Shown here: piece after piece, positions 1 through 64,000 of the stretch
Numbering within the stretch: position 1 is the first letter of the stretch
How the letters are laid out: each line of letters begins with the position of its first letter
Source of the DNA: Candidatus Omnitrophota bacterium
GTDB lineage: Bacteria; Omnitrophota; Gorgyraeia; VGKH01
Reading direction: 5' to 3'
Assembly (NCBI GenBank): GCA_043819095.1
Contig: JBDRFF010000020.1
Span: 35,890-99,889, forward strand
Length of the DNA stretch: 64,000 bases
Program-made: the position numbers and the translations under genes
The notes under the pieces: model-generated
Database searches by the model: none
What the model was told of the DNA's origin: nothing
Seen by the model: only the letters and a program-made list of their open reading frames with translations

Positions 1-503
1 TATTTCTCTCCTGAAATCCTCTTACGATATCAACAGCAGTTTTGTTATCCGGGGCTGCACCTAATATAGCTGCGAAACCAGGAAGTCTTCCGTCGACTAA
101 CTGAATGCCTAAAGAACGAATTATCGTATCGGTGAAAAATCCATTACAATCTACTTGAGGCTCTTCATTATAAAGATAACGCAGAACCATAATAATCTCT
201 TCACAAAGTAACGTAGCAATCCCCGCATCTAATACTCCTCCTAAATAAGGCAACCAGATCTTATCCGATGGAACCTCAGGTAAAAGCGACCTAGCATGTT
301 CTAATATTTCTTTTGCGTCCTTTAAAGTCTTCGCCTCTTTTGCCATTAAAGCATTTGCCATCGGCAAATAAAAAGCTGTGCTTGGAAATTCAATTTTCTG
401 CGACTCGCTTTTCTCTTCAATAGCTTTATTGAGTTTGGATTCCGATTCCTTAAAAATCTGATGAGCGCCTCTAATTACAGCCTGAGCGACTATCTTAGAC
501 ATA
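1..503 (-). CDS. acsB: Acetyl-CoA synthase (CODH/ACS catalytic subunit AcsB), N-terminal fragment; gene continues beyond window start
   Basis: Manual reverse-strand translation from ATG at 503-501 gives MSKIVAQAVIRGAHQIF...TAFYLPMANALMAKEAKTLKDAKEIL...LPGFAAILGAAPDNKTAVDIVRGFQE. This aligns by eye with the Moorella-type AcsB N-terminus (TAYYLPV..., IPGEAIILGRAKDSKALAKIV). Not in the ORF track because it is truncated by the window edge. The start overlaps the stop of the upstream gene by 8 nt. Confidence 0.65.
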
Positions 504-1793
504 AGTCCTTTCTTCCTCTCTTACTAAATCTCTGATATCAGCGAAACTGAAGTTTTCATTTAATAATCTATCTTTAATATTGGTTATATCTATTTTTTCT
601 TTGATTAATTTTAAGAATACTCCGGACTGATTGATATTCCCAACCAAAACTGCTCCAACTAATCGATTCCCGGCTATAACTAATTTTTTATAAATCTCTA
701 AACCGGGAAAAGATTTTGATAAGATTTCTTGGTTTTCGCCTTCTTTATAAATCCCCATTGAGACAACCGGCAAATCAAAAAACTCAACTGAATTTAATCC
801 TAAAGAACCTTCGTATTTTATATTTTCACCAGCGATATTGCTTCCGGCGATTTTGCCTTGTTCAACTGCGTGCGGCCAAAGAGCATTGACTATTGGCTTA
901 TTTAATGTGATATCAAAAGTCTCGCAGACATCGCCTGCAGCGTAGATATTTGGAATATTTGTCTTCATGTTTTCATCAACACAAATTCCATCACTGATTT
1001 TTATCTCGGTCTCAGAAATTATATCAGTGTTGGGTTGAACACCTTTTGCTACAACCACAATCTGACAAGCAATAACTTTATTATTATCTAAACGCACTGC
1101 TTTAAGATCACCATTTCCGACTATTTCTGTGATGCTTCTTCCTGTCAGTATCTCAATTCCATTGTCTGATAATCTCTTCTGCACAAGTTGGGCTGCTTGC
1201 TTATCAACCACTTGAGATAAAACATAAGGCGATCTTATAATAACTTTTACATCCTTGCCTCTTTTTCTCAGACCATATGCAGCTTTTAATCCGATAAGTC
1301 CGCCTCCGGAAACACAGGCAGTATCTGCCATCGTCACTAATTGTAAAATGTCTTTAGTATCTTTTATAGTTCTAAAACCGAATACTCCTTTTTTCTTGAT
1401 TCCTTTTAATTCGGGAAATTTCGGGCTTGCGCCATTAGCCAAAAGAAGCGCATCATAATCAAGTTGTAATTTAGACGATTTTGATTTCTTATCTTCTTCT
1501 TTGTTCTCTGAAACATCTTCAGCTACAACACGATTTTTCTTAGGATCGACCCTCACTACCTTTGTGCCTAATTTAAGCTCTGCGTTCTGCTCTTTGAAGA
1601 ATTCATTGCTGCGATAAACTAACTTTTCTTCCGTCACTTTTCCGGCCAGAAAATCAGAGATAACGCATCGACAATAAGAAGGATAATCCTCATCGGATAA
1701 AACGATAATCTTTGATTCTTTATCCTTTTTTCTTATTGCCTCAACAGCGGCAACGCCTGCTGCTGAATCTCCGATAATGATTACTTGTTTCAT
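495..1793 (-). CDS. FAD/NAD(P)-binding pyridine nucleotide-disulfide family oxidoreductase (CooF-associated FNOR-like)
   Basis: N-terminal GxGxxG dinucleotide fold (IIGDSAAGVAAVEAI), a second Rossmann motif (VSGGGLIGLKAAYGL) and a GD motif (AAGDVCE) typical of NADH oxidase/CoA-disulfide reductase-like enzymes. Sits between cooF and acsB. Confidence 0.7.
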   Translation of the reverse strand: MKQVIIIGDSAAGVAAVEAIRKKDKESKIIVLSDEDYPSYCRCVISDFLAGKVTEEKLVYRSNEFFKEQNAELKLGTKVVRVDPKKNRVVAEDVSENKEEDKKSKSSKLQLDYDALLLANGASPKFPELKGIKKKGVFGFRTIKDTKDILQLVTMADTACVSGGGLIGLKAAYGLRKRGKDVKVIIRSPYVLSQVVDKQAAQLVQKRLSDNGIEILTGRSITEIVGNGDLKAVRLDNNKVIACQIVVVAKGVQPNTDIISETEIKISDGICVDENMKTNIPNIYAAGDVCETFDITLNKPIVNALWPHAVEQGKIAGSNIAGENIKYEGSLGLNSVEFFDLPVVSMGIYKEGENQEILSKSFPGLEIYKKLVIAGNRLVGAVLVGNINQSGVFLKLIKEKIDITNIKDRLLNENFSFADIRDLVREEERTYV

Positions 1794-1795
1794 AA

Positions 1796-1992
1796 TTATT
1801 GCTTTCTTTAATGAGCGCTTGACTTATGGAACAAAAGTGACATAAGTCAAATGCGCGAATTAACCCCCACTGTTTCGTTTTGGTTCGCTTTGCTTCACCA
1901 AAAGCGAAACAAAACGGTGGGGGCAAATTCAGCCAGACGACTTAGCTTCCTCCGACGATACGTCGGAATCGTTAAGTCGTGGCTTCATTTCC
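1796..1992. repeat. Modular nested-palindrome intergenic repeat element, copy A (H1 variant 2; H2 = cccccactgtttcg...cgaaacaaaacggtggggg; H3 degenerate)
   Basis: Shares left end ttaatgagcgc, H1 hairpin gcgcttgacttatgg/cataagtcaaatgcgc, linker gaattaacccc, linker ggggcaaattcagcca, H3 cgacttagcttcctccgacg-ata-cgtcggaatcgttaagtcg and right end gtggcttcattt with copies B-E. The cooF stop (1929) lies inside it. Confidence 0.7.
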
Positions 1993-2426
1993 TCTTCTTC
2001 TACCCAAAGAACTGCTTTAACCGGGCAAGCCTTTACACACTGCGGCTCGCCGATATCAGTACACAAATCACATCTAACAGGAATTTTTACTTTTTTATTC
2101 GGCCTGATAGCACCATAAGGACAAACCATTACGCACATCCAGCAACCTACGCATTTATCTTCATCGTATAAAATCTGACCGGTTTTCTCATCTTTTGATA
2201 TTGCCGCAGCCATACAAGCAGCTACACATTTGGGATCCTTACAATGCCTGCAGCTCATAGGATAATTTTTATCTTTAGAAAAGGTAATCTTTATGCGTGG
2301 TAAAGATTTATCCTTCTCCTTGATCATCTTTTCCAATTCTTTGGAGACCGAATGCGAAATAGCACAGGCAAGTTCACAGGATTTACAACCTAAACATTTC
2401 TCGACGTCAAAATAAATCTTTTTCAT
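1929..2426 (-). CDS. cooF: CooF-type 4Fe-4S ferredoxin (CO dehydrogenase iron-sulfur electron-transfer subunit)
   Basis: Multiple CxxCxxCxxxCP cluster motifs (CLGCKSCELAC, CVGCWMCVMVCPYGA, CDLC...CVKACP). Lies immediately downstream of cooS. Confidence 0.8.
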   Translation of the reverse strand: MKKIYFDVEKCLGCKSCELACAISHSVSKELEKMIKEKDKSLPRIKITFSKDKNYPMSCRHCKDPKCVAACMAAAISKDEKTGQILYDEDKCVGCWMCVMVCPYGAIRPNKKVKIPVRCDLCTDIGEPQCVKACPVKAVLWVEEEEMKPRLNDSDVSSEEAKSSG

Positions 2427-2445
2427 ATTATTTTGGTAATTTTTT

Positions 2446-2541
2446 AACGCAGATTATCGCAAATCTAACGCAGATACACACAGATTTTATCCTTATGGAC
2501 AATCTGCGACCATCTGCGTGCAATCCGCGAATATCTGCGTT
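2446..2541. promoter_or_regulatory. ~95-bp imperfect palindrome made of eight 8-mer (AACGCAGAT / ATCTGCGT-like) repeats at ~11-bp spacing, between cooS stop and cooF start
   Basis: Left arm: aacgcagat (2446), tcgcaaatc (2457), aacgcagat (2467), cacagattt (2479). Right arm in inverse orientation: aatctgcga (2501), catctgcgt (2511), aatccgcga (2522), atctgcgtt (2533). Symmetry centre near 2493. Confidence 0.5.
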
Positions 2542-2557
2542 CAAAAACTATTCCCAT

Positions 2558-4489
2558 TTATTTTTTTCCTGTTTTAACTGCCTCCTGATACATCATTGGC
2601 TGCAGTTTAAGCGCCTCACGCTTTTTATTTATATGATCAATCATCATTTTTGCTGCTTTTAAAGGATCTGCCTCAAATGCAAATTTTCCTCCGCAAATAG
2701 ACTCCATATCCTCAGTCAAAAATTTAGTTACATTTTGACTCCCTAAGACAGGCATTGCCCCGCCTAAAACTGTAAACACGCCTGAAGAAACAAAATAAAA
2801 TCCGATGCTTATTGCCTTTTCCGACATCCACTCTGGCGCTGCTCCGGCTGCGGGAAGATCTGAAATATCTTCACCAAGACCCCCTTCTTTCAAAACTTCA
2901 GTTGCTGCGATTAGAATTCGACTATTATCTACGCAAGAGCCCATATGTAATACAGGCGGAATACCTACTGCTTCGCAAATTTCTTTCAAACCTTTGCCTG
3001 CTGCTTCAAATGCTGCTTCTGGCTGTAACAATCCAGCCTTACCGCAAGCGATAGCAGAGCATCCTGTCGATAAAACAATCACATCATTTTTAAGTAATTC
3101 TTTGACCAAAGTCAGATGGCCAAAATCGTGAGTAATTTTAGGATTATTGCAACCCACAACTCCTGCGATACCACGAATCCTTCCGTTAATGATAGCTTCA
3201 TTTAAAGGCTTAAAGGTGTTAAGATATTTCCCACCTAAAATGCGCGAAACTATTTCAGTTGAAATCCCTGCAATTAAATCTTTCTTTTCTTTGGGAATAA
3301 AAACTCTGTTTTTATCTCTTTTCTTATAATTCTCGATTGCCTTTTTCACAATCGATTTCATTATATTTATGGCGTCGTGTTCATCAAAGTGGATAAATGT
3401 CACGCCGGGAAACTTTGCCTTTTCCGACGTGGTAATAATCTCAGTATGAAAACATTTGGCAACATCAATCAAACCCGGCATAATACACTGGATATCGACC
3501 ATCATCATTTCTACCGCGCCTGTGGCGATGGCTAATTCCTGTTGCAGGAAATTTCCTGCTAAAGGCACTTCATGACGCATCAGGACTTCATTTGCCGTAC
3601 AGCACATTCCGGCTAAATTTATTCCAGCTGCGCCTGCTTCTTTTGCCAATTTTATCATCTCCGGGTCTTTGACCACCTGGGCTGCTGCCTCAGGAAGAAG
3701 CGCTTCGTGGCCGTGAACAATAATATTAACCTGATCCTCTTTCAATACACCCAGATTAACCGTCCCTCGTATTGGTTCGGGAGTACGCAAAAGGATATCC
3801 TGGGCTTCGGTTGCAATCATCGAACCGCCCCAGCCATCCCCAAGACTTGTCCTCATTCCGTGCAAAATTATACTCTTATATTCATTATCCACTCCAATAT
3901 GAACCCTATGCATGGCTTCAACAATTTCTCTATCAACACCGCGAGGAATAATGCCTGCCTTTTTCCAAACCGCGATTCTCTTCTTAGGAGCGCGGACGAT
4001 AAATTTAAGCGGGCCTTCCTGCGCGCCAAAATCCTCTAAAAACTTATCGCCTAAATCCGCAGCAATATCTTCTTTGGAACGACCTTCAATTTTGATACCA
4101 TACATCTTGGCCATTTCCTTTAATTTATCTTCGTCTTGAATTTTATAATCGTGGATTTTGCCTTTGCCAACTAAATGAAGCGCGTGCGCAACGCCTCTTC
4201 CGTGGTCTGAATGCGCAGCAGCTCCACAGGCAATATGGCGAAGCAAATTTCGCGCGACAATTGTGTCTGCATCGGCGCCACAAACTCCACACTGTGTGCC
4301 TTCGCCAAATGGATCAATCCTACAAGGCCCAAGATAACAATTCGTACAACAAATCCCTAACTGCCCAAAACCGCACTGCGGTTGCATTTCTTCATGTCTG
4401 TCCCAAATTGTCTTAAAAGATTCGCCTTGAATCTTTTTTAAAACTTCTTGGGTTGCTGGATCAACCGATCGCTTAGTTACATCACTCAT
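2558..4489 (-). CDS. cooS: Anaerobic Ni-dependent carbon monoxide dehydrogenase catalytic subunit (CooS/AcsA)
   Basis: 643 aa. N-terminal CGFGQLGICCTNCYLGPCRI cluster B/D motif and overall CooS-like length. Strong SD (AGGAGG) 8 nt upstream on the minus strand. Confidence 0.9.
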   Translation of the reverse strand: MSDVTKRSVDPATQEVLKKIQGESFKTIWDRHEEMQPQCGFGQLGICCTNCYLGPCRIDPFGEGTQCGVCGADADTIVARNLLRHIACGAAAHSDHGRGVAHALHLVGKGKIHDYKIQDEDKLKEMAKMYGIKIEGRSKEDIAADLGDKFLEDFGAQEGPLKFIVRAPKKRIAVWKKAGIIPRGVDREIVEAMHRVHIGVDNEYKSIILHGMRTSLGDGWGGSMIATEAQDILLRTPEPIRGTVNLGVLKEDQVNIIVHGHEALLPEAAAQVVKDPEMIKLAKEAGAAGINLAGMCCTANEVLMRHEVPLAGNFLQQELAIATGAVEMMMVDIQCIMPGLIDVAKCFHTEIITTSEKAKFPGVTFIHFDEHDAINIMKSIVKKAIENYKKRDKNRVFIPKEKKDLIAGISTEIVSRILGGKYLNTFKPLNEAIINGRIRGIAGVVGCNNPKITHDFGHLTLVKELLKNDVIVLSTGCSAIACGKAGLLQPEAAFEAAGKGLKEICEAVGIPPVLHMGSCVDNSRILIAATEVLKEGGLGEDISDLPAAGAAPEWMSEKAISIGFYFVSSGVFTVLGGAMPVLGSQNVTKFLTEDMESICGGKFAFEADPLKAAKMMIDHINKKREALKLQPMMYQEAVKTGKK

Positions 4490-4668
4490 TAATTATTCCT
4501 CCTTCAATGACGTCATAATTTACGGAGTCCTAAGACGACGTAAATTATACGTCTGAAATGAACCCCACTTCTTGCTTTCGCAAGAAAGCAGCGGGGTAAA
4601 TTCAGCCAAACAACTTATGTTCCTCCGACGGTACGTCGGAGGAACATAAGTTGTGGCTTCATTTAAAG
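4490..4668. repeat. Modular nested-palindrome intergenic repeat element, copy B (most compact; perfect H3 palindrome)
   Basis: ccttcaatgacg left end; H1 gacgtcataatttacg/cgtaaattatacgtc; H2 ccccac..cttgctttcgcaagaaagcag..cgggg; H3 acaacttatgttcctccgacg-gta-cgtcggaggaacataagttgt (21-bp perfect arms); right end gtggcttcattt. Fills the entire metF-cooS gap. Its left end supplies the AGGAGG SD of cooS. Confidence 0.75.
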
Positions 4669-5538
4669 CCCTACAGCGTCTAAAATTAAAGGAACTTGTT
4701 TGTCCCAGCCCAACGGCATAAGGTGTATTCCCTGACACATGGAATTTAATTCCTTAATCAGACGCGCAGCTATCTCAACGCTCTTTTTTGGTCTATCTTC
4801 TTTGGAAACACTTTTCATTTCTTCTATCAAATTATCCGGGACATTTACTCCCGCGACATTTTCATTCATGAATTTTGCCATACCGGCAGATTTTAAAAGC
4901 ACGATTCCGGCCATAATCGGAACTTTAATATGTTTTACTTTATTAATAAAAGTTTCGAACTGTTTTATATCATAAACCGCCTGCGTCTGGAAAAATTCAG
5001 CCCCTGCGGCTACTTTTTGTTCCATTTTCATAATCTGCGGTTCAATAGGATCTGCGCCGGGATTTACCACCGCGCCTTTACAGAATTTCGGCGCCGGGCC
5101 TTGAAGATCATTACCAACCATATCCTTACCTGATTCCAATGTTTTAATAACTTCCAACAGCTGAACGCTTTCTAAATCAAACACAGGCTTTGCGTCGGGA
5201 TGATCTCCTAATGAGACATGATCACCGGTTAAAGCTAAAACATTATCAATTCCTAATGCCGCAGCTGATAATAAATCCGATTGGAGTGCTAAACGATTTC
5301 TATCCCGGCAGGTCATCTGAAATATCGGCTCGAGTCCTTTTTCCTTTAATAGACGACATACTGCCAACGAACCAAGACGCATTACAGAACTCTGCAGATC
5401 AGTTACGTTAATTGCATCAACACGGTCACGAATTAACTCGGCATCTCCTAATAATTCTTTAGTTTCGATACCTTTGGGCGGACCGATTTCAGAAGTTAAT
5501 AAAAATTTTCCTTGTTTTATTTTCTCTTTAAAAGTCAT
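4663..5538 (-). CDS. metF: Methylenetetrahydrofolate reductase (small MetF type)
   Basis: 291 aa. MTHFR fold signatures (LTGDHVSLGDHPDAKPVFDLESVQLL; AGAEFFQTQAVYD). Adjacent to folD. No MetV-like partner seen. Confidence 0.8.
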   Translation of the reverse strand: MTFKEKIKQGKFLLTSEIGPPKGIETKELLGDAELIRDRVDAINVTDLQSSVMRLGSLAVCRLLKEKGLEPIFQMTCRDRNRLALQSDLLSAAALGIDNVLALTGDHVSLGDHPDAKPVFDLESVQLLEVIKTLESGKDMVGNDLQGPAPKFCKGAVVNPGADPIEPQIMKMEQKVAAGAEFFQTQAVYDIKQFETFINKVKHIKVPIMAGIVLLKSAGMAKFMNENVAGVNVPDNLIEEMKSVSKEDRPKKSVEIAARLIKELNSMCQGIHLMPLGWDKQVPLILDAVGL

Positions 5539-6383
5539 TTGGCTTGAATCTTTGTTGCTTCAACTAAATTACGCATTAACATTGTGACGGTTAATGGCCC
5601 TACGCCGCCTGGAACCGGCGTGATATATGATGCACGTTTGGAAGCTTCGTCAAATTCTACGTCTCCCACGATTTTTCCTTCAACGCGATTTATTCCTACA
5701 TCGATTACAATTGCGCCATCCATTATCCATTCGCCCTTAATTAATCCGGCTTTTCCTACGGCTACAACTAAAATCTCGGCTTTGTTTACATGTTCGATTA
5801 ATTTTCCAGCTTCTGAAGTTCCAATATGACAGACTGTTGTGGTTGCAAATTTCTCTAATAATAAAAGGCTTAAAGGTTTCCCTACGATTTCGCTATGCCC
5901 TACGATAACTACTTCTTTTCCGTAAAGATTAACTCCAGTCGCCTCAATCAAAGCCATTGCTGCCGCTGCAGTACAAGGCGCAATTCTTGCTTTACCCATT
6001 AAAACTTTTCCCAGATTTTGCGGATGCATTCCTTCGATATCTTTATCGGGTGAAATAAAACTACTGATTGCCTTATAATCTATCTGCTTTGGAAGCGGCA
6101 TCTGAACGATGATTCCGTTGACATTAACATCATTATTTAATTTCTGAATAAAATCAATTAAGCCTGGCTGATTCGTATCAGCCGGCAATCTTTCTAAACT
6201 ATATTCAATTCCTAAATTGTCTGCTGTCTTTTTCTGTGATTTGCAATAGGCTTCTGCGCCGACATTTTCACCGATGATGATGCTTGCTAAAACCGGCTTT
6301 TTGCCCAAGCTTGAAATTTCTTTCTTTAATGCCTCTTTGATTCCAGAAGCAATAATTTTTCCTTCAAGTAATTTGGCGGCCAT
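5535..6383 (-). CDS. folD: Bifunctional 5,10-methylene-THF dehydrogenase / 5,10-methenyl-THF cyclohydrolase
   Basis: 282 aa; MAAKLLEGKIIASGIKEALK N-terminus; NAD(P) site VVIVGHSEIVGKPL; PVPGGVGPLT C-terminal motif. Confidence 0.9.
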   Translation of the reverse strand: MAAKLLEGKIIASGIKEALKKEISSLGKKPVLASIIIGENVGAEAYCKSQKKTADNLGIEYSLERLPADTNQPGLIDFIQKLNNDVNVNGIIVQMPLPKQIDYKAISSFISPDKDIEGMHPQNLGKVLMGKARIAPCTAAAAMALIEATGVNLYGKEVVIVGHSEIVGKPLSLLLLEKFATTTVCHIGTSEAGKLIEHVNKAEILVVAVGKAGLIKGEWIMDGAIVIDVGINRVEGKIVGDVEFDEASKRASYITPVPGGVGPLTVTMLMRNLVEATKIQAK

Positions 6384-6932
6384 TTATATCCTCCAAGATT
6401 TAAATTGCTGCTTAATTCTTGCGACGAATTTCTTATCTTTTATATACGGAAGATTGATTTTCACGTTTACGATTGCAGATTTGATTGCAGCGCGAAGTAA
6501 GCTGTTTGCGACATGAACATCGCTGATTAAATACTTATTTCCTTTTTTTGCTAACACCGGACAAAGATTCAATGCTTGAAAACTTAATTCGGTAATCTTT
6601 ACGGGAACAATAGTTGCTTCTTTTAAGGATTTTTGATGTAAGGCGAAAGAGATCTTTTTGTTTCGAGCAACCTTATTATAAGTTATAACATCTAAATCAA
6701 CTAATTCAAGCAACTTTTTTCTTATTTTTCCCGATTCTTTTAATGACTTTTTGATATCTTTTTGGAATTTCTTATATTTTGGTTTGCCTATGGTAAAATT
6801 TGCTACCATAGAAAGCAATGCCGCGGCTGTTGCGCCAACAAGCGCTGCAGCTGAACCGCCTCCGGGAGCCGGCTTTCTTGCCGCTAAATCATCAAGATAT
6901 TCCCTTATACTTTTATTAGCATATTTTCTCAT
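6384..6932 (-). CDS. fchA: Cyclodeaminase/cyclohydrolase family protein (methenyl-THF cyclohydrolase FchA-like)
   Basis: 182 aa; N-terminal LDDLAARKPAPGGGSAAALVGATAAALLSMVANFT is the FtcD/FchA cyclodeaminase signature. Sits between fhs and folD. Confidence 0.75.
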   Translation of the reverse strand: MRKYANKSIREYLDDLAARKPAPGGGSAAALVGATAAALLSMVANFTIGKPKYKKFQKDIKKSLKESGKIRKKLLELVDLDVITYNKVARNKKISFALHQKSLKEATIVPVKITELSFQALNLCPVLAKKGNKYLISDVHVANSLLRAAIKSAIVNVKINLPYIKDKKFVARIKQQFKSWRI

Positions 6933-7255
6933 TTTATAAATTCCTCCACGTCTATGCCTCTCTTCTGGACATCATCAACCATTTTCTCCATTCGCTTTCG
7001 TTCTTCTTTGTCTTTTAACAATTTAAGAAATCTTTTTTCCATCTCCGGATTAACCTTCTCTTGTTGTTTGAACATCGACAAAAATAATACAGATAGAAAT
7101 ACTGCGAACAAAACAAGAACTGCGTCGCGAAAAAATTTACTTACTCTTATTCTTAGATGATGAGGATGTGGTTCGGCTTCTTTTTGAGGATGACTTTCGT
7201 CTTTCTTAAGTAAACTCTCCTCTTCTCTCCTAAAATAATCCTCTAATTTGTCCAT
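6929..7255 (-). CDS. Hypothetical small membrane protein (one TM helix, highly charged flanks)
   Basis: 108 aa ORF overlapping fhs (26 nt) and fchA (4 nt). Central hydrophobic segment AVLVLFAVFLSVLFLSMF flanked by K/E-rich regions. No recognisable family. Confidence 0.35.
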   Translation of the reverse strand: MDKLEDYFRREEESLLKKDESHPQKEAEPHPHHLRIRVSKFFRDAVLVLFAVFLSVLFLSMFKQQEKVNPEMEKRFLKLLKDKEERKRMEKMVDDVQKRGIDVEEFIK

Positions 7256-8921
7256 TGTCGTCGATATCTATTTTTTCCCCAGCCGGATGAGTTGGAAGCC
7301 CCGGCATCGTACGCATCTCTCCGCAAAGCACGTAAAGAAAACCAGCTCCCACAGAAGCCTTAATATCCCTTACGGGAAGAATAAAATCTTCAGGCCTGCC
7401 CTTTAGTTTAGGGTCATGTGAAAGTGAAAGATGAGTCTTAGCCATACAGATGGGGAACTTATTATATTTCAATTTTGTATAAAGCCTTACCTTTTCTTCT
7501 GCGCGCACTGAATAGAAAACGCTTTTTGCCCCATATATTTTCTTTGCGATTGTCTCTATCTTATCTTTAATTTTCATAGAATCAGGATAAAGATATTTAA
7601 AATGGCTCTTCTTATTAGCTGCTTTTGTAACGGCTCTGGCTAAATCTGTGCCGCCTTTTGAACCCTTTGCCCAGACTTCGCTTAGCGCAACATCATCGGC
7701 ACCGGCTTGCAAAGCTATTCTTTTTACCAGGTCTATCTCTTTTTTAGTATCTGTTGTAAATTTATTTACAGCCACAACGCAAGGAATCCCGAATTGTTTT
7801 ATATTCTCAATTTGCTTTTCTAAATTTGAGCTGCCTTCTCTTAATGCCTCAAGATTTTCCGATATAAGACCTTTACTCAAAGGCTTGCCGGCAACGACAT
7901 TAAATCTTCCGCTGTGCATCTTTAATGCCCGAATAGTACAAACCAGAACCGCTGCATCGGGTTTAATACCGCTATTTCTACACTTTATATTAAAGAATTT
8001 CTCCGCCCCGCAATCTGCGCCAAAGCCGCTTTCGGTGACAACAAAATCTGCTAATTTTACAGCTATCCTGTCTGCTAAAATAGAACTATTGCCGTGGGCG
8101 ATATTAGCAAACGGCCCTGCATGTACGAATACGGGGGTATTTTCTAACGTCTGAATAAGCGTTGGCTTTATCGCGTCCTTTAATAAAACAGCCATAGCTC
8201 CGGCGACTTTCAAGTCTTCTGCGGTAACTAACTTACCATTTTTTGTCATTGCTACAACTATACGCCCGATCCTTTTCCTTAAATCAGATAAATTCTCAGT
8301 AAGCGCCAATATAGCCATAATTTCACTGGCTACAGATATATCAAATCCTCCCTGACGAGGAATGCCGTCCTGTTTAGAGCCCAGACCAACAGTAATGTAT
8401 CTTAATGACCTGTCGCTCACATCAACTACCCTCTTCCAGAAAATCTTATGCATATCAAAATTAAATTTATGGCGATAGATTGCATTATCCAAGAAAGCTG
8501 CGCAAAGATTATGCGCCAGGCTGACCGCATGAACATCTCCTGTGAAATGGAGATTAAAATCTTCCATTGGGATTACTTGGGAATAACCGCCTCCGGCAGC
8601 TCCGCCCTTTATGCCGAATACCGGACCTAAAGAAGGCTGCCTAATACAGCTGATAGTTTTTTTGCCGATGCGATTAAGAGCCATTGACAACCCTATAGTG
8701 GTGACAGTTTTACCTTCACCAAGAGGCGTAGGTGTAATTGCGGTCACATCTATATATTTTGCATTCTTTTTATTCTTATTCTTTTTGATTAGATCCAAAG
8801 ACACCTTTGCCTTATAGTTGCCGTAAAACTCAAGATCACTATCCTTTATGCCAATCTTCTTGGCAATTTGCTTGATGGGCTTAATCTTTGCGTTTTGAGC
8901 AATTTCTAAATCTGAAAGCAT
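7230..8921 (-). CDS. fhs: Formate--tetrahydrofolate ligase
   Basis: 563 aa; canonical FTHFS N-terminus MLSDLEIAQNAKIKPI and P-loop region PTPLGEGKTVTTIGL. SD GAAGGAGG directly upstream. Confidence 0.9.
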   Translation of the reverse strand: MLSDLEIAQNAKIKPIKQIAKKIGIKDSDLEFYGNYKAKVSLDLIKKNKNKKNAKYIDVTAITPTPLGEGKTVTTIGLSMALNRIGKKTISCIRQPSLGPVFGIKGGAAGGGYSQVIPMEDFNLHFTGDVHAVSLAHNLCAAFLDNAIYRHKFNFDMHKIFWKRVVDVSDRSLRYITVGLGSKQDGIPRQGGFDISVASEIMAILALTENLSDLRKRIGRIVVAMTKNGKLVTAEDLKVAGAMAVLLKDAIKPTLIQTLENTPVFVHAGPFANIAHGNSSILADRIAVKLADFVVTESGFGADCGAEKFFNIKCRNSGIKPDAAVLVCTIRALKMHSGRFNVVAGKPLSKGLISENLEALREGSSNLEKQIENIKQFGIPCVVAVNKFTTDTKKEIDLVKRIALQAGADDVALSEVWAKGSKGGTDLARAVTKAANKKSHFKYLYPDSMKIKDKIETIAKKIYGAKSVFYSVRAEEKVRLYTKLKYNKFPICMAKTHLSLSHDPKLKGRPEDFILPVRDIKASVGAGFLYVLCGEMRTMPGLPTHPAGEKIDIDDNGQIRGLF

Positions 8922-9208
8922 TTGACCTCCTTCAATGACGACATAATTTACGGAGTTTTCAAACGACGTAAATTATTCGTCGAAATTGAACCCCCCACCA
9001 CTTTTAGTAATCAGGCGTTCTTTTATATAAAAACGTTTATCGTCTTTTCAAACCCACCATCTTTAATTCCACAGTTGTTTCTAAAAGTGGTGGGGGGTCA
9101 AATTTCCCTCGACGTTGCTCGGGACTCCTTCGAGGGATCCTGAGCGAAGTCGAAGGGCAGACAAACAATTTATGTCATTGCATTCCATAACTTGTGTCTT
9201 CATTTGAT
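8916..9208. repeat. Modular nested-palindrome intergenic repeat element, copy C (long H2 variant plus extra hairpin module, degenerate 3' end)
   Basis: Left end cctccttcaatgacg (supplies fhs SD). H1 gacgacataatttacgg/cgtaaattattcgtc. H2 17-bp perfect stem ccccccaccacttttag (8991-9007) / ctaaaagtggtgggggg (9081-9097). Extra hairpin ccctcgacg...cgtcgaggg (9106-9136). Ends ...gtgtcttcatttg next to the yraN stop. Confidence 0.7.
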
Positions 9209-9592
9209 CTAATATAGATAATGATTATCTAATAAAAACGCGTTTTTTATAATATCGACCTTATTTTCTCCGGATGAATTATGCATTACTGAAACAACAT
9301 CAAACCTTGCTGACTTCTTTAGTAATCTATTATTTTTTAAATATGATAAAGCCAATTGAGACAGCTTATGTTGTTTGCTCTTGGTGATTGACTCTTGAGG
9401 TGAGCCTTTTTCCTGCGTGGTTCTGGTTTTTACCTCCACAAAACAAATGCAATTCTTATCTTTTGCAACTATATCGATTTCTCCAAGGTTAGTTCTAAAA
9501 TTCTTTTCTAAAATCTTATAGCCATTGCTTTTTAAGAAATTGATTGCCGAATCTTCACCGGCAAGACCTAAATCTATTTTCTGTCTAGACAT
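9209..9592 (-). CDS. yraN: YraN family (UPF0102) endonuclease
   Basis: 127 aa; GEDSAINFLKSNGYKILEKNFR...GEIDIVAKD...FVEVKTR motif typical of YraN. Confidence 0.8.
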   Translation of the reverse strand: MSRQKIDLGLAGEDSAINFLKSNGYKILEKNFRTNLGEIDIVAKDKNCICFVEVKTRTTQEKGSPQESITKSKQHKLSQLALSYLKNNRLLKKSARFDVVSVMHNSSGENKVDIIKNAFLLDNHYLY

Positions 9593-10218
9593 TTTACGGG
9601 ACTAAAGCTTTTTCGATGGAATACCGACGGACCATGTCTCTTTAACGCTTTTAGATGTCTTTTTGTGCCGTAACCTTTATGTTTGGAGAAACCATACTGC
9701 GGATGAATCCTATCAAGTAAAAGCATCATTCTATCGCGGGTGAACTTCGCCACGATTGAGGCGCAGGCAATGGATAAACTTTTCGAATCCCCTTTAATTA
9801 TATTTTTAGTATAACAAGGCACATCTAGATCAAGTATATTACCGTCTACTAAAACACAAACTTGTTTTTTTAATCGATTTCTCTTGAAGCCTTTTTTCTT
9901 CTCTAAATGCAAAATCAAATCCAAGATTGCATTACGCATCGCAAGGCGCGTTGCCTCTAAGATATTTATTTGATCGATATGGTCTTCGCTGACAACGCCT
10001 AAACCGAAGATCGATTTCGTGATTATTTCGCGAAATGCCTTCTCCCGTTGCATAGCGGTGAGTTTTTTTGAATCATCGATACGATTTCTAAAACGCTTAT
10101 CTACTAATAAAACTGCCGAAGCTACCACAGGACCTGCCAGTGGACCACGACCAGCTTCGTCAACCCCGATGATGAATTTAAAACCTTTTTTCTTGGCTTT
10201 ATTTTCGTGATAAAGCAA
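9574..10218 (-). CDS. rnhB: Ribonuclease HII
   Basis: 214 aa; IIGVDEAGRGPLAGPVVASAVLL catalytic motif. Confidence 0.9.
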   Translation of the reverse strand: MLYHENKAKKKGFKFIIGVDEAGRGPLAGPVVASAVLLVDKRFRNRIDDSKKLTAMQREKAFREIITKSIFGLGVVSEDHIDQINILEATRLAMRNAILDLILHLEKKKGFKRNRLKKQVCVLVDGNILDLDVPCYTKNIIKGDSKSLSIACASIVAKFTRDRMMLLLDRIHPQYGFSKHKGYGTKRHLKALKRHGPSVFHRKSFSPVKCLDRK

Positions 10219-10563
10219 TTACTCTGCCTTTACCTTTGTGGCCTGTTTTCCGATTCTTTCTCTTAAATAATAAAGCTTATTGCGCCTAGCTTTTCCTTTT
10301 CGGGAAACCGTGATTTTTTCAATTGTCGGAGAATGTATTGGGAATGTTCTTTCAACTCCTTCGCCAAAAGATATCTTTCTTACCGTAAAGGTAGCCTTGA
10401 TGCTTTTTCCGTGCCGGCGTATAACCACGCCTTCAAAATCATGAATTCGAAATTTACCTTCGGCCTCCGGAACTTTGACCGAAACCTTTACTGTATCCCC
10501 GGCCTTAAAATCTGGGATATCTTTTTTCAGTTGCTCTGCTTCAATCTCTTCTATTCGTTTCAT
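10219..10563 (-). CDS. rplS: 50S ribosomal protein L19
   Basis: 114 aa; [13 protein letters not shown]...[17 protein letters not shown] signature. Conserved trmD-rplS neighbourhood. Confidence 0.9.
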
Positions 10564-10577
10564 TTTAACCTCCGTTT

Positions 10578-12400
<1,823 letters not shown>

Positions 12401-13492
12401 TTAAAGTATTAACATTGCGTCGCCGTAACTGTAAAATCGATATTTTTTTTCGATCGCCTCTTGGTAGGCGCGCTTTATTAAATCCGTGCCGGCGAATGCG
12501 CAAACTAACATAAATAACGTCGTGCGCGGTAGATGAAAATTCGTAATAAGAACATCGACTAATTTTGGTTTATATCCTGGATAAACGAACAAATCTGTTG
12601 TGCCTTTTATGGATTTTTGGGGTGGATCGCAGACTCTAGATTCCAGGTTATCCGACTTCTTTCCGTGGCTTCTTACCTCCAACCCAAAATCTGCAATCCC
12701 TGACCCCCTTACAATTGTTTCTACAACCCTAAAGCTTGTAGTACCGACAGCAATAATTATTCTTCCGCTAGATTTGGCTTTTTGGATATCTTTTACGGTT
12801 TTAGCCGCCACCTCAAACTCTTCGCTATGCATCTTGTGCTTAGCGATGTTTTCTTCTTTTACTGGATTAAACGTTGCGTAATTGACATGGAGCGTGACTT
12901 TATTAATTTTTATTCCGGAGTTTTTTATTTTTGAAAGCGAACGCTTTGTAAAATGAAGCCCAGCTGTAGGGCTTGCTACTGATCCCTTATGTTTTGCATA
13001 AACTGTCTGATAATGTGTTTTATCAATTGCTTCTGGCTGCCTCTTCACATAAGGCGGAAGTGGAATCTGGCCTAATTTGAATAATCGAGATTGATTCTTT
13101 GTATTGAATCGAACGATTTTTTGCAGTGGGTCTTTGAGCTGCGCCGTAATTTTACCTCCATTAAAAAGTATTTTTTCATTTAATTTCAATCTCTTCAATG
13201 GCTTAATCAAGCTTTTATAAGAATATCCGTCGGATAAACGTTTCAATAAAAATATTTCAACACTGCCGCCCGACGCACGTCTACCCATAAGCCTTGCTGG
13301 GACCACCTTGCTATCGTTTAAAATCATCAGGCTTTTTTTGGGAAGATACTTTAAAATATTGAAGAATTTATCATGATAGATTTCCTTGGAAGCTCTATCG
13401 ATAACCAAAAGCCGCGCTTGGTCTCTTTTCTTTAATGGGTATTGAGCGATTAACTCTCTAGGAAGGTCGTAGTCGAATTCTCGTAACTTCAT
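12401..13492 (-). CDS. queA: S-adenosylmethionine:tRNA ribosyltransferase-isomerase
   Basis: 363 aa; MKLREFDYDLPRELIAQYP...RLLV N-terminus and VGTTS motif. Confidence 0.9.
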   Translation of the reverse strand: MKLREFDYDLPRELIAQYPLKKRDQARLLVIDRASKEIYHDKFFNILKYLPKKSLMILNDSKVVPARLMGRRASGGSVEIFLLKRLSDGYSYKSLIKPLKRLKLNEKILFNGGKITAQLKDPLQKIVRFNTKNQSRLFKLGQIPLPPYVKRQPEAIDKTHYQTVYAKHKGSVASPTAGLHFTKRSLSKIKNSGIKINKVTLHVNYATFNPVKEENIAKHKMHSEEFEVAAKTVKDIQKAKSSGRIIIAVGTTSFRVVETIVRGSGIADFGLEVRSHGKKSDNLESRVCDPPQKSIKGTTDLFVYPGYKPKLVDVLITNFHLPRTTLFMLVCAFAGTDLIKRAYQEAIEKKYRFYSYGDAMLIL

Positions 13493-14646
13493 TTTGAAAT
13501 TTCAGAACCAGGATAGTAATATTTTAATATCTCGTCGTATTTAAAACCACAATCAGACATAGATTTTGCACCCCATTGGCACAAGCCAACGCCGTGACCC
13601 CAGCCTTTACCAATAAAATCAGCGTAATATCCACGCATCTTAACTGTAAAATTAGTGCTTTTGATAATATTTGGCCCAACAATCATGCGAAATTCTTTTC
13701 CAGAAAGATAAATTTTACTGTCGCGACGGTCAATAATCTCTAATCTATCTATTCTTCCTGAATCGTTTATTTCTAGAATATTTATTTCTTTTATCAACCC
13801 AATTTTCTTGCCCGCTTTTATAAGCTTAACCTGGATATCCTTAAGTCTCAAATTTTCCTTCCATCGAATATGCGGAGATTTACTGTCAAAATCGCATTCC
13901 ACGCCTTTTAACGGCGGCAGATCAATATTCCAAAGCCGCGAGGCATCCTCAGTATGTCCAGCGCAAGTAGCATGGTAATACGTAGGAAAAATCTCTCCTT
14001 CGAAAGTCAGAAGTTCTCCTAGCGTCCGGTTTACGGCCATGTTTGTGCGGTATTTCTCAGACGTCCTTCCACCGTAGACCTGGGAATAAATATCACTGGT
14101 TAGATCATAATCTCTGGCTTCATTGACCTTTGCCTGGTAAAGCGCGTATGTCCTAGCCGCAACCGCCTGTGCCTTTATGGCCTCAAGAGGCCATTTATGC
14201 GAAACCTCATGATACAGGACTCCACGGATATAACTCTCGACATCAATATGATTCACCACCAAAAGCGTCATATCCTGCTGACGCACGATATCAACCTGGC
14301 CACGAAAACGGCGCTTATTTACAAATATGGTCGCATCTTTCTTTGGAACGATTTTTATGCCAAAAATCTTAAAATATGAATACCTCCCTATTTTTATTCC
14401 ATAATTAGTCGGTGTCACGATTGAAGTCTTCAAATTCCTATATTCAGCAAGAGGTTCATTGGTATTCAAAGAATAAATGCTAAAAGGCCCCTTTATGATA
14501 AGTCTTAAAGATAGCTTATCTTTGATTATCGCCACGCGCACGTATAAATTAGATTTAGTCGGCGAGGGCGGTTGCGAAAAGCCCAAAAGAGAAACCGCGC
14601 AGATTAGAATTATTAAAATTCTTGTTATCTTTTTTTCCATAACCAT
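13489..14646 (-). CDS. SpoIID/LytB domain protein (secreted; signal peptide)
   Basis: 385 aa; N-terminal hydrophobic leader; YHEVSHKWPLEAIKAQAVAARTYAL and CAGHTEDAS motifs of the SpoIID/LytB amidase-enhancer family. Confidence 0.7.
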   Translation of the reverse strand: MVMEKKITRILIILICAVSLLGFSQPPSPTKSNLYVRVAIIKDKLSLRLIIKGPFSIYSLNTNEPLAEYRNLKTSIVTPTNYGIKIGRYSYFKIFGIKIVPKKDATIFVNKRRFRGQVDIVRQQDMTLLVVNHIDVESYIRGVLYHEVSHKWPLEAIKAQAVAARTYALYQAKVNEARDYDLTSDIYSQVYGGRTSEKYRTNMAVNRTLGELLTFEGEIFPTYYHATCAGHTEDASRLWNIDLPPLKGVECDFDSKSPHIRWKENLRLKDIQVKLIKAGKKIGLIKEINILEINDSGRIDRLEIIDRRDSKIYLSGKEFRMIVGPNIIKSTNFTVKMRGYYADFIGKGWGHGVGLCQWGAKSMSDCGFKYDEILKYYYPGSEISK

Positions 14647-14849
14647 AAAACCATAGTCATGATAATGCTAATTAATATACATGTTGTTATGGGAAAATAA
14701 AATGAGGAATTCTTCTTCTGGATATAGATATCCCCCGGGAGTTTTCCCAACCAGGGAATTTTCCCTCCCAGAAGAAAAGTCAGTCCCAATATAACTAAAA
14801 CCACACCGACTAAAATTAATATTTTTCCCACAATATTAAGTTCGCTCAT
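14625..14849 (-). CDS. Small DUF2905-like membrane protein
   Basis: 74 aa, two hydrophobic helices, KIPWLGKLPGDIYIQKKN motif resembling DUF2905. Start codon abuts repeat element D. Confidence 0.4.
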   Translation of the reverse strand: MSELNIVGKILILVGVVLVILGLTFLLGGKIPWLGKLPGDIYIQKKNSSFYFPITTCILISIIMTMVLWLWKKR

Positions 14850-15047
14850 ATCTCTCGATTTCTAATGAGCGCACAATTTACGTCGCTATTGCTCCGTAAA
14901 TTGTTTGCGCGAATTAGACCCCACACCTTTTATCTATTCAAACTATCTTAAAAACTCCCACCAAAAAATATGAATACTAAAAAAGTGTGGGGTCAAATTC
15001 AACCATACGACTTATGTTCACTTCGTTCCATAAGTCGTGGCTTCATT
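14850..15047. repeat. Modular nested-palindrome intergenic repeat element, copy D (hybrid H1; H2 = ccccacac...gtgtgggg)
   Basis: ctaatgagcgc left end; H1 gcgcacaatttacg/cgtaaattgtttgcgc; gaattagacccc linker; ggggtcaaattcaacca linker; H3 cgacttatg..cataagtcg; right end gtggcttcatttgag. The queH stop (15018) lies inside. Confidence 0.7.
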
Positions 15048-15608
15048 TGAGAATATACATCCGCAATATTTTTGGCAATACAGGCCTGCATCTTTTGCTT
15101 TTTTATGCGCGTCGCGAAAACCGCTTCGAAAATCTTCGAATACAAACTTTATTCCTGTATCTTTTGAAATCTCTTCTCCGATTTTCTTTATTCTCTCGAT
15201 ATCCTGATACGGGCTGACCAAAAGCGTAGTCGAGAAACTCTCCATACCTTTATCTTTGGCAAATTCCGCAGTTTTCTTTAAACGGAGCTTCCAGCAGATA
15301 TGGCATCTCTGAGGCGCTTTCTCGTTATTTGCGATTACTCGAAAAAAATCTTCTGGACTGTATTTCTCTTCGCAATAAACAGAAATGCTATTCGGCTTTG
15401 AATAATCCTCAACAGCCTTCTTTCGATTTTCATATTCAAACAATGGTTGTATGTTGGGATTATAGAAAAAACCCGCCACTTCGTAGTCCTGTTTTTTTAA
15501 AATTTCATAAGGATAAATCAGACATGGCGCGCAGCAGGTATGAAGCAATAACTTCATTCTAAGTTTAAAATAAATCCTTTTGTTCTTGTTTTTTATTGGC
15601 GAGACCAA
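15018..15608 (-). CDS. queH: Epoxyqueuosine reductase QueH (DUF208)
   Basis: 196 aa; LLLHTCCAPC...CW...CGC cysteine pattern of DUF208/QueH. The last ~10 codons and stop lie inside repeat element D. Confidence 0.7.
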   Translation of the reverse strand: MVSPIKNKNKRIYFKLRMKLLLHTCCAPCLIYPYEILKKQDYEVAGFFYNPNIQPLFEYENRKKAVEDYSKPNSISVYCEEKYSPEDFFRVIANNEKAPQRCHICWKLRLKKTAEFAKDKGMESFSTTLLVSPYQDIERIKKIGEEISKDTGIKFVFEDFRSGFRDAHKKAKDAGLYCQKYCGCIFSNEATTYGTK

Positions 15609-16605
15609 AATGCTCGTAAGTTAACTTTGTAGCCTGTCTGCCTCGAGAGGTACGTTTCAAATATCCAGTTTTCAGCAAAAAAGGTTCGATGCAATCAACA
15701 ATTGTATCAACTTCTTCGTTTAGTGTTGCAGCCAGTGCCTCAACTCCTACGGGACCGCCTTCATAAACCTCAAGGATTGTCTTTAAGACTTTCCTGTCAA
15801 CCTGATCTAAACCGGCTTCATCAATTCTTAGATTCTTAAGCGCGGCGTCGACTATATCTCTTGTCACTTTTTGTTTAGGTTTTTTTACCTGAGAATAATC
15901 CCTTACTCTACGAAGCAACCTGTTGGCGATCCTAGGCGTGCCTCTGGAGCGTTTAGCGATTTCATCTGCTGCTTCATTTTCTATTGGCAAAGACAATATC
16001 TTTGCTGAATGCTTTATTATCGTACTTAATTCATCGAATGGATAAAAATCAAGATGATAAAAAATCCCAAATCTTTCCCGAAGCGGAGCGGTCAAAAGAC
16101 CGCTTCTTGTTGTTGCCCCGACTAAAGTAAAGGGTTTTAGATTAAATTTAATCGTCTTGGCGTAGGGACCCTTATCTATCACAAAATCAATCTGAAAACT
16201 TTCCATTGCCGGATAAAGGAATTCCTCAACGACCTTAGAAAGTCTATGAATCTCGTCAATGAATAAAACATCTCCCTTTTCCAGATTAGTCAAGATCCCG
16301 ATTAGGTCACCTGCGCGCTCAATGGCAGGACCGGAAGTAGCGGTAATCTTTGTCTGCATCTCATGGGCAATTATATGCGCCAGAGATGTCTTACCTAAAC
16401 CAGGGGGACCTGAGAATAAAACGTGCTCGAGAGGCTCTTTCCTTTGTTTTGTGGCCTGTAAGGCAACTTTAAGATTATCTACGACTTCCTTCTGGCCTAC
16501 AAACTCAGTAAGCTTGCTGGGACGAAGAGATATATTTAAAACTATATCTTCTTCAGTCTCTTGGTTAATTATTAGTTTTTGGCGGTCCTTCTGCATAGGG
16601 TTCAA
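15565..16605 (-). CDS. ruvB: Holliday junction branch-migration helicase RuvB
   Basis: 346 aa; Walker A GPPGLGKTSLA, DEIHRL Walker B, RuvB C-terminal winged helix. Confidence 0.9.
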   Translation of the reverse strand: MNPMQKDRQKLIINQETEEDIVLNISLRPSKLTEFVGQKEVVDNLKVALQATKQRKEPLEHVLFSGPPGLGKTSLAHIIAHEMQTKITATSGPAIERAGDLIGILTNLEKGDVLFIDEIHRLSKVVEEFLYPAMESFQIDFVIDKGPYAKTIKFNLKPFTLVGATTRSGLLTAPLRERFGIFYHLDFYPFDELSTIIKHSAKILSLPIENEAADEIAKRSRGTPRIANRLLRRVRDYSQVKKPKQKVTRDIVDAALKNLRIDEAGLDQVDRKVLKTILEVYEGGPVGVEALAATLNEEVDTIVDCIEPFLLKTGYLKRTSRGRQATKLTYEHFGLANKKQEQKDLF

Positions 16606-17329
16606 TGTTTTCCTTGTTTCTTAAGATCCTGATTTCGCCAAATAGCTGTCTTTGTATTATGGTTATTTCTTTCAATCTTATAAGTTCCAGAATAGCTAAA
16701 AATGAAGCTATGATTTCTAACTTGTTCACTGCTTTTAGGAATATTGTCTGAAGGCTTATTTCTGGTTCTTCTAATAAAATATGTAAAATGTCATGAATCT
16801 TTTGATCAACCGTAAACTCATCCCTCATTACCTCGTAGAAAATCTCTCGAGGGACTTCTTTCATTGCCTTGGAAAAGGCGCTGATTAAATCAAAAAGGTT
16901 AGCTTCAAAATAAACCTCTCCTGGCTCACGCAAGAATCTCTCTTCGGTTTTCTTGTCGGGCTCACGAGTAAAAAGATTTTTTCTTGCTATTTCTCTCTGC
17001 CTTAAATCATCGGCGGCATCTTTATATTTCTGGTATTCAAGCAGTCTGTTAATCAGTTCGGCACGCGGATCTTCAATTTCTTCTTCAGGTGACTCATCAG
17101 GCTGAGGCAACAACATCTTAGATTTTATCTGCATTAAGGTTGCCGCTACCACCAGAAATTCACCGACAATATCTAAATCTAATAACTTCATTACCTCGAT
17201 ATATTGCAAATACTGTTCAGTAATTGTTGAGATAGGAATATCGTAGATATTGACTTCGTTCTTCTTGATAAGATAAAGAAGCAAATCTAGCGGACCTTCA
17301 AAAAAATCTAATTTTATCTTGTAGCTCAT
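16565..17329 (-). CDS. scpA: Segregation and condensation protein A
   Basis: 254 aa; FEGPLDLLLYLIKKNEVNIYDIPISTITEQYL N-terminal ScpA signature. Confidence 0.8.
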   Translation of the reverse strand: MSYKIKLDFFEGPLDLLLYLIKKNEVNIYDIPISTITEQYLQYIEVMKLLDLDIVGEFLVVAATLMQIKSKMLLPQPDESPEEEIEDPRAELINRLLEYQKYKDAADDLRQREIARKNLFTREPDKKTEERFLREPGEVYFEANLFDLISAFSKAMKEVPREIFYEVMRDEFTVDQKIHDILHILLEEPEISLQTIFLKAVNKLEIIASFLAILELIRLKEITIIQRQLFGEIRILRNKENIEPYAEGPPKTNN

Positions 17330-17332
17330 TTT

Positions 17333-18313
17333 TTATTTTGCAAATAGTGCCTTTCTTGTTTCCTCTATTGTGGCACTGGCTAATTCTCTGGCCTTTTTTG
17401 CTCCATCAGCGAGAACCTTTTTTATTTTGTTTTTATCCTTCAATATCTGACTACGCTTTTTTTGAATAGGCGTTAGCACATCAAGAAGAACATCGGACAA
17501 TTTTTGTTTGCATTCGGTACAACCGACCGTTGCGCCGCTGCACCACTGGTAAACATTGGTTTTCATCTGGGGCGCGAATACTTCATAATAACTATAAACA
17601 TTACATTCATGCGGATGCCCAGAATCAGACAATTTTATTCTTTTTGGATCGGTAAACATGCTTCTAGTCTTTTGCTTAACAGCCTCGGGCGAGTCAGATA
17701 AGTTAATTGTATTATTATAACTTTTACTCATTTTTCTGCCGTCGATCCCCAATAATTTCGGCACCTTAGTCAGGATCGCTTCTGGCTCAGGAAAGATATT
17801 TTTATATAGATGATTAAACCGCCTGGCAATCTCACGGGTAAGCTCTAAATGCGGAAGCTGGTCTTTGCCTACGGGAACAGCATTAGCTTTATAGACTAAA
17901 ATATCTGCTGCCTGTAGGACCGGATAGCCCAAAAATGCATAGGTACCTAAGTCTCTATTTCCTATCTCTTTTAGTTGTTCTTTGTATGTCGGACAACGTT
18001 CAAGCCAACCTAATGGCGTGATGCATGAAAAAATCATATCTAATTCTAAATGTTCCTTTACATCGGATTGGATGAAAATAACGGATTTTTTTAGGTCGAT
18101 CCCACAGGCGATCCAGTCAACGACATTATCAAAGGTGTAATCTTGGGTTGACTTTGCGTTCTCGTATTCACTCATTAAGGCATGCCAGTCAGCAACCATA
18201 AATAGACAATTATATTCGTTTTGTAGTTTTACCCAGTTGGATAAAGCGCCGACCAAATGCCCCAAGTGCAGCTGTCCGGTGGGGCGCATACCGCTTAAGA
18301 TTCGTTTTTTCAT
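17333..18313 (-). CDS. trpS: Tryptophan--tRNA ligase
   Basis: 326 aa; class I HIGH (PTGQLHLGHLVG) and KMSKS motifs. Confidence 0.9.
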   Translation of the reverse strand: MKKRILSGMRPTGQLHLGHLVGALSNWVKLQNEYNCLFMVADWHALMSEYENAKSTQDYTFDNVVDWIACGIDLKKSVIFIQSDVKEHLELDMIFSCITPLGWLERCPTYKEQLKEIGNRDLGTYAFLGYPVLQAADILVYKANAVPVGKDQLPHLELTREIARRFNHLYKNIFPEPEAILTKVPKLLGIDGRKMSKSYNNTINLSDSPEAVKQKTRSMFTDPKRIKLSDSGHPHECNVYSYYEVFAPQMKTNVYQWCSGATVGCTECKQKLSDVLLDVLTPIQKKRSQILKDKNKIKKVLADGAKKARELASATIEETRKALFAK

Positions 18314-18319
18314 CTTGAG

Positions 18320-20422
18320 TTATGACTCCTTTAATTTTCTGGCGATTTTCTCGATTTCGTAAACTTGAACTACATCACCTTTTTGGTAATCGTCAAAATT
18401 GCTTAGCGTAAGACCGCATTCAAAACCCTCGGCGACATCACGAACATCGTCTTTAAATCTCTTCAGGCCTGAAAGGTTTCCTTCGTAAATCACTTTTCCG
18501 TTGCGTAAAAGTTCTGCGTAAGAATTGCGCATGACCTTGCCTTTTTGGACAAAACAACCGGCAACTTTGCCTGCCTTTGTAAGCTTAAAAACCTGCCTGA
18601 TCTCTATGCGTCCCAAAAAGTTCTTTTTTATCTTTGGCTCCAATAAACCTTCCAGCGCTGCTTTTATATCATTTATGGCATCATAGATTATCCGATATGT
18701 ACGTACATCCACGCCCTCTTTATCTGCGATTTCTTTCGCCTGAGCTTCGATAGTCACGTGAAAACCGATTATTACGGCGTTAGATGCGGCTGCCAAAATT
18801 ACGTCAGAATTATTTATCGAGCTAATCCCTGAATGTATAGTTACAAGCTTTACTTCTTTTGTAGAAAGTTTTTCTAAAGAGTCCTTTAAGGCCTCAAGGG
18901 AGCCCTGAACATCTGCCTTTAAGATAATCATTAATTCCTTTACCTTGCCTTCTTTGACCTGGGAATATAAATCTTCTAAGCTAATTCGCTGGATAGGCTG
19001 AGTTTCCTTTTGTCTCTTTAATTCAACTCGTTTTAGGCAGATTTCCTTTGCTTTTTTTTCATCGTCGCTAACTAGAAAATGCTCTCCCGCCTCCGGCAAT
19101 CCTGAAAGCCCTAAAATTTCCACCGGAGAACCCGGCGTTGCCTGCTCTATTGGTTTTTCTCTGTCGTTTAACAAAGCCTTAATTCTTCCATAATAATCTC
19201 CAGCAATAATTATATCCGACTTTTTCAATGTACCATTCTCTACAATTAATGTTACAATAGGACCTTTACCTTTACTTAGTCTGGCCTCCACCACTACTCC
19301 GGAAGCACTTCTGTTATAATTTGCTTTGAGCTCAAGAAGCTCTGCCTCAAGAAGTATCATCTCTAATAAATTATCTATACCTTCGCCGGTTTTTGCAGAT
19401 ACACCTACAGCTACGGTCTTACCGCCCCAGTCTTCCGGAGCAAGGTCATATTTTGAAAGTTGTTTTTTTACTTTATCAATATCTGCTTGTGGTCTATCGA
19501 TTTTATTTATAGCCACAACTATAGGAACCCCTGCTGCCTTTGCATGATCGATTGCCTCGATTGTCTGGGGTTTAATTCCTTCGTCCGCTGCCACAACCAA
19601 TACTACTAAATCAGTGATATTCGCTCCTCTGGCACGCATAGCAGTAAATGCCTCATGACCCGGCGTATCCAAAAAAGTAATTCTTCCTTTATTGATTTTA
19701 ACTTCGTAAGCGCCGATATGTTGAGTGATACCTCCATGTTCTTTTTCGGTAATTTTACTTTTTCGTATCATATCAAGAAGCGATGTCTTACCGTGATCAA
19801 CATGCCCCATAAAGGTAACTACTGGAGGGCGGAAAGTTAACGAAGATTTATCTTCGACTACTTCGTGTTCCTGAACTAGTTTCTCCTCTTCGGTAAGAAC
19901 CTTACGAAAACTAAAGCCAAGGGGAGTAGCGATCTTTTTCAATGCCTCCTCATCAAGGGGCTGATTTAGAGTAACCATCAAGCCCATCTTTATTAATTTA
20001 GAAATAATTACATTGGGTTTTTCTTGAAGCTTGTTGGAAATCTCTCTTACATTGATAGGAAAATCTACCTCGATTTCTTTTAAAGCGGGCTTTGCTTCTA
20101 TTGGTGGTGGGGGCGGCGGCTTGACTACTACCTCGGGTTTCTTTTCCTCAACAACTGTTTTCTTTTCAATTACTTCTTCTTTAGGCTTCCTTCTCGGCAT
20201 TCCCCTTGGTTGAACCTTCGGCTTTGCCTTTGGTTTTGGCTTCACCTTAGGCTTCTCTTTTTTTACTGACTTTGGTTTTTTAGGTTCTTTTTTAAGAAGC
20301 TTGACAGCTTCAGCCGAGACCAAACTCATGTGGCCTTTGACTTTAAAGCCCAGAGTATTTAGCTTATCTATAATCTTCTGGCTTGAAACCTTTAATTCTT
20401 TAGCTAATTGATGAACACGCAT
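18320..20422 (-). CDS. infB: Translation initiation factor IF-2
   Basis: 700 aa; K/P-rich N-terminal linker, GTPase G1 [24 protein letters not shown]. Sits in the nusA-infB context. Confidence 0.9.
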
Positions 20423-21597
20423 TATCCTTCTTTCTCTGTTTTACCTGTAAGCTTGTTTGCTTCTTGAATTATTACTTCGGCCTTTTTCTTGCCCAAGCCT
20501 TTTATCTTTGAAAGTTCCTCTATTTTTGCCTGAGCTAATTTCTCAAATGTATCAAATCCAGCTTCTTTTAAAGAATCGGCGACCTTTGCGCCCACGCCGG
20601 GTAGATCTGTAAGGCTCGGCGCTTCTTTAGCAGCTTCCTTCTTTTCCTTCTTTTCCTTCTTAACTTCTTTACTGCGAATGTCTAATTCCCATTCAGTGAG
20701 TTTCGAGGCTAATCTTACATTCTGTCCGTGCTTACCAATTGCTAATGAAAGTTGATCTTCGGGAACAAGTACCTCTGCCCTTTTTGTCTCCTTATTAAAA
20801 ATTACCTTATCGATCTTCGCAGGATTTAAGGCGGCACTAACGAATTCTCTTGCTTCATCTGACCAACGCACAATATCAATTTTTTCACCATGCAATTCAG
20901 AAACGATGTTTTTTACACGCTGGCCGCGCATGCCTACACAGGCACCTACACAGTCTACTTTTTCATCTTTGGACCTGACTGCTATTTTGGTCCGTTCTCC
21001 GGGTTCGCGAGCGATAGCCTTTATCTCTACGATTCCTTCATATATCTCAGGAACCTCAAGCTCAAACAACTTCTTAACCAGATTTGGATTTGTACGAGAC
21101 AAAATAATCTGCGGACCTCTGGTTTCTTTTTTTACCTCAATAATGTATGCACTGATACGCTCGCCCTGATGAAATTCTTCTTTACGTGATTGTTCGCTCT
21201 TAGGAACAAGTCCCTCCGTCTTATTTAAATCGACGATGATATTGCCTCGATCGAATCTGTAGACGCTACCCGTGACCAACTCTCCGACTTTGCTCTGAAA
21301 TTCTCCGTAGACTACCTCTTTTTCAGCCTCACGGATCTTCTGAATAATCACCTGCTTGGCTGTCTGGGCAGCAATGCGTCCGAATTCACTAGACTTTATC
21401 TCTTTCTTTCCGGCGAAGGCTTTTATCTGACCTGTTTCTCTGTCTAATTCTACCTTAATTTCAACTTCTGGGTCAGCCGCCCAGATCTTTCTGGCAGCAC
21501 TTACTAAAGCGGATTCGACCGCCTGGATAAGGACTTCTTTCTCTATTCCCTTGTCGCGCTCGATCTGTTCAAGTATAGATAGTAATTCTTCGCTCAT
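20422..21597 (-). CDS. nusA: Transcription termination/antitermination factor NusA
   Basis: 391 aa; S1 and KH domain pattern, C-terminal HhH (LPGVGAKVADSLKEAGF). Confidence 0.9.
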   Translation of the reverse strand: MSEELLSILEQIERDKGIEKEVLIQAVESALVSAARKIWAADPEVEIKVELDRETGQIKAFAGKKEIKSSEFGRIAAQTAKQVIIQKIREAEKEVVYGEFQSKVGELVTGSVYRFDRGNIIVDLNKTEGLVPKSEQSRKEEFHQGERISAYIIEVKKETRGPQIILSRTNPNLVKKLFELEVPEIYEGIVEIKAIAREPGERTKIAVRSKDEKVDCVGACVGMRGQRVKNIVSELHGEKIDIVRWSDEAREFVSAALNPAKIDKVIFNKETKRAEVLVPEDQLSLAIGKHGQNVRLASKLTEWELDIRSKEVKKEKKEKKEAAKEAPSLTDLPGVGAKVADSLKEAGFDTFEKLAQAKIEELSKIKGLGKKKAEVIIQEANKLTGKTEKEG

Positions 21598-21612
21598 TAT
21601 AGACCTCTCTGA

Positions 21613-22065
21613 TTAAAATATTTTCTTTGCCTTGTTGATTTTATCTATAGGTATCTTTATTTCTTTATCCTCGGTTTTTATAACAACTATATCATCTTCT
21701 GCTGAGATTATTTTGCCTGCAATCTCTATCCTGTCCTCCACGGGCTCACGAAGAAAGATTTTGACGTCTTTATCCTTGTTTCGGATAAAATCCTTAATCG
21801 TCAGAAGCGGACGATCTAGCCCTGGAGATGAGACCTCTAACAGAAAACTTTCCTGAATGACATTTTCCTTATCTAAAAGGTCGCCGATATCCTCGTTTAA
21901 TTTGGTGCAATCATCAAGACTAATCCCGCCGCCGGGTTTATCCACAAGAAACTTTAAGTTAATTCTTTTTCCTCCACTATAAATATGTAAATCGACTAAA
22001 TCGATGCCATAATTCTCAAATAAAGGCATTACTATTTCTTTAATTTTATCGGTTTCTACGTACAT
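21613..22065 (-). CDS. rimP: Ribosome maturation factor RimP
   Basis: 150 aa upstream of nusA; conserved rimP-nusA-infB synteny; LEVSSPGLDRPL motif. Confidence 0.8.
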   Translation of the reverse strand: MYVETDKIKEIVMPLFENYGIDLVDLHIYSGGKRINLKFLVDKPGGGISLDDCTKLNEDIGDLLDKENVIQESFLLEVSSPGLDRPLLTIKDFIRNKDKDVKIFLREPVEDRIEIAGKIISAEDDIVVIKTEDKEIKIPIDKINKAKKIF

Positions 22066-22067
22066 CT

Positions 22068-23327
22068 CTATCCGCCTTTTAAAACAAGAGTTTTAATCTT
22101 TTGTACTACGTTTTCTTTATCTACTGTAATAACCTTATTTCCTCGACGTAGATTTATCTCTGCTTTACCTTTTTTGAGATTCTTTTCACCAATAGTTATC
22201 CTTAAGGGGACACCGATTAAATCAGCGTCTTTGAATTTTACGCCTGCGCTTTCCTGCCTATCATCTAGTAAAACTCTAAGGCCCTGTTTTTCTAAATCAA
22301 CATAATATTTTTCAGCTAAACTACTGACATTTTTATTGGAAGATTGTACGGGCAAGATCAATATATCGAACGGGCTGATTTCTTTTGGCCAGATAATTCC
22401 ATGCTCATCATAATTCTGTTCAATGATGGCAGAGATTATTCTGCTTACGCCAATACCATAGCAGCCCATAATTATCGTCTGCTGTTTGCCTTTTTCATCA
22501 AGATAGGTTGCGCCTTGAACTTTACTGTATTTTGTCCCGAGCTGAAATACATGTCCGACCTCTATTGTCTGTCTCTGCTCCAGCCCTGTTTTACATTTAG
22601 GACAATCTTCTTTTTTTGAATCAGGCGCCAATGTCTTTGTAAATTTACATTTTTTGCAATGCAAAACCATGTCTTCGCCGCTTTGGGCCGGGACCATAAA
22701 TTCATGCGAGATACTTCCTCCCATTATCCCAGGATCTGCCTCAGTGATCAAAAACTTAAGTCCGCATCGTGTGAATATCTTCTTGTAAGCCTCCAGCATT
22801 AATTTATAATTCTTATCCAAGCCTTTTTGGTCGCGATCGAAACTATAAGCGTCTTTCATCACGAACTCGCAAGCTCGAATCAAACCAAAACGCGGGCGGA
22901 TCTCATCGCGAAATTTTGACTGAATTTGATAGAGAACTACGGGCAATTGTCTATAAGAACTAATGTGATTTTTTACTAAATCAGTAATCACCTCTTCGTG
23001 CGTTGGACCAAGGCATAGATTTCTCCCCTTACGGTCTTGGAAACGGATAAGGGTATCAGCCAGTTGTTTATCTCTACCTGTCTGCTTCCAAAGGTCTAAT
23101 GGCTGAATACAGGAAAGCAGTAATTCCTGAGCTCCGGCTTTATTCATTTCCTCTCGGATAATTGACTCAATCCTATTCAGCACCATAAGACCCAAAGGCA
23201 GATAAATATAAACTCCTGAGATAAGCATGCGGATCATCCCAGCGCGGAATAATAACTTGTGACTTACCGCCTCAGTACCTTCGGGCGCATCTTTTAGAGT
23301 TGGAATAAAAGTTTTTGACCAAAGCAT
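22068..23327 (-). CDS. proS: Proline--tRNA ligase, bacterial type, lacking the INS editing domain (replaced by a C4 zinc ribbon)
   Basis: 419 aa; class II motifs (FRDEIRPRFGLIRACEFVMKDAYSF; GCYGIGVSRI). A short CKKC-x16-CPKC insert sits where E. coli-type ProRS carries INS. Confidence 0.85.
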   Translation of the reverse strand: MLWSKTFIPTLKDAPEGTEAVSHKLLFRAGMIRMLISGVYIYLPLGLMVLNRIESIIREEMNKAGAQELLLSCIQPLDLWKQTGRDKQLADTLIRFQDRKGRNLCLGPTHEEVITDLVKNHISSYRQLPVVLYQIQSKFRDEIRPRFGLIRACEFVMKDAYSFDRDQKGLDKNYKLMLEAYKKIFTRCGLKFLITEADPGIMGGSISHEFMVPAQSGEDMVLHCKKCKFTKTLAPDSKKEDCPKCKTGLEQRQTIEVGHVFQLGTKYSKVQGATYLDEKGKQQTIIMGCYGIGVSRIISAIIEQNYDEHGIIWPKEISPFDILILPVQSSNKNVSSLAEKYYVDLEKQGLRVLLDDRQESAGVKFKDADLIGVPLRITIGEKNLKKGKAEINLRRGNKVITVDKENVVQKIKTLVLKGG

Positions 23328-23340
23328 AATATCATTCCTT

Positions 23341-24399
23341 TTAAGATATTTTTTTTATCTCCTTAACTAAGAAATCGATCGAATCTCTCTCGGACATCTT
23401 TTTGAAAATTTTCCCTTTTTTAAAAACGAGCGCTGAATGCCTTGTAAAAGCTATTCCTAAATCGGCTTCTTTTGCCTCGCCCGGACCGTTGACAATACAG
23501 CCCATTATAGCGATCCTCCTAGTAGCAGCCTTGTTTTTAGAACATGCTCCATTTAATCTATTTTTAAGATTATTTACTAGCTTTATCAAATCTACTTCGC
23601 AGCGACCACAGGTAGGACAACTGACAATCTCTAAAGAAGGTTTTCTTAAAGACAGAGACTGCAGAATTTCCTTAGCAACTATTATCTCATCCTCAGGTTC
23701 GCTAGTCAAAGAAACTCTGATAGTGTCGCCGATGCCTTCCTTTAGTAAAGTTGCGATTGCCAACGTAGATTTTATTGTTCCGGGAATAAGTGGTCCTGTG
23801 GCCGTAACGCCTAAATGAAAAGGATAATTACATAGTTTTGCCATTTTTTCATATGCCTTTATTGTATCATCCACGCCTGAAGCCTTAAGCGAAACAACGA
23901 TATCATAGAAGCGCAATCTTTCTAAAATCTTTATATAATCTAACGCACTTTTAACCATCGAACCAACTATAGAACCCCGAGACTTCTTTACCGACCCAGA
24001 ATTTATGCCTACCCTAATGGGTATTCGATGCTTTCTTGCCATATTCGCAACCTTTTTAATCTGACTTAGATTATAAATGTTGCCAGGATTAAGCCTGATT
24101 TTATCTGCGCCGTTTTTAATCGCTTCTAACGCAAACTGATAATTAAAATGGATATCTGCGACCAGCGGGACATCAGTTTTTCTTTTTATGTCTTTAATCG
24201 CTTTTGCATCTTTAATATCTTTTACGGCAACGCGGACTATATCTGCGCCTACTGACTTTAATCTGTTGATCTGCCTTACTGTAGCTGAGATATCTTTTGT
24301 ATCTGTCTTACTCATTGCCTGAATAGATATGGGGCTACTACCGCCCATCTTGAGATTGCCAACTTCTATAATCTTTGTCTTACGGCGCTTGATCTTCAT
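23341..24399 (-). CDS. ispG: 4-hydroxy-3-methylbut-2-en-1-yl diphosphate synthase (flavodoxin)
   Basis: 352 aa; KIKRRKTKIIEVGNLKMGG...ISIQAM N-terminus, C-terminal CPTCGRC Fe-S motif. Confidence 0.9.
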   Translation of the reverse strand: MKIKRRKTKIIEVGNLKMGGSSPISIQAMSKTDTKDISATVRQINRLKSVGADIVRVAVKDIKDAKAIKDIKRKTDVPLVADIHFNYQFALEAIKNGADKIRLNPGNIYNLSQIKKVANMARKHRIPIRVGINSGSVKKSRGSIVGSMVKSALDYIKILERLRFYDIVVSLKASGVDDTIKAYEKMAKLCNYPFHLGVTATGPLIPGTIKSTLAIATLLKEGIGDTIRVSLTSEPEDEIIVAKEILQSLSLRKPSLEIVSCPTCGRCEVDLIKLVNNLKNRLNGACSKNKAATRRIAIMGCIVNGPGEAKEADLGIAFTRHSALVFKKGKIFKKMSERDSIDFLVKEIKKIS

Positions 24400-25806
24400 C
24401 TAAATTATTTCTAAGAATTTTTTAACTACTTCCTTGTCAAAAACATTTCCTGCATTTTTGCGCAGTTCTTTCGTTGCCTCCAAAATACTCATTGCCCGAC
24501 GGTAAGGCCTATTGGAAGTCATTGCATCAAATGCATCGGCTACAATCATTATATTTAACGGCAAAGATAAGCTCTTAGCTTTAATTCTGTCAGGATAGCC
24601 TTTACCATTTAATCTTTCATGGTGAGAACGAATCAAACTGCGCAGCTTATCGAAAGAGCGAATCGGTTTTAAAATATTATCTCCTATTATTGGGTGTTGC
24701 TGAATAAGCTTTATTTCATCCTTGGTTAGCGGAGTTGTCTTATGTAAGATCTCATCCGGGATACCGATTTTTCCGATATCATGAACAATACTCGCATCCA
24801 TTAACATCTTAACTGTTTCTTCATCCAATTTAAATTCCTTTGCTATTCTGTAGCAATATTCGCCTACACGCTTACTATGGCCTCTGGTGTATGGATCTCT
24901 AGCATCTACCGCCATGGCAAGCGCATTGATTGTCTCAACATATGTCTTCTCAACATCCTGACTCAAACGATAATTCTCTAAGGCAATAGATATATGACTA
25001 GCTAGATCACTAAGAATAAACAGGTCATCCTCCGTAAAATCCTGACCGTTTAATTTATCATTTAAAGCGATAAGCCCAGTTACCTTGTTACTATAAACTA
25101 AAGGAACGCAAATAATAGCTGCACCGAAATTACTTTGGGATCTAGATAATATAACTGGCTTTTCCTTCTCGGCAACAGAGCCCAGAATTCCCTCGCCAAT
25201 TTTAATCCTATCTTCCTGTATCTGTTTATCACCGAAAGATATCTTGGTGAATAGCTCCTTATTTTTTTTATCGACTAACATCAATTTTCCATTCCTTGCT
25301 CCGATTGCCTGGGTTGTCGTCATAAGAATAAGTTCTAGGAATCTCTCTATATCTTGAAAAGATGCTACAGCCTTTCCTACGCGCGAAAGTATGTCCTGCA
25401 TCATCTTTTTGGATTTTTGAAGCTCTTTTATGTTTTCCTCTAATCTAGCGGTGATTCTATTAAACGATTCAGATAATTGATTAAACTCGCTTGCTCCATC
25501 GCTTTCAATGCGCGTAGAATAATCGCCATTAGCAACAGTCTTCACGCTTTTTGAAATTGAAACAAAAGTACGGATAAGATTTCTGGTTATATAAAATCCG
25601 ACTAATGCCGACCAGAATATCCAGAAGATTAACCATTTTATTTGCGTGGCACCTGTTTCGCTCTTGGGGACTACAACAAATCCGACTATGTAAAGCAACA
25701 ATAGTATCGGTATCAAAGACATCAATATGGCAGAAAGCAAAAATTTACGCCATAATGTGTCGTGTTTTATAGATCTCATCTTCAGTTTCGCCATTTTTCC
25801 CATCAC
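24400..25806 (-). CDS. Membrane-anchored HAMP-GAF-HD-GYP domain protein (putative c-di-GMP phosphodiesterase)
   Basis: 468 aa; two N-terminal TM segments, HAMP-like linker, GAF-like middle, HD-GYP signature HDIGKIGIPDEIL...HHERLNGKGYP. Confidence 0.75.
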   Translation of the reverse strand: MMGKMAKLKMRSIKHDTLWRKFLLSAILMSLIPILLLLYIVGFVVVPKSETGATQIKWLIFWIFWSALVGFYITRNLIRTFVSISKSVKTVANGDYSTRIESDGASEFNQLSESFNRITARLEENIKELQKSKKMMQDILSRVGKAVASFQDIERFLELILMTTTQAIGARNGKLMLVDKKNKELFTKISFGDKQIQEDRIKIGEGILGSVAEKEKPVILSRSQSNFGAAIICVPLVYSNKVTGLIALNDKLNGQDFTEDDLFILSDLASHISIALENYRLSQDVEKTYVETINALAMAVDARDPYTRGHSKRVGEYCYRIAKEFKLDEETVKMLMDASIVHDIGKIGIPDEILHKTTPLTKDEIKLIQQHPIIGDNILKPIRSFDKLRSLIRSHHERLNGKGYPDRIKAKSLSLPLNIMIVADAFDAMTSNRPYRRAMSILEATKELRKNAGNVFDKEVVKKFLEII

Positions 25807-26891
25807 CTGATATTATTTACCCAATTTACAACTTTTTCTATCACACCATATCTAATTAAGTCATTATAAAAAACAAACGATGCAACGAAAATAATAAAGC
25901 CAAGCCCCAGACGGCTAATCCACTCATCGGTCCTTTGAGAAAAAGGCTTGCCTCTTATTTTCTCTATTGCCAGCAGAAAAAGATGGCCACCGTCCAAAAT
26001 CGGAAGCGGAAGCAAATTGAATATTGCTAGACTCATACTCAAAATCGCCATTATATGAATCAGATAAACAACTCCCTGCTCAGCGGCCTTGCCGGTCATA
26101 AAAAATATGCCCAGCGGTCCAGTAACAGATTCTTTTAGAGAAATGCCCCCGGTTAACATCATGAATAAAGCCTTGAATGTCAGAGCGGTCATAAAAAATA
26201 ATCGCTTTCCGCCTTCCATAATTGATTCCCCTAAAGGATATTTTAGTTTTACAAACTCATCATCCTTGGGCCTTATGCCGATTAGACTAACCGTTGTCTC
26301 CTGACCGAATATATTCGTAATTGTTTCCTTTTTTGGTAGTATCTTAAATTTGATTTTTTTGCTGCCCCTTAAAACAGTTATATCTAATTTACCCTCTTTC
26401 TTATCAAATACAATCTCTTGCAATTCTTCCCAATGTTTTACGTCTTGGCCGTCAATATTGACGATATTATCTCCGGGTAACAATCCTGCTTCTTTAGCTG
26501 GAAAATCATCGATTAGCTCGCCTACTCCTGATGTAAAGGTTGGAAAACCGACGAAGAATACTAAACAAAAAAGCAAGAAGGCTAAAGCATAATTCAATAT
26601 CGGACCAAAAACGATAATACCTGCACGCTGCAAAGGCGGTCTAGAAAAATATTCCCACTTATTCCCTTTATATTCGTCTCTGTTGTCTCCGGCGAGCTTA
26701 ACGTATCCCCCCAAAGGAATCAGGCTTATTGCGTATTCGGTATGTTTTCTTTTGGTGCGAAAAAGCACAGGACCAAAACCCAATACGAATTTCTCAACTC
26801 TTATCCCTAGAGATTTAGCCACCATAAAATGGCCAAACTCGTGGACGACGATTAAAATACCTATTACGATTAAAAATACCAAGAAAGTCAT
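25803..26891 (-). CDS. rseP: RIP site-2 metalloprotease RseP
   Basis: 362 aa; HEFGHFMVAK zinc motif, PDZ segment, LDGGHL second motif. Sits in the uppS-cdsA-dxr-rseP context. Confidence 0.85.
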   Translation of the reverse strand: MTFLVFLIVIGILIVVHEFGHFMVAKSLGIRVEKFVLGFGPVLFRTKRKHTEYAISLIPLGGYVKLAGDNRDEYKGNKWEYFSRPPLQRAGIIVFGPILNYALAFLLFCLVFFVGFPTFTSGVGELIDDFPAKEAGLLPGDNIVNIDGQDVKHWEELQEIVFDKKEGKLDITVLRGSKKIKFKILPKKETITNIFGQETTVSLIGIRPKDDEFVKLKYPLGESIMEGGKRLFFMTALTFKALFMMLTGGISLKESVTGPLGIFFMTGKAAEQGVVYLIHIMAILSMSLAIFNLLPLPILDGGHLFLLAIEKIRGKPFSQRTDEWISRLGLGFIIFVASFVFYNDLIRYGVIEKVVNWVNNIR

Positions 26892-28039
26892 AGTGCCTTA
26901 TTTAAAATTAATTTATTTGCTTGCGCCCTCGCCCATTTATCAACTGATATTATCTGTGCAAGACTCGGGTTCTTAACTAATCTGTGTCTGAGTAAAACTG
27001 ATTTTATAATTCTGTGAATATCTAAATATCTAATTCTTTTCTCAAGAAAAGCCTTAACCGCTTCCTCGTTTGCGGCATTCAAAACGCACGGTGCCGTACC
27101 TTTTAACCTGGCAGCCTTGTAAGATAATCTTAGACAAGGGAATTTATCTAAATCTGGTTTCTTAAAAGTAAGATTCATTTTCCTAAAATCTAAATTTTTC
27201 AAATTTCCCTTCCATCTCTCAGGATAAGTTAATGCATATTGAATCGGTAGCTTCATATCAGTAATGCCTAACTGCGCAATTATGGTTCCGTCTATAAACT
27301 CAACCATGGAATGGATAATAGCTTCTTTATGAATTAATATCTCTACTTTATCGATATCAACACCAAACAACCACATTGCCTCGATTAATTCCAGACCTTT
27401 ATTCATTAAAGTTGCAGAATCAACGGTAATTTTCTTTCCCATTTTCCAGCGAGGATGTTTTAAAACATCCTTCAGGCTGATATTTCTAAATCTTCGCTTA
27501 GGGATATCATTTAAAGGTCCACCTGAAGCCGTTAGATAGATCTTTTTTAACTCTTTTTTGTCTCTATCCTGCAGGCATTGAAATATTGCGCTCTGCTCAC
27601 TATCTATGGGAACAATCTTAGTCTTGTATTTTTTTGCTTCTTTCATAATAATCGATCCGGCCATAACCAAAGCCTCTTTGTTGGCTAGTGCAACTGTCTT
27701 TCTGTGTCTAATCGCCTGTAACAAAGAATCCAAGGCGCTGCTTCCAGATATAGCCACAACCACTGTATGGATATTATTCGATGCAACCATTTCATTTAAC
27801 CCCGAATTTGTATCACAAATCTTAACCTTAGGAATATGACTATTTCTTAATTCCTCGATTTTTTCATTTCCTATCGCCGCAAATCTCGGATGAAATTTAT
27901 CTATCTGTTTTCTCAATAACTTATTATTTTTATGTGAACTTAAACCGACAACGCGAAATCTATTCGGAAAATCTGAGATTACATTTAATGTATTTTGTCC
28001 TATAGAACCGGTTGAGCCTAAAACTATTATATTTTTCAT
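26888..28039 (-). CDS. dxr: 1-deoxy-D-xylulose 5-phosphate reductoisomerase
   Basis: 383 aa; MKNIIVLGSTGSIGQNTL N-terminus, LANKEALV, PIDSEQSAIFQ motifs. Confidence 0.9.
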   Translation of the reverse strand: MKNIIVLGSTGSIGQNTLNVISDFPNRFRVVGLSSHKNNKLLRKQIDKFHPRFAAIGNEKIEELRNSHIPKVKICDTNSGLNEMVASNNIHTVVVAISGSSALDSLLQAIRHRKTVALANKEALVMAGSIIMKEAKKYKTKIVPIDSEQSAIFQCLQDRDKKELKKIYLTASGGPLNDIPKRRFRNISLKDVLKHPRWKMGKKITVDSATLMNKGLELIEAMWLFGVDIDKVEILIHKEAIIHSMVEFIDGTIIAQLGITDMKLPIQYALTYPERWKGNLKNLDFRKMNLTFKKPDLDKFPCLRLSYKAARLKGTAPCVLNAANEEAVKAFLEKRIRYLDIHRIIKSVLLRHRLVKNPSLAQIISVDKWARAQANKLILNKAL

Positions 28040-28842
28040 TTTAACACCGTACTCATATAAAAATAAAATGCCGGAACCGTAAATAAGAGACTGTCGATTA
28101 TATCTAAAACTCCTCCGATTCCTGGAAATATGTTCCCTGAATCTTTAACGTGACAATTACGCTTGATCAAAGATTCAGATAAATCTCCTAATTGCCCCAT
28201 TATCCCGAAGAATAATCCCATCATAGCTAAATGCATATTAGAAAATACTGCCTTTTCCGGTAAAAATACTCTGCTAGCTAAAGCCGCTAAAACGGCAAAG
28301 ATAAGCCCTCCGGCTGCTCCCTCAATTGATTTTTTCGGGCTGATACGCTTGATTAGAGTGCGTTTGCCCCAACGCGTACCTATCAGATATGCTCCGATAT
28401 CTCCAGCTTTTGTAATTAGCACTATCGCTCCAACTAAACTTGCTCCGTAAGGCAAAAGTCGCAATTTTATAATAAAGCTGAAAAACCAAGCAATATAAAG
28501 TATGCCGAAAAGCGTAGTGGAGATGCTTAATACCGCCTGCGTTTCTTCCCGACGGGTAAACTGCAGCAAGAAAATAAATACCAACATCAAAACTATGAAG
28601 AGCAATTCCCAATTTTTGGTTAATTCAAACTGAAAAGCAATCGAGAACGGAATGATTATTCCGATAGCCATTCCGAAATATTTATAAATATAAATTCCCT
28701 GTCTTTCGATTAACTTAAAAAATTCGTATAAGCCACCGATAATTAGTAAAATCGCGAAAGCGGAACATGCCCATTCAAATATAATTGCCAACGCCGAAAG
28801 GATAATTAAAAATGAAGCACTTAATGCTCTTTTTACAGTCAT
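28036..28842 (-). CDS. cdsA: Phosphatidate cytidylyltransferase
   Basis: 268 aa polytopic membrane protein; C-terminal KRxxxxKDSGxxxPGHGGxxDRxD-like motif (KRNCHVKDSGNIFPGIGGVLDIIDS). Confidence 0.85.
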   Translation of the reverse strand: MTVKRALSASFLIILSALAIIFEWACSAFAILLIIGGLYEFFKLIERQGIYIYKYFGMAIGIIIPFSIAFQFELTKNWELLFIVLMLVFIFLLQFTRREETQAVLSISTTLFGILYIAWFFSFIIKLRLLPYGASLVGAIVLITKAGDIGAYLIGTRWGKRTLIKRISPKKSIEGAAGGLIFAVLAALASRVFLPEKAVFSNMHLAMMGLFFGIMGQLGDLSESLIKRNCHVKDSGNIFPGIGGVLDIIDSLLFTVPAFYFYMSTVLK

Positions 28843-28845
28843 CTC

Positions 28846-29556
28846 TTATTTAGATTTTGCGTCTCCGAAACGCCGATCCCGCGATTGATATTCCTTAATC
28901 GCATCTTCAAGATCTTGCTTATTGAAATCCGGCCAGAATCTTTCTGTAAAATAAAGTTCTGCATATGATAATTGCCAAAGTAAAAAATTACTTATTCGCA
29001 TCTCTCCAGAAGTCCGAATCAAAAGATCTGGCTCTAATTGACCTGCAGTATATAGGAAATTTGAGAAAGAATCCTCGTTTATCTGTTCCAAATTATATTT
29101 GTTATCCAATACACCCTGGGCTATTTTCTTTGCTGCATCGACAATCTCTGTCCTTCCGCCATAGTTGAAGGCTAAATTCACCATTATACCAGTGTTATCT
29201 TTAGATAAGTCTTGGGTCTTTTTTAATTTCTCAAGAAGTTTTTTTGGTAGGGGTTCATCTCTACCGATAACCTTTAATCTGATATTATTTTCCATTAGCT
29301 CAGAGAACTCTTTATCTAAAAAATTTTCCAAGGAATGCATCAACATACTAACTTCTCTTCTAGGTCTCTTCCAATTCTCGGTAGAAAAAGCAAACAAAGT
29401 CAGGATCTTAATTCCTAATTCATCAGCAGCTTTAATTATCTTTTTGATTTTATCTATTCCCACGCGATGTCCTGCAGCCCGAGGAAGCCCCCGTCTTTTT
29501 GCCCAACGTCCATTACCGTCCATGATAATTGCTATATGATTAGGTATCTGTCTCAT
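28846..29556 (-). CDS. uppS: Isoprenyl transferase / undecaprenyl diphosphate synthase
   Basis: 236 aa; HIAIIMDGNGRWA and LTLFAFSTENWKRP cis-prenyltransferase motifs. Confidence 0.9.
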   Translation of the reverse strand: MRQIPNHIAIIMDGNGRWAKRRGLPRAAGHRVGIDKIKKIIKAADELGIKILTLFAFSTENWKRPRREVSMLMHSLENFLDKEFSELMENNIRLKVIGRDEPLPKKLLEKLKKTQDLSKDNTGIMVNLAFNYGGRTEIVDAAKKIAQGVLDNKYNLEQINEDSFSNFLYTAGQLEPDLLIRTSGEMRISNFLLWQLSYAELYFTERFWPDFNKQDLEDAIKEYQSRDRRFGDAKSK

Positions 29557-29582
29557 GTCTTACATCTAAACGCTCTTACTAA

Positions 29583-29606
29583 AATGGGGGATATTTATCC
29601 CCCATT
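29583..29606 (-). terminator. Candidate intrinsic terminator downstream of the 29674..30015 gene
   Basis: Perfect 10-bp stem aatgggggat/atcccccatt with 4-nt loop. On the minus strand it is followed by UUUUAGUAAG (short U-tract). Confidence 0.45.
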
Positions 29607-29673
29607 CTTGAAAAAAATTACTCGCGCCTTTAAAAAATCTAGTAATAAGATAATAATTTCTTAAACAATAAGC

Positions 29674-30015
29674 TTATTTTCTGCATCTGACAAGCGCCTC
29701 TTTCAGATCTTCTTCTAGCGTTTCTTTTAGCCTCTTCATCTTTTCAAGCTCGAATCTTAATTCTTGGTTAATTATCTTCTGTTCCTCAAGAACCTTGGTT
29801 GTGCCTTCGAGATTCGTCTTTGTATTTTCAAGTTCGGAAACTGTCGGAGTTAAATTAGTCAATTTCTCCTCAGCATCCAAACGTAAAACCATTTCTCTCT
29901 GAAGGCTTTTTTTATTCTTTTGAGCTGTTATACTCGAACTAATTGCTAAAATAAGGCAAATCACAGTGAGAATAACCATCGCAATTAGAATTCTATCCTT
30001 AAGTTGTTCATCCAT
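29674..30015 (-). CDS. Hypothetical membrane-anchored coiled-coil protein
   Basis: 113 aa; N-terminal TM helix (ILIAMVILTVICLILAISS) then heptad-like charged region. No family recognised. Confidence 0.4.
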   Translation of the reverse strand: MDEQLKDRILIAMVILTVICLILAISSSITAQKNKKSLQREMVLRLDAEEKLTNLTPTVSELENTKTNLEGTTKVLEEQKIINQELRFELEKMKRLKETLEEDLKEALVRCRK

Positions 30016-30053
30016 GCCTTATTTTCCCTCCTTTTAAAAAAATTGAAGATTTA

Positions 30054-30767
30054 TTACTTTAGGTTTTCTTCTGGTTCTTCAAGGAAATCTTCGGATTCTG
30101 CCTCTTGGGCCCTGGATTCCACTGTCCTGGGCAAGATAACTATCTCAACGCGTCGATTAAGCTGTTTGCCTTCTTTAGTATCATTTGAAGTAAGAGGCTT
30201 AAATTCCCCATGACCTATAGCAGAGACTCTCTCCGGGGTTATCCCTCTCTCATCAACTAAATAATGGAGAACGCTCATTGCCCTCGCGCTGGATAACTCC
30301 CAATTGGATTTCCAACCAGAAAATTTTATGGGTTGATTGTCAGTATGGCCTTCTACGCCGATTTCCATATTAGGGACTTCTTCTTCTAAAACGCGAGCAA
30401 CTTTATCCAATGTCGGATAGGCCTTAGTTCTAATCTTGGCCTTCCCGGAATCAAACAAAACCTCTGCGACAAAAGTAATGACCAGTCCTCTCTCGGCCAT
30501 TTCTAAACGTACCTGTTTATCAGCGATTTCCTGCTTTAACCTTTCTTCAAGTAACTGCCTTGTGCCTCTTAATTGGGCCAATTGATCTTCCAGTTCGCTG
30601 ATTTTTTCTACATCAGAACGTCTTCCTTTCTGAAATATTACGGTGCAACTCATAAGCGTCAAACTTACTAATATGATTGCAGTTAGATAAAAAAATCTTT
30701 TTGTGCCTTTACTCATCACCAACCTCCTTTTAGTTATTTTGAACAAATCTAACATTATCACAACCAA
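30054..30767 (-). CDS. OmpA/MotB C-terminal domain protein (membrane- or lipid-anchored, with coiled coil)
   Basis: 237 aa; N-terminal hydrophobic anchor ending LMSC, coiled-coil segment, OmpA-like peptidoglycan-binding motif GHTDNQPI...NWELSSARAMSV. Confidence 0.65.
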   Translation of the reverse strand: MVVIMLDLFKITKRRLVMSKGTKRFFYLTAIILVSLTLMSCTVIFQKGRRSDVEKISELEDQLAQLRGTRQLLEERLKQEIADKQVRLEMAERGLVITFVAEVLFDSGKAKIRTKAYPTLDKVARVLEEEVPNMEIGVEGHTDNQPIKFSGWKSNWELSSARAMSVLHYLVDERGITPERVSAIGHGEFKPLTSNDTKEGKQLNRRVEIVILPRTVESRAQEAESEDFLEEPEENLK

Positions 30768-30819
30768 CTATTAAAGTCAAGCACTTATTGTGCTCGCTTT
30801 AGTCTAAATCGAACCTCTG

Positions 30820-32097
<1,278 letters not shown>

Positions 32098-32100
32098 TTA

Positions 32101-33351
32101 TTACCTTCCGTGGTAAAGTGACATAGTAAATATTTTTCCTGCGACCTTAGGATACTTTGCGATAAAAAGCAATTCCTCTGCGACTAGGGGCTTTTGATTA
32201 TGGACATTGGCGTATCGCACTAAATCCAATATCTCAGCAGCTTCCTTTTCGTCCTTAAAGGAAATCTGTAACTTCTCATAAACATTCCTGAATCCTTTTA
32301 TGCCGCTATATTCTCCAGCAGTGATATTTCTTCCGGTATCAATAATCTCTGGCTCGCCTCTGCCTAGTTCCTCAAAATCATAAAGCTCGTAATTGCGTCT
32401 GTCTTTAAGTGCTCCGTCGGCGTGAATTCCTGATTCGTGAGCAAAGGCATTGGCTCCGATACCTGGTTGATTTATTGGAATCGGCACTCCGAATGCATAT
32501 TCGGAGTATTTACATAATTTCCATGCAGTTTTTAGATTTATCTTTTCATCCAGAAGATATTCTTCGAAGCCGCTGCCGAATTTTATAGCTAATATAACGC
32601 TAACTAAATCAGCATTTCCAGCGCGCTCACCCATTCCGTTTACGCAGGTATTGATATAGGCATCAAAACCAGCGTCGTTAATTGCCTTTGCGCCGGCAAT
32701 TGAATTAGCTACAACCAAACCCAAATCATTGTGGCAATGGATTTCAATAGGTATTTCAATCGCATTGGCAAGCTGACTTACTCTATCATAAATTGTAAAT
32801 GGTGTATCGCAACCCAGGGTATCACAATAACGAATCCTATCAGCTCCAGAATCTTTGGCAGCAAGGGCAAATTCTATCAGATAATCCATTTTTGTGCGCG
32901 AGGCATCCTCGGCATTGACACCGATACTTTCCGCGCCGAGTTTCTTTGCCTTCTTAACTGCCTCAATCATCTCCCTGATTACGCCTTTATGATCGAGTTT
33001 TCCTTTGAATTTATGCGTAATCATCTGCTCGGAGGTAGAGATCGAAAGATTCACATGTTTCAATCCGGGGACCATTTTAAAAGCTGTCTGGACATCCGCG
33101 GGTGTTGCCCGCAACCAGCCACCTAAACGGATAGAATTAAAAGCTTTCTTTTCAACTAATTCCAGATTTGCATTTAAATAGTTTGTCTCGTGATGCGTGA
33201 TGGGAAAACCGAATTCACTCTGGAAGATTCCCATCTTATCCAGATAGTAATTGATCATTGTCTTCTGTAATTTCGAAAGACATATCCGCGATGTCTGGAC
33301 CCCGTCGCGATTAGTCACATCAATAATATAAATCTTTGGTTTATCTTGCAT
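32101..33351 (-). CDS. HMGL-like (2-isopropylmalate / homocitrate / citramalate synthase family) protein without regulatory domain
   Basis: 416 aa; IIDVTNRDGVQTS DRE-TIM metallolyase N-terminus; HCHNDLGL and HESGIHADG motifs. The exact substrate cannot be assigned from sequence alone. Confidence 0.65.
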   Translation of the reverse strand: MQDKPKIYIIDVTNRDGVQTSRICLSKLQKTMINYYLDKMGIFQSEFGFPITHHETNYLNANLELVEKKAFNSIRLGGWLRATPADVQTAFKMVPGLKHVNLSISTSEQMITHKFKGKLDHKGVIREMIEAVKKAKKLGAESIGVNAEDASRTKMDYLIEFALAAKDSGADRIRYCDTLGCDTPFTIYDRVSQLANAIEIPIEIHCHNDLGLVVANSIAGAKAINDAGFDAYINTCVNGMGERAGNADLVSVILAIKFGSGFEEYLLDEKINLKTAWKLCKYSEYAFGVPIPINQPGIGANAFAHESGIHADGALKDRRNYELYDFEELGRGEPEIIDTGRNITAGEYSGIKGFRNVYEKLQISFKDEKEAAEILDLVRYANVHNQKPLVAEELLFIAKYPKVAGKIFTMSLYHGR

Positions 33352-33361
33352 GGCTAAGCTC

Positions 33362-35140
33362 CTATTTTATTATTTTTTCTAATTCCTCAAACGTGGTTTT
33401 CTCTGTTGCCCCAAAAATTTCTTTGTTACCTAAAAGAAACAAAGGACCATAATAAATCTTTAGTTCCTCGGGCAATTTTATATTGTCTTTTAAAAGATCA
33501 TCAGCTTCCTGGCTTTTAGCACATTTTCTAATCGAATCTATATCCAATCCTAATTTAATAGCGCAATCATCCCACCAAGTGCTTTCGATATTATCTAACC
33601 TACAAAATAAGTAATCCCATAGATTATCAGTATATTTTTGCATTATACAAAGAACTCTCTTATTTTCTTCTATTTCGGCTATACCGCCCGGAGCCCTAAA
33701 TTCAGCCAAGGCCTCATCATAGACAGCAAGAAAATGAATATTGAAATTAAATTTAGCTCCTGGTTCATCCAGTAATTTTTTGGTTATCTCTAAAACATTT
33801 TTTGATCCCTTATTCCTTAAACTTATAAATAAATCCAATCTATCTTTCTCGGCTTTTCTTTCTAGGAAATAAGATACACCGATTACAAACGGATTCACCA
33901 TATAATAATTAGCATCTTTTTTTTCGATGATTTTTGTGTCTAACAAATTTTTAAAATTATTGTGCCTCGTTACTTCTTTACCAAGCAAAAATACAGGAAG
34001 CATGTTAATTTCGAATTTTTTGATTAAATCTTTTGCCTTCTTATCATCGCTATCTAGATGTATCGCAGAAAGTCCTGATATTCGGTCATTAAGTTGTTCT
34101 AGCGCTAAATCGATATTGCAGGTCTTACAATCTTTGGGGCTTATTACAGTTAAAGGCAACTTTAAATCTTCGCCGTAAACGCAAGTTGCATCTTTCTCTC
34201 CGGGCGATTCACAAATACCTCTTTGTTTACCTTTATAACATTCTTTATCCTGAAAACAAAGCGGCAAGAAATCTTTAATCTCAGTGGCATCAGGGATATT
34301 TTTATCCATGGGAAAATTCTTAGGTGCAATCCCTTTTATTTTACCGTCTTCCACGTCAAGCTCCAGGACTCCTAAGGTTCTTGTCCATGAATAAGGCTTT
34401 AAATATATTGCTGAGCCAATCTTATCCCCGGTTTTATACTTACTACTCATTACGCTTGAAATAATAATATCGATTCCATCTATCTTCTCTAATAATTGCT
34501 CATCCATTCCTAGGCCTAACTGACTTAATATTATCGTGATATCAACCTTTTTACCTTTCAGCTTTTTAATGTTATCCTTAACGACCTTTATTGTTTGCGC
34601 AATATCTTGTTTAATGCCTAAACCAGAATCTATCGGCGAGACTGCGACAATCCCAACTTTTGTCTTACCGAATTCTTTGATAACAAAAGGCGATAATCCG
34701 GGTAATTCTAGATTGCAAGACAAAAAATCAATATCGATTTTCTTGATAACATCCGATAAAAACTCTTTCCCGAAATTAAACTCTCCCTTGCCAACACCAA
34801 CGGCATCATAACCCATAATCTCCATTGCTTTAAAATATATCTCTGTTCGCTTCTTATCTAATCCTGGCTCTTGGCTATCGGGATCTTGTTCTCCTGAAGC
34901 AAAATAATCTCCGCTATCAAGTAATAAGAGATTTTGATACTGCTTACGCAGCTCTTTTATCTTTGTTGCCCGACGAGCTATTCCACCGTTTGGATTCTCG
35001 GGACATCTACAAGGATATAAGCTGGCGTGCGAATCACCTGAATAAACAATCGCTATCTTTTCTGCATACAAAAATTCATTAACAAATAAAACCGCAAAAC
35101 AACTCAATAAAAATATTAAAATTAATCTCTTAAGCATCAT
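33362..35140 (-). CDS. Secreted multidomain protein: degenerate 5'-nucleotidase/metallophosphoesterase-like N-domain plus DsbA-like thioredoxin-fold domain with CKTC motif
   Basis: 592 aa; signal peptide (LILIFLLSCFAVLFVNEFLYA). NPNGGIARRATKIKELR...LLLDSGDYF resembles the UshA/5'-nucleotidase N-terminal fold. TVISPKDCKTCN...MLPVFLLGKEV resembles a thioredoxin-fold CxxC segment. A C-terminal thioredoxin-like region has no Cys pair. Confidence 0.45.
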   Translation of the reverse strand: MMLKRLILIFLLSCFAVLFVNEFLYAEKIAIVYSGDSHASLYPCRCPENPNGGIARRATKIKELRKQYQNLLLLDSGDYFASGEQDPDSQEPGLDKKRTEIYFKAMEIMGYDAVGVGKGEFNFGKEFLSDVIKKIDIDFLSCNLELPGLSPFVIKEFGKTKVGIVAVSPIDSGLGIKQDIAQTIKVVKDNIKKLKGKKVDITIILSQLGLGMDEQLLEKIDGIDIIISSVMSSKYKTGDKIGSAIYLKPYSWTRTLGVLELDVEDGKIKGIAPKNFPMDKNIPDATEIKDFLPLCFQDKECYKGKQRGICESPGEKDATCVYGEDLKLPLTVISPKDCKTCNIDLALEQLNDRISGLSAIHLDSDDKKAKDLIKKFEINMLPVFLLGKEVTRHNNFKNLLDTKIIEKKDANYYMVNPFVIGVSYFLERKAEKDRLDLFISLRNKGSKNVLEITKKLLDEPGAKFNFNIHFLAVYDEALAEFRAPGGIAEIEENKRVLCIMQKYTDNLWDYLFCRLDNIESTWWDDCAIKLGLDIDSIRKCAKSQEADDLLKDNIKLPEELKIYYGPLFLLGNKEIFGATEKTTFEELEKIIK

Positions 35141-35152
35141 CTAAAACCTCCC

Positions 35153-36310
35153 CTAATGTTTAAGTATAATCAATAAAAACAGACCAAGTCCAAAAAATAC
35201 AAAAGCGGTTATAAGTTTTACCTTTGCAAGGTGCCTGCTGGCTAACTTTGCAAAAGTCTGGGAAGTCGTTCCCAAAAGCGCGAACAAAAATATCGCTAAT
35301 AACGGCACAATAAACATAAGATTATAAAGAATTAGATAAAACCAGGCCTTTGTTTTCAGTTCAGGAATACCTAAGACGTAAACGATCGTAGGCAGATACA
35401 ATTGTCCGGTGCAGACCGATTCTAAAAGTGAAACAATGAACCCACAGCTTAAAGCCGTAAGCATTAACCTAAGCAGAGTTCGACGCTTGTGACCTTCTTC
35501 TCTATCATCTGTCTTTTCCCTTATAGTTGATTGTATTCGCTTCTTTATAAAACCGGGAAGTTTTAATTTTACTCTCTCAGGATCCTTTGTCTTTTTAAAA
35601 ATCCACCAATCATATAAACTAATTGCCCCCAAAGTCAAAGCTAAAATAGCTGTAGTTAAATAAATCAAATATGAAAAGATAACAAAAAATGCCAGCCTTC
35701 TAAAAATCTCAAATAGGCCAAGACCGATCCATAGATAGGTAAAAAATACCGCCGTAATAAAGAAGCTTCCTAAGATTATAGTTTGTTTGCGGCTGTAACC
35801 TGCGAAGGTCAAAAAAGATATAAAAAATATAAGAACCGTAAACGCACAAGGGTTTATCCCGTCGATAAGACCGGCTGTAATTATGGTCAACCAACTAAAA
35901 GACCCGAAACGGCCTATCAACACTTCTTTTTGCGGACGTATATCGGCTAATAGCTTAACTGATAATATTGGCTGCTTAGGATCATTTGTATGAATATAGA
36001 TATATTTTATAGTTTTAGATGTAAAACCCGTTGTATTAAATAAAAATTTTATATCTAATCTATCGCCTGGTGCGACTTTAGCCTGTTTGCTTGGCTCAAG
36101 AATCTTTACACATCCGCAGTTTACCTTTAGTAAATCTACTAATAAGGCTTTATCGCCAGTGTTCTGAATTGCAAAGCTATGTTCATAGACCATTCCTTCT
36201 GCCATCTGCCCCAGATCAAATTCTTTATTGGCAATAGAAATCTCTGGAGACGCAAAAGAACTTACGGCGACAGAAAAAAACAATGTAATTAAAAGCGCGA
36301 TTCTTTTCAT
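35153..36310 (-). CDS. Fusion of periplasmic DUF1573 domain and CcdA/DsbD-type transmembrane thiol-disulfide transporter domain
   Basis: 385 aa; signal peptide; DUF1573 signature (IQNTGDKALLVDLLKVNCGCVKI). Then a 6-TM region with the two conserved DsbD/CcdA cysteines in GINPCAF and LESVCTGQ contexts. Confidence 0.6.
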   Translation of the reverse strand: MKRIALLITLFFSVAVSSFASPEISIANKEFDLGQMAEGMVYEHSFAIQNTGDKALLVDLLKVNCGCVKILEPSKQAKVAPGDRLDIKFLFNTTGFTSKTIKYIYIHTNDPKQPILSVKLLADIRPQKEVLIGRFGSFSWLTIITAGLIDGINPCAFTVLIFFISFLTFAGYSRKQTIILGSFFITAVFFTYLWIGLGLFEIFRRLAFFVIFSYLIYLTTAILALTLGAISLYDWWIFKKTKDPERVKLKLPGFIKKRIQSTIREKTDDREEGHKRRTLLRLMLTALSCGFIVSLLESVCTGQLYLPTIVYVLGIPELKTKAWFYLILYNLMFIVPLLAIFLFALLGTTSQTFAKLASRHLAKVKLITAFVFFGLGLFLLIILKH

Positions 36311-36314
36311 TGTT

Positions 36315-36530
36315 CTAACGACACCTGGCTTTTACTTCTTGTCTTAAATCCTCAAGCTTTTGAAGGATTTGATTTTGATTCTCTGATATCTTATTTAATT
36401 TGTCAATAATCCTAGCCTCAGCACTTACTTTTAATTCTGTATCTTGAGCTGTAGTATTCCTAAAATAAAAAGTGACCGAGAATGCTAAGAATACAAACAA
36501 TAGGACCAAAAGCAAAAAGAATCTTTTCAT
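36315..36530 (-). CDS. Small hypothetical membrane-anchored coiled-coil protein
   Basis: 71 aa; N-terminal TM (FFLLLVLLFVFLAFSVTF) then coiled-coil-like tail. Weak evidence for being a real gene. Confidence 0.3.
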   Translation of the reverse strand: MKRFFLLLVLLFVFLAFSVTFYFRNTTAQDTELKVSAEARIIDKLNKISENQNQILQKLEDLRQEVKARCR

Positions 36531-36548
36531 TACGCCCCCCCTCTATGA

Positions 36549-38129
36549 TTACAACTTTATTACCTTTGCAGAAATAATATGTTTTGATTTCTTAATTTGT
36601 TCTAAGACTTTTTCGGAAACAGGACTGTCAACATTTATTACAGAAATCGATTTGCCTCCGGCCTCTTTCCTGCCAAAGGTCATAAAAGCAATATTGATTT
36701 TATTTTTACCCAAAATTGTTCCAATAGTACCGATTATACCGGGTTTATCCTGATTATGGATAATAATCATGTAACCTTGCGGCACAGCCTCGACATAATA
36801 ATCCTCCAATTTGACAATTCGGGGCTTGTTGTTACTTGAAAGCGTTCCCGCAACGGTAATCTTTGTTTTATCGGTGACAACTTGCAGAGAGATTAAATTA
36901 ACAAATTCTTCTTCTGTGGCGGATTTTGATTCCTGAACCTTGATGCCTCTTTCTTTCGCAAGGCTAAAAGCATTAACAAAATTCACCGTTTCCTGAACAA
37001 TGGGCTCAAGAATTCCCTTTATTAATGCTAATGTCAAAGGCTCAGTCTTTTGATTGGTTATCTGTCCGCTATAATTGATATCAACGCGCTTGATCCTACC
37101 TTGCACTAATTGACTTGAGAGCTGTCCTAATTTTTCCGAGAGATTTATATAAGGCTCTAGCATTTTGTAGGTTTCAGGCTCAACTGATGGAAAGTTAGCA
37201 GCATTGCGAATTCCTTTTCCTAACAACGCATCCCTGACTACTTCGGCAATCTCAATTGCGACGTTTACCTGCGCCTCTTCTGTTGAAGCTCCCAAGTGCG
37301 GTGTTGTTATCACATTATCTAATTTTAGTAACGGAGAATCTAGCGGAGGTTCTTTTTCAAACACATCAATCGCAGCTCCTGCAATCTTTCCTGCTTTGAT
37401 TGCTTTTTCCAATGCTTTCTCGTCGATAATTCCGCCTCTTGCACAGTTGACTATTTTTGCCGTCGTTTTCATTAGAGCAAATTCTTTATCGGAAATCATA
37501 TGTTTGGTTTCAGCGCTCAAAGGTGTATGAAGAGTTATGTAATCAGCCTTCTTGAGAAGATCTTTCAGCTCCACTACTTCAACACCTGCTTGTTTGGCAA
37601 CATCAAGTGAAAGAAAGGGATCATAAGCAATTATCTTCATTCCGAAAGATAATGCACGCTTGGCAACTTCTGAACCAATCCTTCCTAATCCCACGATTCC
37701 CAAAATCTTATTATGGAGTTCAGTACCCATAAATTTAGAGCGCTTCCATTCTCCGGCTTTCAAAGAAGCAGCTGATTGAGGGATGTTTCTAGATAGAGCT
37801 AGAATTAAACTCATTGTATGTTCTGCGGTGGAAATTGTATTTCCCGCGGGCGTATTCATCACGATGATGCCGCGACTAGTAGCAGCCGTTAAATCTACGT
37901 TATCCAATCCCACACCAGCTCGACCGATAACTCTCAAATTATCCGCCTTATCAATAATATCTTTTTTTAATTTTGTTCCGCTTCGTATGATAATCGCATC
38001 ATAATTTTTGATGATTTTTTTTAGCTCTTCGGGATCAAGACCAGTTTTAACATCAACCTGGATCTCTTTTTCCTTTTCTAAAATTTTAAGACCTTCTTGC
38101 GATAGTTTATCGCTGACTAAAACCTTCAT
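36549..38129 (-). CDS. serA: D-3-phosphoglycerate dehydrogenase (with C-terminal ACT domain)
   Basis: 526 aa; NAD-binding GIVGLGRIGSEVAKRA, catalytic H/E motif, C-terminal ACT (IIIHNQDKPGIIGTIGTILG). Confidence 0.9.
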   Translation of the reverse strand: MKVLVSDKLSQEGLKILEKEKEIQVDVKTGLDPEELKKIIKNYDAIIIRSGTKLKKDIIDKADNLRVIGRAGVGLDNVDLTAATSRGIIVMNTPAGNTISTAEHTMSLILALSRNIPQSAASLKAGEWKRSKFMGTELHNKILGIVGLGRIGSEVAKRALSFGMKIIAYDPFLSLDVAKQAGVEVVELKDLLKKADYITLHTPLSAETKHMISDKEFALMKTTAKIVNCARGGIIDEKALEKAIKAGKIAGAAIDVFEKEPPLDSPLLKLDNVITTPHLGASTEEAQVNVAIEIAEVVRDALLGKGIRNAANFPSVEPETYKMLEPYINLSEKLGQLSSQLVQGRIKRVDINYSGQITNQKTEPLTLALIKGILEPIVQETVNFVNAFSLAKERGIKVQESKSATEEEFVNLISLQVVTDKTKITVAGTLSSNNKPRIVKLEDYYVEAVPQGYMIIIHNQDKPGIIGTIGTILGKNKINIAFMTFGRKEAGGKSISVINVDSPVSEKVLEQIKKSKHIISAKVIKL

Positions 38130-38155
38130 TTAATTCCTCCGTTTTTTGAGAAAAA

Positions 38156-39295
38156 TTACAATTTAGATAATACTGTTTCTGCGGCTTTTACGCCAGCTCC
38201 TGATTGAATTTTATAACCCATCTCATTCAATACTTTCTCAAGAGTAGAAATTGCTAAAATAATATCTTTTTTATTTATATAGCCCATATGAGCAATTCGA
38301 AATATCTTTCCTTTTAATTGAGCTTGGCCTCCGGCGATAGAGACTTTGTATTTATCTCTCATAGTCTTGACTAATTTTCCTCCGTCAATCCCGTCGGGAA
38401 CTCTCACTGAAGTTACTGCATTAGAAGCACATTTTTTTTCTGCAAAGGGCTTAAGCCCTAAGGCTGACGTTGCTGATTTAACTGCTTCGCCCATTAAGCT
38501 GCAGCGCTTAAATATATTTTGAAGGCCTTCTTTCTTCATCAACTTTATGCTCTCATTTAAAGCGATAACTAAAGCTATAGCTGGCGTGTATGGCGTTGTA
38601 GTTTTATCCAAAGATTTCTTTGCTGCTCTTAAATCAAAATAATATCTCGGAGACATTGATGTTTGAATCAATTTAGCTGCTTTCGGACTAACGCTGATGA
38701 ATCCAAGACCAGGCGGAAGCATCAATCCTTTTTGTGAGCCTGATGCAACTACATCAACGCTCCAGTTGTCAACCTGGATATCAACTACTCCTAATCCGCT
38801 TATGGCATCGACAACTAAGCAGGCATCGGTCTTTTTTACAACCTCACCAAGTGCCTTTATATCTACATCTACGCCTGTAGAGGTCTCAGTCAAAGTAACA
38901 AAAACAGCTTTTATGTCTTTATCGGATTTTAATTTCTCTTCGATAATTTTTGGGTCAACTGCTTTTCCCCATTCAACATCAATTACTATTGGCTTGGCAT
39001 TATAACTTTTGCAAAGTTCCGTCCATCTCTCTCCAAATTTCCCACCTTGAACAGTTATAGCTTTATTTCCGGGAGAAAGTAGATTTGCAACTGCGGCCTC
39101 CATCGCACCTGTTCCTGACGAAGCAAGAATAAATATATCGTTTTTAGTCTGAAAAATATATTTAAGACCTTCTTGCGCCTCTTTTAAAATTGCCTCGAAT
39201 TGAGGCGTACGATGGTGGATTATGGGTTGAGCCAGCGCCTTGCGTACTTCTGGCGGTAAAGGAGTCGGCCCCGGTGTCAATAGATGCTGTTCCAT
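38156..39295 (-). CDS. Class V aminotransferase (serine-glyoxylate / phosphoserine aminotransferase-like)
   Basis: 379 aa; LLTPGPTPLP start and SGSQKGLMLPPGLG PLP-lysine region typical of AGT-family class V enzymes. Adjacent to serA, which suggests a phosphoserine aminotransferase role. Confidence 0.75.
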   Translation of the reverse strand: MEQHLLTPGPTPLPPEVRKALAQPIIHHRTPQFEAILKEAQEGLKYIFQTKNDIFILASSGTGAMEAAVANLLSPGNKAITVQGGKFGERWTELCKSYNAKPIVIDVEWGKAVDPKIIEEKLKSDKDIKAVFVTLTETSTGVDVDIKALGEVVKKTDACLVVDAISGLGVVDIQVDNWSVDVVASGSQKGLMLPPGLGFISVSPKAAKLIQTSMSPRYYFDLRAAKKSLDKTTTPYTPAIALVIALNESIKLMKKEGLQNIFKRCSLMGEAVKSATSALGLKPFAEKKCASNAVTSVRVPDGIDGGKLVKTMRDKYKVSIAGGQAQLKGKIFRIAHMGYINKKDIILAISTLEKVLNEMGYKIQSGAGVKAAETVLSKL

Positions 39296-39306
39296 TTTTT
39301 AATACC

Positions 39307-39909
39307 TCACTTTTTCTTAGCGGTGATTACTTCATCAATTATTCCATAGTCTTTTGCTTCTTCTGGCGTCATAAAGAAATCCCTGTCGCTATCTTTCTGA
39401 ATCTTATCTAACGATTGTCCGGTATGCTGGGATAGAATCTCGTTGATTTTGTCTTTTAAGCGTAATATCTCTTTAGCTTGGATAGAAATATCTGCTGCCT
39501 GACCCTGCACTCCGCCCCAAGGTTGATGAATCATTATTCGGGAATGCGGAAGTGCGTATCGCTTTCCTTTTGTTCCAGCCGCAAGCAGTAATGCGCCCAT
39601 GCTCGTCGCCTGTCCCACACAATAAGTGGAGACATCGGGCTTAACAAATTGAATCGTATCATAAACTGCTAATCCTGATGTTACCGAACCACCCGGAGTG
39701 TTAATATAAAGGCTTATCTCTTTATTTACATCTTCCATTTGCAGGAAAAGCATTTGAGCGATAATGAGATTCGCCACTGTATCATCAACCGGGGTGCCGA
39801 CGAAAATTATTCTGTCTTTAAGCAAACGGGAATAGATATCGTATGCCCTTTCCGTCCTCCCTGTCGACTCTACGACCATAGGAACTAATGTTTGATATTT
39901 TTCTACCAT
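39307..39909 (-). CDS. clpP: ATP-dependent Clp protease proteolytic subunit
   Basis: 200 aa; [14 protein letters not shown] (Ser), IMIHQP (His), catalytic triad context. Confidence 0.9.
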
Positions 39910-39919
39910 GCCAACCTCC

Positions 39920-40804
39920 TTATTGCCATTTGGCCTCTTTTAATAAAAATTCTATTACCCTACTGGCTTTTTGCTCGGGTTTCTCTACCTGTATATTTTC
40001 AAGCTCTGCGATTTTATCAAGAATAAAATAAACCTTTACGTCGTTTATCGCAGTCTGCCTTAATTGTTCTCTAAGCTCTTTATCTTTTGATTCGACTTCT
40101 TCTTTTTTTGTACCCTGCATAGTCATACGATGTTTTGCTTCTTGTACTAAATAATCAAGTTGTTTTTCAATAGAGCTTTTAGGAACTTCAAGTTCAGAAT
40201 TTTTAAGCAATTGCTGGATTATTTGGTTTTCCATATCAATCCTTGTTTGCTGAGCCTTAGCAAGATCAAGCTGCTTTTTGATTGTCTCTTTCAATTCATT
40301 GAGGTCTAGGTAACCTAGCCCCTTGGCAAAAGAATCGTCGAACGTGACATTCTTATCCAGGCCTTTTGATTCGCGAAGAAAATCAAGGCTTTTATTGACA
40401 TCCTCATCAGTTACGGCGGCCTTCTTTCTCTTTACGTCGAGGCCTTTGTGCTTTTTGATTTTTACTTCCGGAATTATCTCGAAAGTTGCCTTAAAAGAAA
40501 AACCTCCCTCTTTAAATGCCACGTCGGAAACCTCGGGTAAATTCACAGGCATCAATTTTTCTTTTTCTAAGGCCTCACGATATGAATTAGGAATTAAGTC
40601 CTTTATTACCTCTTCTCTTGCAAGCTTGCTATGCTGTGCCTGTACCATGGGCATCGGCGCCATGCCTGGACGAAATCCCTTAATATGCGCTTTTTTTTGA
40701 ATCTCCTTATAGACATCGTCAAATTTCTTATCAACGACTTCCTTGGGAAGGTCTATAATCATTTCTCTTTTACAGACATCAATTTTCTTAAGCGTTGTCT
40801 TCAT
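39920..40804 (-). CDS. tig: Trigger factor lacking the central FKBP-type PPIase domain
   Basis: 294 aa; ribosome-binding signature [12 protein letters not shown] in the N-domain. The sequence passes from the N-domain/linker (DFLRESKG) straight into C-domain-like helices, with no PPIase-like segment. tig-clpP synteny is conserved. Confidence 0.75.
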
Positions 40805-41068
40805 ATTAATCCTTTAATGAGCGCTTGGCTTATGGAATCCGCCAAAGTTCTGTGGCGGATGACATAAGTCAACTGCGCGAATTGAACCCCCCACCACTTT
40901 TAGCAAGGGCCTTCATTTTATGTAGGACGTTTATCCTTCTTTTCAAACCCACCAAATTTAATTCCACCGTTATTTCTAAAAGTGGTGGGGGGTAAGTTCG
41001 AACATATAACTTATGTTCCTCCGACGCCTCGTCGGAGTCCATAAGTTATGTCCTCACTTACATTCTGA
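40805..41068. repeat. Modular nested-palindrome intergenic repeat element, copy E (H1 variant 2 with nested ccgcca/tggcgg hairpin; long H2 variant as in copy C)
   Basis: ttaatgagcgc left end; H1 gcgcttggcttatgg...cataagtcaactgcgc; H2 stem ccccccaccacttttag (40887-40903) / ctaaaagtggtgggggg (40976-40992) with internal cttttcaaacccacca..tttaattccac shared with copy C; H3 ataacttatgttcctccgacg-cct-cgtcggagtccataagttat. The lptB stop lies at its right end and the tig start at its left end. Confidence 0.7.
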
Positions 41069-41786
41069 ATTTTTCTCCCAGATAAATCTGTCTTGTCTTG
41101 GGATCATTGATTAACTCATCCGCACTGCCTGAAATCAAGATTCTTCCTTCGGCAATCAAATAGGCCCTATCCGTAATAGAAAGTGTCTCGCGGACATTGT
41201 GATCGGTAAGTAAAATTCCTAACCCTTTAGCCTTCAATTCCTTTATTATTTCTTGCGCTTCGGCGACAATAATAGGATCGATTCCAGAGAAAGGCTCATC
41301 TAAAAGTATAAAAGACGGATTAGTCACCAATGCGCGCGTTATCTCTAGCCTTCTCCTTTCCCCGCCAGAAAGGGTAAATGCCTTATTTTTTGCCAGATGG
41401 GAAATGTTTAATTCGTTTAATAATTTTTCTAATCTTTTCTTTCTCTCTCTGCGGCTAATATCCAGTGTTTCCAAGATTGCCATAATGTTTTCTTCAACCG
41501 TAAGTTTTCGAAATATTGATTCATCCTGAGGAAGATAGCCCATGCCTAAGCGGCAGCGCTCGTGTATGGCATAGCGCGTAATCTCTTTCTGGTCAAAAAA
41601 GATCTTTCCTCCTTCTGACGGAACTATACCTACGATCATATAAAATATCGTGGTCTTGCCTGCGCCGTTGGGGCCAAGAAGCCCGACGATCTCTCCCCTT
41701 TTAATGGAGAAACCGACTCCATCGACAACCTTGCGACCGTTGTAAGATTTAGCTAGCCCCTCAGTTTCCAAAAGACGCATTATCAA
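41058..41786 (-). CDS. lptB: LPS export ABC transporter ATP-binding protein
   Basis: 242 aa; Walker A GPNGAGKTT, ABC signature LSGGERRRLEI, Walker B ILLDEP. Follows the LptA-like gene. Confidence 0.85.
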   Translation of the reverse strand: MIMRLLETEGLAKSYNGRKVVDGVGFSIKRGEIVGLLGPNGAGKTTIFYMIVGIVPSEGGKIFFDQKEITRYAIHERCRLGMGYLPQDESIFRKLTVEENIMAILETLDISRRERKKRLEKLLNELNISHLAKNKAFTLSGGERRRLEITRALVTNPSFILLDEPFSGIDPIIVAEAQEIIKELKAKGLGILLTDHNVRETLSITDRAYLIAEGRILISGSADELINDPKTRQIYLGEKFRM

Positions 41787-42582
41787 GAGCTCCTTCTTCT
41801 GAATAAAGAATTAATTTCGGCCTCCCTGTAAGAGTAATCTTTTTATCCGCTGCAGTATAAATTGCTTCATCGCTATAGCTTTCATTATCTTCACGCACAA
41901 TCTTAACATTACCTTTTGCTATAATTTTGGTTATACCTTTGCTCTCGGAATCAAAATATACTTCCATTATATCTGAAAACATTTCTCCGCGCTGGTCTTT
42001 GACTTTTACATTTTTATTAAATATTGCGATGGAGCTTTGGTAATCAATATCAAGCGCGCCGTCACATGTGATAACTGTCTTGTTTAAGTTGTTATTCTCA
42101 TCTGCTGATACAATCTCAACAGTAACATCATCTTTTAGTTTTGCCTTCTTGAAATCTGTCTTTGCCTCGGCTCCACGACCTTCGGCAACAAGGTTTTCTT
42201 TTTCAATTTTAACCTTATCTTCTGTAGTAATAAGATTGGAATCTCGTCTCCAATCTAAAGAATCAGTGGTTAATTTAGAACCTGTTTCAGTTATAGCGAC
42301 AACGTCCTGCTCTAAATGCATATCCCCGCTTGTCTTGTTGAGGCTTCCTGTTTCTGCTGTTATATTTACCTTTTCTTCTCCGTAGAGGTCAGCATCGACA
42401 TTTTTAAGTTTAATCGTTTCCGAAAATATATCGGCTGACTCCCCTCTTACTTCCCAACTCTTCTCTCCATCCTTGGAATGACCGGAAAGATTGAATTCTA
42501 AAAATTGCTGATCGGAGTCTTGTGAAGATGCGATCGAGCAGAAAAAAAATAAAATAGAAAAAATAATAATCAATCGTATCAT
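41761..42582 (-). CDS. LptA/OstA-family periplasmic LPS transport protein (LptC/LptA-like)
   Basis: 273 aa; N-terminal signal/anchor, beta-jellyroll-like repeats, C-terminal EAIYTAADKKITLTGRPKL motif resembling LptA. Confidence 0.6.
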   Translation of the reverse strand: MIRLIIIFSILFFFCSIASSQDSDQQFLEFNLSGHSKDGEKSWEVRGESADIFSETIKLKNVDADLYGEEKVNITAETGSLNKTSGDMHLEQDVVAITETGSKLTTDSLDWRRDSNLITTEDKVKIEKENLVAEGRGAEAKTDFKKAKLKDDVTVEIVSADENNNLNKTVITCDGALDIDYQSSIAIFNKNVKVKDQRGEMFSDIMEVYFDSESKGITKIIAKGNVKIVREDNESYSDEAIYTAADKKITLTGRPKLILYSEEGALDNASFGN

Positions 42583-43103
42583 TTCTGATACTTACTTATG
42601 AGCTTATTCCATTTGTATTGGGATTTCAAAATTAGCTCGATCACTTCTCTTACCGCGCCATTACCACCTTTTTTCCTGGTTATATAATTTGCAACTCTTT
42701 TCACTTCTGGAGCTGCATTGGCAACGGCAACGGCAAGACCGGCTCTTCTTAAAACAGGAATATCAATAAGCTCATCACCAACAAAACAAGTCTGGCTCTC
42801 TTTTAGTTTTAGCTGCTTCAAAATTTTCTTATATGTATGAAGCTTGTCTTCAGAATTCTGATAGATTTTAAAAACTTTCATGTCTTTTGCACGCACGTTA
42901 ACAGTTCTAGAGTATCTGGCAGAGATTATAATTGTCTTTATGCCTGCTCGCCTTAATAAAACTACTCCTAAGCCGTCTTGAACATCAAAAAATTTAAGTT
43001 GTTTACCATTTTCATCAAAGATGATTTTTCCGTTGGTCAAAACCCCGTCAACGTCTAAGATTAAAAGTTTAATTTTTTTGGCCTTTTCCCTTAGGTTCAT
43101 CAA
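42579..43103 (-). CDS. kdsC: 3-deoxy-D-manno-octulosonate 8-phosphate phosphatase (HAD family)
   Basis: 174 aa; LLILDVDGVLTNG HAD motif I and GDELIDIP motif. Confidence 0.85.
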   Translation of the reverse strand: MMNLREKAKKIKLLILDVDGVLTNGKIIFDENGKQLKFFDVQDGLGVVLLRRAGIKTIIISARYSRTVNVRAKDMKVFKIYQNSEDKLHTYKKILKQLKLKESQTCFVGDELIDIPVLRRAGLAVAVANAAPEVKRVANYITRKKGGNGAVREVIELILKSQYKWNKLISKYQK

Positions 43104-44063
43104 CTACACCAACCCTGCTCGTAAAAGATCCTGCACATCCAGAAGACCGATTGGGCGTTTATTTTTATCCACTACGGGAACTTCGTCTATCTTTTTCTCC
43201 TGAAGTATCCTTAGGGCTTCAACCGCGAGAGTATCCTTGGTCACTGTTGTAGGATTTTTTGTCATTACGTCTTTTGCTTTTTTATCGGCTAAGTTAGAAT
43301 CTTTTTCAAGATGGCGACGTAAATCACCGTCGGTAAATATCCCAACCAGTTTTCCTTTTTTATCTACAACCGAAGCTGAACCGGCTCTTGCTTTTGTTAC
43401 TGCAAACAAAAGATCCTTAATCTTTTTTTCTTGATTAACTACCGGATTTGCGCCTCTCATCCTCATTATATCTTCGACTTTTAGAAGCAGCTGCTTTCCC
43501 AATGTCCCTCCGGGATGATAAAAAGCAAAATCCTCTTTCTTAAAGCCCTTTTTATCTAATAGGCAAATTGCTAGGGCATCGCCCATTGCCAACATCGCCG
43601 TTGTGCTAGCGGTAGGAGCCAGGTTCAAAGGACAGGCCTCTTTTTTTACACTAACATCTAAAACCACATTACAATATTTAGCTAAAGTTGATTTTGGATT
43701 TCCGGTCATAGCAATTATCTTTGTTCCCATTTTTTTAAGCAGAGGCAAGAGTCCTTTTACCTCTTGTGTTTCTCCGCTTTTAGAAAGGATTATAACGACA
43801 TCATCTTTTGCCACTCTTCCTAAATCTCCGTGGATTGCCTCTGCCGAATGAAGCCAAAGGCTCGGCGTTCCCACAGAAGACATGGTCGCGGATATCTTCT
43901 GTCCTATGATTCCGCCTTTACCCATTCCCGTTACCACGACCCTACCTTTACAATTGTAGATTAGATCTACGGCTTTCTTGAATTTTTTATCGATACGTGA
44001 AATTAGAGATCTTATCGCATCCGACTCAATTTTTAAAACTTCTTTTGCTCGTGCTATCGTCAT
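43104..44063 (-). CDS. kdsD: Arabinose-5-phosphate isomerase (SIS + tandem CBS)
   Basis: 319 aa; SIS domain (GRVVVTGMGKGGIIGQKISATM) followed by CBS pair. Confidence 0.85.
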   Translation of the reverse strand: MTIARAKEVLKIESDAIRSLISRIDKKFKKAVDLIYNCKGRVVVTGMGKGGIIGQKISATMSSVGTPSLWLHSAEAIHGDLGRVAKDDVVIILSKSGETQEVKGLLPLLKKMGTKIIAMTGNPKSTLAKYCNVVLDVSVKKEACPLNLAPTASTTAMLAMGDALAICLLDKKGFKKEDFAFYHPGGTLGKQLLLKVEDIMRMRGANPVVNQEKKIKDLLFAVTKARAGSASVVDKKGKLVGIFTDGDLRRHLEKDSNLADKKAKDVMTKNPTTVTKDTLAVEALRILQEKKIDEVPVVDKNKRPIGLLDVQDLLRAGLV

Positions 44064-44076
44064 CTCTTTCCTTCTA

Positions 44077-44913
44077 TTAATTCTTTATTCTAAAAGAATG
44101 AAGAAGCCTATCTATCGATATTGTCTGAAGCAATATCTCTTTTAATTCTCTGGGCGTGATCATGTTCGGACCATCGCAAGGAGCCTTTTTGGGATTAGGA
44201 TGGACTTCCAAAAATAATCCATCGCATCCAACAGCTGCAGCAGCGCGTGATAAATGAGAAACAAATTCTCTCTGTCCCGCAGAGCAACTGCCTTTGCCTC
44301 CGGGAAGCTGAACGCTATGCGTAGCGTCATAGATCACAGGATAACCAAATTTTTTCATTATAACCATAGAGCGAAAATCGCTGACTAGATTGTTATAGCC
44401 AAAACTTGTACCTCTTTCTGTGATAAGGATTTTTTTGTTGCCTGTTTTTTCAATCTTTTTAATGATTTGTTCAACATCCCAAGGGGCCAAGAACTGACCT
44501 TTTTTAATATTTATTACCTTTCCTGTCTTTGCCGCAGCAACAACTAAATCAGTCTGTCGGCACAAAAAAGCAGGAATCTGGATAATATCTAAAACCTTAG
44601 CTGCTTTCTTAACCTGTTCTAGAGAATGGATATCGCTTAAAACAGGAACCTTTAATCTTTGTTTTATTAACTTTAGGGCTTTGAGCCCTTTGGTTAATCC
44701 CGGTCCACGATATGACGATGCTGATGTACGATTGGCCTTATCAAAACTGGATTTAAAAATAAACGGAACTTTTAGTTTTTTTGTGATATCTAAAATTTCT
44801 TCGGCGGTCTCCAGCGAAGTCTTTAAATCCTCGATAACGCATGGTCCAGCAATCAAGACTAAAGGAGCACTACCACCGATCTTAATATTCCTGATTTTAA
44901 TCTGTTTTGTCAT
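44077..44913 (-). CDS. kdsA: 3-deoxy-8-phosphooctulonate synthase
   Basis: 278 aa; LIAGPCVIE start, KSSFDKANRTS, IPAFLCRQTDL motifs. Confidence 0.9.
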   Translation of the reverse strand: MTKQIKIRNIKIGGSAPLVLIAGPCVIEDLKTSLETAEEILDITKKLKVPFIFKSSFDKANRTSASSYRGPGLTKGLKALKLIKQRLKVPVLSDIHSLEQVKKAAKVLDIIQIPAFLCRQTDLVVAAAKTGKVINIKKGQFLAPWDVEQIIKKIEKTGNKKILITERGTSFGYNNLVSDFRSMVIMKKFGYPVIYDATHSVQLPGGKGSCSAGQREFVSHLSRAAAAVGCDGLFLEVHPNPKKAPCDGPNMITPRELKEILLQTISIDRLLHSFRIKN

Positions 44914-44914
44914 T

Positions 44915-45661
44915 TTATTTTAGGACTATTTTTGAGTCTTTGGATAACCGTCTTTTTACAACTTCTAGATCTTCAAGAGTATCAACCCCGAAAGTTTCAT
45001 AATCTGTCTGAACGGTTTTTATTCTAAAACCAGCCTCTAAGGCTCTTAATTGCTCTAATTTCTCCGTATTTTCTAAACTTGATTCCGGAAGATTTTTAAA
45101 AGTGAACAAAAAATCTTTTGTATAGGCATAAATACCGATATGCTTATAATAATCTCCTTGCGCATCTTCCTGTCGCTGATAAGGAATTGCCGCCCGAGAG
45201 AAATAAAGAGCAAAATTATCTTTATCTATTACTACTTTGACAATATTGGGATTATCTATCTCGTCTTTATTATCGATTTTCTTTATTAATGTTGCCATAA
45301 CGATCGAAGGATCTTCTAATACAGCACGCGCTAAATCATCGATCATCGTAAAATGAATCAAGGGCTCATCCGCCTGGATATTTATTACTACCTTTACTTC
45401 CATTGGCTGGACAATTTCGGTAAGCCTATCAGTGCCTGAGTCATGATCTTTCGATGTAAAAACTACCTTGGAACCAAATTCCTCCGCTATCTTTTTCACC
45501 CTTTCGTCGTCACAGGCGATAATTAGATCGTCGAGCAATTTAGATCCCTTTGCCCGCTCCCATACGTGCTGAATCATGGGCTTTCCCAAAATATTCGCCA
45601 AGACCTTACCTTCGAAACGAGTCGATGCATATCTTGCGGGGATTATCCCGATAACTTCCAT
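44915..45661 (-). CDS. kdsB: 3-deoxy-manno-octulosonate cytidylyltransferase (CMP-Kdo synthetase)
   Basis: 248 aa; IIPARYASTRFEGKVL N-terminus, NIQADEP motif. Confidence 0.9.
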   Translation of the reverse strand: MEVIGIIPARYASTRFEGKVLANILGKPMIQHVWERAKGSKLLDDLIIACDDERVKKIAEEFGSKVVFTSKDHDSGTDRLTEIVQPMEVKVVINIQADEPLIHFTMIDDLARAVLEDPSIVMATLIKKIDNKDEIDNPNIVKVVIDKDNFALYFSRAAIPYQRQEDAQGDYYKHIGIYAYTKDFLFTFKNLPESSLENTEKLEQLRALEAGFRIKTVQTDYETFGVDTLEDLEVVKRRLSKDSKIVLK

Positions 45662-45663
45662 AA

Positions 45664-46701
45664 TTATCTTCTAATCCTTTTTATCAATTCCTTTTGACTA
45701 ACGGTAGCTGTTCCGATTTTGCCTACGACGATTCCAGCCGCATAGTTAGCAAGGTATGCGGCCTCTAGCATCGTCGCTCCAGAGGCTAAGGCTAAAGTAA
45801 AAACAGCTATTACAGTATCGCCGGCGCCAGAAACATCAAACACGTCCTTAGCGACAGTAGAGATACTAACAGGTTTATCTTTTCCTTTCTGGAAGAGGCG
45901 CATGCCGCTTTCGCCCAGAGTAATTAAAACTGCTTTTGAATTAAAATATTTTAATAGTTCTCTGCCAGCTTTTTTTATATCGCCATCCGTACGAAGCTTG
46001 TCGCTAAAAATATGTAATTTATTATCAACGTCACTTATCTTGATGTTCCTTATAGCGTTCTCTGCCTCACTCCTATTAGGCGTTATTGCCGTAGCATCTA
46101 AATCTTTGTACATGCTGAAATGCTCTTCCTTGGGGTCAACCGTAATAATCTTTTTGCCACTAGCACAAATCTTGATTTTTACTAAAAGTTCCTTTGTGAT
46201 AACGCCTTTACCATAATCCTCAATGATAATCGCATCAAACTTATCTAGATTATTTTTAATAAAATTTAATATCTTGGATTGCGCGCTTGAACTGACTGCT
46301 TTTATATCCTCCCAATCGACCCTAACCACTTGTTGGTGTTGAGCAATAACGCGTGTTTTTGAAATGGTCGCCCTTTTCTTATCGACGACGATCCCTTTTG
46401 TTCCAATTTTCCTTTTATTCAATTCCGAGAATAATGTATCGGCGAGAGTATCTTTTCCTACTACTCCGGAAAGAGTCACCTTTGAGCCAAGACTCGTTAT
46501 GTTACTTGCGACATTACAAGCACCTCCTGGGATAAAACTTTTTTCTTGCGCCCAGACAACCGGAACGGGTGCTTCTGGAGAAAGTCTCTGTGCCTTCCCC
46601 CAGATAAACTCATCGAGAATCAGATCACCGATAACCAATATATTTGATTTTTTAAAACGAGATATGATTCTTAACAGTTTTTTCATTCTATAATTCTTCA
46701 A
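45664..46701 (-). CDS. D-glycero-beta-D-manno-heptose-7-phosphate kinase (RfaE/HldE domain I only; PfkB family)
   Basis: 345 aa; ILVIGDLILDEF...PGGACNVA ribokinase-like N-terminus and GAGDT motif. No fused adenylyltransferase domain. Confidence 0.75.
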   Translation of the reverse strand: MKNYRMKKLLRIISRFKKSNILVIGDLILDEFIWGKAQRLSPEAPVPVVWAQEKSFIPGGACNVASNITSLGSKVTLSGVVGKDTLADTLFSELNKRKIGTKGIVVDKKRATISKTRVIAQHQQVVRVDWEDIKAVSSSAQSKILNFIKNNLDKFDAIIIEDYGKGVITKELLVKIKICASGKKIITVDPKEEHFSMYKDLDATAITPNRSEAENAIRNIKISDVDNKLHIFSDKLRTDGDIKKAGRELLKYFNSKAVLITLGESGMRLFQKGKDKPVSISTVAKDVFDVSGAGDTVIAVFTLALASGATMLEAAYLANYAAGIVVGKIGTATVSQKELIKRIRR

Positions 46702-47647
46702 TTATTGAGCTGGCTAAAAGTGGCAACATTATTTCATGATGACCGACTATGTAATATCCTTTGCCGCTTCCTTGAGTTGGCCTATGGACAATATTCTGCT
46801 GCGGACGATAATGATAAATCATGTCGAAGTTTGCCGTAGTAAAGTTTCTTACTTTATAATCTAAATTTCTTGCTACAGTCAGAGCTTTTAAAAATACTTC
46901 TGGTAGAATAACGGCTGAGCCAAAATTAATCAATACTCCTCCATCGCCCAGCTTAGAAACCTCGGCGATAAAATTATGAAAATCTTTTAATGACGTCTGC
47001 CCGATTGCCGCACCATCGCAGGATAGATGCTGATGTACAATATCGGTCCCGATTGCAACATGCACAGTAATAGGTATATTTTTCTTAAATGCAGAATGAA
47101 TAATACTGAGTTCTTTGAAACGCAATCTGTTATCTTCATCAATGGCCCTACCTACTGCCTGGCCTATACCTAAATCAAACTTTGCCCCGGATTTAATAGC
47201 GTCGTTAATAAATCCGGCTGTCTCTTGTGCCATACCAAAAGAGCCATCGCGGATAGACCTTTCCACATCTTCGGAAGTCTTGCCCTGAAAAGCAATCTCA
47301 AAATCATGGATTATTCCTGCGCCGTTTAAAGCGACGCAATCAATAATACCCCTATTTATCAACTCAATTATAATCGGGCTTAAACCGCACTTGATGACAT
47401 GGGCGCCAAGCATGAAAATTACAGGCTTTTTCTTTTTCTTGGCCCCAACAACAGCATTTACAACATTGCGTAAATCTTGTGCTTTTAATACATGCGGTAA
47501 GTCCTGATAGAATCTTCGGAAGCTATTGCCTTTCTTGTAGATAGCGGCAAAATCCTTCAGATTTACCGTACTTTTTCTCTTGCCAAGAGAATAGGTCTTA
47601 ATTTTACGTAAGTTTATCTTACCCATAATAACACCAAATTCTATCAC
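46688..47647 (-). CDS. Deoxyhypusine synthase-like family protein (tentative), function unknown
   Basis: 319 aa. The segment PVIFMLGAHVIKCGLSPIIIELINRGIIDCVALNGAGIIHDFE resembles the DHS NAD-binding core (VFLGFTSN..SSG.REII.YLV....VDV.VTTAGG.EED.IK). Assigned from memory only. Confidence 0.35.
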   Translation of the reverse strand: MIEFGVIMGKINLRKIKTYSLGKRKSTVNLKDFAAIYKKGNSFRRFYQDLPHVLKAQDLRNVVNAVVGAKKKKKPVIFMLGAHVIKCGLSPIIIELINRGIIDCVALNGAGIIHDFEIAFQGKTSEDVERSIRDGSFGMAQETAGFINDAIKSGAKFDLGIGQAVGRAIDEDNRLRFKELSIIHSAFKKNIPITVHVAIGTDIVHQHLSCDGAAIGQTSLKDFHNFIAEVSKLGDGGVLINFGSAVILPEVFLKALTVARNLDYKVRNFTTANFDMIYHYRPQQNIVHRPTQGSGKGYYIVGHHEIMLPLLASSIIEEL

Positions 47648-49698
47648 AACTTAGAGATTTCGTCAACAGCTTCTAGGACATCTTCAACACTTATGGATTT
47701 CAGGCAAATGAACTCCTTTTTGCAGTTATGGGCGAGGCACTCAATGCATCCAACATCCTTATGTAGAAATATGTCTTTTTCTCCTAAAGGCCCCCAGCGT
47801 AAAGGACTTAAGCCCTTTTGGTTTCTTCCAAAAATGGAAATAACCGGAGTGCCAACAGCCGTCGAAATATGCACTGGCCCGGAATCGTTTGAAATAAAAA
47901 GGCAGCATCTTTTTAGAATGCTTGCAAGTTTACTAATTGTGGTTTCTCCTGATAAATCGATTACAGGATATTCGATTTTTTCGATAAGTTTTTCAGCGAT
48001 CTTCTGATCTTTTGGGCCAGAAATAATAATAATTTTAAATCTGTACTCTTCTATTAATCTATTGGCAAGATCGGAAAAATGTTCCTGCGGCCAAATTTTT
48101 GAAGGACAACTTGCGCCTGGATGAATTGCTACTAGATTAGGACTATTAAGGGCGTTATTCTTCTTTAGAATCCTATCTACCCAATCTTCGGATTCTTTTT
48201 TTATCGGCATAAAAAGTGTTTTATCTTGCGGCTCTATACCCAAGGCTCGGATGACATCGAGTGAATATCCCATCTCATGCTTTTCGCCTAAATACTTTTT
48301 GTCATCAAGTTTTTTAGTTAAGAAAAATCCCATCTTTCTGTTATACCCGATTCTCTCCGGAATCCCCGCAAAAAAAGAAATTAGATTTACCCTATTTGTG
48401 GGATGCAGGATTATTGCTAAATCGAATCGTTCCTTTCTTAATTCATTAGCAAATTTTAGCGACGATAAAATGCTTTTATGTTTTCCATATTTATCGTAAA
48501 TTATAAGCTCATCTACGAATGGATTTCCTTCAATAATTTCTTTAGCGTAGGGTCTTACCATCACAGCTAAAAATGAATTTGGAAAAAAATCCTTCACTGC
48601 CTTAATCACGGGAGTTGATAACAATACGTCTCCGATTCTATCTGTTCGAATCACTAAAATACGTTTATAGACCGAAAATTGCGACGCGATCGGTCTTTTC
48701 TCTTGGAGATAAATCTCAAAAAACTTCCCCGCTTGTTTTATAATGACGTTTTCCTCAAACAAATTCATGCATTCATGATTGTATCTGCAACTTGATTCCT
48801 CGCAAGGAGAACAATCTAATTCCTTCCTGACTAGCAAACTCTTACTATTCCAGGGCCCATATTTCTTTGGGTTGGTCGGACCAAATATCGCCAATGTTGG
48901 GACTTCCAGATAGCTAGCTAAATGCATTACAGCGCTATCATTTGAAATAACCAATTTTGCTTTTTTAAGCAGGCCTGCCAGTTGTTTAAGATTAGTCTGA
49001 CCGCATAAATTAACTGAATCATTTTTCATTAAATTTGAGACTTTCTCGGCAATTTCAGCATCATTTTTATCACCGACCATTACAATCTTTACGGAATAAG
49101 TCTCGGTTAGATAATCGCAAACTTTGGCAAAACCGTTCTCCGGATACCTCTTCCAACGGCTTGCCGCCCCAGGACTAACAATTACAATATTTTTCTTTCC
49201 CGATAATTTATTTTTAGATAAAATCTGTTCTATTTTGTCTTTATCCGATTCGTTGATGTGGATTTCGGAAAGACTATAAAATCTGGAAATTAGCGGATAA
49301 GTAGACTTTAGCTTATAGAGATACCGATATTTCATGTGTTCGATTGTCTCAGGAATTTTTTTAAATGGCGAAGTCTTGTGTTCAGCATTTAACAATACAG
49401 ATAATCCGCTATGGCGCAGGTCTACTATGAGATCAAATTTCTGCTTTTTTAGATAAATAAGAAAACCGATCTTACTTTTTATAGCGATACTCTTATCGTA
49501 GATAATTGTGTTTATTTTCGCGTCGTCAGCTAAAAGTTCGGCTGCCTTGGGACCGACGATTACGTTTAGACGAGCCTCTGGAAAGTTAGCCTTCAAAGTA
49601 TCAATCACCGGTAAGGTAAGCACAACATCACCGATATTGCTTAGGTTTATAACTAATATATTTTTAATTTCTGAATTGTTTAACTTTTTGGAAAACAT
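47644..49698 (-). CDS. Tandem double glycosyltransferase family 9 (two LPS heptosyltransferase-like domains in one polypeptide)
   Basis: 684 aa; two copies of the GT9 N-terminal signature (ILVINLSNIGDVVLTLPVIDTLKANFP and ILVIRTDRIGDVLLSTPVIKAVKDFFP). Each is followed by a GT-B C-terminal half with GPxxAS...D..GPxH motifs. Confidence 0.75.
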   Translation of the reverse strand: MFSKKLNNSEIKNILVINLSNIGDVVLTLPVIDTLKANFPEARLNVIVGPKAAELLADDAKINTIIYDKSIAIKSKIGFLIYLKKQKFDLIVDLRHSGLSVLLNAEHKTSPFKKIPETIEHMKYRYLYKLKSTYPLISRFYSLSEIHINESDKDKIEQILSKNKLSGKKNIVIVSPGAASRWKRYPENGFAKVCDYLTETYSVKIVMVGDKNDAEIAEKVSNLMKNDSVNLCGQTNLKQLAGLLKKAKLVISNDSAVMHLASYLEVPTLAIFGPTNPKKYGPWNSKSLLVRKELDCSPCEESSCRYNHECMNLFEENVIIKQAGKFFEIYLQEKRPIASQFSVYKRILVIRTDRIGDVLLSTPVIKAVKDFFPNSFLAVMVRPYAKEIIEGNPFVDELIIYDKYGKHKSILSSLKFANELRKERFDLAIILHPTNRVNLISFFAGIPERIGYNRKMGFFLTKKLDDKKYLGEKHEMGYSLDVIRALGIEPQDKTLFMPIKKESEDWVDRILKKNNALNSPNLVAIHPGASCPSKIWPQEHFSDLANRLIEEYRFKIIIISGPKDQKIAEKLIEKIEYPVIDLSGETTISKLASILKRCCLFISNDSGPVHISTAVGTPVISIFGRNQKGLSPLRWGPLGEKDIFLHKDVGCIECLAHNCKKEFICLKSISVEDVLEAVDEISKL

Positions 49699-50677
49699 CT
49701 TCTACGCTAATTTCCTCCATACAGCGGTAATCATCACAACTTGCTTTATAACATGGTATTTCACAACCAACATCCGTGCATATTATTTCGATTCTGCCTT
49801 TTCCGATCGGTCCTGTTATCTCCGGAGAAGTTGGCCCAAATAAAGCTATTAGATTAGTGCCAACGGCTGCAGCGATATGCATCGGACCCGAATCAGCAGA
49901 AATTACTAAATCCGATTCTTTCATCAAGACCCCAAGCTGCTTTAAGGTGGTTTTTCCTGCTAAAATTATTGGTTTTGTTTTCATCAGACTTGCTATCTGG
50001 TTGGCTAGAACTATATCTTTATCTGCACCTGAAATTATTATCTTTGCTTTGAGTTCTTGATTAAGTCTGTCTGCGAGTTTTGCAAAATTTTCTTTCGGCC
50101 AGCGTTTCGGCTCCCAGTTCCCACCGGGATTGATCACAGTAATAAAATCACCTTCTTTGAAACCTTGTTTAACTAGGATCTCTTTGGAAAATTTCCTATC
50201 ATCCTCCGAGATAAAGAAGTCATAATATTTTCCATCGGATTCGATGCCATAAGCCTGGATAATGTTTAAGAAATTTTCCAATCGATGAATATCAGCTTTG
50301 GGAGATGGAACTTTTTTAGTAAGTAGAAACCCTCTTTTGCGGGTATAATAACCGGCGCGTTCTGGAATGCCGGCTAAAAAGGTTATCAGCGTCCTAGTAA
50401 AAGATCGATGGAATAGAAAAACAACATCAAATTTTTTCTTTTTTAATTCTTTGATAAAATCTATTTTCGCAATTAAGCTCTTGTGAATTTTCTTCTCGTC
50501 AAAAACAATTATCTCATCTAAATAAGGATTATCTTTTAAGATTTCAACGCAGCGGCCAACCACCATGCAAGCAATATAGCCTTCTGGGTTTGCCTTTTTT
50601 ATCGCTCTTATTGCTGCCGTCGATAAAAGCACATCGCCAAGCCAATTAACATTTACAATCAAAATCCTTTTTTTCAT
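49664..50677 (-). CDS. Glycosyltransferase family 9 (LPS heptosyltransferase, WaaF/WaaC-like)
   Basis: 337 aa; RILIVNVNWLGDVLLSTAAIRAIKKANP GT9 signature; C-terminal DSGPMHIAAAVG. Confidence 0.8.
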   Translation of the reverse strand: MKKRILIVNVNWLGDVLLSTAAIRAIKKANPEGYIACMVVGRCVEILKDNPYLDEIIVFDEKKIHKSLIAKIDFIKELKKKKFDVVFLFHRSFTRTLITFLAGIPERAGYYTRKRGFLLTKKVPSPKADIHRLENFLNIIQAYGIESDGKYYDFFISEDDRKFSKEILVKQGFKEGDFITVINPGGNWEPKRWPKENFAKLADRLNQELKAKIIISGADKDIVLANQIASLMKTKPIILAGKTTLKQLGVLMKESDLVISADSGPMHIAAAVGTNLIALFGPTSPEITGPIGKGRIEIICTDVGCEIPCYKASCDDYRCMEEISVEDVFQKVKQFRN

Positions 50678-50680
50678 ATT

Positions 50681-51775
50681 TTAAGATATAACTGATCGAT
50701 AGAGCTTTTCTGTTTCGTTAGACATTTTGTCTAAAGAAAAATTGTCACGAATGCTTCTTTTAGCATTCTCACCTAACTGTTTTGCACGTTGTTTGTTCTC
50801 AAGTAGAGAGATAATCGCCTTTGCAATAATCTCTGGATCCTGGGGCGGTATGAGAATTCCCGTCTTGTTATCTTCGATTAATTCCGGTATCCCACCGACA
50901 AATGTAGCAATAACGGCAAGTCCCATTGCCTGCGCTTCCATAATGGAAAGACCAAGGCCTTCCTGAAGCGAACTCATAACAAACACGTCCATCACGGCCA
51001 ATACTGATGCTGTCTGGTCCACCGATGGGATAAAAAATATATTATTACTCAATTCCAAATCATGGGCTTGATTAATCAGATCCTGTTTAATCTTGCCGTC
51101 GCCGATAAACAAAAGCTGTGCTGACGGAAATCTTGCAACAACATCTTTCATTGCTGCAATTAAATGGTTTTGCCCCTTAACGGTTGAGAGTCTTGCAATA
51201 TTTCCAATTACAGGACCATCTCCTAAACCAATCCATTTCTTATAATCATCAATCTGACTTTGAGTATATTCTGGATAATCACGCATATCTAAACCATTAT
51301 AAATAAGCTCAATATCCTCATACTTAACCTTTAAATCTTCAGATAGATGCCTTCGGACTGCTTGGCTTATTGCGATTACTTTCTTTCCCCAGCATGGAAA
51401 TATTATTCGATGGAAACGTGGCCTAAAAAACCCATGACAGGTACAAACATAAGGAATTCCGTAAAATTTATAAAGCCAGAAAGACAATACCTGCGTGACC
51501 CTTGTCTGCGCATGGATAATCTGAATCTTGTTTTCTCTGATAATCTTAGAAAGTTTTTTTAAACAAAATAAAATCTTAGGGCTTAAATCTGACTTTGTAG
51601 CTATGTCTATATCAAAGTGCTTGATTTTCTCTTTTTTTAAAGTCTCTACCCATTCTCCGCCGCTTGAAGCGATAAAGATACTATGATTCTTCTTTTTTAA
51701 CCCTTTAGCTAGAGAAACCACATAACTTGCAATTCCTCCGGGATTAAGATGCGTTGTAATAATTAATATATTCAT
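50681..51775 (-). CDS. Glycosyltransferase family 4
   Basis: 364 aa; GT-B GT4 pattern with the E-x7-E region (SSLQEGLGLSIMEAQAMGLAVIA). Confidence 0.8.
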   Translation of the reverse strand: MNILIITTHLNPGGIASYVVSLAKGLKKKNHSIFIASSGGEWVETLKKEKIKHFDIDIATKSDLSPKILFCLKKLSKIIRENKIQIIHAQTRVTQVLSFWLYKFYGIPYVCTCHGFFRPRFHRIIFPCWGKKVIAISQAVRRHLSEDLKVKYEDIELIYNGLDMRDYPEYTQSQIDDYKKWIGLGDGPVIGNIARLSTVKGQNHLIAAMKDVVARFPSAQLLFIGDGKIKQDLINQAHDLELSNNIFFIPSVDQTASVLAVMDVFVMSSLQEGLGLSIMEAQAMGLAVIATFVGGIPELIEDNKTGILIPPQDPEIIAKAIISLLENKQRAKQLGENAKRSIRDNFSLDKMSNETEKLYRSVIS

Positions 51776-53872
51776 CTAATTATTTTTTAAACTAATCAAA
51801 TTTTTAACCGCCTGAAAAACTTCAGCAACACCGATATCTGACATGCATTCCGTTTTTCTACATTGTGGTTTATAACAAGGGCTGCAGTTTAGATCTTTTC
51901 TTATCACCATAGCATTTTTTGCTGGCGGCATATGCCTTTCAGGAGAAGTTGGACCAAATAAGGCAACAACAGAAACTCCTGCTGCCGCGGCAATATGTAG
52001 CGGTGCAGAATCTCCTGTTATAAAGACATTGCATCTTTTAATCAACGCGACTAATTGCATCAACGTAGTCTTACCTGAAAAGATTAAAAGCTTAGATGAT
52101 GTCTTCTCCTGCAGCTTCTCGGCAAATCCAGCTTCGTCCTTTGTGCCAGTAACTACGACTCTTATATTTTCATTAGAAAGAGCATTGCAAAGCTGGGCAA
52201 ATTTTTCGATCGGCCAGCATTTAGTAACCCACTTTTTGCTTGCACATAAGTTTATTCCCACGATTCTTTCCTTTTTGTTAACCCAATAGGAATCTAACAG
52301 GCCTTTTACATGATCTTCGTTTTCTTTTGAAGGCCATAACTCTAATTCTACATCTTTATCCTGAATGCCCAGCAGCTTTAGGGTTCTAAATTGATGCTCC
52401 ACCGGAGGAATCCCAATCGGTAACTGTTTTACTTTATGATTTAATAAAAAACTAAATTTTCCGTTATCGTAACCGAATCTTTCCGGCGACATACTCAAAA
52501 AAGAAATTATGTGGCTGCTGCGATTATTCTGCAGGTCAACAACAAGATCAAAGTTATATTTTCTTAATTCTTTAGATATATCCAATATTCCTTTTATCCC
52601 TTTATGTTTTCCTTCGCGATCATATACAATCAGACCGTTTAGATAAGGACAGTTATGCAAGATCTGCTTAGATTCTTTTCCGACCAAACAGTAAATTTTG
52701 GCTTGAGGAAATTTATTTTTTATCGCCCTTATCGAAGGCACAGACAGAATTACATCTCCTATCGCACTAATCTTTATCATTAATATATTCTTGGTGCTAA
52801 CGGCCTCTTCGTAAACCTTAATCGTCGACTCGCACATCCGCTCTAAATTGAATCTTTCTTCAACATTTTTCCTTGCCTTCTGAGTTATCTTCTGAATGCC
52901 AGTCCTATCTTTCAAAACTTTAATTATTGCGCTGGCCATAGCATCGGCATCTTTAGGTGGGACCAAAATACCAGTCTTGCCATCTTCGATAATATCCACA
53001 ACGCCCCCTACCCTTGTTGCCACGACTGGCACTCCTGCTGCCTGGGCCTCGACTATGACACGGCCAAAGGCCTCTTCGGTGACCGTTGATAGAACAACGA
53101 GGTTTAACTTCGCAATAATTTGAGGGATGTCTTTACGTCTTCCCAAAAATTTGACGCAATGAGACAATCCTAATCTTCGAGCCAAGGTCTGAACCTCTTC
53201 TTTGTAAATCTGTTTATTCTCAGGAGCATCTCCCACAACCCAAACCTTTAAATACGGCATAGAGCGTATAACCTTTGCGACTGCTTTTAGAAAATATGCA
53301 TGCCCTTTTAACGGCGTGATCCTGCCAATTATACCGATAATAAATTCAGTTTTTGATTTCTCGCTATAGGGCTGAAAGCTGAACTTTTTCAAGTCAACGC
53401 TTCGCGGTATTAATCTAATACGCTGATAAGGAACCGAAAAATCATCGATCATATGCCTTCCGATTACATTGCTGGGAACAATAACCAGTTTCGGCCATCC
53501 CATAACTTTAGAAAAGAAATGCTCTGAATAATATCCGTGGCAAGTCGTCATAAACGTTGCCCCTGTATTTCGACAGGCAAAAAATGAAATCCAAGCGGGG
53601 ACGCGGGAACGAGCATGTACGATATCTATCTTTTCATTCTTTATTATTTCAGATAATTTTTTAATCATCTCTAAAATTGTAACTATCGACTTTCTATGCA
53701 CTGGCAATTTATAGTGGACTACTTTTGCGTCTTCCAAATCCTTAACTAAATCTCCGCCGTTTGAGACTACTACTGACTTATGTCCATTGTTGACTAGGTA
53801 TTTTGCAAAATCAACTGTACCTGTCTCTACCCCGCCGACATTTAGCTCTGGCAATACCTGTAAGATATTCAT
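51776..53872 (-). CDS. Fusion protein: N-terminal GT4 glycosyltransferase + C-terminal GT9 heptosyltransferase-like domain
   Basis: 698 aa; residues ~1-350 are GT4 (LSTVTEEAFGRVIVEAQAAGVPVVA). Residues ~360-698 are GT9 (ILMIKISAIGDVILSVPSIRAIKNKFP...DSAPLHIAAAAG). Confidence 0.75.
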   Translation of the reverse strand: MNILQVLPELNVGGVETGTVDFAKYLVNNGHKSVVVSNGGDLVKDLEDAKVVHYKLPVHRKSIVTILEMIKKLSEIIKNEKIDIVHARSRVPAWISFFACRNTGATFMTTCHGYYSEHFFSKVMGWPKLVIVPSNVIGRHMIDDFSVPYQRIRLIPRSVDLKKFSFQPYSEKSKTEFIIGIIGRITPLKGHAYFLKAVAKVIRSMPYLKVWVVGDAPENKQIYKEEVQTLARRLGLSHCVKFLGRRKDIPQIIAKLNLVVLSTVTEEAFGRVIVEAQAAGVPVVATRVGGVVDIIEDGKTGILVPPKDADAMASAIIKVLKDRTGIQKITQKARKNVEERFNLERMCESTIKVYEEAVSTKNILMIKISAIGDVILSVPSIRAIKNKFPQAKIYCLVGKESKQILHNCPYLNGLIVYDREGKHKGIKGILDISKELRKYNFDLVVDLQNNRSSHIISFLSMSPERFGYDNGKFSFLLNHKVKQLPIGIPPVEHQFRTLKLLGIQDKDVELELWPSKENEDHVKGLLDSYWVNKKERIVGINLCASKKWVTKCWPIEKFAQLCNALSNENIRVVVTGTKDEAGFAEKLQEKTSSKLLIFSGKTTLMQLVALIKRCNVFITGDSAPLHIAAAAGVSVVALFGPTSPERHMPPAKNAMVIRKDLNCSPCYKPQCRKTECMSDIGVAEVFQAVKNLISLKNN

Positions 53873-55830
53873 ACGATTTTCCTTATCGCATTTGTTACGA
53901 TTTGATTATCGTCTATTTTTTTTATTTTCGGTTTCTTTATCAGAGTCTCTTTGATAGATTTTGAAATATTCTCTGGATTAATCAACGAAATATAACCTTG
54001 TTCGCTTAAATGTCTTAAGAATATCCTATGTTTATGCTGCTGCGATATAGTTTTCTGGGCAGTCTCTACGACGATAACATATTTGCCGGAGCTCGCTGCC
54101 TCAGAAACCATCGAAATACTGTCATTGCTGACTATGATTATTTCGCTTAACCCCATAATCCCGCCTACTGCTTCAGGAATATTGTCGTCATTTGCAATTA
54201 TTAACAATTTACATCTTGAGAACTCTTTAAATTCTCTTCTGATTAACTCTTCGACTTTCAAAGGAGTTCTACGGGAAGTAGTCAGGAGAACCTGTAAATT
54301 TAATTGCTTAGATATCTCTTTTAACTCTGAAATCAAGTCTCTGATGGCATCGTAAGAAATCTGATATCCTTTCGTATCTCCACCTATAAAAACACCTATT
54401 CTGGTTTTCTGATCTTCACCAAGCACTGGAACCTCTGCGATGAGTCTCTGCGACTGGTCTTTCAAGTAATCCTCATCTACTAAATTCAGCGAACCATTTG
54501 TTATTACTACATTTTTCCTCTGGGCAGGCCGATCATGCTTAGGCATAATCACTAAATCAAATCTATTCGTGGCCAACAGATTGGGTTTTAATATTGATAT
54601 ACTTTTTGCGCGACTATCGTTAGATAAAATATAATTTATATTAGAAAGTGCGGAGCCGCAAGAAACGATAAAGTCACTCTTTATCGTAGATAATTTTCTG
54701 AAAGAGGATTTATCCAAAAATTTCTCCAAGCACCAAAGGCATCCCTGACAATGACGTTTCGCGGCAGGCAGGGAACATACAGCCAATAATGCTTTAGAAA
54801 ATCTATTTTTGAATTTGACGTCCAATATCTCTACTTGAGATTTTAAATTACGCTGTCCTAATTCTTTGACTAAGATTTTAGTAACAGCCTGGCTCTGTCG
54901 TAAATGACCAATTTTACCATCATTTAAAATAACAATTTTTCTTTCATCGGTATATTTCCAGATCTTATAAAGCCACATGTATTGGTCTGGATATTGACGG
55001 ATCATTTCTTCGCCTAATCTTGTGACTTTCTTAAGATTAGTATCTATATCTCTTTCGATATCGCCAGTTTTTTTCAAATCTAATTTCTTAAGAATAATTT
55101 TATGAAACGGCCCCCTCAGACGAATTATAAATGAAACTACAACGGGAACATCAAATTTTAAAGCTAGCCTTAGGGCGCCGGTGGGAAAAGAAGCATTTTT
55201 GCCGAAGAATTTTGTTAATTGTCCTTCTCTGCCTCCCTGGTCAAGAACCAAACCTAATAATTCTTTATTCTTTATAATTCTAATCATTTCCCTAGGATTA
55301 TCCCCTCTATAAAGGACACTGCCTGGCCGCATTTGTCGATAGGAGCTAAGTAACCTATCGGTAAGAACATACTTTTCATGTTCTCTAGCTACAATCCTAA
55401 ATGGCGGACCTAATTTATCGCATAAAACAAAAGATAATTCCCAGCTTCCAAAATGCATACTGGATAAGATCATCGCTTGTTTTTTGTTTATTGGATCTAA
55501 AATCACATCTTTGTTTTCAAACTTAACATATTTTTCGGTATAACCATAAGAGATCTTCGGCAGGCACAAAACCTCAACAACATGCTGGCAGAAATTCTGG
55601 AATGATTTTTTAGTAATTTTTTTTATCTCGTTAAAACTTTTAGATTGGCCGAAAGCGATCTTAATATTTGTATAAATTACATTTTTGTGTTTTTTATCCA
55701 AATAATAGCCAAAGGTGCCTATAACCTTGCCTAAATACAGGGCGAACCCGACCGGCAAAGCCCTAAAAAACCAACCAAGTGCTTTAGCAGTTGCAAACAG
55801 AAGATAATCTTTCAAAAAATGTTTTTTCAT
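53869..55830 (-). CDS. Fusion protein: LpxL/HtrB-type lipid A late acyltransferase domain + ELM1/DUF1022-like GT-B-like domain
   Basis: 653 aa. N-terminal ~290 aa matches lauroyl/myristoyl acyltransferase (FATAKALGWFFRALP..., NxxxAF..., HFGSWE motif). C-terminal ~350 aa carries the TTSRRTP motif I recall from the mitochondrial-fission ELM1 (PF06258) family. The first 47 nt overlap lpxK, so the true start may be downstream. Confidence 0.6.
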   Translation of the reverse strand: MKKHFLKDYLLFATAKALGWFFRALPVGFALYLGKVIGTFGYYLDKKHKNVIYTNIKIAFGQSKSFNEIKKITKKSFQNFCQHVVEVLCLPKISYGYTEKYVKFENKDVILDPINKKQAMILSSMHFGSWELSFVLCDKLGPPFRIVAREHEKYVLTDRLLSSYRQMRPGSVLYRGDNPREMIRIIKNKELLGLVLDQGGREGQLTKFFGKNASFPTGALRLALKFDVPVVVSFIIRLRGPFHKIILKKLDLKKTGDIERDIDTNLKKVTRLGEEMIRQYPDQYMWLYKIWKYTDERKIVILNDGKIGHLRQSQAVTKILVKELGQRNLKSQVEILDVKFKNRFSKALLAVCSLPAAKRHCQGCLWCLEKFLDKSSFRKLSTIKSDFIVSCGSALSNINYILSNDSRAKSISILKPNLLATNRFDLVIMPKHDRPAQRKNVVITNGSLNLVDEDYLKDQSQRLIAEVPVLGEDQKTRIGVFIGGDTKGYQISYDAIRDLISELKEISKQLNLQVLLTTSRRTPLKVEELIRREFKEFSRCKLLIIANDDNIPEAVGGIMGLSEIIIVSNDSISMVSEAASSGKYVIVVETAQKTISQQHKHRIFLRHLSEQGYISLINPENISKSIKETLIKKPKIKKIDDNQIVTNAIRKIV

Positions 55831-56845
55831 TTTTTGTAAACTTAATTCCTATTCGTAAGGCAAGCAGAGAAATGCCCTCTGCAAAGCTCGGGTTAAACTC
55901 ATTTATTCTAGGTACGTCTTTCTCGGTAGTAATTATTGTGTTTATTTTATTTTCGCTACAGACCCGTATTATTTTTTTTATATCATCTTGTTTATATTGA
56001 TAATGGTCTTGAAAATAAAATCGAAGAGTAGGTTTAAGCCCTAATTTAAGAACTGTATTTTCAAAAGTTATAGGATCTCCAATACTCGCCAATAAGCAGA
56101 CATTTCTATTCATAAGTCCGGATACATTTACTTCTTCCTTGTTTCCTGCCCTGATCAGCGATAAAGGATGATGCACCGTCTCAACAAGCAAAGACCTAGA
56201 ATTTATCTGTTCTGATAAGAATTTAATCTTTACTAAATTATCCGAACCGAAATCTGTTTTAGTTGCGACTATCACATCCACTCTCCTTAGAGAAGAAAGA
56301 GGCTCTCTTAAGATACCCCGAGGGATTAATTTTCTGTTGCCAAAAGGATTTGTAGAATCGATAGTCACGATTTCCAAATCTTTATGAATCCGCCACTGTT
56401 GAAAACCATCATCAAGCAAAATTACTTCTGTGTTATGATCCTGGATTGCCTTTCTTGCATTTTTTATACGATCGCGACCGACCAAGACAGGAACACCAGA
56501 AAGATGCTCTGATAACATAGAAGCTTCATCTGATTTTCCCTCCTTGGAAAGCTCTCTTTTATATCCTCGGGTTAAAATAGCTACTTTTACGCCTTTTTCA
56601 GCTAAGCGCTTAGCTATTGTCTCGACAAGCGGCGTTTTGCCGGTACCTCCAAGAGTAATATTGCCTACGCTAATAACCTTACACTCGAGGTAATGTTTTT
56701 TGAAAATCCTTACTTTATATAAAAAAATAATCGACCTAACTACAAGTTCATAGAAAAAGGAAAACAAAAGAAAGAAAAATTTCAATACGGAAGGTATTAT
56801 TCCGTTAATTCTATCTGTTGCTAAATTGTAAAGATATTCTTGCAT
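55784..56845 (-). CDS. lpxK: Tetraacyldisaccharide 4'-kinase
   Basis: 353 aa; VISVGNITLGGTGKTPLVE P-loop; RGY motif. Confidence 0.85.
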   Translation of the reverse strand: MQEYLYNLATDRINGIIPSVLKFFFLLFSFFYELVVRSIIFLYKVRIFKKHYLECKVISVGNITLGGTGKTPLVETIAKRLAEKGVKVAILTRGYKRELSKEGKSDEASMLSEHLSGVPVLVGRDRIKNARKAIQDHNTEVILLDDGFQQWRIHKDLEIVTIDSTNPFGNRKLIPRGILREPLSSLRRVDVIVATKTDFGSDNLVKIKFLSEQINSRSLLVETVHHPLSLIRAGNKEEVNVSGLMNRNVCLLASIGDPITFENTVLKLGLKPTLRFYFQDHYQYKQDDIKKIIRVCSENKINTIITTEKDVPRINEFNPSFAEGISLLALRIGIKFTKNEKTFFERLSSVCNC

Positions 56846-58116
56846 TAAAACTTTAGGATTTCTTTTAATAAATTTACTGTTCTTTCTGTAGCGCCTCTGT
56901 TTTCTTCGACTACTTCCTTGGCGTTTTTACTTATAGTTTGCGTTCTTACGTTATTATCAAACAGCATTTTTATGTTTTTTTGTAAGCCCTGCTCATCTTT
57001 TACTTGTATAGCGGCTTTTCTGCTTAAAAATGTGTCTGTCATATCCTGAAAATTACTCATATTTGGCCCGAAGATAATTGGTTTTCCGAAATATCCCGGC
57101 TCAATAATATTGTGACCGCCTTTATTCACTAAGCTTCCACCCACAAAGACTATTGTCGCTAAATTATACAAAGTCTTTAGATCTCCGATGGTATCAACTA
57201 GAAAAATATAATTCGAATATGCCGTTAGATTTAACTGCTCATTTTTTACTTTTGAGAACTTAATAACCTTAAAATTATTAGCTTTGATTAGCTCGATTAT
57301 GCTGTTTACCCTATCTATATGTCTGGGTGCTATCATCAATTTCAAGCGCGGATAATCTCTTAAGATATTCTTATAAACCCTGATAATAATTTCCTCTTCG
57401 TTAGAATGCGTACTACCCGCAATCAAAAGACGATCATCTTTTTTAAGACCCAAATCGGTAGTCTGATAACTATGGCTGGGAAACGTCTCATCAAATTTCA
57501 AATTACCAATGACCTTCACCTTATCCTTATCCGCACCCAGATAGATAATCTTTTCTGCGTCATCTAACGTCTGCATACAGAAAAGTGAAATTTTGTTTAA
57601 AATGCCTTTCAAGAAATATCTAATTTTTCTGTAGCCTTTAAAAGAGCGCTTAGAGATCCTGCCGTTTATTATAATTATCGGGATTCTTCTTTTATGCAGA
57701 TAATTGATAATGTTAGGCCAGATTTCAGTCTCGGCAGTAACAAAAACGCAAGGATTAATCCTATTGACAAACTTTCTTACGATAAGACTTAAGTCTAAGG
57801 GAAAATAGATAACTATGTCTTGGTTTTTTATCAATGATCGGGCGATTTTATTTCCAGTAGGAGTAACCGTTGAGATCAAAAGTTTTTTATCGGGAAGTTG
57901 TTTTCGTAAAACATCGAGTAATTTCGATACTACCAATGCCTCTCCCACGCTTACCGCATGAATCCAGATATAATCTTTATCTTTTAGCTTAGTCAATTCT
58001 TTAGGAAGAAAGCCCAGACGCGATAAGAAACCTTTGTGGAGCTTCCGCTTAAAAAGAAAAATCGGGAAATAAATAAGATGTAATATGATAAAAATAATGT
58101 CGTAAATTAAAGTCAT
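56845..58116 (-). CDS. waaA: 3-deoxy-D-manno-octulosonic acid (Kdo) transferase
   Basis: 423 aa; N-terminal membrane anchor, IWIHAVSVGE signature of KdtA/WaaA, GT-B C-terminal half. Confidence 0.85.
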   Translation of the reverse strand: MTLIYDIIFIILHLIYFPIFLFKRKLHKGFLSRLGFLPKELTKLKDKDYIWIHAVSVGEALVVSKLLDVLRKQLPDKKLLISTVTPTGNKIARSLIKNQDIVIYFPLDLSLIVRKFVNRINPCVFVTAETEIWPNIINYLHKRRIPIIIINGRISKRSFKGYRKIRYFLKGILNKISLFCMQTLDDAEKIIYLGADKDKVKVIGNLKFDETFPSHSYQTTDLGLKKDDRLLIAGSTHSNEEEIIIRVYKNILRDYPRLKLMIAPRHIDRVNSIIELIKANNFKVIKFSKVKNEQLNLTAYSNYIFLVDTIGDLKTLYNLATIVFVGGSLVNKGGHNIIEPGYFGKPIIFGPNMSNFQDMTDTFLSRKAAIQVKDEQGLQKNIKMLFDNNVRTQTISKNAKEVVEENRGATERTVNLLKEILKF

Positions 58117-58135
58117 ATTTCTAATTTTTTAATCA

Positions 58136-58996
58136 TCAAGCACGAGGATGTGCTTTATCGTAAATATTCTTTAACCTTTCCGTGGATAGATGTGTATAAA
58201 TTTGCGTGCTGGAAAGATTGGCGTGCCCAAGTAATTCTTGAACCGATCTTAAATCAGCTCCGTGATTAAGCAAATGCGTTGCGAAAGAATGCCTTAAGGT
58301 ATGCGGCGAGATATTTTCTTTTAAACTAGTGATGCGAATATATTTCTCCATAATATCCCTTACGCCGCGATCGCTTAGCCTAGTTCCATTTTTATTTAAT
58401 AATAATTCTTTTTTTTGCTTTTTTCTCTTATCAACATATTCTCTCAGTGCTGATAATGCCTTCTCTCCAATCGGCAGAAGCCTTTCTTTCTTACCTTTAC
58501 CCCTGACCTTTACCACTCCGGAAATAAAATCAATGTCTTCGATATCCAAGCCAACCAGTTCGCCGATTCTCATTCCAGTACTGTAAAGCGTCTCTAAAAT
58601 CGCTCTATCCCTTAATCCGGATTGCTTATCTCTTGGCGGCGCATTAAGAAGTTTTAACATCTCTTCTTCGGTTAAGAATTCTGGAAGCCGTTTATCTAAT
58701 TTGGGAGTTAATAAAAGCAAGGTTGGATTTGATTTAAGATAGCCTTCTCGACAAAGAAACCTGAAAAATGTTCTTAAACAGGATATTTTTCTGGCTAATG
58801 TCCGGCTTTTAAGATTTTTTGATTTTAGATGGGCAAGATATTTTCGTAAAGTTAAGTATTCGACATTCTCCAGGGGCGTTTCTTTTAGGAAAACGCCGAA
58901 TTCCTCTAAATCGTGTTTATAATTCACTATCGTATAGTTTGAGGAATTTTTCTCAATCTCTAAATAAGAAATAAATTTATCGATGTAGCGTTTCAT
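58136..58996 (-). CDS. Tyrosine site-specific recombinase XerC/XerD family
   Basis: 286 aa; R...HxxR...Y catalytic set (HTLRHSFATHLL, LGHANLSSTQIYTH). Housekeeping neighbourhood next to topA/dprA. Confidence 0.85.
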   Translation of the reverse strand: MKRYIDKFISYLEIEKNSSNYTIVNYKHDLEEFGVFLKETPLENVEYLTLRKYLAHLKSKNLKSRTLARKISCLRTFFRFLCREGYLKSNPTLLLLTPKLDKRLPEFLTEEEMLKLLNAPPRDKQSGLRDRAILETLYSTGMRIGELVGLDIEDIDFISGVVKVRGKGKKERLLPIGEKALSALREYVDKRKKQKKELLLNKNGTRLSDRGVRDIMEKYIRITSLKENISPHTLRHSFATHLLNHGADLRSVQELLGHANLSSTQIYTHLSTERLKNIYDKAHPRA

Positions 58997-60993
58997 TATA
59001 AATTATTATTTGTCTTTTGCTCTTTAGGTGGTTGTTTGAGCCTGGAAGCTGTATAGGTACATTTGGGGAAATTGCTGCAGCCGTAAAATCTCTTTCCGCC
59101 TTTCGAACGCCTCTCAACCAATTCTCCGCCGCAGCCTTCATTTGGACACATAACTCCCGTCGGAAACGACTTTGAGAATCTACAATCAGGAAATCCTGAA
59201 CAACTCAAAAATCTTCCCCGCCTGCCCCATTTGATTACCATTTGCTTGCCGCATTCAGGACAAACTTCATCCACGAAAATCTGGGTTTTCTTAATCGTAT
59301 CCTGGGCATGCTGTAAGGCTTTCTTAAATGGCTTATAAAAATCGTTGATGACTGTCAAGCGCCTTAATTTTCCTTCTTCAATCTCGTCAAGATACTCTTC
59401 TATCTTTGCGGTAAAACCTTCATCCATTATTTTTGGGAAATATTTAACCAGCATATCAGTAATTAAAAAACCCAACTCTGCCGGAATAAAATAGCCCCTG
59501 TCTCTGTGGACGTAATTTCTATAAACGAGCGTCTGGATAATCGGCGCGTATGTGCTGGGCCGTCCGATTCCATCTTCTTCCAATGCCTTAACTAAAGATG
59601 CATCAGAATACCTTGGCGGCGGCTTGGTAAAATGCTGATTGGGAATGAGTTTAACCAGGTTCAATATCTCTTCGACATTTAATTCCGGAAAATATTTAAT
59701 TTCTTGTTCCTGCTCTACGTTATAGACTCTTAAGAAACCATCAAAGGTTAATTTTGAACCTGTTGACTTAAAATTATATCTTCCTGCGGTAATCTGCACG
59801 GACGTAAGCAAAAACTGTGCAGGATTAATTTGGCTGGCAACAAATCTCCTCCAGATCAAAGAATAAAGCTTGTATTGCTCTTCCGTTAAATATTTTCTTA
59901 TTGCCTCGGGTTTATTACTGACGATTGTGGGGCGGATTGCCTCGTGCGCTTCTTGAGCGGATTTCTTTGATTTATAAAGATTAGGTTTTGCCGGAAGATA
60001 TTTATCTCCGAAGTTTTTGGAGATATAGCCTCGAACCTGCTCGATGGCTGATTTTGCAACCTTTACGGAATCAGTACGCATATAAGTGATTAAACCCACA
60101 GGGCCTTTTTTACCCAGCTCAATACCTTCGTATAACTGCTGGGCAAACATCATGGTCCTATTTGCGGTAAAACCTAATTTGTTAAATGCATCCTGCTGCA
60201 GCGTACTTGTGGTAAACGGCGCAAAAGGATTTCTTTTCTTTTTGCTCTTGCTGATATCTGAGACGATAAAATGCTCGTTTTTAAGATCATCAATAATTTT
60301 TTTAGCTAGAGCTTCGTTGAGAATCTCAATCTTTTTATTGTCTTTCTTATCTAATTGCGCGATAAAATGTTTTCCTGATTTATCAGCCTCACTTTTTAAT
60401 TCTGCATTAATTGACCAATATTCCTGCGGGATGAAATTCTTAATCTCTTTTTCTCTGTCTACGATTATACGCAGCGCAACGGATTGGACTCTTCCAGCAC
60501 TTAGGCCCGAACCTACTTTTTTCCACAAAAGAGGACTTAATTGATATCCCACCAGTCTATCTAAGACTCTTCGCGTTGCCTGGGCATTAACCTTATTTAT
60601 ATCGATTTCACCCGGATGCTTAAACGCATCTTGAATTGCTTCTTTGGTGATTTCATGAAAAGTCACACGCAAGAATTCTTGCTTTCCGCCGATTTTATTT
60701 TTTATGTGCCAGCCGATTGCCTCGCCTTCCCTATCAGGGTCGGTGGCGATATAAATGCTCTTTTTACCCTTGGCAACTTTTTTAAGATGGCTTAATATTT
60801 TTCGTTTATTCTGAATAACAATAAAATTCGGCTTGAAATTCGCCTCAATATCCACGCCCATTGACCTTTTGGGAAGATCAACCACATGGCCCATTGACGA
60901 TTCAACTACGTAATCATTTCCCACAATTTTATTAATCGTCCTTGCCTTTGCCGGTGACTCAACAATAATCAATGATTGCGCTTTTTTAGCCAT
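58996..60993 (-). CDS. topA: DNA topoisomerase I (with C-terminal zinc-ribbon repeats)
   Basis: 665 aa; Toprim N-terminus (LIIVESPAKART), catalytic Tyr region, C-terminal C4 zinc ribbons (CPECGKQ..., CPNEGCGG...). Confidence 0.9.
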   Translation of the reverse strand: MAKKAQSLIIVESPAKARTINKIVGNDYVVESSMGHVVDLPKRSMGVDIEANFKPNFIVIQNKRKILSHLKKVAKGKKSIYIATDPDREGEAIGWHIKNKIGGKQEFLRVTFHEITKEAIQDAFKHPGEIDINKVNAQATRRVLDRLVGYQLSPLLWKKVGSGLSAGRVQSVALRIIVDREKEIKNFIPQEYWSINAELKSEADKSGKHFIAQLDKKDNKKIEILNEALAKKIIDDLKNEHFIVSDISKSKKKRNPFAPFTTSTLQQDAFNKLGFTANRTMMFAQQLYEGIELGKKGPVGLITYMRTDSVKVAKSAIEQVRGYISKNFGDKYLPAKPNLYKSKKSAQEAHEAIRPTIVSNKPEAIRKYLTEEQYKLYSLIWRRFVASQINPAQFLLTSVQITAGRYNFKSTGSKLTFDGFLRVYNVEQEQEIKYFPELNVEEILNLVKLIPNQHFTKPPPRYSDASLVKALEEDGIGRPSTYAPIIQTLVYRNYVHRDRGYFIPAELGFLITDMLVKYFPKIMDEGFTAKIEEYLDEIEEGKLRRLTVINDFYKPFKKALQHAQDTIKKTQIFVDEVCPECGKQMVIKWGRRGRFLSCSGFPDCRFSKSFPTGVMCPNEGCGGELVERRSKGGKRFYGCSNFPKCTYTASRLKQPPKEQKTNNNL

Positions 60994-62092
60994 TTTGCCT
61001 CACGAATAATTTTCCTGGTAATTGTTTTATCACATGCTTCATCTCCATCTGGACCAGAAGCGATAAAACAGAATTAATATTAAATCCGCTTTCTGCGACA
61101 ATTTCGTCGATATGTTTCGGAGCGGAAGTTATAATATCATAAAGCTGAGATTCTGTTTTTGATAAATGCAAATTCGACTCTTGTTTAGTTTCGTCTCTTT
61201 TAATCTCTTTCAGATGAATCTCAAGTTGCGGTTTTAATTCCTCGATTATATCTTCAACGCAATTGACAAGCTTCGCGCCTTGCTTAATTAATCTGTTTGT
61301 ACCAAATGATGTTATGGAATCTACTTTTCCCGGAATTGCGAAAACTTCTCTTCCCTGTTCCAAAGCAAAATCCGCTGTAATCAAAGCGCCGCTGTTTTTC
61401 GCAGCTTCAACTACAATCACGCCTAAAGATAGGCCGCTGATGATTCTGTTTCTGCGGGGAAAATTATGCGCTAAGGGTTTTGCCTTCATAGGAAATTCTG
61501 AAATCACTGCGCCGTTTTTAGAAATCTCATCAAATAATTTTTTATTTTCCGGTGGATAAATCTCCGCGAGCCCGCTTCCTAAAACCGCAATTGTCCTTGA
61601 TTTTGATTTTAATGCGCCTCGATGCGCGCTTGAATCTATGCCCCGCGCCATTCCGGATACAACTGTAATTCCTAATCCGGATAATTCCTGGCTAAATTTT
61701 TCTGCAGTGGATAATCCGTAATATGAAGCGCGTCGCGAACCAACAATCGCAATTGACATCTCATCCTGCGGTAAAACTTTTCCTTTAACGTATAAAACTA
61801 CTGGCGGATCAGAAATTTCTTTTAATCTCACAGGATATCCCTTATCATTAATAGTCAGGATTTGAACTCCGTGTTTTTTAGCTAAAGATAATTCTTCTTC
61901 TAATTGATCTTTAGAAGCCTTTGAAATCTCATTAGTGATTTTTTCAGAAATTCCATCAATATCTTTTAATTGTGATTTTGAAGCGGAAAGGATTTCGCCA
62001 GCTGTACCAAATTTATCCAACAATCGTTTTAATTTTATGCTTCCGATTCCCGAGATAGTATTTAAAAGTAAAAGTGATTCTTTTTCTGTCAT
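60986..62092 (-). CDS. dprA: DNA processing protein DprA (Smf)
   Basis: 368 aa; Rossmann-like core with GMARGIDSSAHRGAL and C-terminal winged helix. Conserved dprA-topA linkage. Confidence 0.85.
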   Translation of the reverse strand: MTEKESLLLLNTISGIGSIKLKRLLDKFGTAGEILSASKSQLKDIDGISEKITNEISKASKDQLEEELSLAKKHGVQILTINDKGYPVRLKEISDPPVVLYVKGKVLPQDEMSIAIVGSRRASYYGLSTAEKFSQELSGLGITVVSGMARGIDSSAHRGALKSKSRTIAVLGSGLAEIYPPENKKLFDEISKNGAVISEFPMKAKPLAHNFPRRNRIISGLSLGVIVVEAAKNSGALITADFALEQGREVFAIPGKVDSITSFGTNRLIKQGAKLVNCVEDIIEELKPQLEIHLKEIKRDETKQESNLHLSKTESQLYDIITSAPKHIDEIVAESGFNINSVLSLLVQMEMKHVIKQLPGKLFVRQNG

Positions 62093-62601
62093 TTCTTTAT
62101 AATCTCTAGAACGTTATCAACTACATCTTCAACTTCCATTTCCGATGTATCAATAGTAAAATCCGCCTGATTATAAAATTGCATGCGAGATTCTAATATC
62201 TTCTCGATTTCTTTTTTAGGATCTTTTACATTTAAAAGCGGACGATGCTTGTAGCTTTTGGTACGCTGAAAAATTACATTCGGCGTTGCATGAAGATAGA
62301 TAATTACTCCATTTTTGCTCAGATTCGACATATTTTCTTTATCCAGCACAACTCCACCGCCGCAGGCAATCACCAGTCCGTCTTTGCTACAGAGATCTTT
62401 AATGACCTCTTTTTCTATTTTGCGGAAATAGACTTCGCCGCTTTTGGCAAAGATATCCGTAATCGGCTGGTGTTCTCTTTCAACGATAATATCATCCGAA
62501 TCAACAAAGCGCATACCCAGCCGCTTAGACAGTTCTTTACCCACAACGGTCTTTCCCGCGCCCATAAATCCCACCAAAGCTATATTTTTCTTCATTTGCA
62601 T
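62089..62601 (-). CDS. aroK: Shikimate kinase
   Basis: P-loop GFMGAGKT begins ~10 codons after Met at 62601/62595. The ORF-track start at 62649 is a GTG giving a 16-aa extension that contains a strong predicted promoter, so the shorter start is preferred. Confidence 0.8.
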   Translation of the reverse strand: MQMKKNIALVGFMGAGKTVVGKELSKRLGMRFVDSDDIIVEREHQPITDIFAKSGEVYFRKIEKEVIKDLCSKDGLVIACGGGVVLDKENMSNLSKNGVIIYLHATPNVIFQRTKSYKHRPLLNVKDPKKEIEKILESRMQFYNQADFTIDTSEMEVEDVVDNVLEIIKK

Positions 62602-62639
62602 AACTTTAATCAAATCAAGGGGTTTTTGACGTAAGTGAA

Positions 62640-62668
62640 ATTCTATCACATAAAATCTGCTGTGTCAA
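62640..62668 (-). promoter_or_regulatory. Predicted sigma70-type promoter for the aroK-dprA-topA operon
   Basis: On the minus strand: TTGACA (62668-62663) - 17 nt spacer - TAGAAT (62645-62640). It lies ~40 nt upstream of the preferred aroK start and inside the GTG-initiated ORF extension. Confidence 0.5.
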
Positions 62669-62694
62669 ACCTTTACGCAACCCCCAAAGAAACA

Positions 62695-62729
62695 GCCCGG
62701 CCAGCTATATATTGCATAGCTGGCCGGGC
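62695..62729 (-). terminator. GC-rich perfect 14-bp hairpin downstream of aroC (candidate terminator/attenuator)
   Basis: gcccggccagctat-atattgc-atagctggccgggc. On the minus strand it is followed by UGUUUCUUUGGGGG. Confidence 0.45.
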
Positions 62730-62749
62730 CTATAATCAATATTTTCTGT

Positions 62750-63787
62750 TTAAATCGACTTTAAATAGGCTTGATAGCTCATCCTTATCTGATTCAGGCT
62801 ATCTGAGCCGAATTTCTCCAAGAAAGCATCAGCCAGGACAATCGCAACCGCACCTTCGGCGATCACGCCTGCAGCCATAACCGCAGATGTATCTGCCCGC
62901 TGCACAGTTGCCTTGGTCGGCTTTCTGGAATTAATATTTACTGAAGTCAGCGGAACCGGTAAGCTTGATATTGGCTTCATGTAAGCCCGAATAATTATCG
63001 GCTCGCCATTGCTCAATCCGCCTTCAATGCCGCCGGCATTGTTTGATTTCCTGTAAAATCCTTTTTTCTTGGAATAAAAGATCTCATCATGGACCTCTGA
63101 GCCTCTTAAGAAAGCAAAACTGCTTCCCAGTCCGAATTCCACTGCCTTTATACCTGGAATTGACATAATCGCTTGAGCTAATCGGCCGTCTAGCCGCATA
63201 TCTGCTTGAGCATAACTTCCTAAGCCAACAGGAACGCCTTTTGCCACGACCTCAAATACTCCGCCGAGCGTATCATTTTCCCGACGAGCATCTCTGATTT
63301 CTTGCTTTATATTAGCTGGCAATACTTCTGCGCCAACAGATAAGAGTTTACTTTGGATTTTTATCTTGAAATTGCCAAGTAGGATCTTACACACCGCGCC
63401 GGCTGCAACTCTGATTGCTGTCTCGCGCGCTGATGCCCGTTCTAATACGCAACGGATATTGTTAAATCCGTATTTTAATGTGCCGGCTAAATCCGCATGT
63501 CCCGGACGAGGTGCGCTAATAGCCGCAAGTCTATCAATACTGAAATCGCGATTATCGATTTTTAAGCAAATCGGGCTTCCGATAGTCTTTTGCTTAATCA
63601 GACCGGATAAAATTTCAACTTTATCCTTTTCTATCTTCATGCGCTTGCCGCGGCCAAATCCGGATTGCCTTCTGGCTAATTCCTTATCAATGACCTTTTT
63701 GTCAATGCGCAGGCCCGCTGGAACACCTTGTAAAATCGCAACCAAGGATCTTCCGTGCGATTCACCTGCAGATAAGAATCTTAACAT
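62750..63787 (-). CDS. aroC: Chorismate synthase
   Basis: 345 aa; MLRFLSAGESHGRSLVAILQGVPAG N-terminus and GRSSARETA-like motifs. GGAGG SD 6 nt upstream. Confidence 0.9.
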   Translation of the reverse strand: MLRFLSAGESHGRSLVAILQGVPAGLRIDKKVIDKELARRQSGFGRGKRMKIEKDKVEILSGLIKQKTIGSPICLKIDNRDFSIDRLAAISAPRPGHADLAGTLKYGFNNIRCVLERASARETAIRVAAGAVCKILLGNFKIKIQSKLLSVGAEVLPANIKQEIRDARRENDTLGGVFEVVAKGVPVGLGSYAQADMRLDGRLAQAIMSIPGIKAVEFGLGSSFAFLRGSEVHDEIFYSKKKGFYRKSNNAGGIEGGLSNGEPIIIRAYMKPISSLPVPLTSVNINSRKPTKATVQRADTSAVMAAGVIAEGAVAIVLADAFLEKFGSDSLNQIRMSYQAYLKSI

Positions 63788-63800
63788 CTATTACCTCCAT

Positions 63801-64000
63801 TTAAAAATAAAATGCTCGTGTGAAGAAATATATTAATTCTTCTCCGAAAAACAAGCTTATAATCGCCGCTACCACGATAAACGGGCCAAAGGCGATTAAG
63901 CTCCCCTTTGTCTTAATCTTTATTATTATACCTGTAATTGCGGCTAAAATACAGGATAAAAATAAAGTCACCAGAGCCTGCTGCCAGCCTAAAAATGCGC
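63801..64000 (-). CDS. Prepilin peptidase (A24 family), C-terminal fragment; 5' part lies beyond window end
   Basis: Manual translation of the reverse strand ending at TAA (63803-63801) gives ...AAITGIIIKIKTKGSLIAFGPFIVVAAIISLFFGEELIYFF. This carries the characteristic C-terminal G..(I/L/P)FGPF(L/I) motif of PilD-like peptidases. Confidence 0.45.
   Translation of the reverse strand, partial: AFLGWQQALVTLFLSCILAAITGIIIKIKTKGSLIAFGPFIVVAAIISLFFGEELIYFFTRAFYF

Follow-up and report, generated by a model that had tools for sequence, protein, structure and literature searches.

Omnitrophota are uncultivated bacteria whose genes are tightly packed on one strand. In the 64-kb stretch of Candidatus Omnitrophota DNA analysed here (i.e. 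the window), two gaps between genes contain the same perfect inverted repeat around similar enclosed segments, raising the question of what kind of element these repeats represent and whether the enclosed segment has a function. An earlier note on this DNA had claimed a perfect 17-bp stem (H2) common to the two copies, C and E, around a conserved segment of ~75 nt, and had read the conservation of this segment as a sign of function, through protein binding or as a structured RNA loop. The shared stem and the conserved segment were both borne out, with an exact repeat of 18 nt and interiors of 73 nt (C) and 72 nt (E), most of which lies, together with the right arm, in a 78-nt direct repeat with 82% identity between the two copies. 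The H2 of C and E is not, however, a stand-alone hairpin; it is one of the modules of a mosaic repeat that has three hairpins. C and E represent a family of modular, non-coding palindromic repeats that has not been described before and is present in a clade of Candidatus Omnitrophota; in kind it resembles the enterobacterial BIME-1 and the Correia elements of Neisseria. The best reading, to which a probability of about 0.55 is assigned, is that of a REP/BIME- or Correia-like mosaic palindromic repeat which forms a co-transcribed intercistronic hairpin cassette, with H2 as its putative processing duplex.

Anatomy and spread of the three-hairpin element

Five modular copies (A-E) were present in the window, every one intergenic and between co-directional genes. 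On the transcribed strand the order of the parts is upstream stop codon, hairpin H3, hairpin H2, hairpin H1 and ribosome-binding site. The left end motif, (A)AATGA(A/G)G, either overlaps the upstream stop codon or lies directly next to it, the junction from H3 to H2 reads GAAYTnnA, the base of H2 is CCCC-N-CACC.../...GGTG-N'-GGGG, the junction from H2 to H1 reads TnnAATTC, and the right end motif, C(T/G)TCATT, precedes (G/A)AAGGAGG and the start codon. H1 and H3 mirror each other, with TC/TC in H1 versus GA/GA in H3, and the ends of the element form inverted repeats of 7-8 nt (AATGA(A/G)G and C(T/G)TCATT); the longer arms are those of separate hairpins, which are unlike each other inside one element. 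Among the copies in the window the outer hairpins have lengths of ~39-58 nt, and H3 starts 4-10 nt past the stop codon. Folding of the whole elements gave z = -7.7 and z = -8.5 for C and E.

Copy C occupies positions 8922-9208 of the minus strand, between the stop codon of a yraN-like (UPF0102) gene (9209-9211) and the start codon of the FTHFS gene (8919-8921). Its right-end motif, TCATTGAAGGAGG on the sense strand (8922-8936), includes the Shine-Dalgarno sequence of FTHFS and is adjoined by H1 (8937-8981; core AATTTACG-TC-GTTT..AAAC-TC-CGTAAATT) and by an H2 of the long subtype, termed alpha (8982-9106; 121 bits), whose arms at 8990-9007 and 9081-9098 enclose the interior at 9008-9080. Within this interior lies a decoy arm, R' (TTAAAGATGGTGGGTTTG on the sense strand; 9049-9066), a degenerate copy of the 3' arm that is able to pair with the 5' arm. 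An extra module of 53 nt (9106-9158) consists of overlapping CCCT(T)CGA repeats, which form overlapping 7-bp hairpins (i.e. ccctcga/tcgaggg at 9106-9136 and ccttcga/tcgaagg at 9127-9156) and are related to the CCGACG...CGTCGG inner hairpin inside H3 of A, B and E. The element is completed by an imperfect H3 (9160-9198) and the left-end motif AAATGAAG (sense strand), which together span 9160-9205; these parts likewise lie on the minus strand. The additional hairpin that the earlier note placed at 9106-9136 of this copy does exist, albeit with a stem of 7 bp and a right arm of cttcgaggg, not cgtcgaggg, and what had been described as a degenerate 3' end is imperfect but recognisable as the outer hairpin H3.

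Copy E (40805-41060, minus strand) has the stop codon of an lptB-like ABC-ATPase gene (41058-41060) inside its end motif and is adjacent to the start codon of the trigger-factor gene, tig (40802-40804). The spans originally given for C and E correspond to whole intergenic gaps, i.e. 8922-9208 from the yraN-like gene to FTHFS and 40805-41057 from the ABC ATPase to trigger factor. On the minus strand, copy E comprises an H1 with an inner GC-rich hairpin (40821-40878), a long H2 of the alpha subtype (40878-41001; 105.6 bits) with arms at 40886-40903 and 40976-40993, an interior at 40904-40975 and R' at 40944-40961, and an H3 (41000-41053) with an inner CTCCGACG..CGTCGGAG hairpin and GA/GA flanks. 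The three other copies are also on the minus strand. Copy A (1794-1990) has a different H2 allele, and the upstream Fer4 ORF runs through its H3 to a stop codon at 1929-1931, within the element. Copy B (4490-4664) has a short H2 allele and lies between MTHFR and CODH. Copy D (14860-15048; 23.9 bits) has a diverged H2 allele (i.e. delta) in which both arms have changed together (CCCCACAC.../...GTGTGGGG), and a QueH ORF ends within its H3. Profiling of ORFs covered ten ORFs of the window.

Canonical arms were found at 32 genome loci and 92 metagenome loci, mostly of Omnitrophota. The long interior of the C/E type was conserved in further copies, ~60 in all, from at least nine Omnitrophota genomes and from metagenomes, and this alpha subtype is the commonest H2 allele. 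Other genomic copies do not lack conservation of the enclosed segment, the outcome that the earlier note had named as speaking against its reading. The interior is optional, other copies with the same arms enclosing short or unrelated loops, and the arm-to-arm distance across copies ranges from 4 to >80 nt. H2 alleles are shuffled among sites and genomes; the arms are tandemly duplicated in the JBARPB genome (14-mers), and a 177-nt tandem unit is present at loci L039 and L072. A search of the whole window against Rfam 15 produced no match at or above the gathering threshold, and in E-value mode the two elements produced only generic miRNA-precursor hairpin matches, far below threshold. No tRNA or tmRNA was detected in the window with ARAGORN, and the literature contained nothing relevant on Omnitrophota repeats or on the arm sequence.

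Pairing and sequence in the central hairpin

The 18-nt arm ACCCCCCACCACTTTTAG occurs exactly at 8990-9007 (+) and 9081-9098 (-) in C and at 40886-40903 (+) and 40976-40993 (-) in E, i.e. four hits with 0 mismatches as compared to an expectation of 0.04 with up to three mismatches. The inverted repeat of C extends to 29 nt with 90% complementarity, and the H2 regions of C and E fold at -44 to -47 kcal/mol (z of -4.2 to -6.9). One stem pair was CG in 29 copies, TA in 26 and GC in 5, and the H2 stem co-varies across alleles at CCCC[C/G/T/A]CACC, indicating that pairing matters and not sequence alone. This covariation was seen only across other H2 alleles; within the collected long-interior set the closing-stem pairs are nearly invariant because the set was gathered by the exact arm 18-mer, and their invariance says nothing on covariation. 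Stem pairs comprised 1117 Watson-Crick, 9 G·U and 6 A·C pairs. An asymmetry between G·U and A·C was considered as an RNA signature and gave no signal, as G·U was without excess over A·C; the missing excess looks more like the maintenance of a palindrome at the DNA level than like a typical RNA helix.

The near-invariance of the arm sequence exceeds what pairing requires. RNase III does not need a fixed sequence, and the near-invariant 18-nt arm is thus left unexplained by the processing reading. This feature would suit a DNA-level protein-binding site, conceived by analogy with the IHF and gyrase sites of BIME-1 and Correia elements, with recognition at the H2 arms and at an A/T-rich near-palindrome, ATAAACGTTTTAT. 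The two-fold symmetry of the whole element, the conservation of the interior as primary sequence without a supporting structure and the recurrence of the same stem in Patescibacteria, where in L009 it abuts divergent TTGACA -35 boxes, are also consistent with a protein site. We nevertheless consider such a site very unlikely, since an arm spacing of 4 to >80 nt is a poor fit to a dimeric operator, no IHF consensus (WATCAANNNNTTR) was seen by eye on either strand of the interior, and the H2 arms co-vary across alleles.

From 5' to 3' the long interior consists of AGAAA, a variable stretch of ~12 nt, R' and an A-rich block with GATAAACGTTTTAT; a 17-mer, TCTTTTCAAACCCACCA, is identical in C and E. 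Pairing energies of the 5' arm were -15.7 kcal/mol with the 5' half of the interior, as compared to -9.5 for shuffled sequence, -2.1 with the 3' half and -32.2 kcal/mol with the true 3' arm. R' and the true 3' arm are mutually exclusive partners for the 5' arm, and R' co-changes with the arms in L129. Wherever an extra arm occurs, it is a copy of the 3' type as read on the sense strand, and this three-arm polarity recurs in several designs. A mini-ORF of C (ATGGTGGGTTTGAAAAGACGATAA; MVGLKRR) was considered as a leader peptide and rejected on manual reading, being frame-shifted in E and different in the beta subtype.

Two exclusive partners for one arm, a fixed orientation and a repeated three-arm polarity could together be expected of a structured cis-regulatory RNA (i.e. 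a riboswitch or attenuator) or of a small RNA of ~100 nt formed by the long H2. RNAalifold analysis of 52-60 copies in both orientations, however, recovered the closing stem only, with no covariation-supported interior helix, and the interiors of C and E have different minimum-energy folds, so that the structured RNA loop proposed earlier was not supported. With no Rfam family matched, no U-tract after either hairpin, unrelated neighbour genes and an element that is dispensable at orthologous sites, a riboswitch, attenuator or small RNA is highly improbable.

A related proposal is that H2 acts as a conserved three-arm RNA device common to Omnitrophota and Patescibacteria, in which a C-rich 5' arm is followed first by a weak decoy of the 3' arm and then by the perfect 3' arm, in an order that is fixed on the sense strand. 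The choice of hairpin would then fall to a trans-acting factor recognising either the A-rich interior or the G-rich GGUGG(G) arms, and would switch intercistronic processing or read-through between neighbouring genes. The same 18-bp stem occurs in Patescibacteria as a stand-alone hairpin, and the only known RNAs at these hairpins were unrelated tRNAs. We regard this device as quite unlikely; if it exists, it would represent a new class of mobile plug-in post-transcriptional regulator across two phyla of ultra-small cells. The Patescibacteria stem, if not a binning artefact, would itself point to horizontal spread or to a recognition factor common to two ultra-small bacterial groups.

Turnover and constraint at orthologous junctions

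The junction between the lptB-like gene and tig was compared in eight genomes. A multi-hairpin element was present in four (i.e. the window, L068, L126 and L129), a mini version with a single hairpin in one (L130), and the site was empty, with a spacer of 22-29 nt, in the remaining three (L128, L125 and L127). Elements have therefore been both gained and lost at gene junctions, and their absence from close relatives indicates that the element is dispensable at this site. Between the window and L068, four-fold degenerate sites at this locus had an identity of 49%, as against 85-97% for the H2 arms and junctions, 68% for the H2 interior and ~50% for H1 and H3, both of which are still hairpins. 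Hence the H2 arms are under strong constraint. Orthologues of the D site exhibited paired substitutions in H3 and H1, demonstrating that hairpins are kept through compensatory change. Orthologues differ in the orientation of the inner part of H1, and this inversion, together with the mirror symmetry of H1 and H3, is a DNA-level property.

The orientation of the interior was examined relative to the flanking genes. The interior was in the sense of these genes in all of the 21 copies scored first and subsequently in 57 of 61, and the covariance model gave ~100-120 bits on the sense strand versus ~45-55 bits on the antisense strand, showing that interior orientation tracks gene direction. As all window genes are on one strand, the orientation of transcription and that of replication are not separable. 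A function for the interior, as had been suggested from its conservation, is favoured by this orientation and by the 68% identity of the interior as compared to 49% at four-fold sites, though not in the form of a structured RNA loop.

Turnover of this type is also what a selfish or neutral DNA palindrome would produce. On that account, a MITE or REP/REPIN-like sequence would have been spread by transposase or recombination and perfected by template switching or gene conversion, and the interior would be a passenger derived from arm duplication, without function for the host. Presence and absence at one orthologous junction among close relatives, inverted-repeat ends, near-perfect Watson-Crick stems without a G·U excess and the inverted inner part of H1 are all in keeping with this account, as are the shuffling of H2 alleles among sites and genomes, the tandem duplications of arms (the JBARPB 14-mers and the 177-nt unit), the upstream ORFs of copies A and D that run into the element and an interior in which substitutions occur ~9 times faster than in the arms. 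Against this, comparison of filled and empty orthologous sites revealed no consistent target-site duplication, and no partner transposase was found: the 125 fetched loci contained no arm pair at an IS-like distance, as would denote a full-length IS with the same ends. Viral contigs, plasmids and phages had no matches to the element. The two outer hairpins of one element differ, unlike fresh terminal inverted repeats, and the element has been retained at its site despite saturated synonymous divergence, with arms that are 85-97% identical. Finally, a neutral passenger should flip, whereas strict orientation was seen for the interior and every extra arm is of the 3' type on the sense strand. We therefore judge a palindrome that is purely selfish or neutral to be unlikely, though well short of negligible.

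Probable read-through, proposed processing and relation to known repeats

Scans of C and E produced neither a terminator call nor a promoter call inside the elements. None of the three hairpins is trailed by four or more T, H2 being followed by TTCAATTC, and canonical terminators are used elsewhere in the same genome (e.g. in the gap at 62650-62749). The lack of a terminator call and of a T run, combined with the lack of room for a promoter at empty sites, indicates that the element is most likely read through.

An outward-facing promoter of sigma-70 type in the long interior would give the downstream gene its own start, with the 3' arm and H1 as its 5' UTR. The alpha subtype has candidate hexamers for such a promoter (TTGAAA, a 17-nt spacer and TATAAA in C; TTGAAA-N18-CATAAA in E), the interior always faces the downstream gene, the genes downstream are of kinds that usually have a high expression (tig, FTHFS and CODH), and some of them begin 3-5 nt past the element without a Shine-Dalgarno sequence. 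Correia elements are able to create promoters, according to one report (PMC2649163). Such a promoter would have TTGACA and TATAAT hexamers spaced by 16-18 nt. The scan was nonetheless empty inside C and E, where no hexamer combines an A at position 2 with a T at position 6; TTGAAA-N17-TATAAA is confined to alpha, as the spacing and the -10-like hexamer are not preserved in the beta and gamma subtypes; and at empty sites the lptB-tig spacer is only 22-29 nt, from which it follows that tig needs no promoter of its own there. No sigma-54 or ECF-type motifs were seen by eye. We therefore view a promoter in the interior as quite improbable.

In the preferred reading of a co-transcribed hairpin cassette, the element would be transcribed as part of a polycistronic mRNA, and in this RNA a double-strand-specific processing enzyme of the RNase III type would act on the H2 duplex, which is long and perfect (18-29 bp). 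Following cleavage in H2, H3 would remain at the 3' end of the upstream message as a protective hairpin and H1 as a 5' hairpin just before the ribosome-binding site of the downstream message, such that the stabilities of the neighbouring cistrons would be uncoupled. The position of H3, 4-10 nt past the stop codon, means that it could also hinder terminating ribosomes. R', being transcribed ahead of the true 3' arm, may form a weaker but faster hairpin with the 5' arm and thereby delay or tune the formation of the full duplex. A precedent is offered by Correia elements, which can bind IHF and RNase III and can be either cleaved or protected by RNase III (PMC2649163).

A hairpin cassette that fits precisely into the space from a stop codon to a ribosome-binding site is a candidate means of punctuating long arrays of co-directional genes and of expressing their members differentially. 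The family also provides a test case for distinguishing maintenance of palindromes at the RNA level from maintenance at the DNA level, and its cassette alleles, being trackable across genomes, give a marker by which strains can be typed and genome bins checked within this clade.

Comparisons were made with four groups of known repeats. The MIRUs of mycobacteria are intercistronic repeats oriented with the operon, consisting of tandem direct repeats that carry small coupled ORFs. Both MIRUs and the Omnitrophota element are strictly intercistronic, are oriented according to the direction of the genes on either side and have ends that overlap the stop and start signals of these neighbours; the Omnitrophota element differs in having no conserved ORF, the mini-ORF of C not being preserved in E or in the beta subtype. 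Among other modular repeats, BOX of Streptococcus pneumoniae has the structure boxA-boxB(n)-boxC, and ERIC/IRU of Enterobacteria is a single long imperfect palindrome. The BOX arrangement is comparable to H3-H2-H1, stable transcript structures are predicted and size variants arise from internal insertions at fixed points, but the sequences are unrelated and BOX modules are not mirror-image hairpins.

Correia elements (CREE, also NEMIS) have 26-bp terminal inverted repeats and a TA duplication, whereas the Omnitrophota element has ends of only 7-8 nt and showed no duplication. Both are small inverted-repeat elements that code for nothing and lie at gene junctions, with long and short forms that are set by an internal segment and with presence or absence between related genomes. 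Co-transcription of Correia elements, with a hairpin that may serve as an RNase III substrate, has been described (PMC2649163), and the Omnitrophota element is probably alike in being co-transcribed, with H2 as a potential substrate. Correia elements have nothing equivalent to the three-hairpin build and the decoy arm, and no IHF consensus was visible by eye in the Omnitrophota element.

BIME-1 (RIP/RIB) of Enterobacteria is built from two REP hairpins in inverted orientation, separated by a linker that carries an IHF site. Like BIME-1, the Omnitrophota element is extragenic and multi-copy, with two imperfect inverted palindromic units around a distinct central module; both are located near stop codons, between genes that are co-transcribed (in Omnitrophota, probably so), without target-site duplications, and variant mosaics of both are assembled from few modules. 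The two do not resemble each other in sequence, and the Omnitrophota element is hosted by an uncultivated phylum. REP/BIME elements have a cognate RAYT (Y1 HUH) transposase and a conserved tetranucleotide beside the hairpin; for the Omnitrophota element, with ten ORFs of the window profiled, no RAYT transposase was identified, nor a GTAG-type tetranucleotide, its conserved flanks being AATGA(A/G)G and GAATT, neither of which is GTAG. Its central module, rather than a short linker, is a long and strongly conserved hairpin with alternative alleles.

Anatomy of the elements and of the C/E subtype

The window, part of a chromosome, is 39% G+C with negative GC skew throughout, and its gene content includes Wood-Ljungdahl enzymes (FTHFS, CODH, MTHFR) as well as a trigger factor that lacks the PPIase domain. 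All called genes (1-64000) lie on the minus strand, an extreme co-orientation. Copies C (8922-9208) and E (40805-41060) are intergenic elements, to which copies A (1794-1990), B (4490-4664) and D (14860-15048) are related. Read on the transcribed strand, each element opens with an end motif, (A)AATGA(A/G)G, overlapping or directly adjoining the stop codon of the upstream gene. Outer hairpin H3 comes next, and the junction GAAYTnnA links it to a central hairpin, H2, that begins CCCC..CAC and finishes GTG..GGGG. After the junction TnnAATTC comes a second outer hairpin, H1, built as a mirror image of H3. The element closes with the end motif C(T/G)TCATT, after which (G/A)AAGGAGG and a start codon usually stand. 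The upstream ORFs of copies A and D enter H3 and stop within the element. At compared loci L054, L061, L074, L076, L091, L113 and L115 the element ends in TCATTAAAATG or TCATTTAATATG and the downstream start lies 3-5 nt past this end without a Shine-Dalgarno sequence, while other copies have TCATT(G/A)AAGGAGG.

Two neighbouring genes deserve mention. Immediately downstream of copy D is an unlisted ORF of about 70 aa (about 14640-14849, minus strand), hydrophobic (MSELNIVGKILILVG...) and conserved in the orthologous contig (L094:1343-1399); it includes a 17-nt tandem repeat at 14733-14771. The trigger factor (39920-40804, minus strand; 294 aa) has the Trigger_N and Trigger_C domains and lacks FKBP/PPIase; as almost all of the 120 homologues listed are similarly short (293-311 aa; one truncated, 248 aa), a clade-wide loss of this domain is suggested.

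Four copies of the 18-mer ACCCCCCACCACTTTTAG are present in the window, all of them arranged in facing pairs (i.e. 8990-9007(+) with 9081-9098(-) in copy C and 40886-40903(+) with 40976-40993(-) in copy E), as compared to 0.04 expected matches when three mismatches are allowed. The paired H2 arms described for both copies in the earlier note were therefore confirmed as exact 18-mer inverted pairs. The predicted folding energies of the two H2 hairpins are -44 to -47 kcal/mol (z = -4.2 to -6.9 relative to shuffled sequences). The similarity claimed for the enclosed interiors (72-73 nt) was also borne out, with 82% identity over a 78-nt repeat that spans the right arm and most of the interior, and one identical 17-mer. 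The extra hairpin of copy C (9106-9136) is present, although with a shorter stem than claimed (7 bp, ccctcga/tcgaggg), and sits in a stretch of 53 nt in which CCCT(T)CGA repeats overlap; what had been read as a degenerate 3' end of this copy is an imperfect outer hairpin.

Distribution and polarity of the interior

Exact searches with the 18-mer returned 32 loci in species-representative genomes, where by our own estimate about 17 chance matches are expected, and 92 metagenome loci; the partner arm was less than 200 nt away in nearly all matches. The sources comprised at least nine Omnitrophota MAGs or single-cell genomes and two bins labelled Planctomycetia. A C/E-type interior (~72 nt; sense-strand consensus AGAAACAACCGTGGAATTAAAGATGGTGGGTTTGAAAAGAAGATAAACGTTTTATATAAAAGAACGCCCCATTA) is shared by ~60 non-identical copies in three sub-forms, alpha, beta and gamma. 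Because so many copies carry the same interior, the internal conservation on which the earlier note had staked its case holds as a general rule, but the interior is optional. The same arms enclose a 23-37 nt loop of tandem 14-mers in the JBARPB01 genome (L001, L007:2597-2647, L019:7734-7784, L023:5432-5482, L026:3868-3932). This loop is made up of one or two additional 14-mers in tandem (CTAAAAGTGGTGCA in the sense orientation), so the 3'-arm copies of this genome grew by slippage. Further copies have short loops of unrelated sequence within the same arms, and at L039:6472-6648 and L072:2570-2746 a tandem duplication of 5' arm plus interior within one H2 places the outermost arms 177 nt apart.

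The same 17-18 nt stem, CCCCCCACCACTTTT(AG)/(CT)AAAAGTGGTGGGGGG, stands alone in MAGs labelled Patescibacteria/CPR (L006:7913-7971, L009:2403-2499, L010:6990-7092, L016:1688-1744 and L021:7784-7841, with the labels Saccharibacteria, Magasanikbacteria, Moranbacteria and Patescibacteria; also L073:879-914). The loops of these hairpins are unrelated sequences of 4 to about 80 nt, several stems are followed by a terminator-like T-run, and no known RNAs overlapped the hairpins. In one case (L009:2173-2542) the hairpin lies between two near-perfect sigma-70 promoters in divergent orientation (TTGACA-N17-TATAAT and TATAGT). Their -35 boxes prolong the stem palindrome, and the promoter module recurs a third time, inverted, 290 nt away. 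The stem may have come to be in these bins through horizontal spread or mis-binning, or its presence may reflect a shared binding factor.

The polarity of the optional interior is fixed. It ran in the same sense as the neighbouring genes in 21 of 21 copies at first and in 57 of 61 later, the apparent exceptions tracing to ORF-calling errors or to one divergent-gene locus, and a covariance model of 59 copies scored about 100-120 bits on the sense strand as compared to about 45-55 bits on the antisense strand. The divergent locus (L045:3850-4150, L114:1620-1920), the sole one with the element between divergent genes, is the only clear orientation exception; the start codon of its left-hand gene adjoins the element end and the H2 interior points the opposite way. 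A structured RNA loop, one of the possibilities raised in the earlier note, was not supported: RNAalifold on the interior copies gave the closing stem only, and the minimum-energy folds of the C and E interiors were not alike. A riboswitch or small RNA is given small weight.

The 5' half of the interior contains a degenerate copy of the 3' arm (R'; TAAAGATGGTGGG versus TAAAAGTGGTGGGGGG in the true arm). Predicted pairing of the 5' arm with this half is -15.7 kcal/mol, as compared to -9.5 with shuffled sequence, -2.1 with the remaining half of the interior and -32.2 with the true 3' arm. Both arms are altered in L129, a related genome, and R' is altered along with them; the extra arm, when read in the sense direction, is of the 3' type in all designs seen, whether long, tandem-14-mer or L043 group. 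Over the 59 copies, the interior had about 7.9 parsimony changes per site and the arms 0.85. Interior sites differed mildly in rate (dispersion 1.44, P = 0.009); change was slowest at AGAAA, at ATAAA, at TTTA and at the GG of R'.

Turnover and constraint at gene junctions

Gene junctions gain and lose these elements, which make up a family of mosaic palindromic repeats. The gene order lptB-like ABC ATPase-tig, the site of copy E, is kept in eight related genomes and the junction varies. With the window trigger factor as reference, a full element with an alpha H2 is present in the window and in L068 (76% identity), and L126 (70%) has a full element with the diverged 'delta' H2 allele, as in window copy D. 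L129 (69%) retains a reduced H3 and an alpha-like H2 with co-varied arms and lacks H1, L130 (62%) has a mini version of a single 46-nt hairpin, and L128 (81%), L125 (78%) and L127 (59%) are empty, with a 22-29 nt spacer. No target-site duplication was visible between filled and empty junctions. Since the empty sites are too short for a promoter, tig is predicted to share a transcript with the gene upstream of it there.

Where the element is present, its hairpins are maintained and the H2 arms are under strong constraint. Between the window and L068, only 49% of four-fold degenerate sites are identical; in the copy E element, identity is 85-97% for H2 arms and junctions, 68% for the interior and about 50% for H1 and H3, the long hairpins being kept in both. 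The copy D site and its orthologue in L094 differ by paired substitutions in H3 and H1 (C-G to G-C, T-A to C-G), by inversion of the inner H1 (GA/GA to TC/TC) and in their H2 alleles. A set of 74 outer hairpins contained 1117 Watson-Crick pairs versus 9 G·U and 6 A·C, and one stem position was CG in 29 copies, TA in 26, GC in 5, TG in 5 and CA in 2. The H2 stem co-varies across alleles (CCCCCCACC, CCCCGCACC, CCCCTCACC and CCCCACAC, the 3' arm matching in every case); copies collected by exact 18-mer have an invariant H2 stem, so that set is uninformative on stem covariation.

Other intergenic repeats were noticed. A second, unrelated family with many direct and inverted GCAGAT/ATCTGC motifs, of the form gaacgcagatattcgcggattgcacgcagatggtcgcagatt...atctgcgttagatttgcg, occurs upstream of a Fer4 gene in the window (2427-2557) and at L126:2601-3000 and L126:6488-6613, and is conserved between the window and the related genome. 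Another, with cgaaat/atttcg and ttcgaa motifs (L125:1738-1874, L125:3875-4062, L129:642-795), was found in related genomes without the three-hairpin element in the sampled region.

Proposed function and known systems

A promoter and terminator scan called no site inside copies C and E, and a promoter in the element is given small weight. Canonical terminators are present elsewhere in the window; one in the gap at 62650-62749 (ggcccggccagcta...tagctggccgggc then tgtttcttt) is intrinsic, indicating that the organism employs ordinary terminators elsewhere. Given terminators elsewhere and neither a terminator nor a promoter called in C or E, the three-hairpin element is probably read through as intercistronic RNA.

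The best-supported mechanism, inferred rather than demonstrated, is a co-transcribed processing cassette, with a probability of roughly 0.55. Perfect duplexes of 18-29 bp are classical substrates of RNase III. An RNase III-type cut in the H2 duplex, which is perfect over 18-29 bp, would make H3 the 3' terminus of the upstream message; the downstream message would then open with H1, immediately ahead of its ribosome-binding site. As H3 begins 4-10 nt past the stop codon, it may also hinder terminating ribosomes; such hindrance has been described for REP sequences near stop codons in E. coli. R' could form a weaker, faster-forming hairpin and so delay the full duplex. The main arguments against a processing cassette are that the stems are too perfect and too symmetric, a DNA-level signature; that the fixed arm sequence is left without explanation; that the element is dispensable in close relatives; and that transcription and replication directions are confounded. 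These considerations hold the probability of the cassette near even and leave a purely selfish or neutral DNA palindrome as an unlikely but substantial alternative; a DNA-binding site is given less weight again.

No Rfam family corresponds to the three-hairpin element, no match to the family was found in phages, plasmids or viral contigs, and the searchable literature contained no mention of it. It differs from MITEs in having no visible target-site duplication. Among the closest in kind is BIME-1/RIP, with two inverted REPs around a linker; BOX is alike in its modular build, MIRU in being intercistronic and oriented with the operon, and Correia elements in their long and short forms, presence/absence polymorphism and targeting by RNase III, although none of these has sequence in common with the family. 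One account of Correia elements (PMC2649163) reports RNase III-type processing, which the proposed cleavage of H2 would parallel.

Follow-up and report, generated by a model that had tools for sequence, protein, structure and literature searches.

The stretch of DNA analyzed here (the window, 64,000 nucleotides) comes from a Candidatus Omnitrophota MAG. It carries the three open reading frames described in an earlier note made from the sequence alone; all are on the minus strand, separated by gaps of 4 and 12 nt. We refer to the two larger ones as gene B and gene A. The features are as follows:

36315..36530, minus strand: small ORF, 71 aa; signal-anchor helix, coiled coil, and C-terminal ARCR
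35153..36310, minus strand: gene B, 385 aa; signal peptide, DUF1573 domain (CxC), and 6-TM two-cysteine module
35966..36241, minus strand: DUF1573/PapD-like Ig domain of B, aa 24-115; invariant CxC (C65, C67) at nt 36110-36118
35156..35905, minus strand: membrane module of B (6 TM), aa 136-385; cysteines C155 (GINPCAF) and C300 (SVCTGQ)
33362..35140, minus strand: gene A, 592 aa; secreted, four-part protein
34271..35062, minus strand: UshA/5'-nucleotidase-like N-domain of A, aa 27-290; degenerate dimetal site
34169..34270, minus strand: linker of A, aa 291-324; C295, C301, C310, and C320
33857..34168, minus strand: small thioredoxin-like domain of A, aa 325-428; CKTC (C338, C341) at nt 34118-34129
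33365..33856, minus strand: C-terminal domain of A, DsbA-like, aa 429-592; CxxC missing from the canonical site

The products of genes B and A were 100% identical to proteins P0001 and P0121, respectively, of an NCBI Candidatus Omnitrophota MAG. Given hundreds of full-length homologues for B and dozens for A, these are real genes and not chance reading frames. In Omnitrophota, a little-studied and mostly uncultured phylum, they lie in the conserved order lptC-lptB-tig-clpP-serC-serA-B-A-HCS-purA. The small membrane/coiled-coil ORF that the earlier note placed before the pair exists and has a strong RBS, but its conservation is confined to the closest clade: tblastn detected homologues at the same position in L011 (8e-13), L012 (5e-8), L014 (6e-3), and L013 (7e-2), and none at loci beyond that clade. 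Five of the six small-ORF sequences end in an ARC(T)R/IRCTK motif. The 71-aa ORF is a clade-restricted accessory gene.

The N-terminal domain of B (aa 24-115) matched DUF1573 (PF07610) at 56.6 bits, above the Pfam cut-off of 26.1, and its NCGC pair (C65/C67) was invariant in an alignment of 31 homologues, confirming the prediction of a secreted DUF1573 domain with a conserved cysteine pair. The best NCBIfam match of this domain was the OS_HP2 (seleno)protein model NF041425 (E 4.4e-16). At 59 bits against a curated cut-off of 100, B is a homologue of this family but not a member by NCBI's criterion. DUF1573/OS_HP2 selenoproteins carry Sec at the homologous site, as UGC/UxC (PMC9312934, PMC13188914, PMC2398784); the CxC of B corresponds to this motif, with Cys in place of Sec.

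For the membrane module, hydropathy and an AF2 model (mean pLDDT 77) predicted six TM helices with breaks at both cysteines. The modeled helices span residues 140-151/154-168, 174-204, 209-241, 276-301/306-313, 316-345, and 350-384, with breaks at 152-153 and 301-305; C155 (codon nt 35846-35848) lies at the TM1 break and C300 (codon nt 35411-35413) at the TM4 break. B in this way shows the pattern of the DsbD/CcdA superfamily, in which TM1 and TM4 of the core each hold a single conserved cysteine at a helix break. Both cysteines, singled out in the earlier note as signatures, were invariant in the 31-homologue alignment, and NPC and C..G.Y.P were invariant across 55 distant relatives of the module. 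A K/R-rich loop (aa 235-277) separates TM3 from TM4. The signal peptide would place DUF1573 outside the membrane, and with six TM helices the chain would end outside as well, in agreement with the Trx or DUF1573 domains that lie at the C-terminal end in P0108 and in class-3 loci.

Relatives of this module are numerous (3,178 cluster representatives at E<=1e-3), and its link to known families is remote. The membrane half of B returned zero Pfam matches at E<10, no NCBIfam matches at E<=1, and no PDB sequence matches. In contrast, hhalign profiles of 55 or 257 family members aligned with E. coli DsbD beta, a single-sequence template, at E 4.8e-5 (prob 68%) or 2.2e-4 (prob 45%). The alignment covered ~200 columns and placed NPC on the DsbD TM1 Cys and CTGQ on the TM4 Cys. 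All 11 controls (five transporters with no relation to DsbD, plus six DsbD sequences that had been reversed or shuffled) scored E>=0.13. However, the 257-sequence profile was not significant against DsbD by local hmmsearch. Sub-threshold Pfam matches among the relatives were to DsbD_TM (PF02683; 3.4e-5, 2 of 55), DsbD_2 (PF13386; 1.1e-3 at full length, 1 of 55), and SfLAP (1e-7 at full length; the best Pfam match of archaeal members), three models of a single clan. In JGI annotation, some members of the family are called CcdA. No internal 3+3 inverted repeat was detected at the sequence level (hhalign of TM1-3 versus TM4-6, prob 0.4%, E 0.16), and PDB fold searches with B gave matches confined to the Ig domain. 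The earlier CcdA/DsbD label stands as a remote profile relationship to DsbD beta rather than as a direct Pfam, NCBIfam, or PDB sequence assignment. From these alignments, the membrane module of B is probably a remote DsbD/CcdA homologue.

Gene A, modeled by AF2 at a mean pLDDT of 90.9, begins with a domain of the 5'-nucleotidase/calcineurin-like metallophosphoesterase fold, which scored 14.3 bits against Pfam Metallophos, below the cut-off of 21.5. Of the UshA dimetal and catalytic residues (D41, H43, D84, N116, H117, D120, H217, and H252), the A family keeps H43 alone: N116 is replaced by D/S/P, H117 by D/E, D84 by N/S/G, and D120 by N, while H217 and H252 are variable. With its dimetal ligands and catalytic His-Asp lost, the domain is ruled out as a working phosphoesterase. 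A near-invariant YPCxCP motif (C44/C46, nt 35003-35011), absent from the earlier note, is likely its active site. The phosphoesterase-like substrate-processing protein proposed previously therefore survives as a degenerate fold, but the role implied by that description is misleading, given a dead metal site and a candidate CxC active site.

The best NCBIfam match of this N-domain was the UshA-like (seleno)protein model NF041198 (PCGU; E 3.5e-37), and the PCxC motif of that family is present in A. A is not a member (128 bits, below the cut-off of 275): it matches only model positions 7-270 of 519, and Trx and DsbA-like domains replace the remainder. At the site of A's CxC, UshA-like selenoproteins have CxU (PMC9312934, PMC13188914, PMC2398784), so that Cys in A stands where these proteins have Sec. 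As a candidate SoxB thiosulfohydrolase (TIGR04486), A was rejected at 73 bits against a cut-off of 550. We found no function or membrane partner in the literature for either OS_HP2 or the UshA-like family NF041198, both of which appear only in tables of the GOS paper and of two reviews. No published mechanism was found for DUF1573 or the UshA-like family, and the literature searched gave no function for DUF1573, which supports the earlier view that this domain combination is uncharacterized.

The four cysteines of the linker, also absent from the earlier note, were invariant in 40 sequences, and the AF2 model has short hairpins there. The following region (aa 325-428) adopts a thioredoxin fold in a beta-alpha-beta-alpha-beta-beta pattern (AF2), with helix 1 opening on the CxxC and the invariant L381-P382, the candidate cis-Pro, in the loop that leads into strand 3. 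Searched against the PDB, its profile matched thioredoxins almost exclusively (best 8.6e-4), and both CxxC and LP were in register; single sequences gave marginal matches only against Pfam. The CxxC is kept in ~90% of A homologues and lost in P0149 and P0170. The C-terminal domain has the DsbA (PF01323) architecture of a thioredoxin fold with a helical insert, the latter bearing four conserved cysteines (C498, C513, C526, and C540). After strand 1, where CxxC is absent, the alignments gave the consensus DLFISLFDK. This DsbA-like fold at the end of A, together with a 4-Cys linker and helical insert that probably need disulfides, raises the alternative of an oxidative system in which the membrane module re-oxidizes A, as DsbB/VKOR would, to form disulfides in exported proteins. 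However, the DsbA-like domain has no CxxC at its active-site position, and the module aligns to DsbD beta and has single mid-membrane cysteines like DsbD/CcdA, not the periplasmic-loop Cys pairs or quinone-site features of DsbB/VKOR. We consider an oxidative role very improbable.

The superfamily of the membrane module consists mostly of transporters, and A and B could use their thiols to relay or transport a soft metal or metalloid (Hg, Cu, As, or Se) rather than to conduct electrons: the periplasmic CxC and CxxC sites would bind the ion, and the two-Cys module would move it across the membrane as MerP/MerT do. For many modules the nearest NCBIfam model was the ArsG efflux permease (E 1e-5 to 5e-3), the CxxC domain of A was weakly ArsF-like (E 0.05), and SfLAP, the best match of archaeal members, is transporter-like. 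CxC and CxxC are also good soft-metal ligands, the scaffold of A was formerly a metal site, and matches of the DsbA-like domain include ScsC, a copper-sensitivity suppressor. These Ars scores nevertheless fall far under the cut-offs (~25 bits versus 200 for ArsG; 14 versus 60 for ArsF), and hhalign aligned both membrane cysteines with the redox cysteines of DsbD. The conserved block in which the genes reside is a housekeeping block rather than a resistance island, and their fusion partners are thiol oxidoreductases (Trx, Grx, ResA/TlpA, and AhpC-TSA) rather than metallochaperone folds. Among the 55 relatives, the module was fused to DUF1573 (21), Thioredoxin_2 (16), Glutaredoxin (13), Glrx-like (10), Thioredoxin (7), Thioredoxin_4 (6), and DSBA (2) domains; a thioredoxin-like domain lies beside it in most relatives, with CxxC typically ~125 aa before the NPC helix. 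We regard ion transfer as unlikely, and the thiol-based chemistry proposed in the earlier note is supported.

Co-occurrence of A and B in other genomes, which that note had set as a test, was assessed in species-representative genomes at 27 orthologous loci. In 24 of these, B had at least part of A adjacent or fused to it (full A directly downstream in 19, a short A in 3, B fused to A's CxxC domain in 1, and the UshA-like part only in 1), adjacency counts that are inflated because the serC-serA-B-A-HCS-purA block is syntenic in Omnitrophota. Conservation of the block from lptC to purA, along with loci that have B without A (L019, L034) or that hold A-type genes in the same slot but no B (L092, L093), would fit functionally unrelated genes held together by regional synteny alone. 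Yet the pair is also found outside the block, in an unrelated gene context (L006), and parts of A and B are joined in one polypeptide in at least four arrangements across >17 species-representative genomes. P0108 joins B to the C-terminal half of A (42% identity, 5e-61), and at L029 the thioredoxin-like CxxC domain of A is fused to B. P0193 and 17 genome loci combine UshA-like(CxC), CxxC, and the membrane module, and P0234 combines UshA-like, DUF1573, Grx, and the membrane module. The fusions largely refute the synteny-only reading, to which we attach almost no credence, and an assembly artefact in 17 independent genomes is unlikely. Adjacency, the unrelated context, and natural fusions together bear out a functional link between A and B. 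The term "dedicated" used for the system was too strong, however: besides loci with one partner only, Omnitrophota contain short A, split A, and several fusions, so that the modules are shuffled and A-B pairing is modular, not obligatory.

Two further fusions bear on another alternative, an ordinary CcdA plus ResA/CcmG-type pair for cytochrome c maturation in which A reduces apocytochrome CxxCH. ResA/CcmG-type thioredoxins are the classical CcdA clients; at L094 a ResA-like domain (8.9e-24) and the UshA-like domain form one fusion, next to a DUF1573-Grx-membrane gene, and in P0350 a UshA-like domain is joined to multihaem cytochrome c regions. Against this, no cytochrome c maturation genes lay beside the pair in any locus examined, and the thioredoxin domain of A did not match the ResA, CcmG, or TlpA models. 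A cytochrome role would also offer no explanation for the conserved CxC of DUF1573, the CxC of the UshA-like domain, or the presence of a DsbA-like domain, and we judge it quite improbable.

Taking these data together, B and A probably, if by no means certainly, make up a thiol-disulfide relay across the membrane that is of the DsbD type but divergent and split between two proteins. By homology with DsbD, the cytoplasmic thioredoxin system would supply reducing equivalents to C155 (TM1) and C300 (TM4), which would carry them across the membrane. On the periplasmic side, electrons would pass to the CKTC domain of A as the counterpart of DsbD gamma, a step that cannot be universal since P0149 and P0170 have no CxxC. 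They may then reach one or both CxC sites, C65/C67 in the DUF1573 domain of B, whose Ig-like fold would correspond to DsbD alpha, and C44/C46 in the N-domain of A. The nucleotidase-like domain would be an old scaffold in which the loop of the former active site has come to bear a redox (or thiol/selenol-ligand) CxC. That homologous selenoprotein families carry Sec at these positions is consistent with a redox role for both sites.

A broader reading, which we put forward tentatively and with less confidence than the relay itself, is that the NPC/CTGQ module represents a fourth class of the DsbD superfamily, with >3,000 cluster representatives in bacteria and archaea outside any Pfam or NCBIfam family, and that DUF1573 and UshA-like CxC/CxU domains, both from orphan selenoprotein families, are its periplasmic end-acceptors. 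The UshA-like domain would then be a phosphoesterase scaffold turned thiol/selenol oxidoreductase. Its substrate might be a species of sulfur or selenium, perhaps held on a small C-terminal-Cys protein; the 71-aa ORF could encode such a carrier, by analogy with SoxY and SoxB.

If correct, the relay would provide a first functional context, transmembrane reductant supply, for DUF1573 and for the UshA-like CxC/CxU family, the latter among the abundant marine selenoprotein families of the GOS selenoproteome (PMC2398784). These results also point to a large DsbD-like membrane family outside current domain libraries, whose members for that reason carry no annotation beyond "DUF1573 domain-containing," "glutaredoxin family," or "hypothetical." Gene A would be a clear example of a dimetal phosphoesterase scaffold that lost its catalytic residues and gained a redox motif. 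Placement of the pair in a core housekeeping block in Omnitrophota suggests a basic cell-envelope role.

Comparison with characterized systems places A and B near, but apart from, each of them. E. coli DsbD (DipZ) consists of alpha (Ig-like, with a Cys pair), beta (TM, Cys163/Cys285), and gamma (thioredoxin-like CxxC) domains. A and B likewise comprise an Ig-like Cys-pair domain, a core with cysteines in TM1 and TM4, and a thioredoxin-like CxxC domain, and P0108 and L029 carry the three modules in the same order on one chain. However, the core of B has 6 TM helices where DsbD has 8, and it does not match the DsbD_TM model; its Ig domain is DUF1573/PapD-like with CxC and matched DsbD alpha in no search. 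The gamma-like domain resides on a separate protein, A, along with the UshA-like CxC domain and the CxxC-less DsbA-like domain. CcdA of Rhodobacter, Bacillus, and Thermus, the 6-TM minimal DsbD-family protein, resembles B in its six TM helices, two membrane cysteines, and separate periplasmic thioredoxin-like partner. Unlike CcdA, B has no above-threshold match to the CcdA, DsbD_TM, or DsbD_2 models, has GxNPCAF and CTGQxYLP motifs where CcdA has the PCxxP type, and contains a fused DUF1573 domain as well as, between TM3 and TM4, a long K/R-rich loop that includes an amphipathic helix; its TM4 VCTGQ also departs from the usual PC motif of CcdA and DsbD. ScsB/ScsC, the third class of the DsbD superfamily (Cho et al. 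2012, PMC3322552), differs in that ScsB, with 8 TM helices, has an alpha domain of its own and ScsC retains its CxxC; there was no match to A and B at the sequence level. In contrast to SoxB and the 5'-nucleotidases (UshA, CD73), A has lost the dimetal ligands, the catalytic His/Asp, and the C-terminal substrate-binding domain. The A-B system is most likely an uncharacterized version of DsbD/CcdA-type machinery.

Genes A and B encode proteins identical (100%) to NCBI proteins of a Candidatus Omnitrophota MAG and stand head to tail behind a 71-aa ORF:

36315-36530, minus strand: 71-aa ORF, first of the head-to-tail trio with B and A
35153-36310, minus strand: gene B, 385 aa, 4-nt gap to the 71-aa ORF
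33362-35140, minus strand: gene A, 592 aa, 12-nt gap to B

serA lies 18 nt upstream of the trio and a homocitrate-synthase-like gene 10 nt downstream, and the trio appears to belong to a long transcription unit with little space between its genes. In a pattern scan, promoter and terminator patterns around the trio genes were no more frequent than in shuffles, and no Rfam family reached threshold within the whole 64-kb window. All genes examined from 26.9 to 42.6 kb of the window are on the minus strand; GC skew was negative in all 2-kb bins (1-64000).

In an alignment of 31 homologues, the most distant at 41% identity, B has four invariant cysteines: C65 and C67 of the CxC motif, C155 (GINPCAF) and C300 (SVCTGQ). 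C289 varied in the same alignment. Beyond its DUF1573 Ig domain, B consists of a membrane module with six helices, of which TM1 and TM4 were broken exactly at C155 and C300 in the AF2 model (pLDDT 77). The earlier note had labeled this membrane half CcdA/DsbD, a label to which direct sequence searches lent no support: we found no Pfam match at E<10, no NCBIfam match at E<=1, and no PDB sequence match by phmmer single-sequence or profile search. Fold searches with B gave matches confined to the Ig domain, and a local hmmsearch of a 257-sequence membrane-module profile against E. coli DsbD scored ∼2 bits, which is not significant. Comparison of TM1-3 with TM4-6 by hhalign revealed no internal repeat.

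The claim of a CcdA/DsbD-type core fared better in remote comparisons and in its fusion partners, although no curated family threshold was reached. An exhaustive search with the membrane module alone (aa 136-385 of B) retrieved 3,178 cluster representatives, in which the module nearly always formed the C-terminus of a longer protein. In 55 relatives, the N-terminal partners were DUF1573 (21), Thioredoxin_2 (16), Glutaredoxin (13), Glrx-like (10), Thioredoxin (7), Thioredoxin_4 (6), and DSBA (2), with a CxxC usually ∼125 residues ahead of the NPC helix. Aligned by hhalign to E. coli DsbD beta as a single-sequence template, the 55-sequence family gave E 4.8e-5 and the 257-sequence family E 2.2e-4, each over ∼200 columns, and both alignments placed NPC on the DsbD TM1 Cys and CTGQ on the TM4 Cys; the controls, five unrelated transporters of E. 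coli and six DsbD sequences that had been reversed or shuffled, all gave E>=0.13. The only named membrane families touched by the relatives, all below threshold, were DsbD_TM, DsbD_2, and SfLAP, which we take to be one clan, and NCBIfam ArsG. Weak resemblances to ArsG/ArsF, SfLAP, and ScsC are the basis of the main rival reading, a thiol-based metal or metalloid relay. From the remote comparisons and the fusion partners, we conclude that the membrane module is probably a remote DsbD/CcdA-core homologue not covered by existing models, one that would work like CcdA yet lies outside every curated membership threshold.

Members of the membrane-module family occur in both bacteria and archaea, but neither Pfam nor NCBIfam has a model dedicated to the family. 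Archaeal members (Nanohaloarchaea, L087 4061-5194; Methanoregula, L088 5737-6654; L-numbers denote genomic loci) carry CTGG in place of CTGQ and a Trx-like CxxC at the N-terminus, and were the best matches to Pfam SfLAP (1e-7 and 6e-5), full length and below cut-off. A tblastn search of a plasmid collection with the membrane module found a single match, a 468-aa "glutaredoxin family protein" of Pseudanabaena galeata plasmid pPg_03 (NZ_CP112877.1; L008 4326-5732). Its gene adjoins a DsrE-family gene near cysK and katG, a sulfur and oxidative-stress neighborhood on a cyanobacterial plasmid. An ArsEFG assignment was dropped, the ArsG/ArsF similarity being too weak to place the system there.

The AF2 model of A was confident (pLDDT 90.9) and comprised a signal peptide followed by four parts: an UshA-like domain (aa 27-290), two central parts, and a DsbA-like domain (aa 429-592). 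The central parts are as follows:

aa 291-324 (34169-34270, minus strand): linker with four invariant Cys
aa 325-428: small thioredoxin fold with CKTC and an invariant Leu-Pro at the cis-Pro place

The earlier note had described A in three parts; the thioredoxin fold with CKTC stands, the order of the last two parts is reversed, and the PCxC motif of the N-domain had been overlooked. Nearly all PDB matches of the thioredoxin-domain profile were thioredoxins (best E 8.6e-4), with CxxC and Leu-Pro in register. The linker, spaced C-x5-C-x8-C-x9-C with conserved glycines, may form a knot stapled by disulfides or a knuckle that binds metal, and persists even in L093, which lacks the thioredoxin and DsbA-like domains. 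Because metal and catalytic residues are gone, we rejected the reading of A as an active phosphoesterase.

The N-domain of A alone retrieved at least 16 matches in a word-indexed search, among them proteins P0349 and P0350 and loci L092 and L093. Sec/Cys pairs at homologous positions are a mark of catalytic redox residues. DUF1573/OS_HP2 selenoproteins carry UGC/UxC and UshA-like selenoproteins carry CxU, according to two reviews and the GOS selenoproteome paper (PMC9312934, PMC13188914, PMC2398784). Judged by family names, motif spacing, and position, the CxC motifs of A and B appear to be in register with these Sec motifs. P0350 (435 aa, on a 2,274 bp JGI metagenome contig) fuses an UshA_like_PCGU domain (1.1e-59) to multihaem c-type cytochrome regions of the Pfam Cytochrome_C554 type, decahaem NCBIfam matches being weak; the fusion is a hint that haem electron carriers, not thiol relays, are the partners of some UshA-like CxC domains.

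The block lptC-lptB-tig-clpP-serC-serA-B-A-HCS-purA was syntenic across the phylum, so adjacency of A and B alone is weak evidence of linkage, and mere synteny is a lesser rival explanation of their proximity. Three further lines of evidence are strong: movement as a unit, locus counts, and fusions. At L006, a wholly different neighborhood holds B together with an A homologue of 588 aa (E 1e-123). Species-representative genomes provided 27 loci that carry a true orthologue of B: full A lay directly downstream of B in 19, and a short A (thioredoxin and DsbA-like domains only, as in Gygaella) was present in 3; B was fused in frame to a CxxC domain in 1, the UshA-like part stood alone in 1, and 3 had no A part. 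The co-occurrence expected from the earlier note was borne out, with A or part of it beside or fused to B in 24 of the 27 loci. UshA-like genes without B occupied the same slot in L092 and L093. The A-B association is modular, not obligatory.

Natural fusions joined the same parts in other combinations. P0108 unites B and the C-terminal half of A in one chain. UshA-like (CxC), CxxC, and membrane module share a chain in P0193 and at 17 genome loci (L038, L040-L049, L052, L053, L058, L059, L085, L086); the fused gene was also found in L009 (211-2295), and in L045 (4615-6777) it is a continuous 720-aa ORF. In Omnitrophota, this combination (UshA-like with NCHCP) is a fused paralogue of ∼700 aa, followed by an M48 peptidase and a LOG-family gene in L009 and L045. 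P0234, on contigs of up to 101 kb, combines UshA-like, DUF1573, Grx, and membrane module. In L010, a 201-aa AhpC-TSA/Redoxin gene (6354-6959) lies 42 nt upstream of the P0234 fusion gene (7001-9622), and its product may be a periplasmic client of peroxiredoxin or TlpA type, of the kind seen for ScsB. In L094 (GCA_964468595.1), a ResA/TlpA-like (CEPC)-UshA-like (SCECP) fusion (168-1568) is directly followed by a DUF1573 (CKC)-Grx (CQYC)-membrane-module gene (1608-3117) interrupted by masked bases.

Homologues of the 71-aa ORF at the corresponding position were confined to the closest clade:

L011 5783-6001: 71-aa ORF homologue
L012 5761-6000: 71-aa ORF homologue
L013 5755-5991: 71-aa ORF homologue
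L014 5762-5998: 71-aa ORF homologue
L015 5763-5978: 71-aa ORF homologue

It is a real accessory gene, outside the conserved core. Its product combines a signal-anchor helix with a coiled coil, and in 5 of 6 genomes the sequence ends in a conserved Cys motif (ARCR, ARCTR, or IRCTK). The pairing of a SoxB-like domain with a small periplasmic protein whose C-terminus bears a Cys brings to mind the carrier arm of SoxY, a parallel that is pure speculation.

From the homology with DsbD/CcdA (Cho et al. 2012, PMC3322552), we infer all four steps of a proposed electron path. Cytoplasmic thioredoxin would reduce C155/C300 of B, which would in turn reduce the thioredoxin-like CKTC of A, a gamma-like module. 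CKTC would then reduce the CxC of DUF1573 (alpha-like) and/or that of the UshA-like domain, and the CxC sites would act on a substrate. Two A homologues lack the CxxC; therefore, a direct route from membrane to CxC must also be possible. Lesser rivals to this reductive relay are a role in cytochrome c maturation and an oxidative, DsbB-like role. A jackhmmer search from DsbD beta detected no canonical CcdA/DsbD among the 836 ORFs of all loci collected.

The system matters to envelope redox biology and to selenoproteome research; the literature searched assigned no function to DUF1573. A relay of the DsbD/CcdA type is an already known kind of system, and the architecture described here is not known from any characterised protein. 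ScsB offers a precedent for swapped alpha domains, and the analogy to DsbD is supported by P0108, which shows the alpha-beta-gamma module order of DsbD in one chain.

Follow-up and report, generated by a model that had tools for sequence, protein, structure and literature searches.

A conserved fusion of an LpxL-type late acyltransferase with a putative KdoT-type inner-core glycosyltransferase in Candidatus Omnitrophota

Why would a lipid A late acyltransferase carry, on the same polypeptide, a domain that is named after a mitochondrial fission factor? This question was raised by one gene in a 64-kb stretch of DNA from an uncultured Candidatus Omnitrophota bacterium (the window), and we addressed it computationally through ORF continuity, the identity and fold of the domains, catalytic-motif conservation, homology to the functionally validated KdoT and GnaT, and synteny. 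The interval singled out by an earlier sequence-only reading, which stated no strand, is filled exactly by a single uninterrupted ATG-to-stop ORF of 653 aa on the minus strand (Table 1); the plus-strand reading frame over the same interval is riddled with stops. An NCBI protein 100% identical to it (P0001) is named [quoted passage not shown] and the LpxL::ELM1 fusion is already present in sequence databases. The proposed two-domain architecture was borne out by Pfam, given that the ORF matches PF03279 (Lip_A_acyltrans) over aa 15-292 (E 9.5e-39; 133.8 bits, cut-off 22.3) and PF06258 (Mito_fiss_Elm1) over aa 351-649 (E 6.1e-47; 160.6 bits, cut-off 27), both far beyond chance. The true start of the ELM1-like domain lies upstream of its Pfam match, near aa 297 (KIVILNDGKIGH), which makes the fusion essentially linker-free.

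Given that neighboring genes in this operon overlap, one indel could join two ORFs, and the protein could be an assembly or frameshift artefact uniting two adjacent genes, an outcome that the sequence-only reading had allowed for. An LpxK::ELM1 protein (P0130) also points this way, since a close relative (67% identity in the C-terminal domain) carries lpxK and the ELM1-like gene as separate, overlapping genes. However, both domains of the LpxL::ELM1 protein are present in all 120 best homologues listed (40-76% identity, mostly about 650 aa), which come from four data sources (NCBI, JGI, ENA, and Logan assemblies) and, where named, are all Candidatus Omnitrophota. The LpxL-fused architecture was also found in 113 of the 150 nearest 50%-identity representatives. 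At the junction, Y284, W286, Y288, W291, K292, and Y293 are each shared by at least 98% of the 119 homologues compared, and the full-length AF2 model folds this segment with confidence (pLDDT 92-95 over aa 281-300; pTM 0.87). Where checked, the gene order topA-xerC-waaA-lpxK-fusion-GT4::GT9-GT4-GT9-GT9::GT9 is retained at 42-46% identity. Homologue architecture, junction conservation, and synteny rule out an artefactual origin of LpxL::ELM1, to which we assign a negligible probability.

Table 1. Features of the fusion gene and its operon, in positions of the 64-kb window
Feature	Position	Strand	Basis
ORF, LpxL-type acyltransferase + KdoT/ELM1-type GT-B glycosyltransferase	53869..55830	-	ORF list, Pfam
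Lipid A late (secondary) acyltransferase fold, LpxL/LpxM/PatA family, aa 1-293	54952..55830	-	PF03279, NCBIfam, Foldseek
HFGSWE, HX4E catalytic dyad, aa 126-131	55438..55455	-	conservation in fused homologues
KdoT/ELM1/GtrOC1-family GT-B glycosyltransferase domain, aa 297-653	53872..54942	-	PF06258, BLASTP, AF2, Foldseek
DGKIGH, N-terminal glycine-rich loop, aa 304-309 (KdoT D8...H13)	54904..54921	-	alignment to KdoT
CQGCLWC, Cys trio, aa 361-367, within ~25-aa insertion	54730..54750	-	homologue conservation
PKHD, aa 430-433 (KdoT P107-E-H109-D110)	54532..54543	-	alignment to KdoT
TTSRRTP (SRRT motif), aa 517-523 (R520/R521 = KdoT R179/R180)	54262..54282	-	alignment to KdoT
waaA/kdtA (Kdo transferase, GT30)	56845..58116	-	PF04413 E 1.8e-60; NF004388 E 7e-107
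lpxK (tetraacyldisaccharide 4'-kinase)	55784..56845	-	PF02606 E 3.8e-76; TIGR00682 above cut-off
GT4::GT9 fusion gene, downstream of the LpxL fusion	51776-53872	-	ORF list, Pfam
GnaT/LpsB-like GT4 half of GT4::GT9, aa 1-359	52796..53872	-	BLASTP vs GnaT
CMP-Kdo supply genes, distal operon end	42579..45661	-	Pfam (KdsC-like), reading of translations
KdsC-like HAD phosphatase	42579-43103	-	direct Pfam HAD family match
kdsD	43104-44063	-	reading of translation, no separate scan
kdsA	44077-44913	-	reading of translation, no separate scan
kdsB	44915-45661	-	reading of translation, no separate scan

Like LpxL/HtrB, LpxM, and LpxP, the N-terminal domain belongs to PF03279, carries an HX4E dyad and a second D-x-G-G motif, and is encoded in a Kdo2-lipid A gene cluster. 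H126, G128, W130, and E131 are kept in at least 98% of the 119 fused homologues (H126 and E131 in 119/119), and D197-G199-G200 of the second signature is conserved across them. The best PDB match of its AF2 model was A. baumannii LpxM (5KN7, E 1.1e-11; Foldseek), and its best NCBIfam match was PRK08419 lauroyl acyltransferase (E 1.1e-44, under the equivalog cut-off); its scores fall under every LpxL/LpxM equivalog cut-off in NCBIfam, a level at which orthology to one specific enzyme is not assignable. Unlike these enzymes, the Omnitrophota protein continues for about 360 residues that form a second enzyme, and its N-terminal helices are only moderately hydrophobic (maximum 19-aa Kyte-Doolittle value, 1.22), which does not amount to a demonstrated transmembrane anchor. 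The domain superposes better on PatA (TM-score 0.80) than on LpxM (0.69), which, together with the sub-cut-off NCBIfam scores, makes the acyl chain, the position, and even the acceptor uncertain. It is conceivable that the domain acylates an acceptor other than lipid A, such as a lysophospholipid or, in the manner of PatA, a sugar hydroxyl, and that the protein decorates the core rather than completing lipid A. We consider this improbable, given that lipid A lauroyl acyltransferases account for all of the best profile matches (E 1e-44, compared with 1e-10 for the PatA model), that the best Foldseek E-value belongs to LpxM, that the gene immediately follows waaA and lpxK, and that the scanned ORFs of the 64-kb window include no further lpxL-like gene.

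Bacterial ELM1-like proteins had been taken to lack an established function, a view that is now outdated. The ELM1-like PF06258 protein A1S_2903/GtrOC1 of A. baumannii was entered among putative LOS glycosyltransferases as early as 2014 (PMC4172580). A 2024 study tied it by genetics to the third inner-core Kdo (PMC10936431), and in December 2025 it was reconstituted in vitro as KdoT, a CMP-Kdo:Kdo2-lipid IVA KdoIII transferase (PMC12856342). KdoT alone is sufficient in vitro to convert CMP-Kdo and Kdo2-lipid IVA into Kdo3-lipid IVA, and lipid IVA without Kdo is not a substrate (PMC12856342). A positive charge is required at R180, mutation of which impairs LOS core extension; the A. nosocomialis M2 homologue complemented A. 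baumannii ΔkdoT, and a homologue from Rickettsia, which belongs to a different proteobacterial class (Alphaproteobacteria), rescued it partially (PMC12856342). Given that the function of KdoT is already known, the Omnitrophota fusion corroborates and extends this function rather than revealing one.

The C-terminal half aligned at 27% identity (BLASTP, E 7e-20) with aa 3-244 of the 294 aa of A. nosocomialis KdoT (strain NIPH 2119, the complementing homologue being that of strain M2), and KdoT homologues themselves belong to PF06258. The predicted GT-B-like character of this half agreed with its AF2 model (pLDDT 94.9, pTM 0.90), for which only GT-B enzymes were among the 50 Foldseek matches listed. 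The TTSRRTP motif noticed in the sequence alone is one of three shared with KdoT, the others being DGKxGH and PxHD, and it includes the equivalent of R180. D304, H432, D433, S519, R520, and R521 are each present in 119/119 homologues and H309 in 115/119, S571/S573/E577 are conserved as well, and KdoT residues D8, H109, D110, and S178-R179-R180-T181-P182 are invariant over Acinetobacter KdoT and stand-alone relatives. This conservation, at about 40% overall identity, suggests selection on an active site. The SRRT motif is family-wide and not specific to Kdo.

The GT-B fold would also suit a substitute for LpxB, the lipid A disaccharide synthase, or for another missing GT-B enzyme of the Raetz pathway, and lpxA, lpxB, lpxC, and lpxD were not found in the 64-kb window, an absence that covers the window rather than the whole genome and thus says little. 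We regard this as highly improbable, since the Pfam scan of the C-terminal half returned no match to LpxB (PF02684), to GT9, which had also been named as a possible identity, or to GT30, LpxB and WaaA are missing from the 50 Foldseek matches listed, and KdoT is inactive on Kdo-free lipid IVA (PMC12856342). A noncatalytic role is suggested by plant and algal ELM1, the mitochondrial fission factor for which PF06258 is named and with which the domain shares only its Pfam family; eukaryotic ELM1 is described not as an enzyme but as an adaptor that recruits dynamin-related proteins to mitochondria (PMC10936431). By analogy, the domain could be a scaffold, regulator, or membrane organizer that modulates LpxL or recruits downstream glycosyltransferases, and it fits this idea that no catalytic base has been identified in KdoT and that KdoT and GnaT are mutually dependent in vivo through a mechanism that is not understood (PMC12856342). 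However, KdoT is catalytically sufficient by itself in vitro (PMC12856342) and the donor-site motifs are invariant across the 119 homologues, making such a role very improbable. Nothing in the bacterial LPS operon points to an adaptor, and the family name gives a wrong impression of its bacterial members.

The gene context is consistent with a KdoT-type enzyme. As had been described from the sequence, the fusion gene sits between lpxK and the GT4::GT9 gene. All three are on the minus strand; lpxK overlaps the start of the fusion by 47 nt, and an ATGA overlap joins the fusion to GT4::GT9. The GT4 half of this downstream gene is 33% identical end to end to Acinetobacter GnaT (BLASTP, E 2e-66) and keeps the EX7E motif, whereas the second GT4 of the operon reaches only 25% (E 2e-31). 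By direct matches, waaA, lpxK, and the KdsC-like gene share the transcription unit of the fusion, as do kdsA, kdsB, and kdsD by reading of their translations. Further fused genes in the same operon are GT4::GT9, GT9::GT9, and an LptC::LptA-like gene. In relatives, the ELM1-like domain is fused to LpxK or stands alone and retains the GT4::GT9 neighbor, although some stand-alone relatives lie in other contexts, near msbA, methyltransferases, or O-antigen genes. The link of the domain is not specific to LpxL, which makes a mechanism particular to acylation less probable.

The module resembles that of A. baumannii, in which KdoT is followed by GnaT (LpsB), in that both counterparts are encoded here, among LPS core genes, in consecutive, translationally coupled genes. 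In Acinetobacter, KdoT is a free, peripheral protein of about 35 kDa encoded in an outer-core locus, away from gnaT and the LpxL-like gene directly upstream of gnaT; this adjacency indicates that late acyltransferase, KdoT, and GnaT activities are genomically linked in both lineages. In contrast, the Omnitrophota, members of another phylum, merge them pairwise as LpxL::KdoT-like and GnaT-like::GT9, with the predicted KdoT-type enzyme directly after lpxK. GnaT transfers GlcNAcA in Acinetobacter; the Omnitrophota GT4 half may add this sugar or another, and none of the scanned ORFs in the 64-kb window was recognized as a UDP-GlcNAc dehydrogenase.

We considered that the protein could be bifunctional with a domain that transfers a sugar other than Kdo (e.g., a hexose, heptose, uronic acid, or other ulosonic acid) or uses a different position on lipid A or the inner core. 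PF06258 is large and diverse, with about 2,350 representatives at E<=1e-3, eukaryotic ELM1 included, and this breadth and the 27% identity to KdoT mean that donor-sugar specificity is not readable from sequence; no determinants of donor specificity are known for the family (PMC12856342). The varied contexts of stand-alone relatives fit another sugar, as does a clade-specific insertion of about 25 aa, absent from Acinetobacter KdoT, whose C361, C364, and C367 are kept in 76-82% of homologues, tend to be present or replaced jointly, and lie in the least confident stretch of the model (pLDDT 73). We nevertheless judge another sugar unlikely, given that all residues implicated or conserved in KdoT are invariant in the fusion clade, that the next gene encodes a clear counterpart of GnaT, the enzyme acting after KdoT, that the operon holds waaA and predicted Kdo supply genes, and that even the alphaproteobacterial Rickettsia homologue complements ΔkdoT in part (PMC12856342).

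Our preferred reading, to which we give a probability of roughly 60%, is a bifunctional late acyltransferase and KdoT-type inner-core glycosyltransferase, with Kdo as the presumed sugar. We infer the donors, acceptors, reaction order, membrane association, and benefit of fusion as follows. One rigid polypeptide would carry two enzymes of consecutive stages of LPS synthesis, both probably acting on the product of WaaA at the cytoplasmic face of the inner membrane. The LpxL-family domain (H126/E131) would most likely use acyl-ACP to attach a secondary acyl chain to Kdo-substituted lipid IVA. The C-terminal domain, as an inverting GT-B glycosyltransferase with CMP-Kdo as its most likely donor, positioned by the invariant R520/R521, would add an extra Kdo onto Kdo(n)-lipid IVA or lipid A; to call this a third Kdo is an extrapolation, since WaaA here could add one, two, or more. 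The GnaT-like GT4 half of the coupled next gene and the GT9 domains after it would then extend this product. Fusion would probably tether an otherwise peripheral glycosyltransferase where lipid A is completed and set a 1:1 stoichiometry with its operon neighbor.

In summary, the fusion, the operon, and the homology to KdoT support the proposed tie of ELM1-like proteins to lipid A and inner-core assembly. No description of an LpxL::KdoT or LpxK::KdoT fusion was found in the literature searched. HldE (kinase/adenylyltransferase) and ArnA are other fused LPS-pathway enzymes, and the principle, two enzymes of the same pathway joined in one protein, is the same. Collectively, our findings describe a fusion that is real and conserved in these bacteria, yet a fairly ordinary one of its same-pathway kind.

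The fusion is real and conserved. It is encoded by one ATG-to-stop ORF, the plus-strand translation of which is riddled with stops. The sequence-only reading had called a lipid A late acyltransferase joined to an ELM1-like GT-B domain with a TTSRRTP motif, and Pfam returned both domains: PF03279 spans aa 15-292 (E 9.5e-39), and the match to PF06258 (Mito_fiss_Elm1) covers aa 351-649 (E 6.1e-47). The motif lies at aa 517-523. The acyltransferase ends at about aa 293 (WLYKIWKY) and the N-terminal strand and glycine loop of the GT-B fold (KIVILNDGKIGH) start from aa 298, so the two enzymes abut without a linker. We considered that a frameshift might have joined two genes artificially, as that reading had allowed, but shared architecture, synteny, and a conserved and confidently modeled junction together rule this out. 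An NCBI MAG entry that matches it at 100% identity carries the name [quoted passage not shown] and both Pfam domains occur in all 120 of the best database matches listed (from NCBI, JGI, ENA, and Logan; most ~650 aa long, at 40-76% identity). Two homologues sharing 42-46% identity with the fusion keep the order topA-xerC-waaA-(0 or 2 inserted genes)-lpxK-fusion-GT4::GT9-GT4-GT9-GT9::GT9 (:: denotes fusion in one polypeptide), as well as the overlap of lpxK with the start of the fusion. At the junction, at least 98% of the 119 fused homologues aligned share Y284, W286, Y288, W291, K292, and Y293. The full-length AlphaFold2 model (mean pLDDT 91.1, pTM 0.87) is confident across the junction (pLDDT 92-95 over aa 281-300), suggesting that the two enzymes form one rigid body and are not strung together flexibly.

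Features of the fusion operon and of compared loci (window positions unless a locus is named; L011, L023, and L024 are loci of relatives, L020 is Acinetobacter contig PVMJ01000029.1)
Feature	Position	Strand	Remark
xerC-like ORF		-	upstream of waaA
waaA	56845-58116	-	
lpxK	55784-56845	-	47-nt overlap with fusion start
Fusion (LpxL::KdoT-type)	53869-55830	-	653 aa
CQGCLWC of fusion	54730-54750	-	aa 361-367; ~25-aa insertion absent from Acinetobacter KdoT
GT4::GT9	51776-53872	-	ATGA overlap with fusion; GT4 half GnaT-like
GT4		-	after GT4::GT9
GT9	49664-50677	-	after GT4
GT9::GT9	47644-49698	-	after GT9
Deoxyhypusine-synthase-like ORF	46688-47647	-	319 aa; between GT9::GT9 and pfkB kinase
pfkB sugar kinase		-	
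kdsB, kdsA, kdsD (presumed)			next after pfkB kinase; taken from reading of translations
KdsC-like HAD phosphatase		-	after kds genes
LptC/LptA-like fusion	41761-42582	-	273 aa; LptC (PF06835) + LptA/LptD_N (PF03968)
LptB-like ABC ATPase		-	after kds genes
Trigger factor	39920-40804	-	294 aa
LpxK::ELM1-like P0130	L023 1784-3940		718 aa; PF02606 + PF06258
LpxK::ELM1-like P0171	L024 3438-5543		701 aa; PF02606 + PF06258
LpxK::ELM1-like P0152			fragment; PF02606 + PF06258
LpxL-like acyltransferase gene, then gnaT/lpsB	L020 6227-8528		acyltransferase 311 aa; directly upstream, same strand
STAS+PilZ protein and HAD hydrolase	L011 6528-7911		inserted between waaA and lpxK

Judged from its sequence, the N-terminal half is a member of the PF03279 late-acyltransferase family with intact catalytic residues. 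It scored 133.8 bits against a cut-off of 22.3 and covered profile positions 19-294 of 295. The HX4D/E dyad reads H126-F-G-S-W-E131, with H126 and E131 present in 119/119 homologues, and the D197-x-G199-G200 motif is conserved in at least 98% of them. The top solved-structure match of the model was A. baumannii LpxM (5KN7, E 1.1e-11, target-normalized TM 0.69), followed by E value by mycobacterial PatA (TM 0.80). Every one of the best NCBIfam matches was to a "lipid A biosynthesis lauroyl acyltransferase" model, at E 1.1e-44 for the top one. None reached its equivalog cut-off (best NF006270, 152.9 bits versus 248), and the N-half is therefore filed as a family member and not as an orthologue of a named LpxL, LpxM, or LpxP. 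Two N-terminal helices of no more than moderate hydrophobicity are predicted (aa 5-24 and 27-44). The idea that the fusion supplies a transmembrane (TM) anchor is only partly supported: a TM segment is clear in the LpxK::ELM1 forms (Kyte-Doolittle 1.84-2.31), whereas the N-terminus of the fusion reaches a 19-aa maximum of just 1.22, below the usual TM threshold.

The premise that bacterial ELM1-like proteins lack an established function, from which the sequence-only reading had started, is outdated, given that KdoT has been characterized (PMC10936431, PMC12856342). This A. baumannii protein, A1S_2903 or GtrOC1 (PF06258), was already named as a putative LOS glycosyltransferase in 2014 (PMC4172580), and its deletion was reported in 2024 to give a Kdo2-lipid A chemotype (PMC10936431). 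In December 2025, the purified protein was described to transfer Kdo from CMP-Kdo onto Kdo2-lipid IVA, and not onto lipid IVA, and was renamed KdoT; its SRRT motif is invariant, a positive charge is required at R180, and the protein is found in both soluble and membrane fractions (PMC12856342). After KdoT has acted, the GT4 enzyme GnaT (LpsB) adds GlcNAcA, and both enzymes of Acinetobacter prefer a tetra-acylated substrate (PMC12856342). A kdoT mutant was complemented by Acinetobacter homologues, that of A. nosocomialis among them, and partly by a Rickettsia homologue, these two genera being the only ones from which homologues were listed (PMC12856342).

The C-terminal half (160.6 bits for PF06258 versus a cut-off of 27) was compared with Acinetobacter KdoT, for which the genes were fetched from genome contigs with the primer sequences in the supplement of PMC12856342. 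The 22-mer primer had no match in A. baumannii, and the homologues of A. nosocomialis and A. calcoaceticus, which match PF06258 at E 2e-57 and 5e-59, respectively, were taken as references. Residues 3-244 of A. nosocomialis KdoT (294 aa) aligned to the fusion over aa 299-588 (27% identity, E 7e-20), equating D8 with D304, H13 with H309, H109/D110 with H432/D433, and S178-R179-R180-T181 with S519-R520-R521-T522. These positions are invariant or nearly so in the 119 fused homologues (S519, R520, and R521 in 119/119), and most are also invariant across Acinetobacter KdoT and the stand-alone relatives. The AlphaFold2 model of aa 297-653 (pLDDT 94.9, pTM 0.90) shows alternating beta/alpha elements in two halves, a two-Rossmann GT-B fold. 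Foldseek matched it at probability 1.00 and 10-15% identity to GT4 enzymes, UDP-GlcNAc 2-epimerases, MGD1 (GT28), and GT9 heptosyltransferases, and a CMP-dependent polysialyltransferase was also among the matches in this identity range. We weighed whether this half might instead be a GT9 domain or LpxB. GT9 structures appeared at ranks 31-42 alone (~11% identity), LpxB and WaaA were absent among the 50 Foldseek matches listed, and Pfam gave no match to PF02684, PF04413, or PF01075 at E<=0.01. Both identities, including that of an LpxB substitute, were thus rejected. A PDB sequence search with the C-domain returned noise (azurins, E about 0.1) and no solved sequence relative; taken with the Foldseek picture, the C-half is thus a GT-B family of its own. 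By profile and fold, both halves are assigned to families, and neither is given an equivalog-level identity or a substrate. The matches also included a ~500-aa subunit of the Tetrahymena respiratory complex I/megacomplex (8gym_T1 and 8b6f_A0; ranks 13 and 15 for model m98000171425b, E about 1e-7), a curious match in that PF06258 itself is named for a mitochondrial protein. The eukaryotic ELM1 adaptor, which brings a dynamin-related protein to the organelle outer membrane, has the Pfam family alone in common with the fusion, and its role in fission has no bacterial correlate in the context of the fusion.

The insertion bearing the CQGCLWC motif is the lowest-confidence loop of the model. C361, C364, and C367 are conserved in 76-82% of homologues and are replaced block-wise (xRF/xRY) when lost, and a related C-x2-C-x2-C-like pattern is present in 3 of 4 aligned stand-alone relatives. 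A four-Cys zinc site made up of C352, C361, C364, and C367 was rejected as stated, given that C352 occurs in just 13% of homologues; C391 and C540 are frequent among them. Elsewhere in the operon, each GT9 domain of the three GT9-containing genes ends in a four-Cys motif (e.g., LDCSPCEESSCRYNHEC, DVGCIECLAHNCKKEFIC, LNCSPCYKPQCRKTEC, and TDVGCEIPCYKASCDDYRC) that, from its sequence, looks like a metal-binding knuckle.

Every ORF of at least 180 aa around the fusion is on the minus strand, as are all ORFs annotated elsewhere in the window, and all 2-kb intervals profiled from 40000 to 64000 have a negative GC skew, consistent with one long co-directional replichore stretch. The GC content of the operon is even (0.35-0.42), and by this measure it does not resemble an island of recent acquisition. 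Fusions recur across the LPS region, and GT4::GT9 and GT9::GT9 are kept in the distant Omnitrophota loci L011 and L013. No GmhA, GmhB, or ADP-heptose adenylyltransferase genes were seen near the operon despite its four GT9 domains. The match of the 319-aa ORF to deoxyhypusine synthase is weak (PF01916, E 1.3e-8), and in L011 its place is taken by an unannotated ORF of 309 aa. The STAS+PilZ insertion in L011 is a hint that the lipid A operon contains c-di-GMP-linked regulation. Farther along, the short trigger factor retains Trigger_N and Trigger_C, and a central FKBP-type PPIase domain was not detected in it.

The GT4 half of the gene directly downstream of the fusion aligns with GnaT from end to end (33% identity, E 2e-66) and keeps the EX7E motif, whereas the second GT4 of the operon is far more distant from GnaT (25%, E 2e-31). 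A GnaT-type GT4 neighbor is kept in four loci of relatives (L016, L022, L023, and L024). In Acinetobacter, kdoT lies away from gnaT in an outer-core locus, whereas the KdoT-like and GnaT-like genes are adjacent in the fusion operon. An Acinetobacter contig retrieved with the gnaT primer (L020) places a late acyltransferase gene next to gnaT. Given this adjacency and the successive action of KdoT and GnaT, the three activities appear to be genomically linked in both lineages, side by side and merged pairwise in Omnitrophota and unfused in Acinetobacter.

An exhaustive HMMER search with the C-domain gave 2,356 representatives at E<=1e-3, 269 of them reaching E<=1e-30, and the nearest 150 were classified. 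LpxL is fused in 113 (93 complete, 20 N-truncated fragments); about 12-17 are apparently stand-alone, 14 are C-terminal fragments, and 3 are LpxK::ELM1. The LpxK fusions come from two independent assemblies and occupy the same operon slot, followed in both by GT4::GT9-GT4-(deacetylase)-GT9, with waaA upstream in one. A close relative, L022 (67% identity to P0130 in the C-domain), has separate lpxK and ELM1-like genes with a 41-nt overlap, the latter directly after lpxK and before a GT4 gene. Of the other stand-alone genes, that of L016 lies directly before a GT4::GT9 gene, that of L015 overlaps the end of a gene for an MsbA-like ABC transporter, with O-antigen genes alongside, and that of L021 sits beside methyltransferases and a GT2 gene. 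A crude neighbor-joining tree was drawn from the C-domain, with Acinetobacter KdoT as the root and without support values. In it, the LpxK-fused forms and most of the stand-alone ones branch at scattered points within the LpxL-fused radiation. This scatter suggests that LpxL::ELM1 was ancestral in the clade and that the LpxL module was later lost or relocated. The same nesting weakens the case for a specific functional synergy between LpxL and KdoT, and the commonest neighbor among relatives is a GnaT-like GT4, not LpxL.

We propose that the fusion is a bifunctional late acyltransferase and KdoT-type transferase acting before a GnaT-like enzyme, a reading to which we give a probability of roughly 0.6. 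WaaA would make Kdo(n)-lipid IVA, and the C-domain would use CMP-Kdo, positioned by R520/R521, to attach one more Kdo. The N-domain would add a secondary acyl chain from acyl-ACP, with no order fixed relative to the Kdo addition; the GnaT-like half of the next protein would then add the following sugar, and the GT9 domains would extend the core. That the C-half is a catalytically active inner-core GT-B transferase working just before the GnaT-like enzyme is very probable. By analogy with KdoT, Kdo is slightly favored as the sugar that it transfers. The likeliest benefit of the fusion would be to hold a transferase that is normally peripheral close to the lipid A machinery at fixed stoichiometry, and given the LpxK alternative with its clear TM segment, generic tethering fits better than a benefit specific to acylation. 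A bolder alternative is that late lipid A-core assembly in Omnitrophota is hard-wired in enzymes fused pairwise (LpxL::KdoT-like or LpxK::KdoT-like, GnaT-like::GT9, GT9::GT9, and LptC::LptA-like) and that the fusion couples or orders its two reactions by intramolecular hand-over. The rigid body would then do more than tether the transferase: a single bound Kdo2-lipid IVA molecule would receive both the secondary acyl chain and the extra Kdo, with the Cys trio as a candidate metal or redox element controlling the coupling. We regard this as improbable; if true, it would provide a reason why KdoT is gated in vivo in Acinetobacter, which is so far unexplained.

Our literature searches found nothing relevant on Omnitrophota LPS and no description of an LpxL::ELM1 fusion. 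In databases, the architecture already appears with automatically assigned names, for instance [quoted passage not shown] Given that the function was already assigned experimentally and the architecture is in databases, the finding opens no new question, and its practical value lies mainly in annotation, where a bifunctional name could replace "mitochondrial fission ELM1" or "KDO2-lipid IV(A) lauroyltransferase." What appears to be new is a putative bifunctional LpxL::KdoT-type enzyme and the extension of the predicted KdoT/GnaT module to Omnitrophota. The fusion provides independent genomic support, of the Rosetta-stone type, for recently reassigning bacterial proteins annotated as "mitochondrial fission ELM1" to the LPS inner-core (Kdo) glycosyltransferases. 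Being tethered by nature, it would also suit structural work on a glycosyltransferase family without a solved structure. The physical link between late acylation and extra-Kdo addition may also bear on the unexplained order and gating of these steps in Acinetobacter. Finally, the module would reach from Proteobacteria (Acinetobacter and Rickettsia) to a deeply separate, mostly uncultured phylum, which suggests that WaaA-independent Kdo addition is old and widespread.
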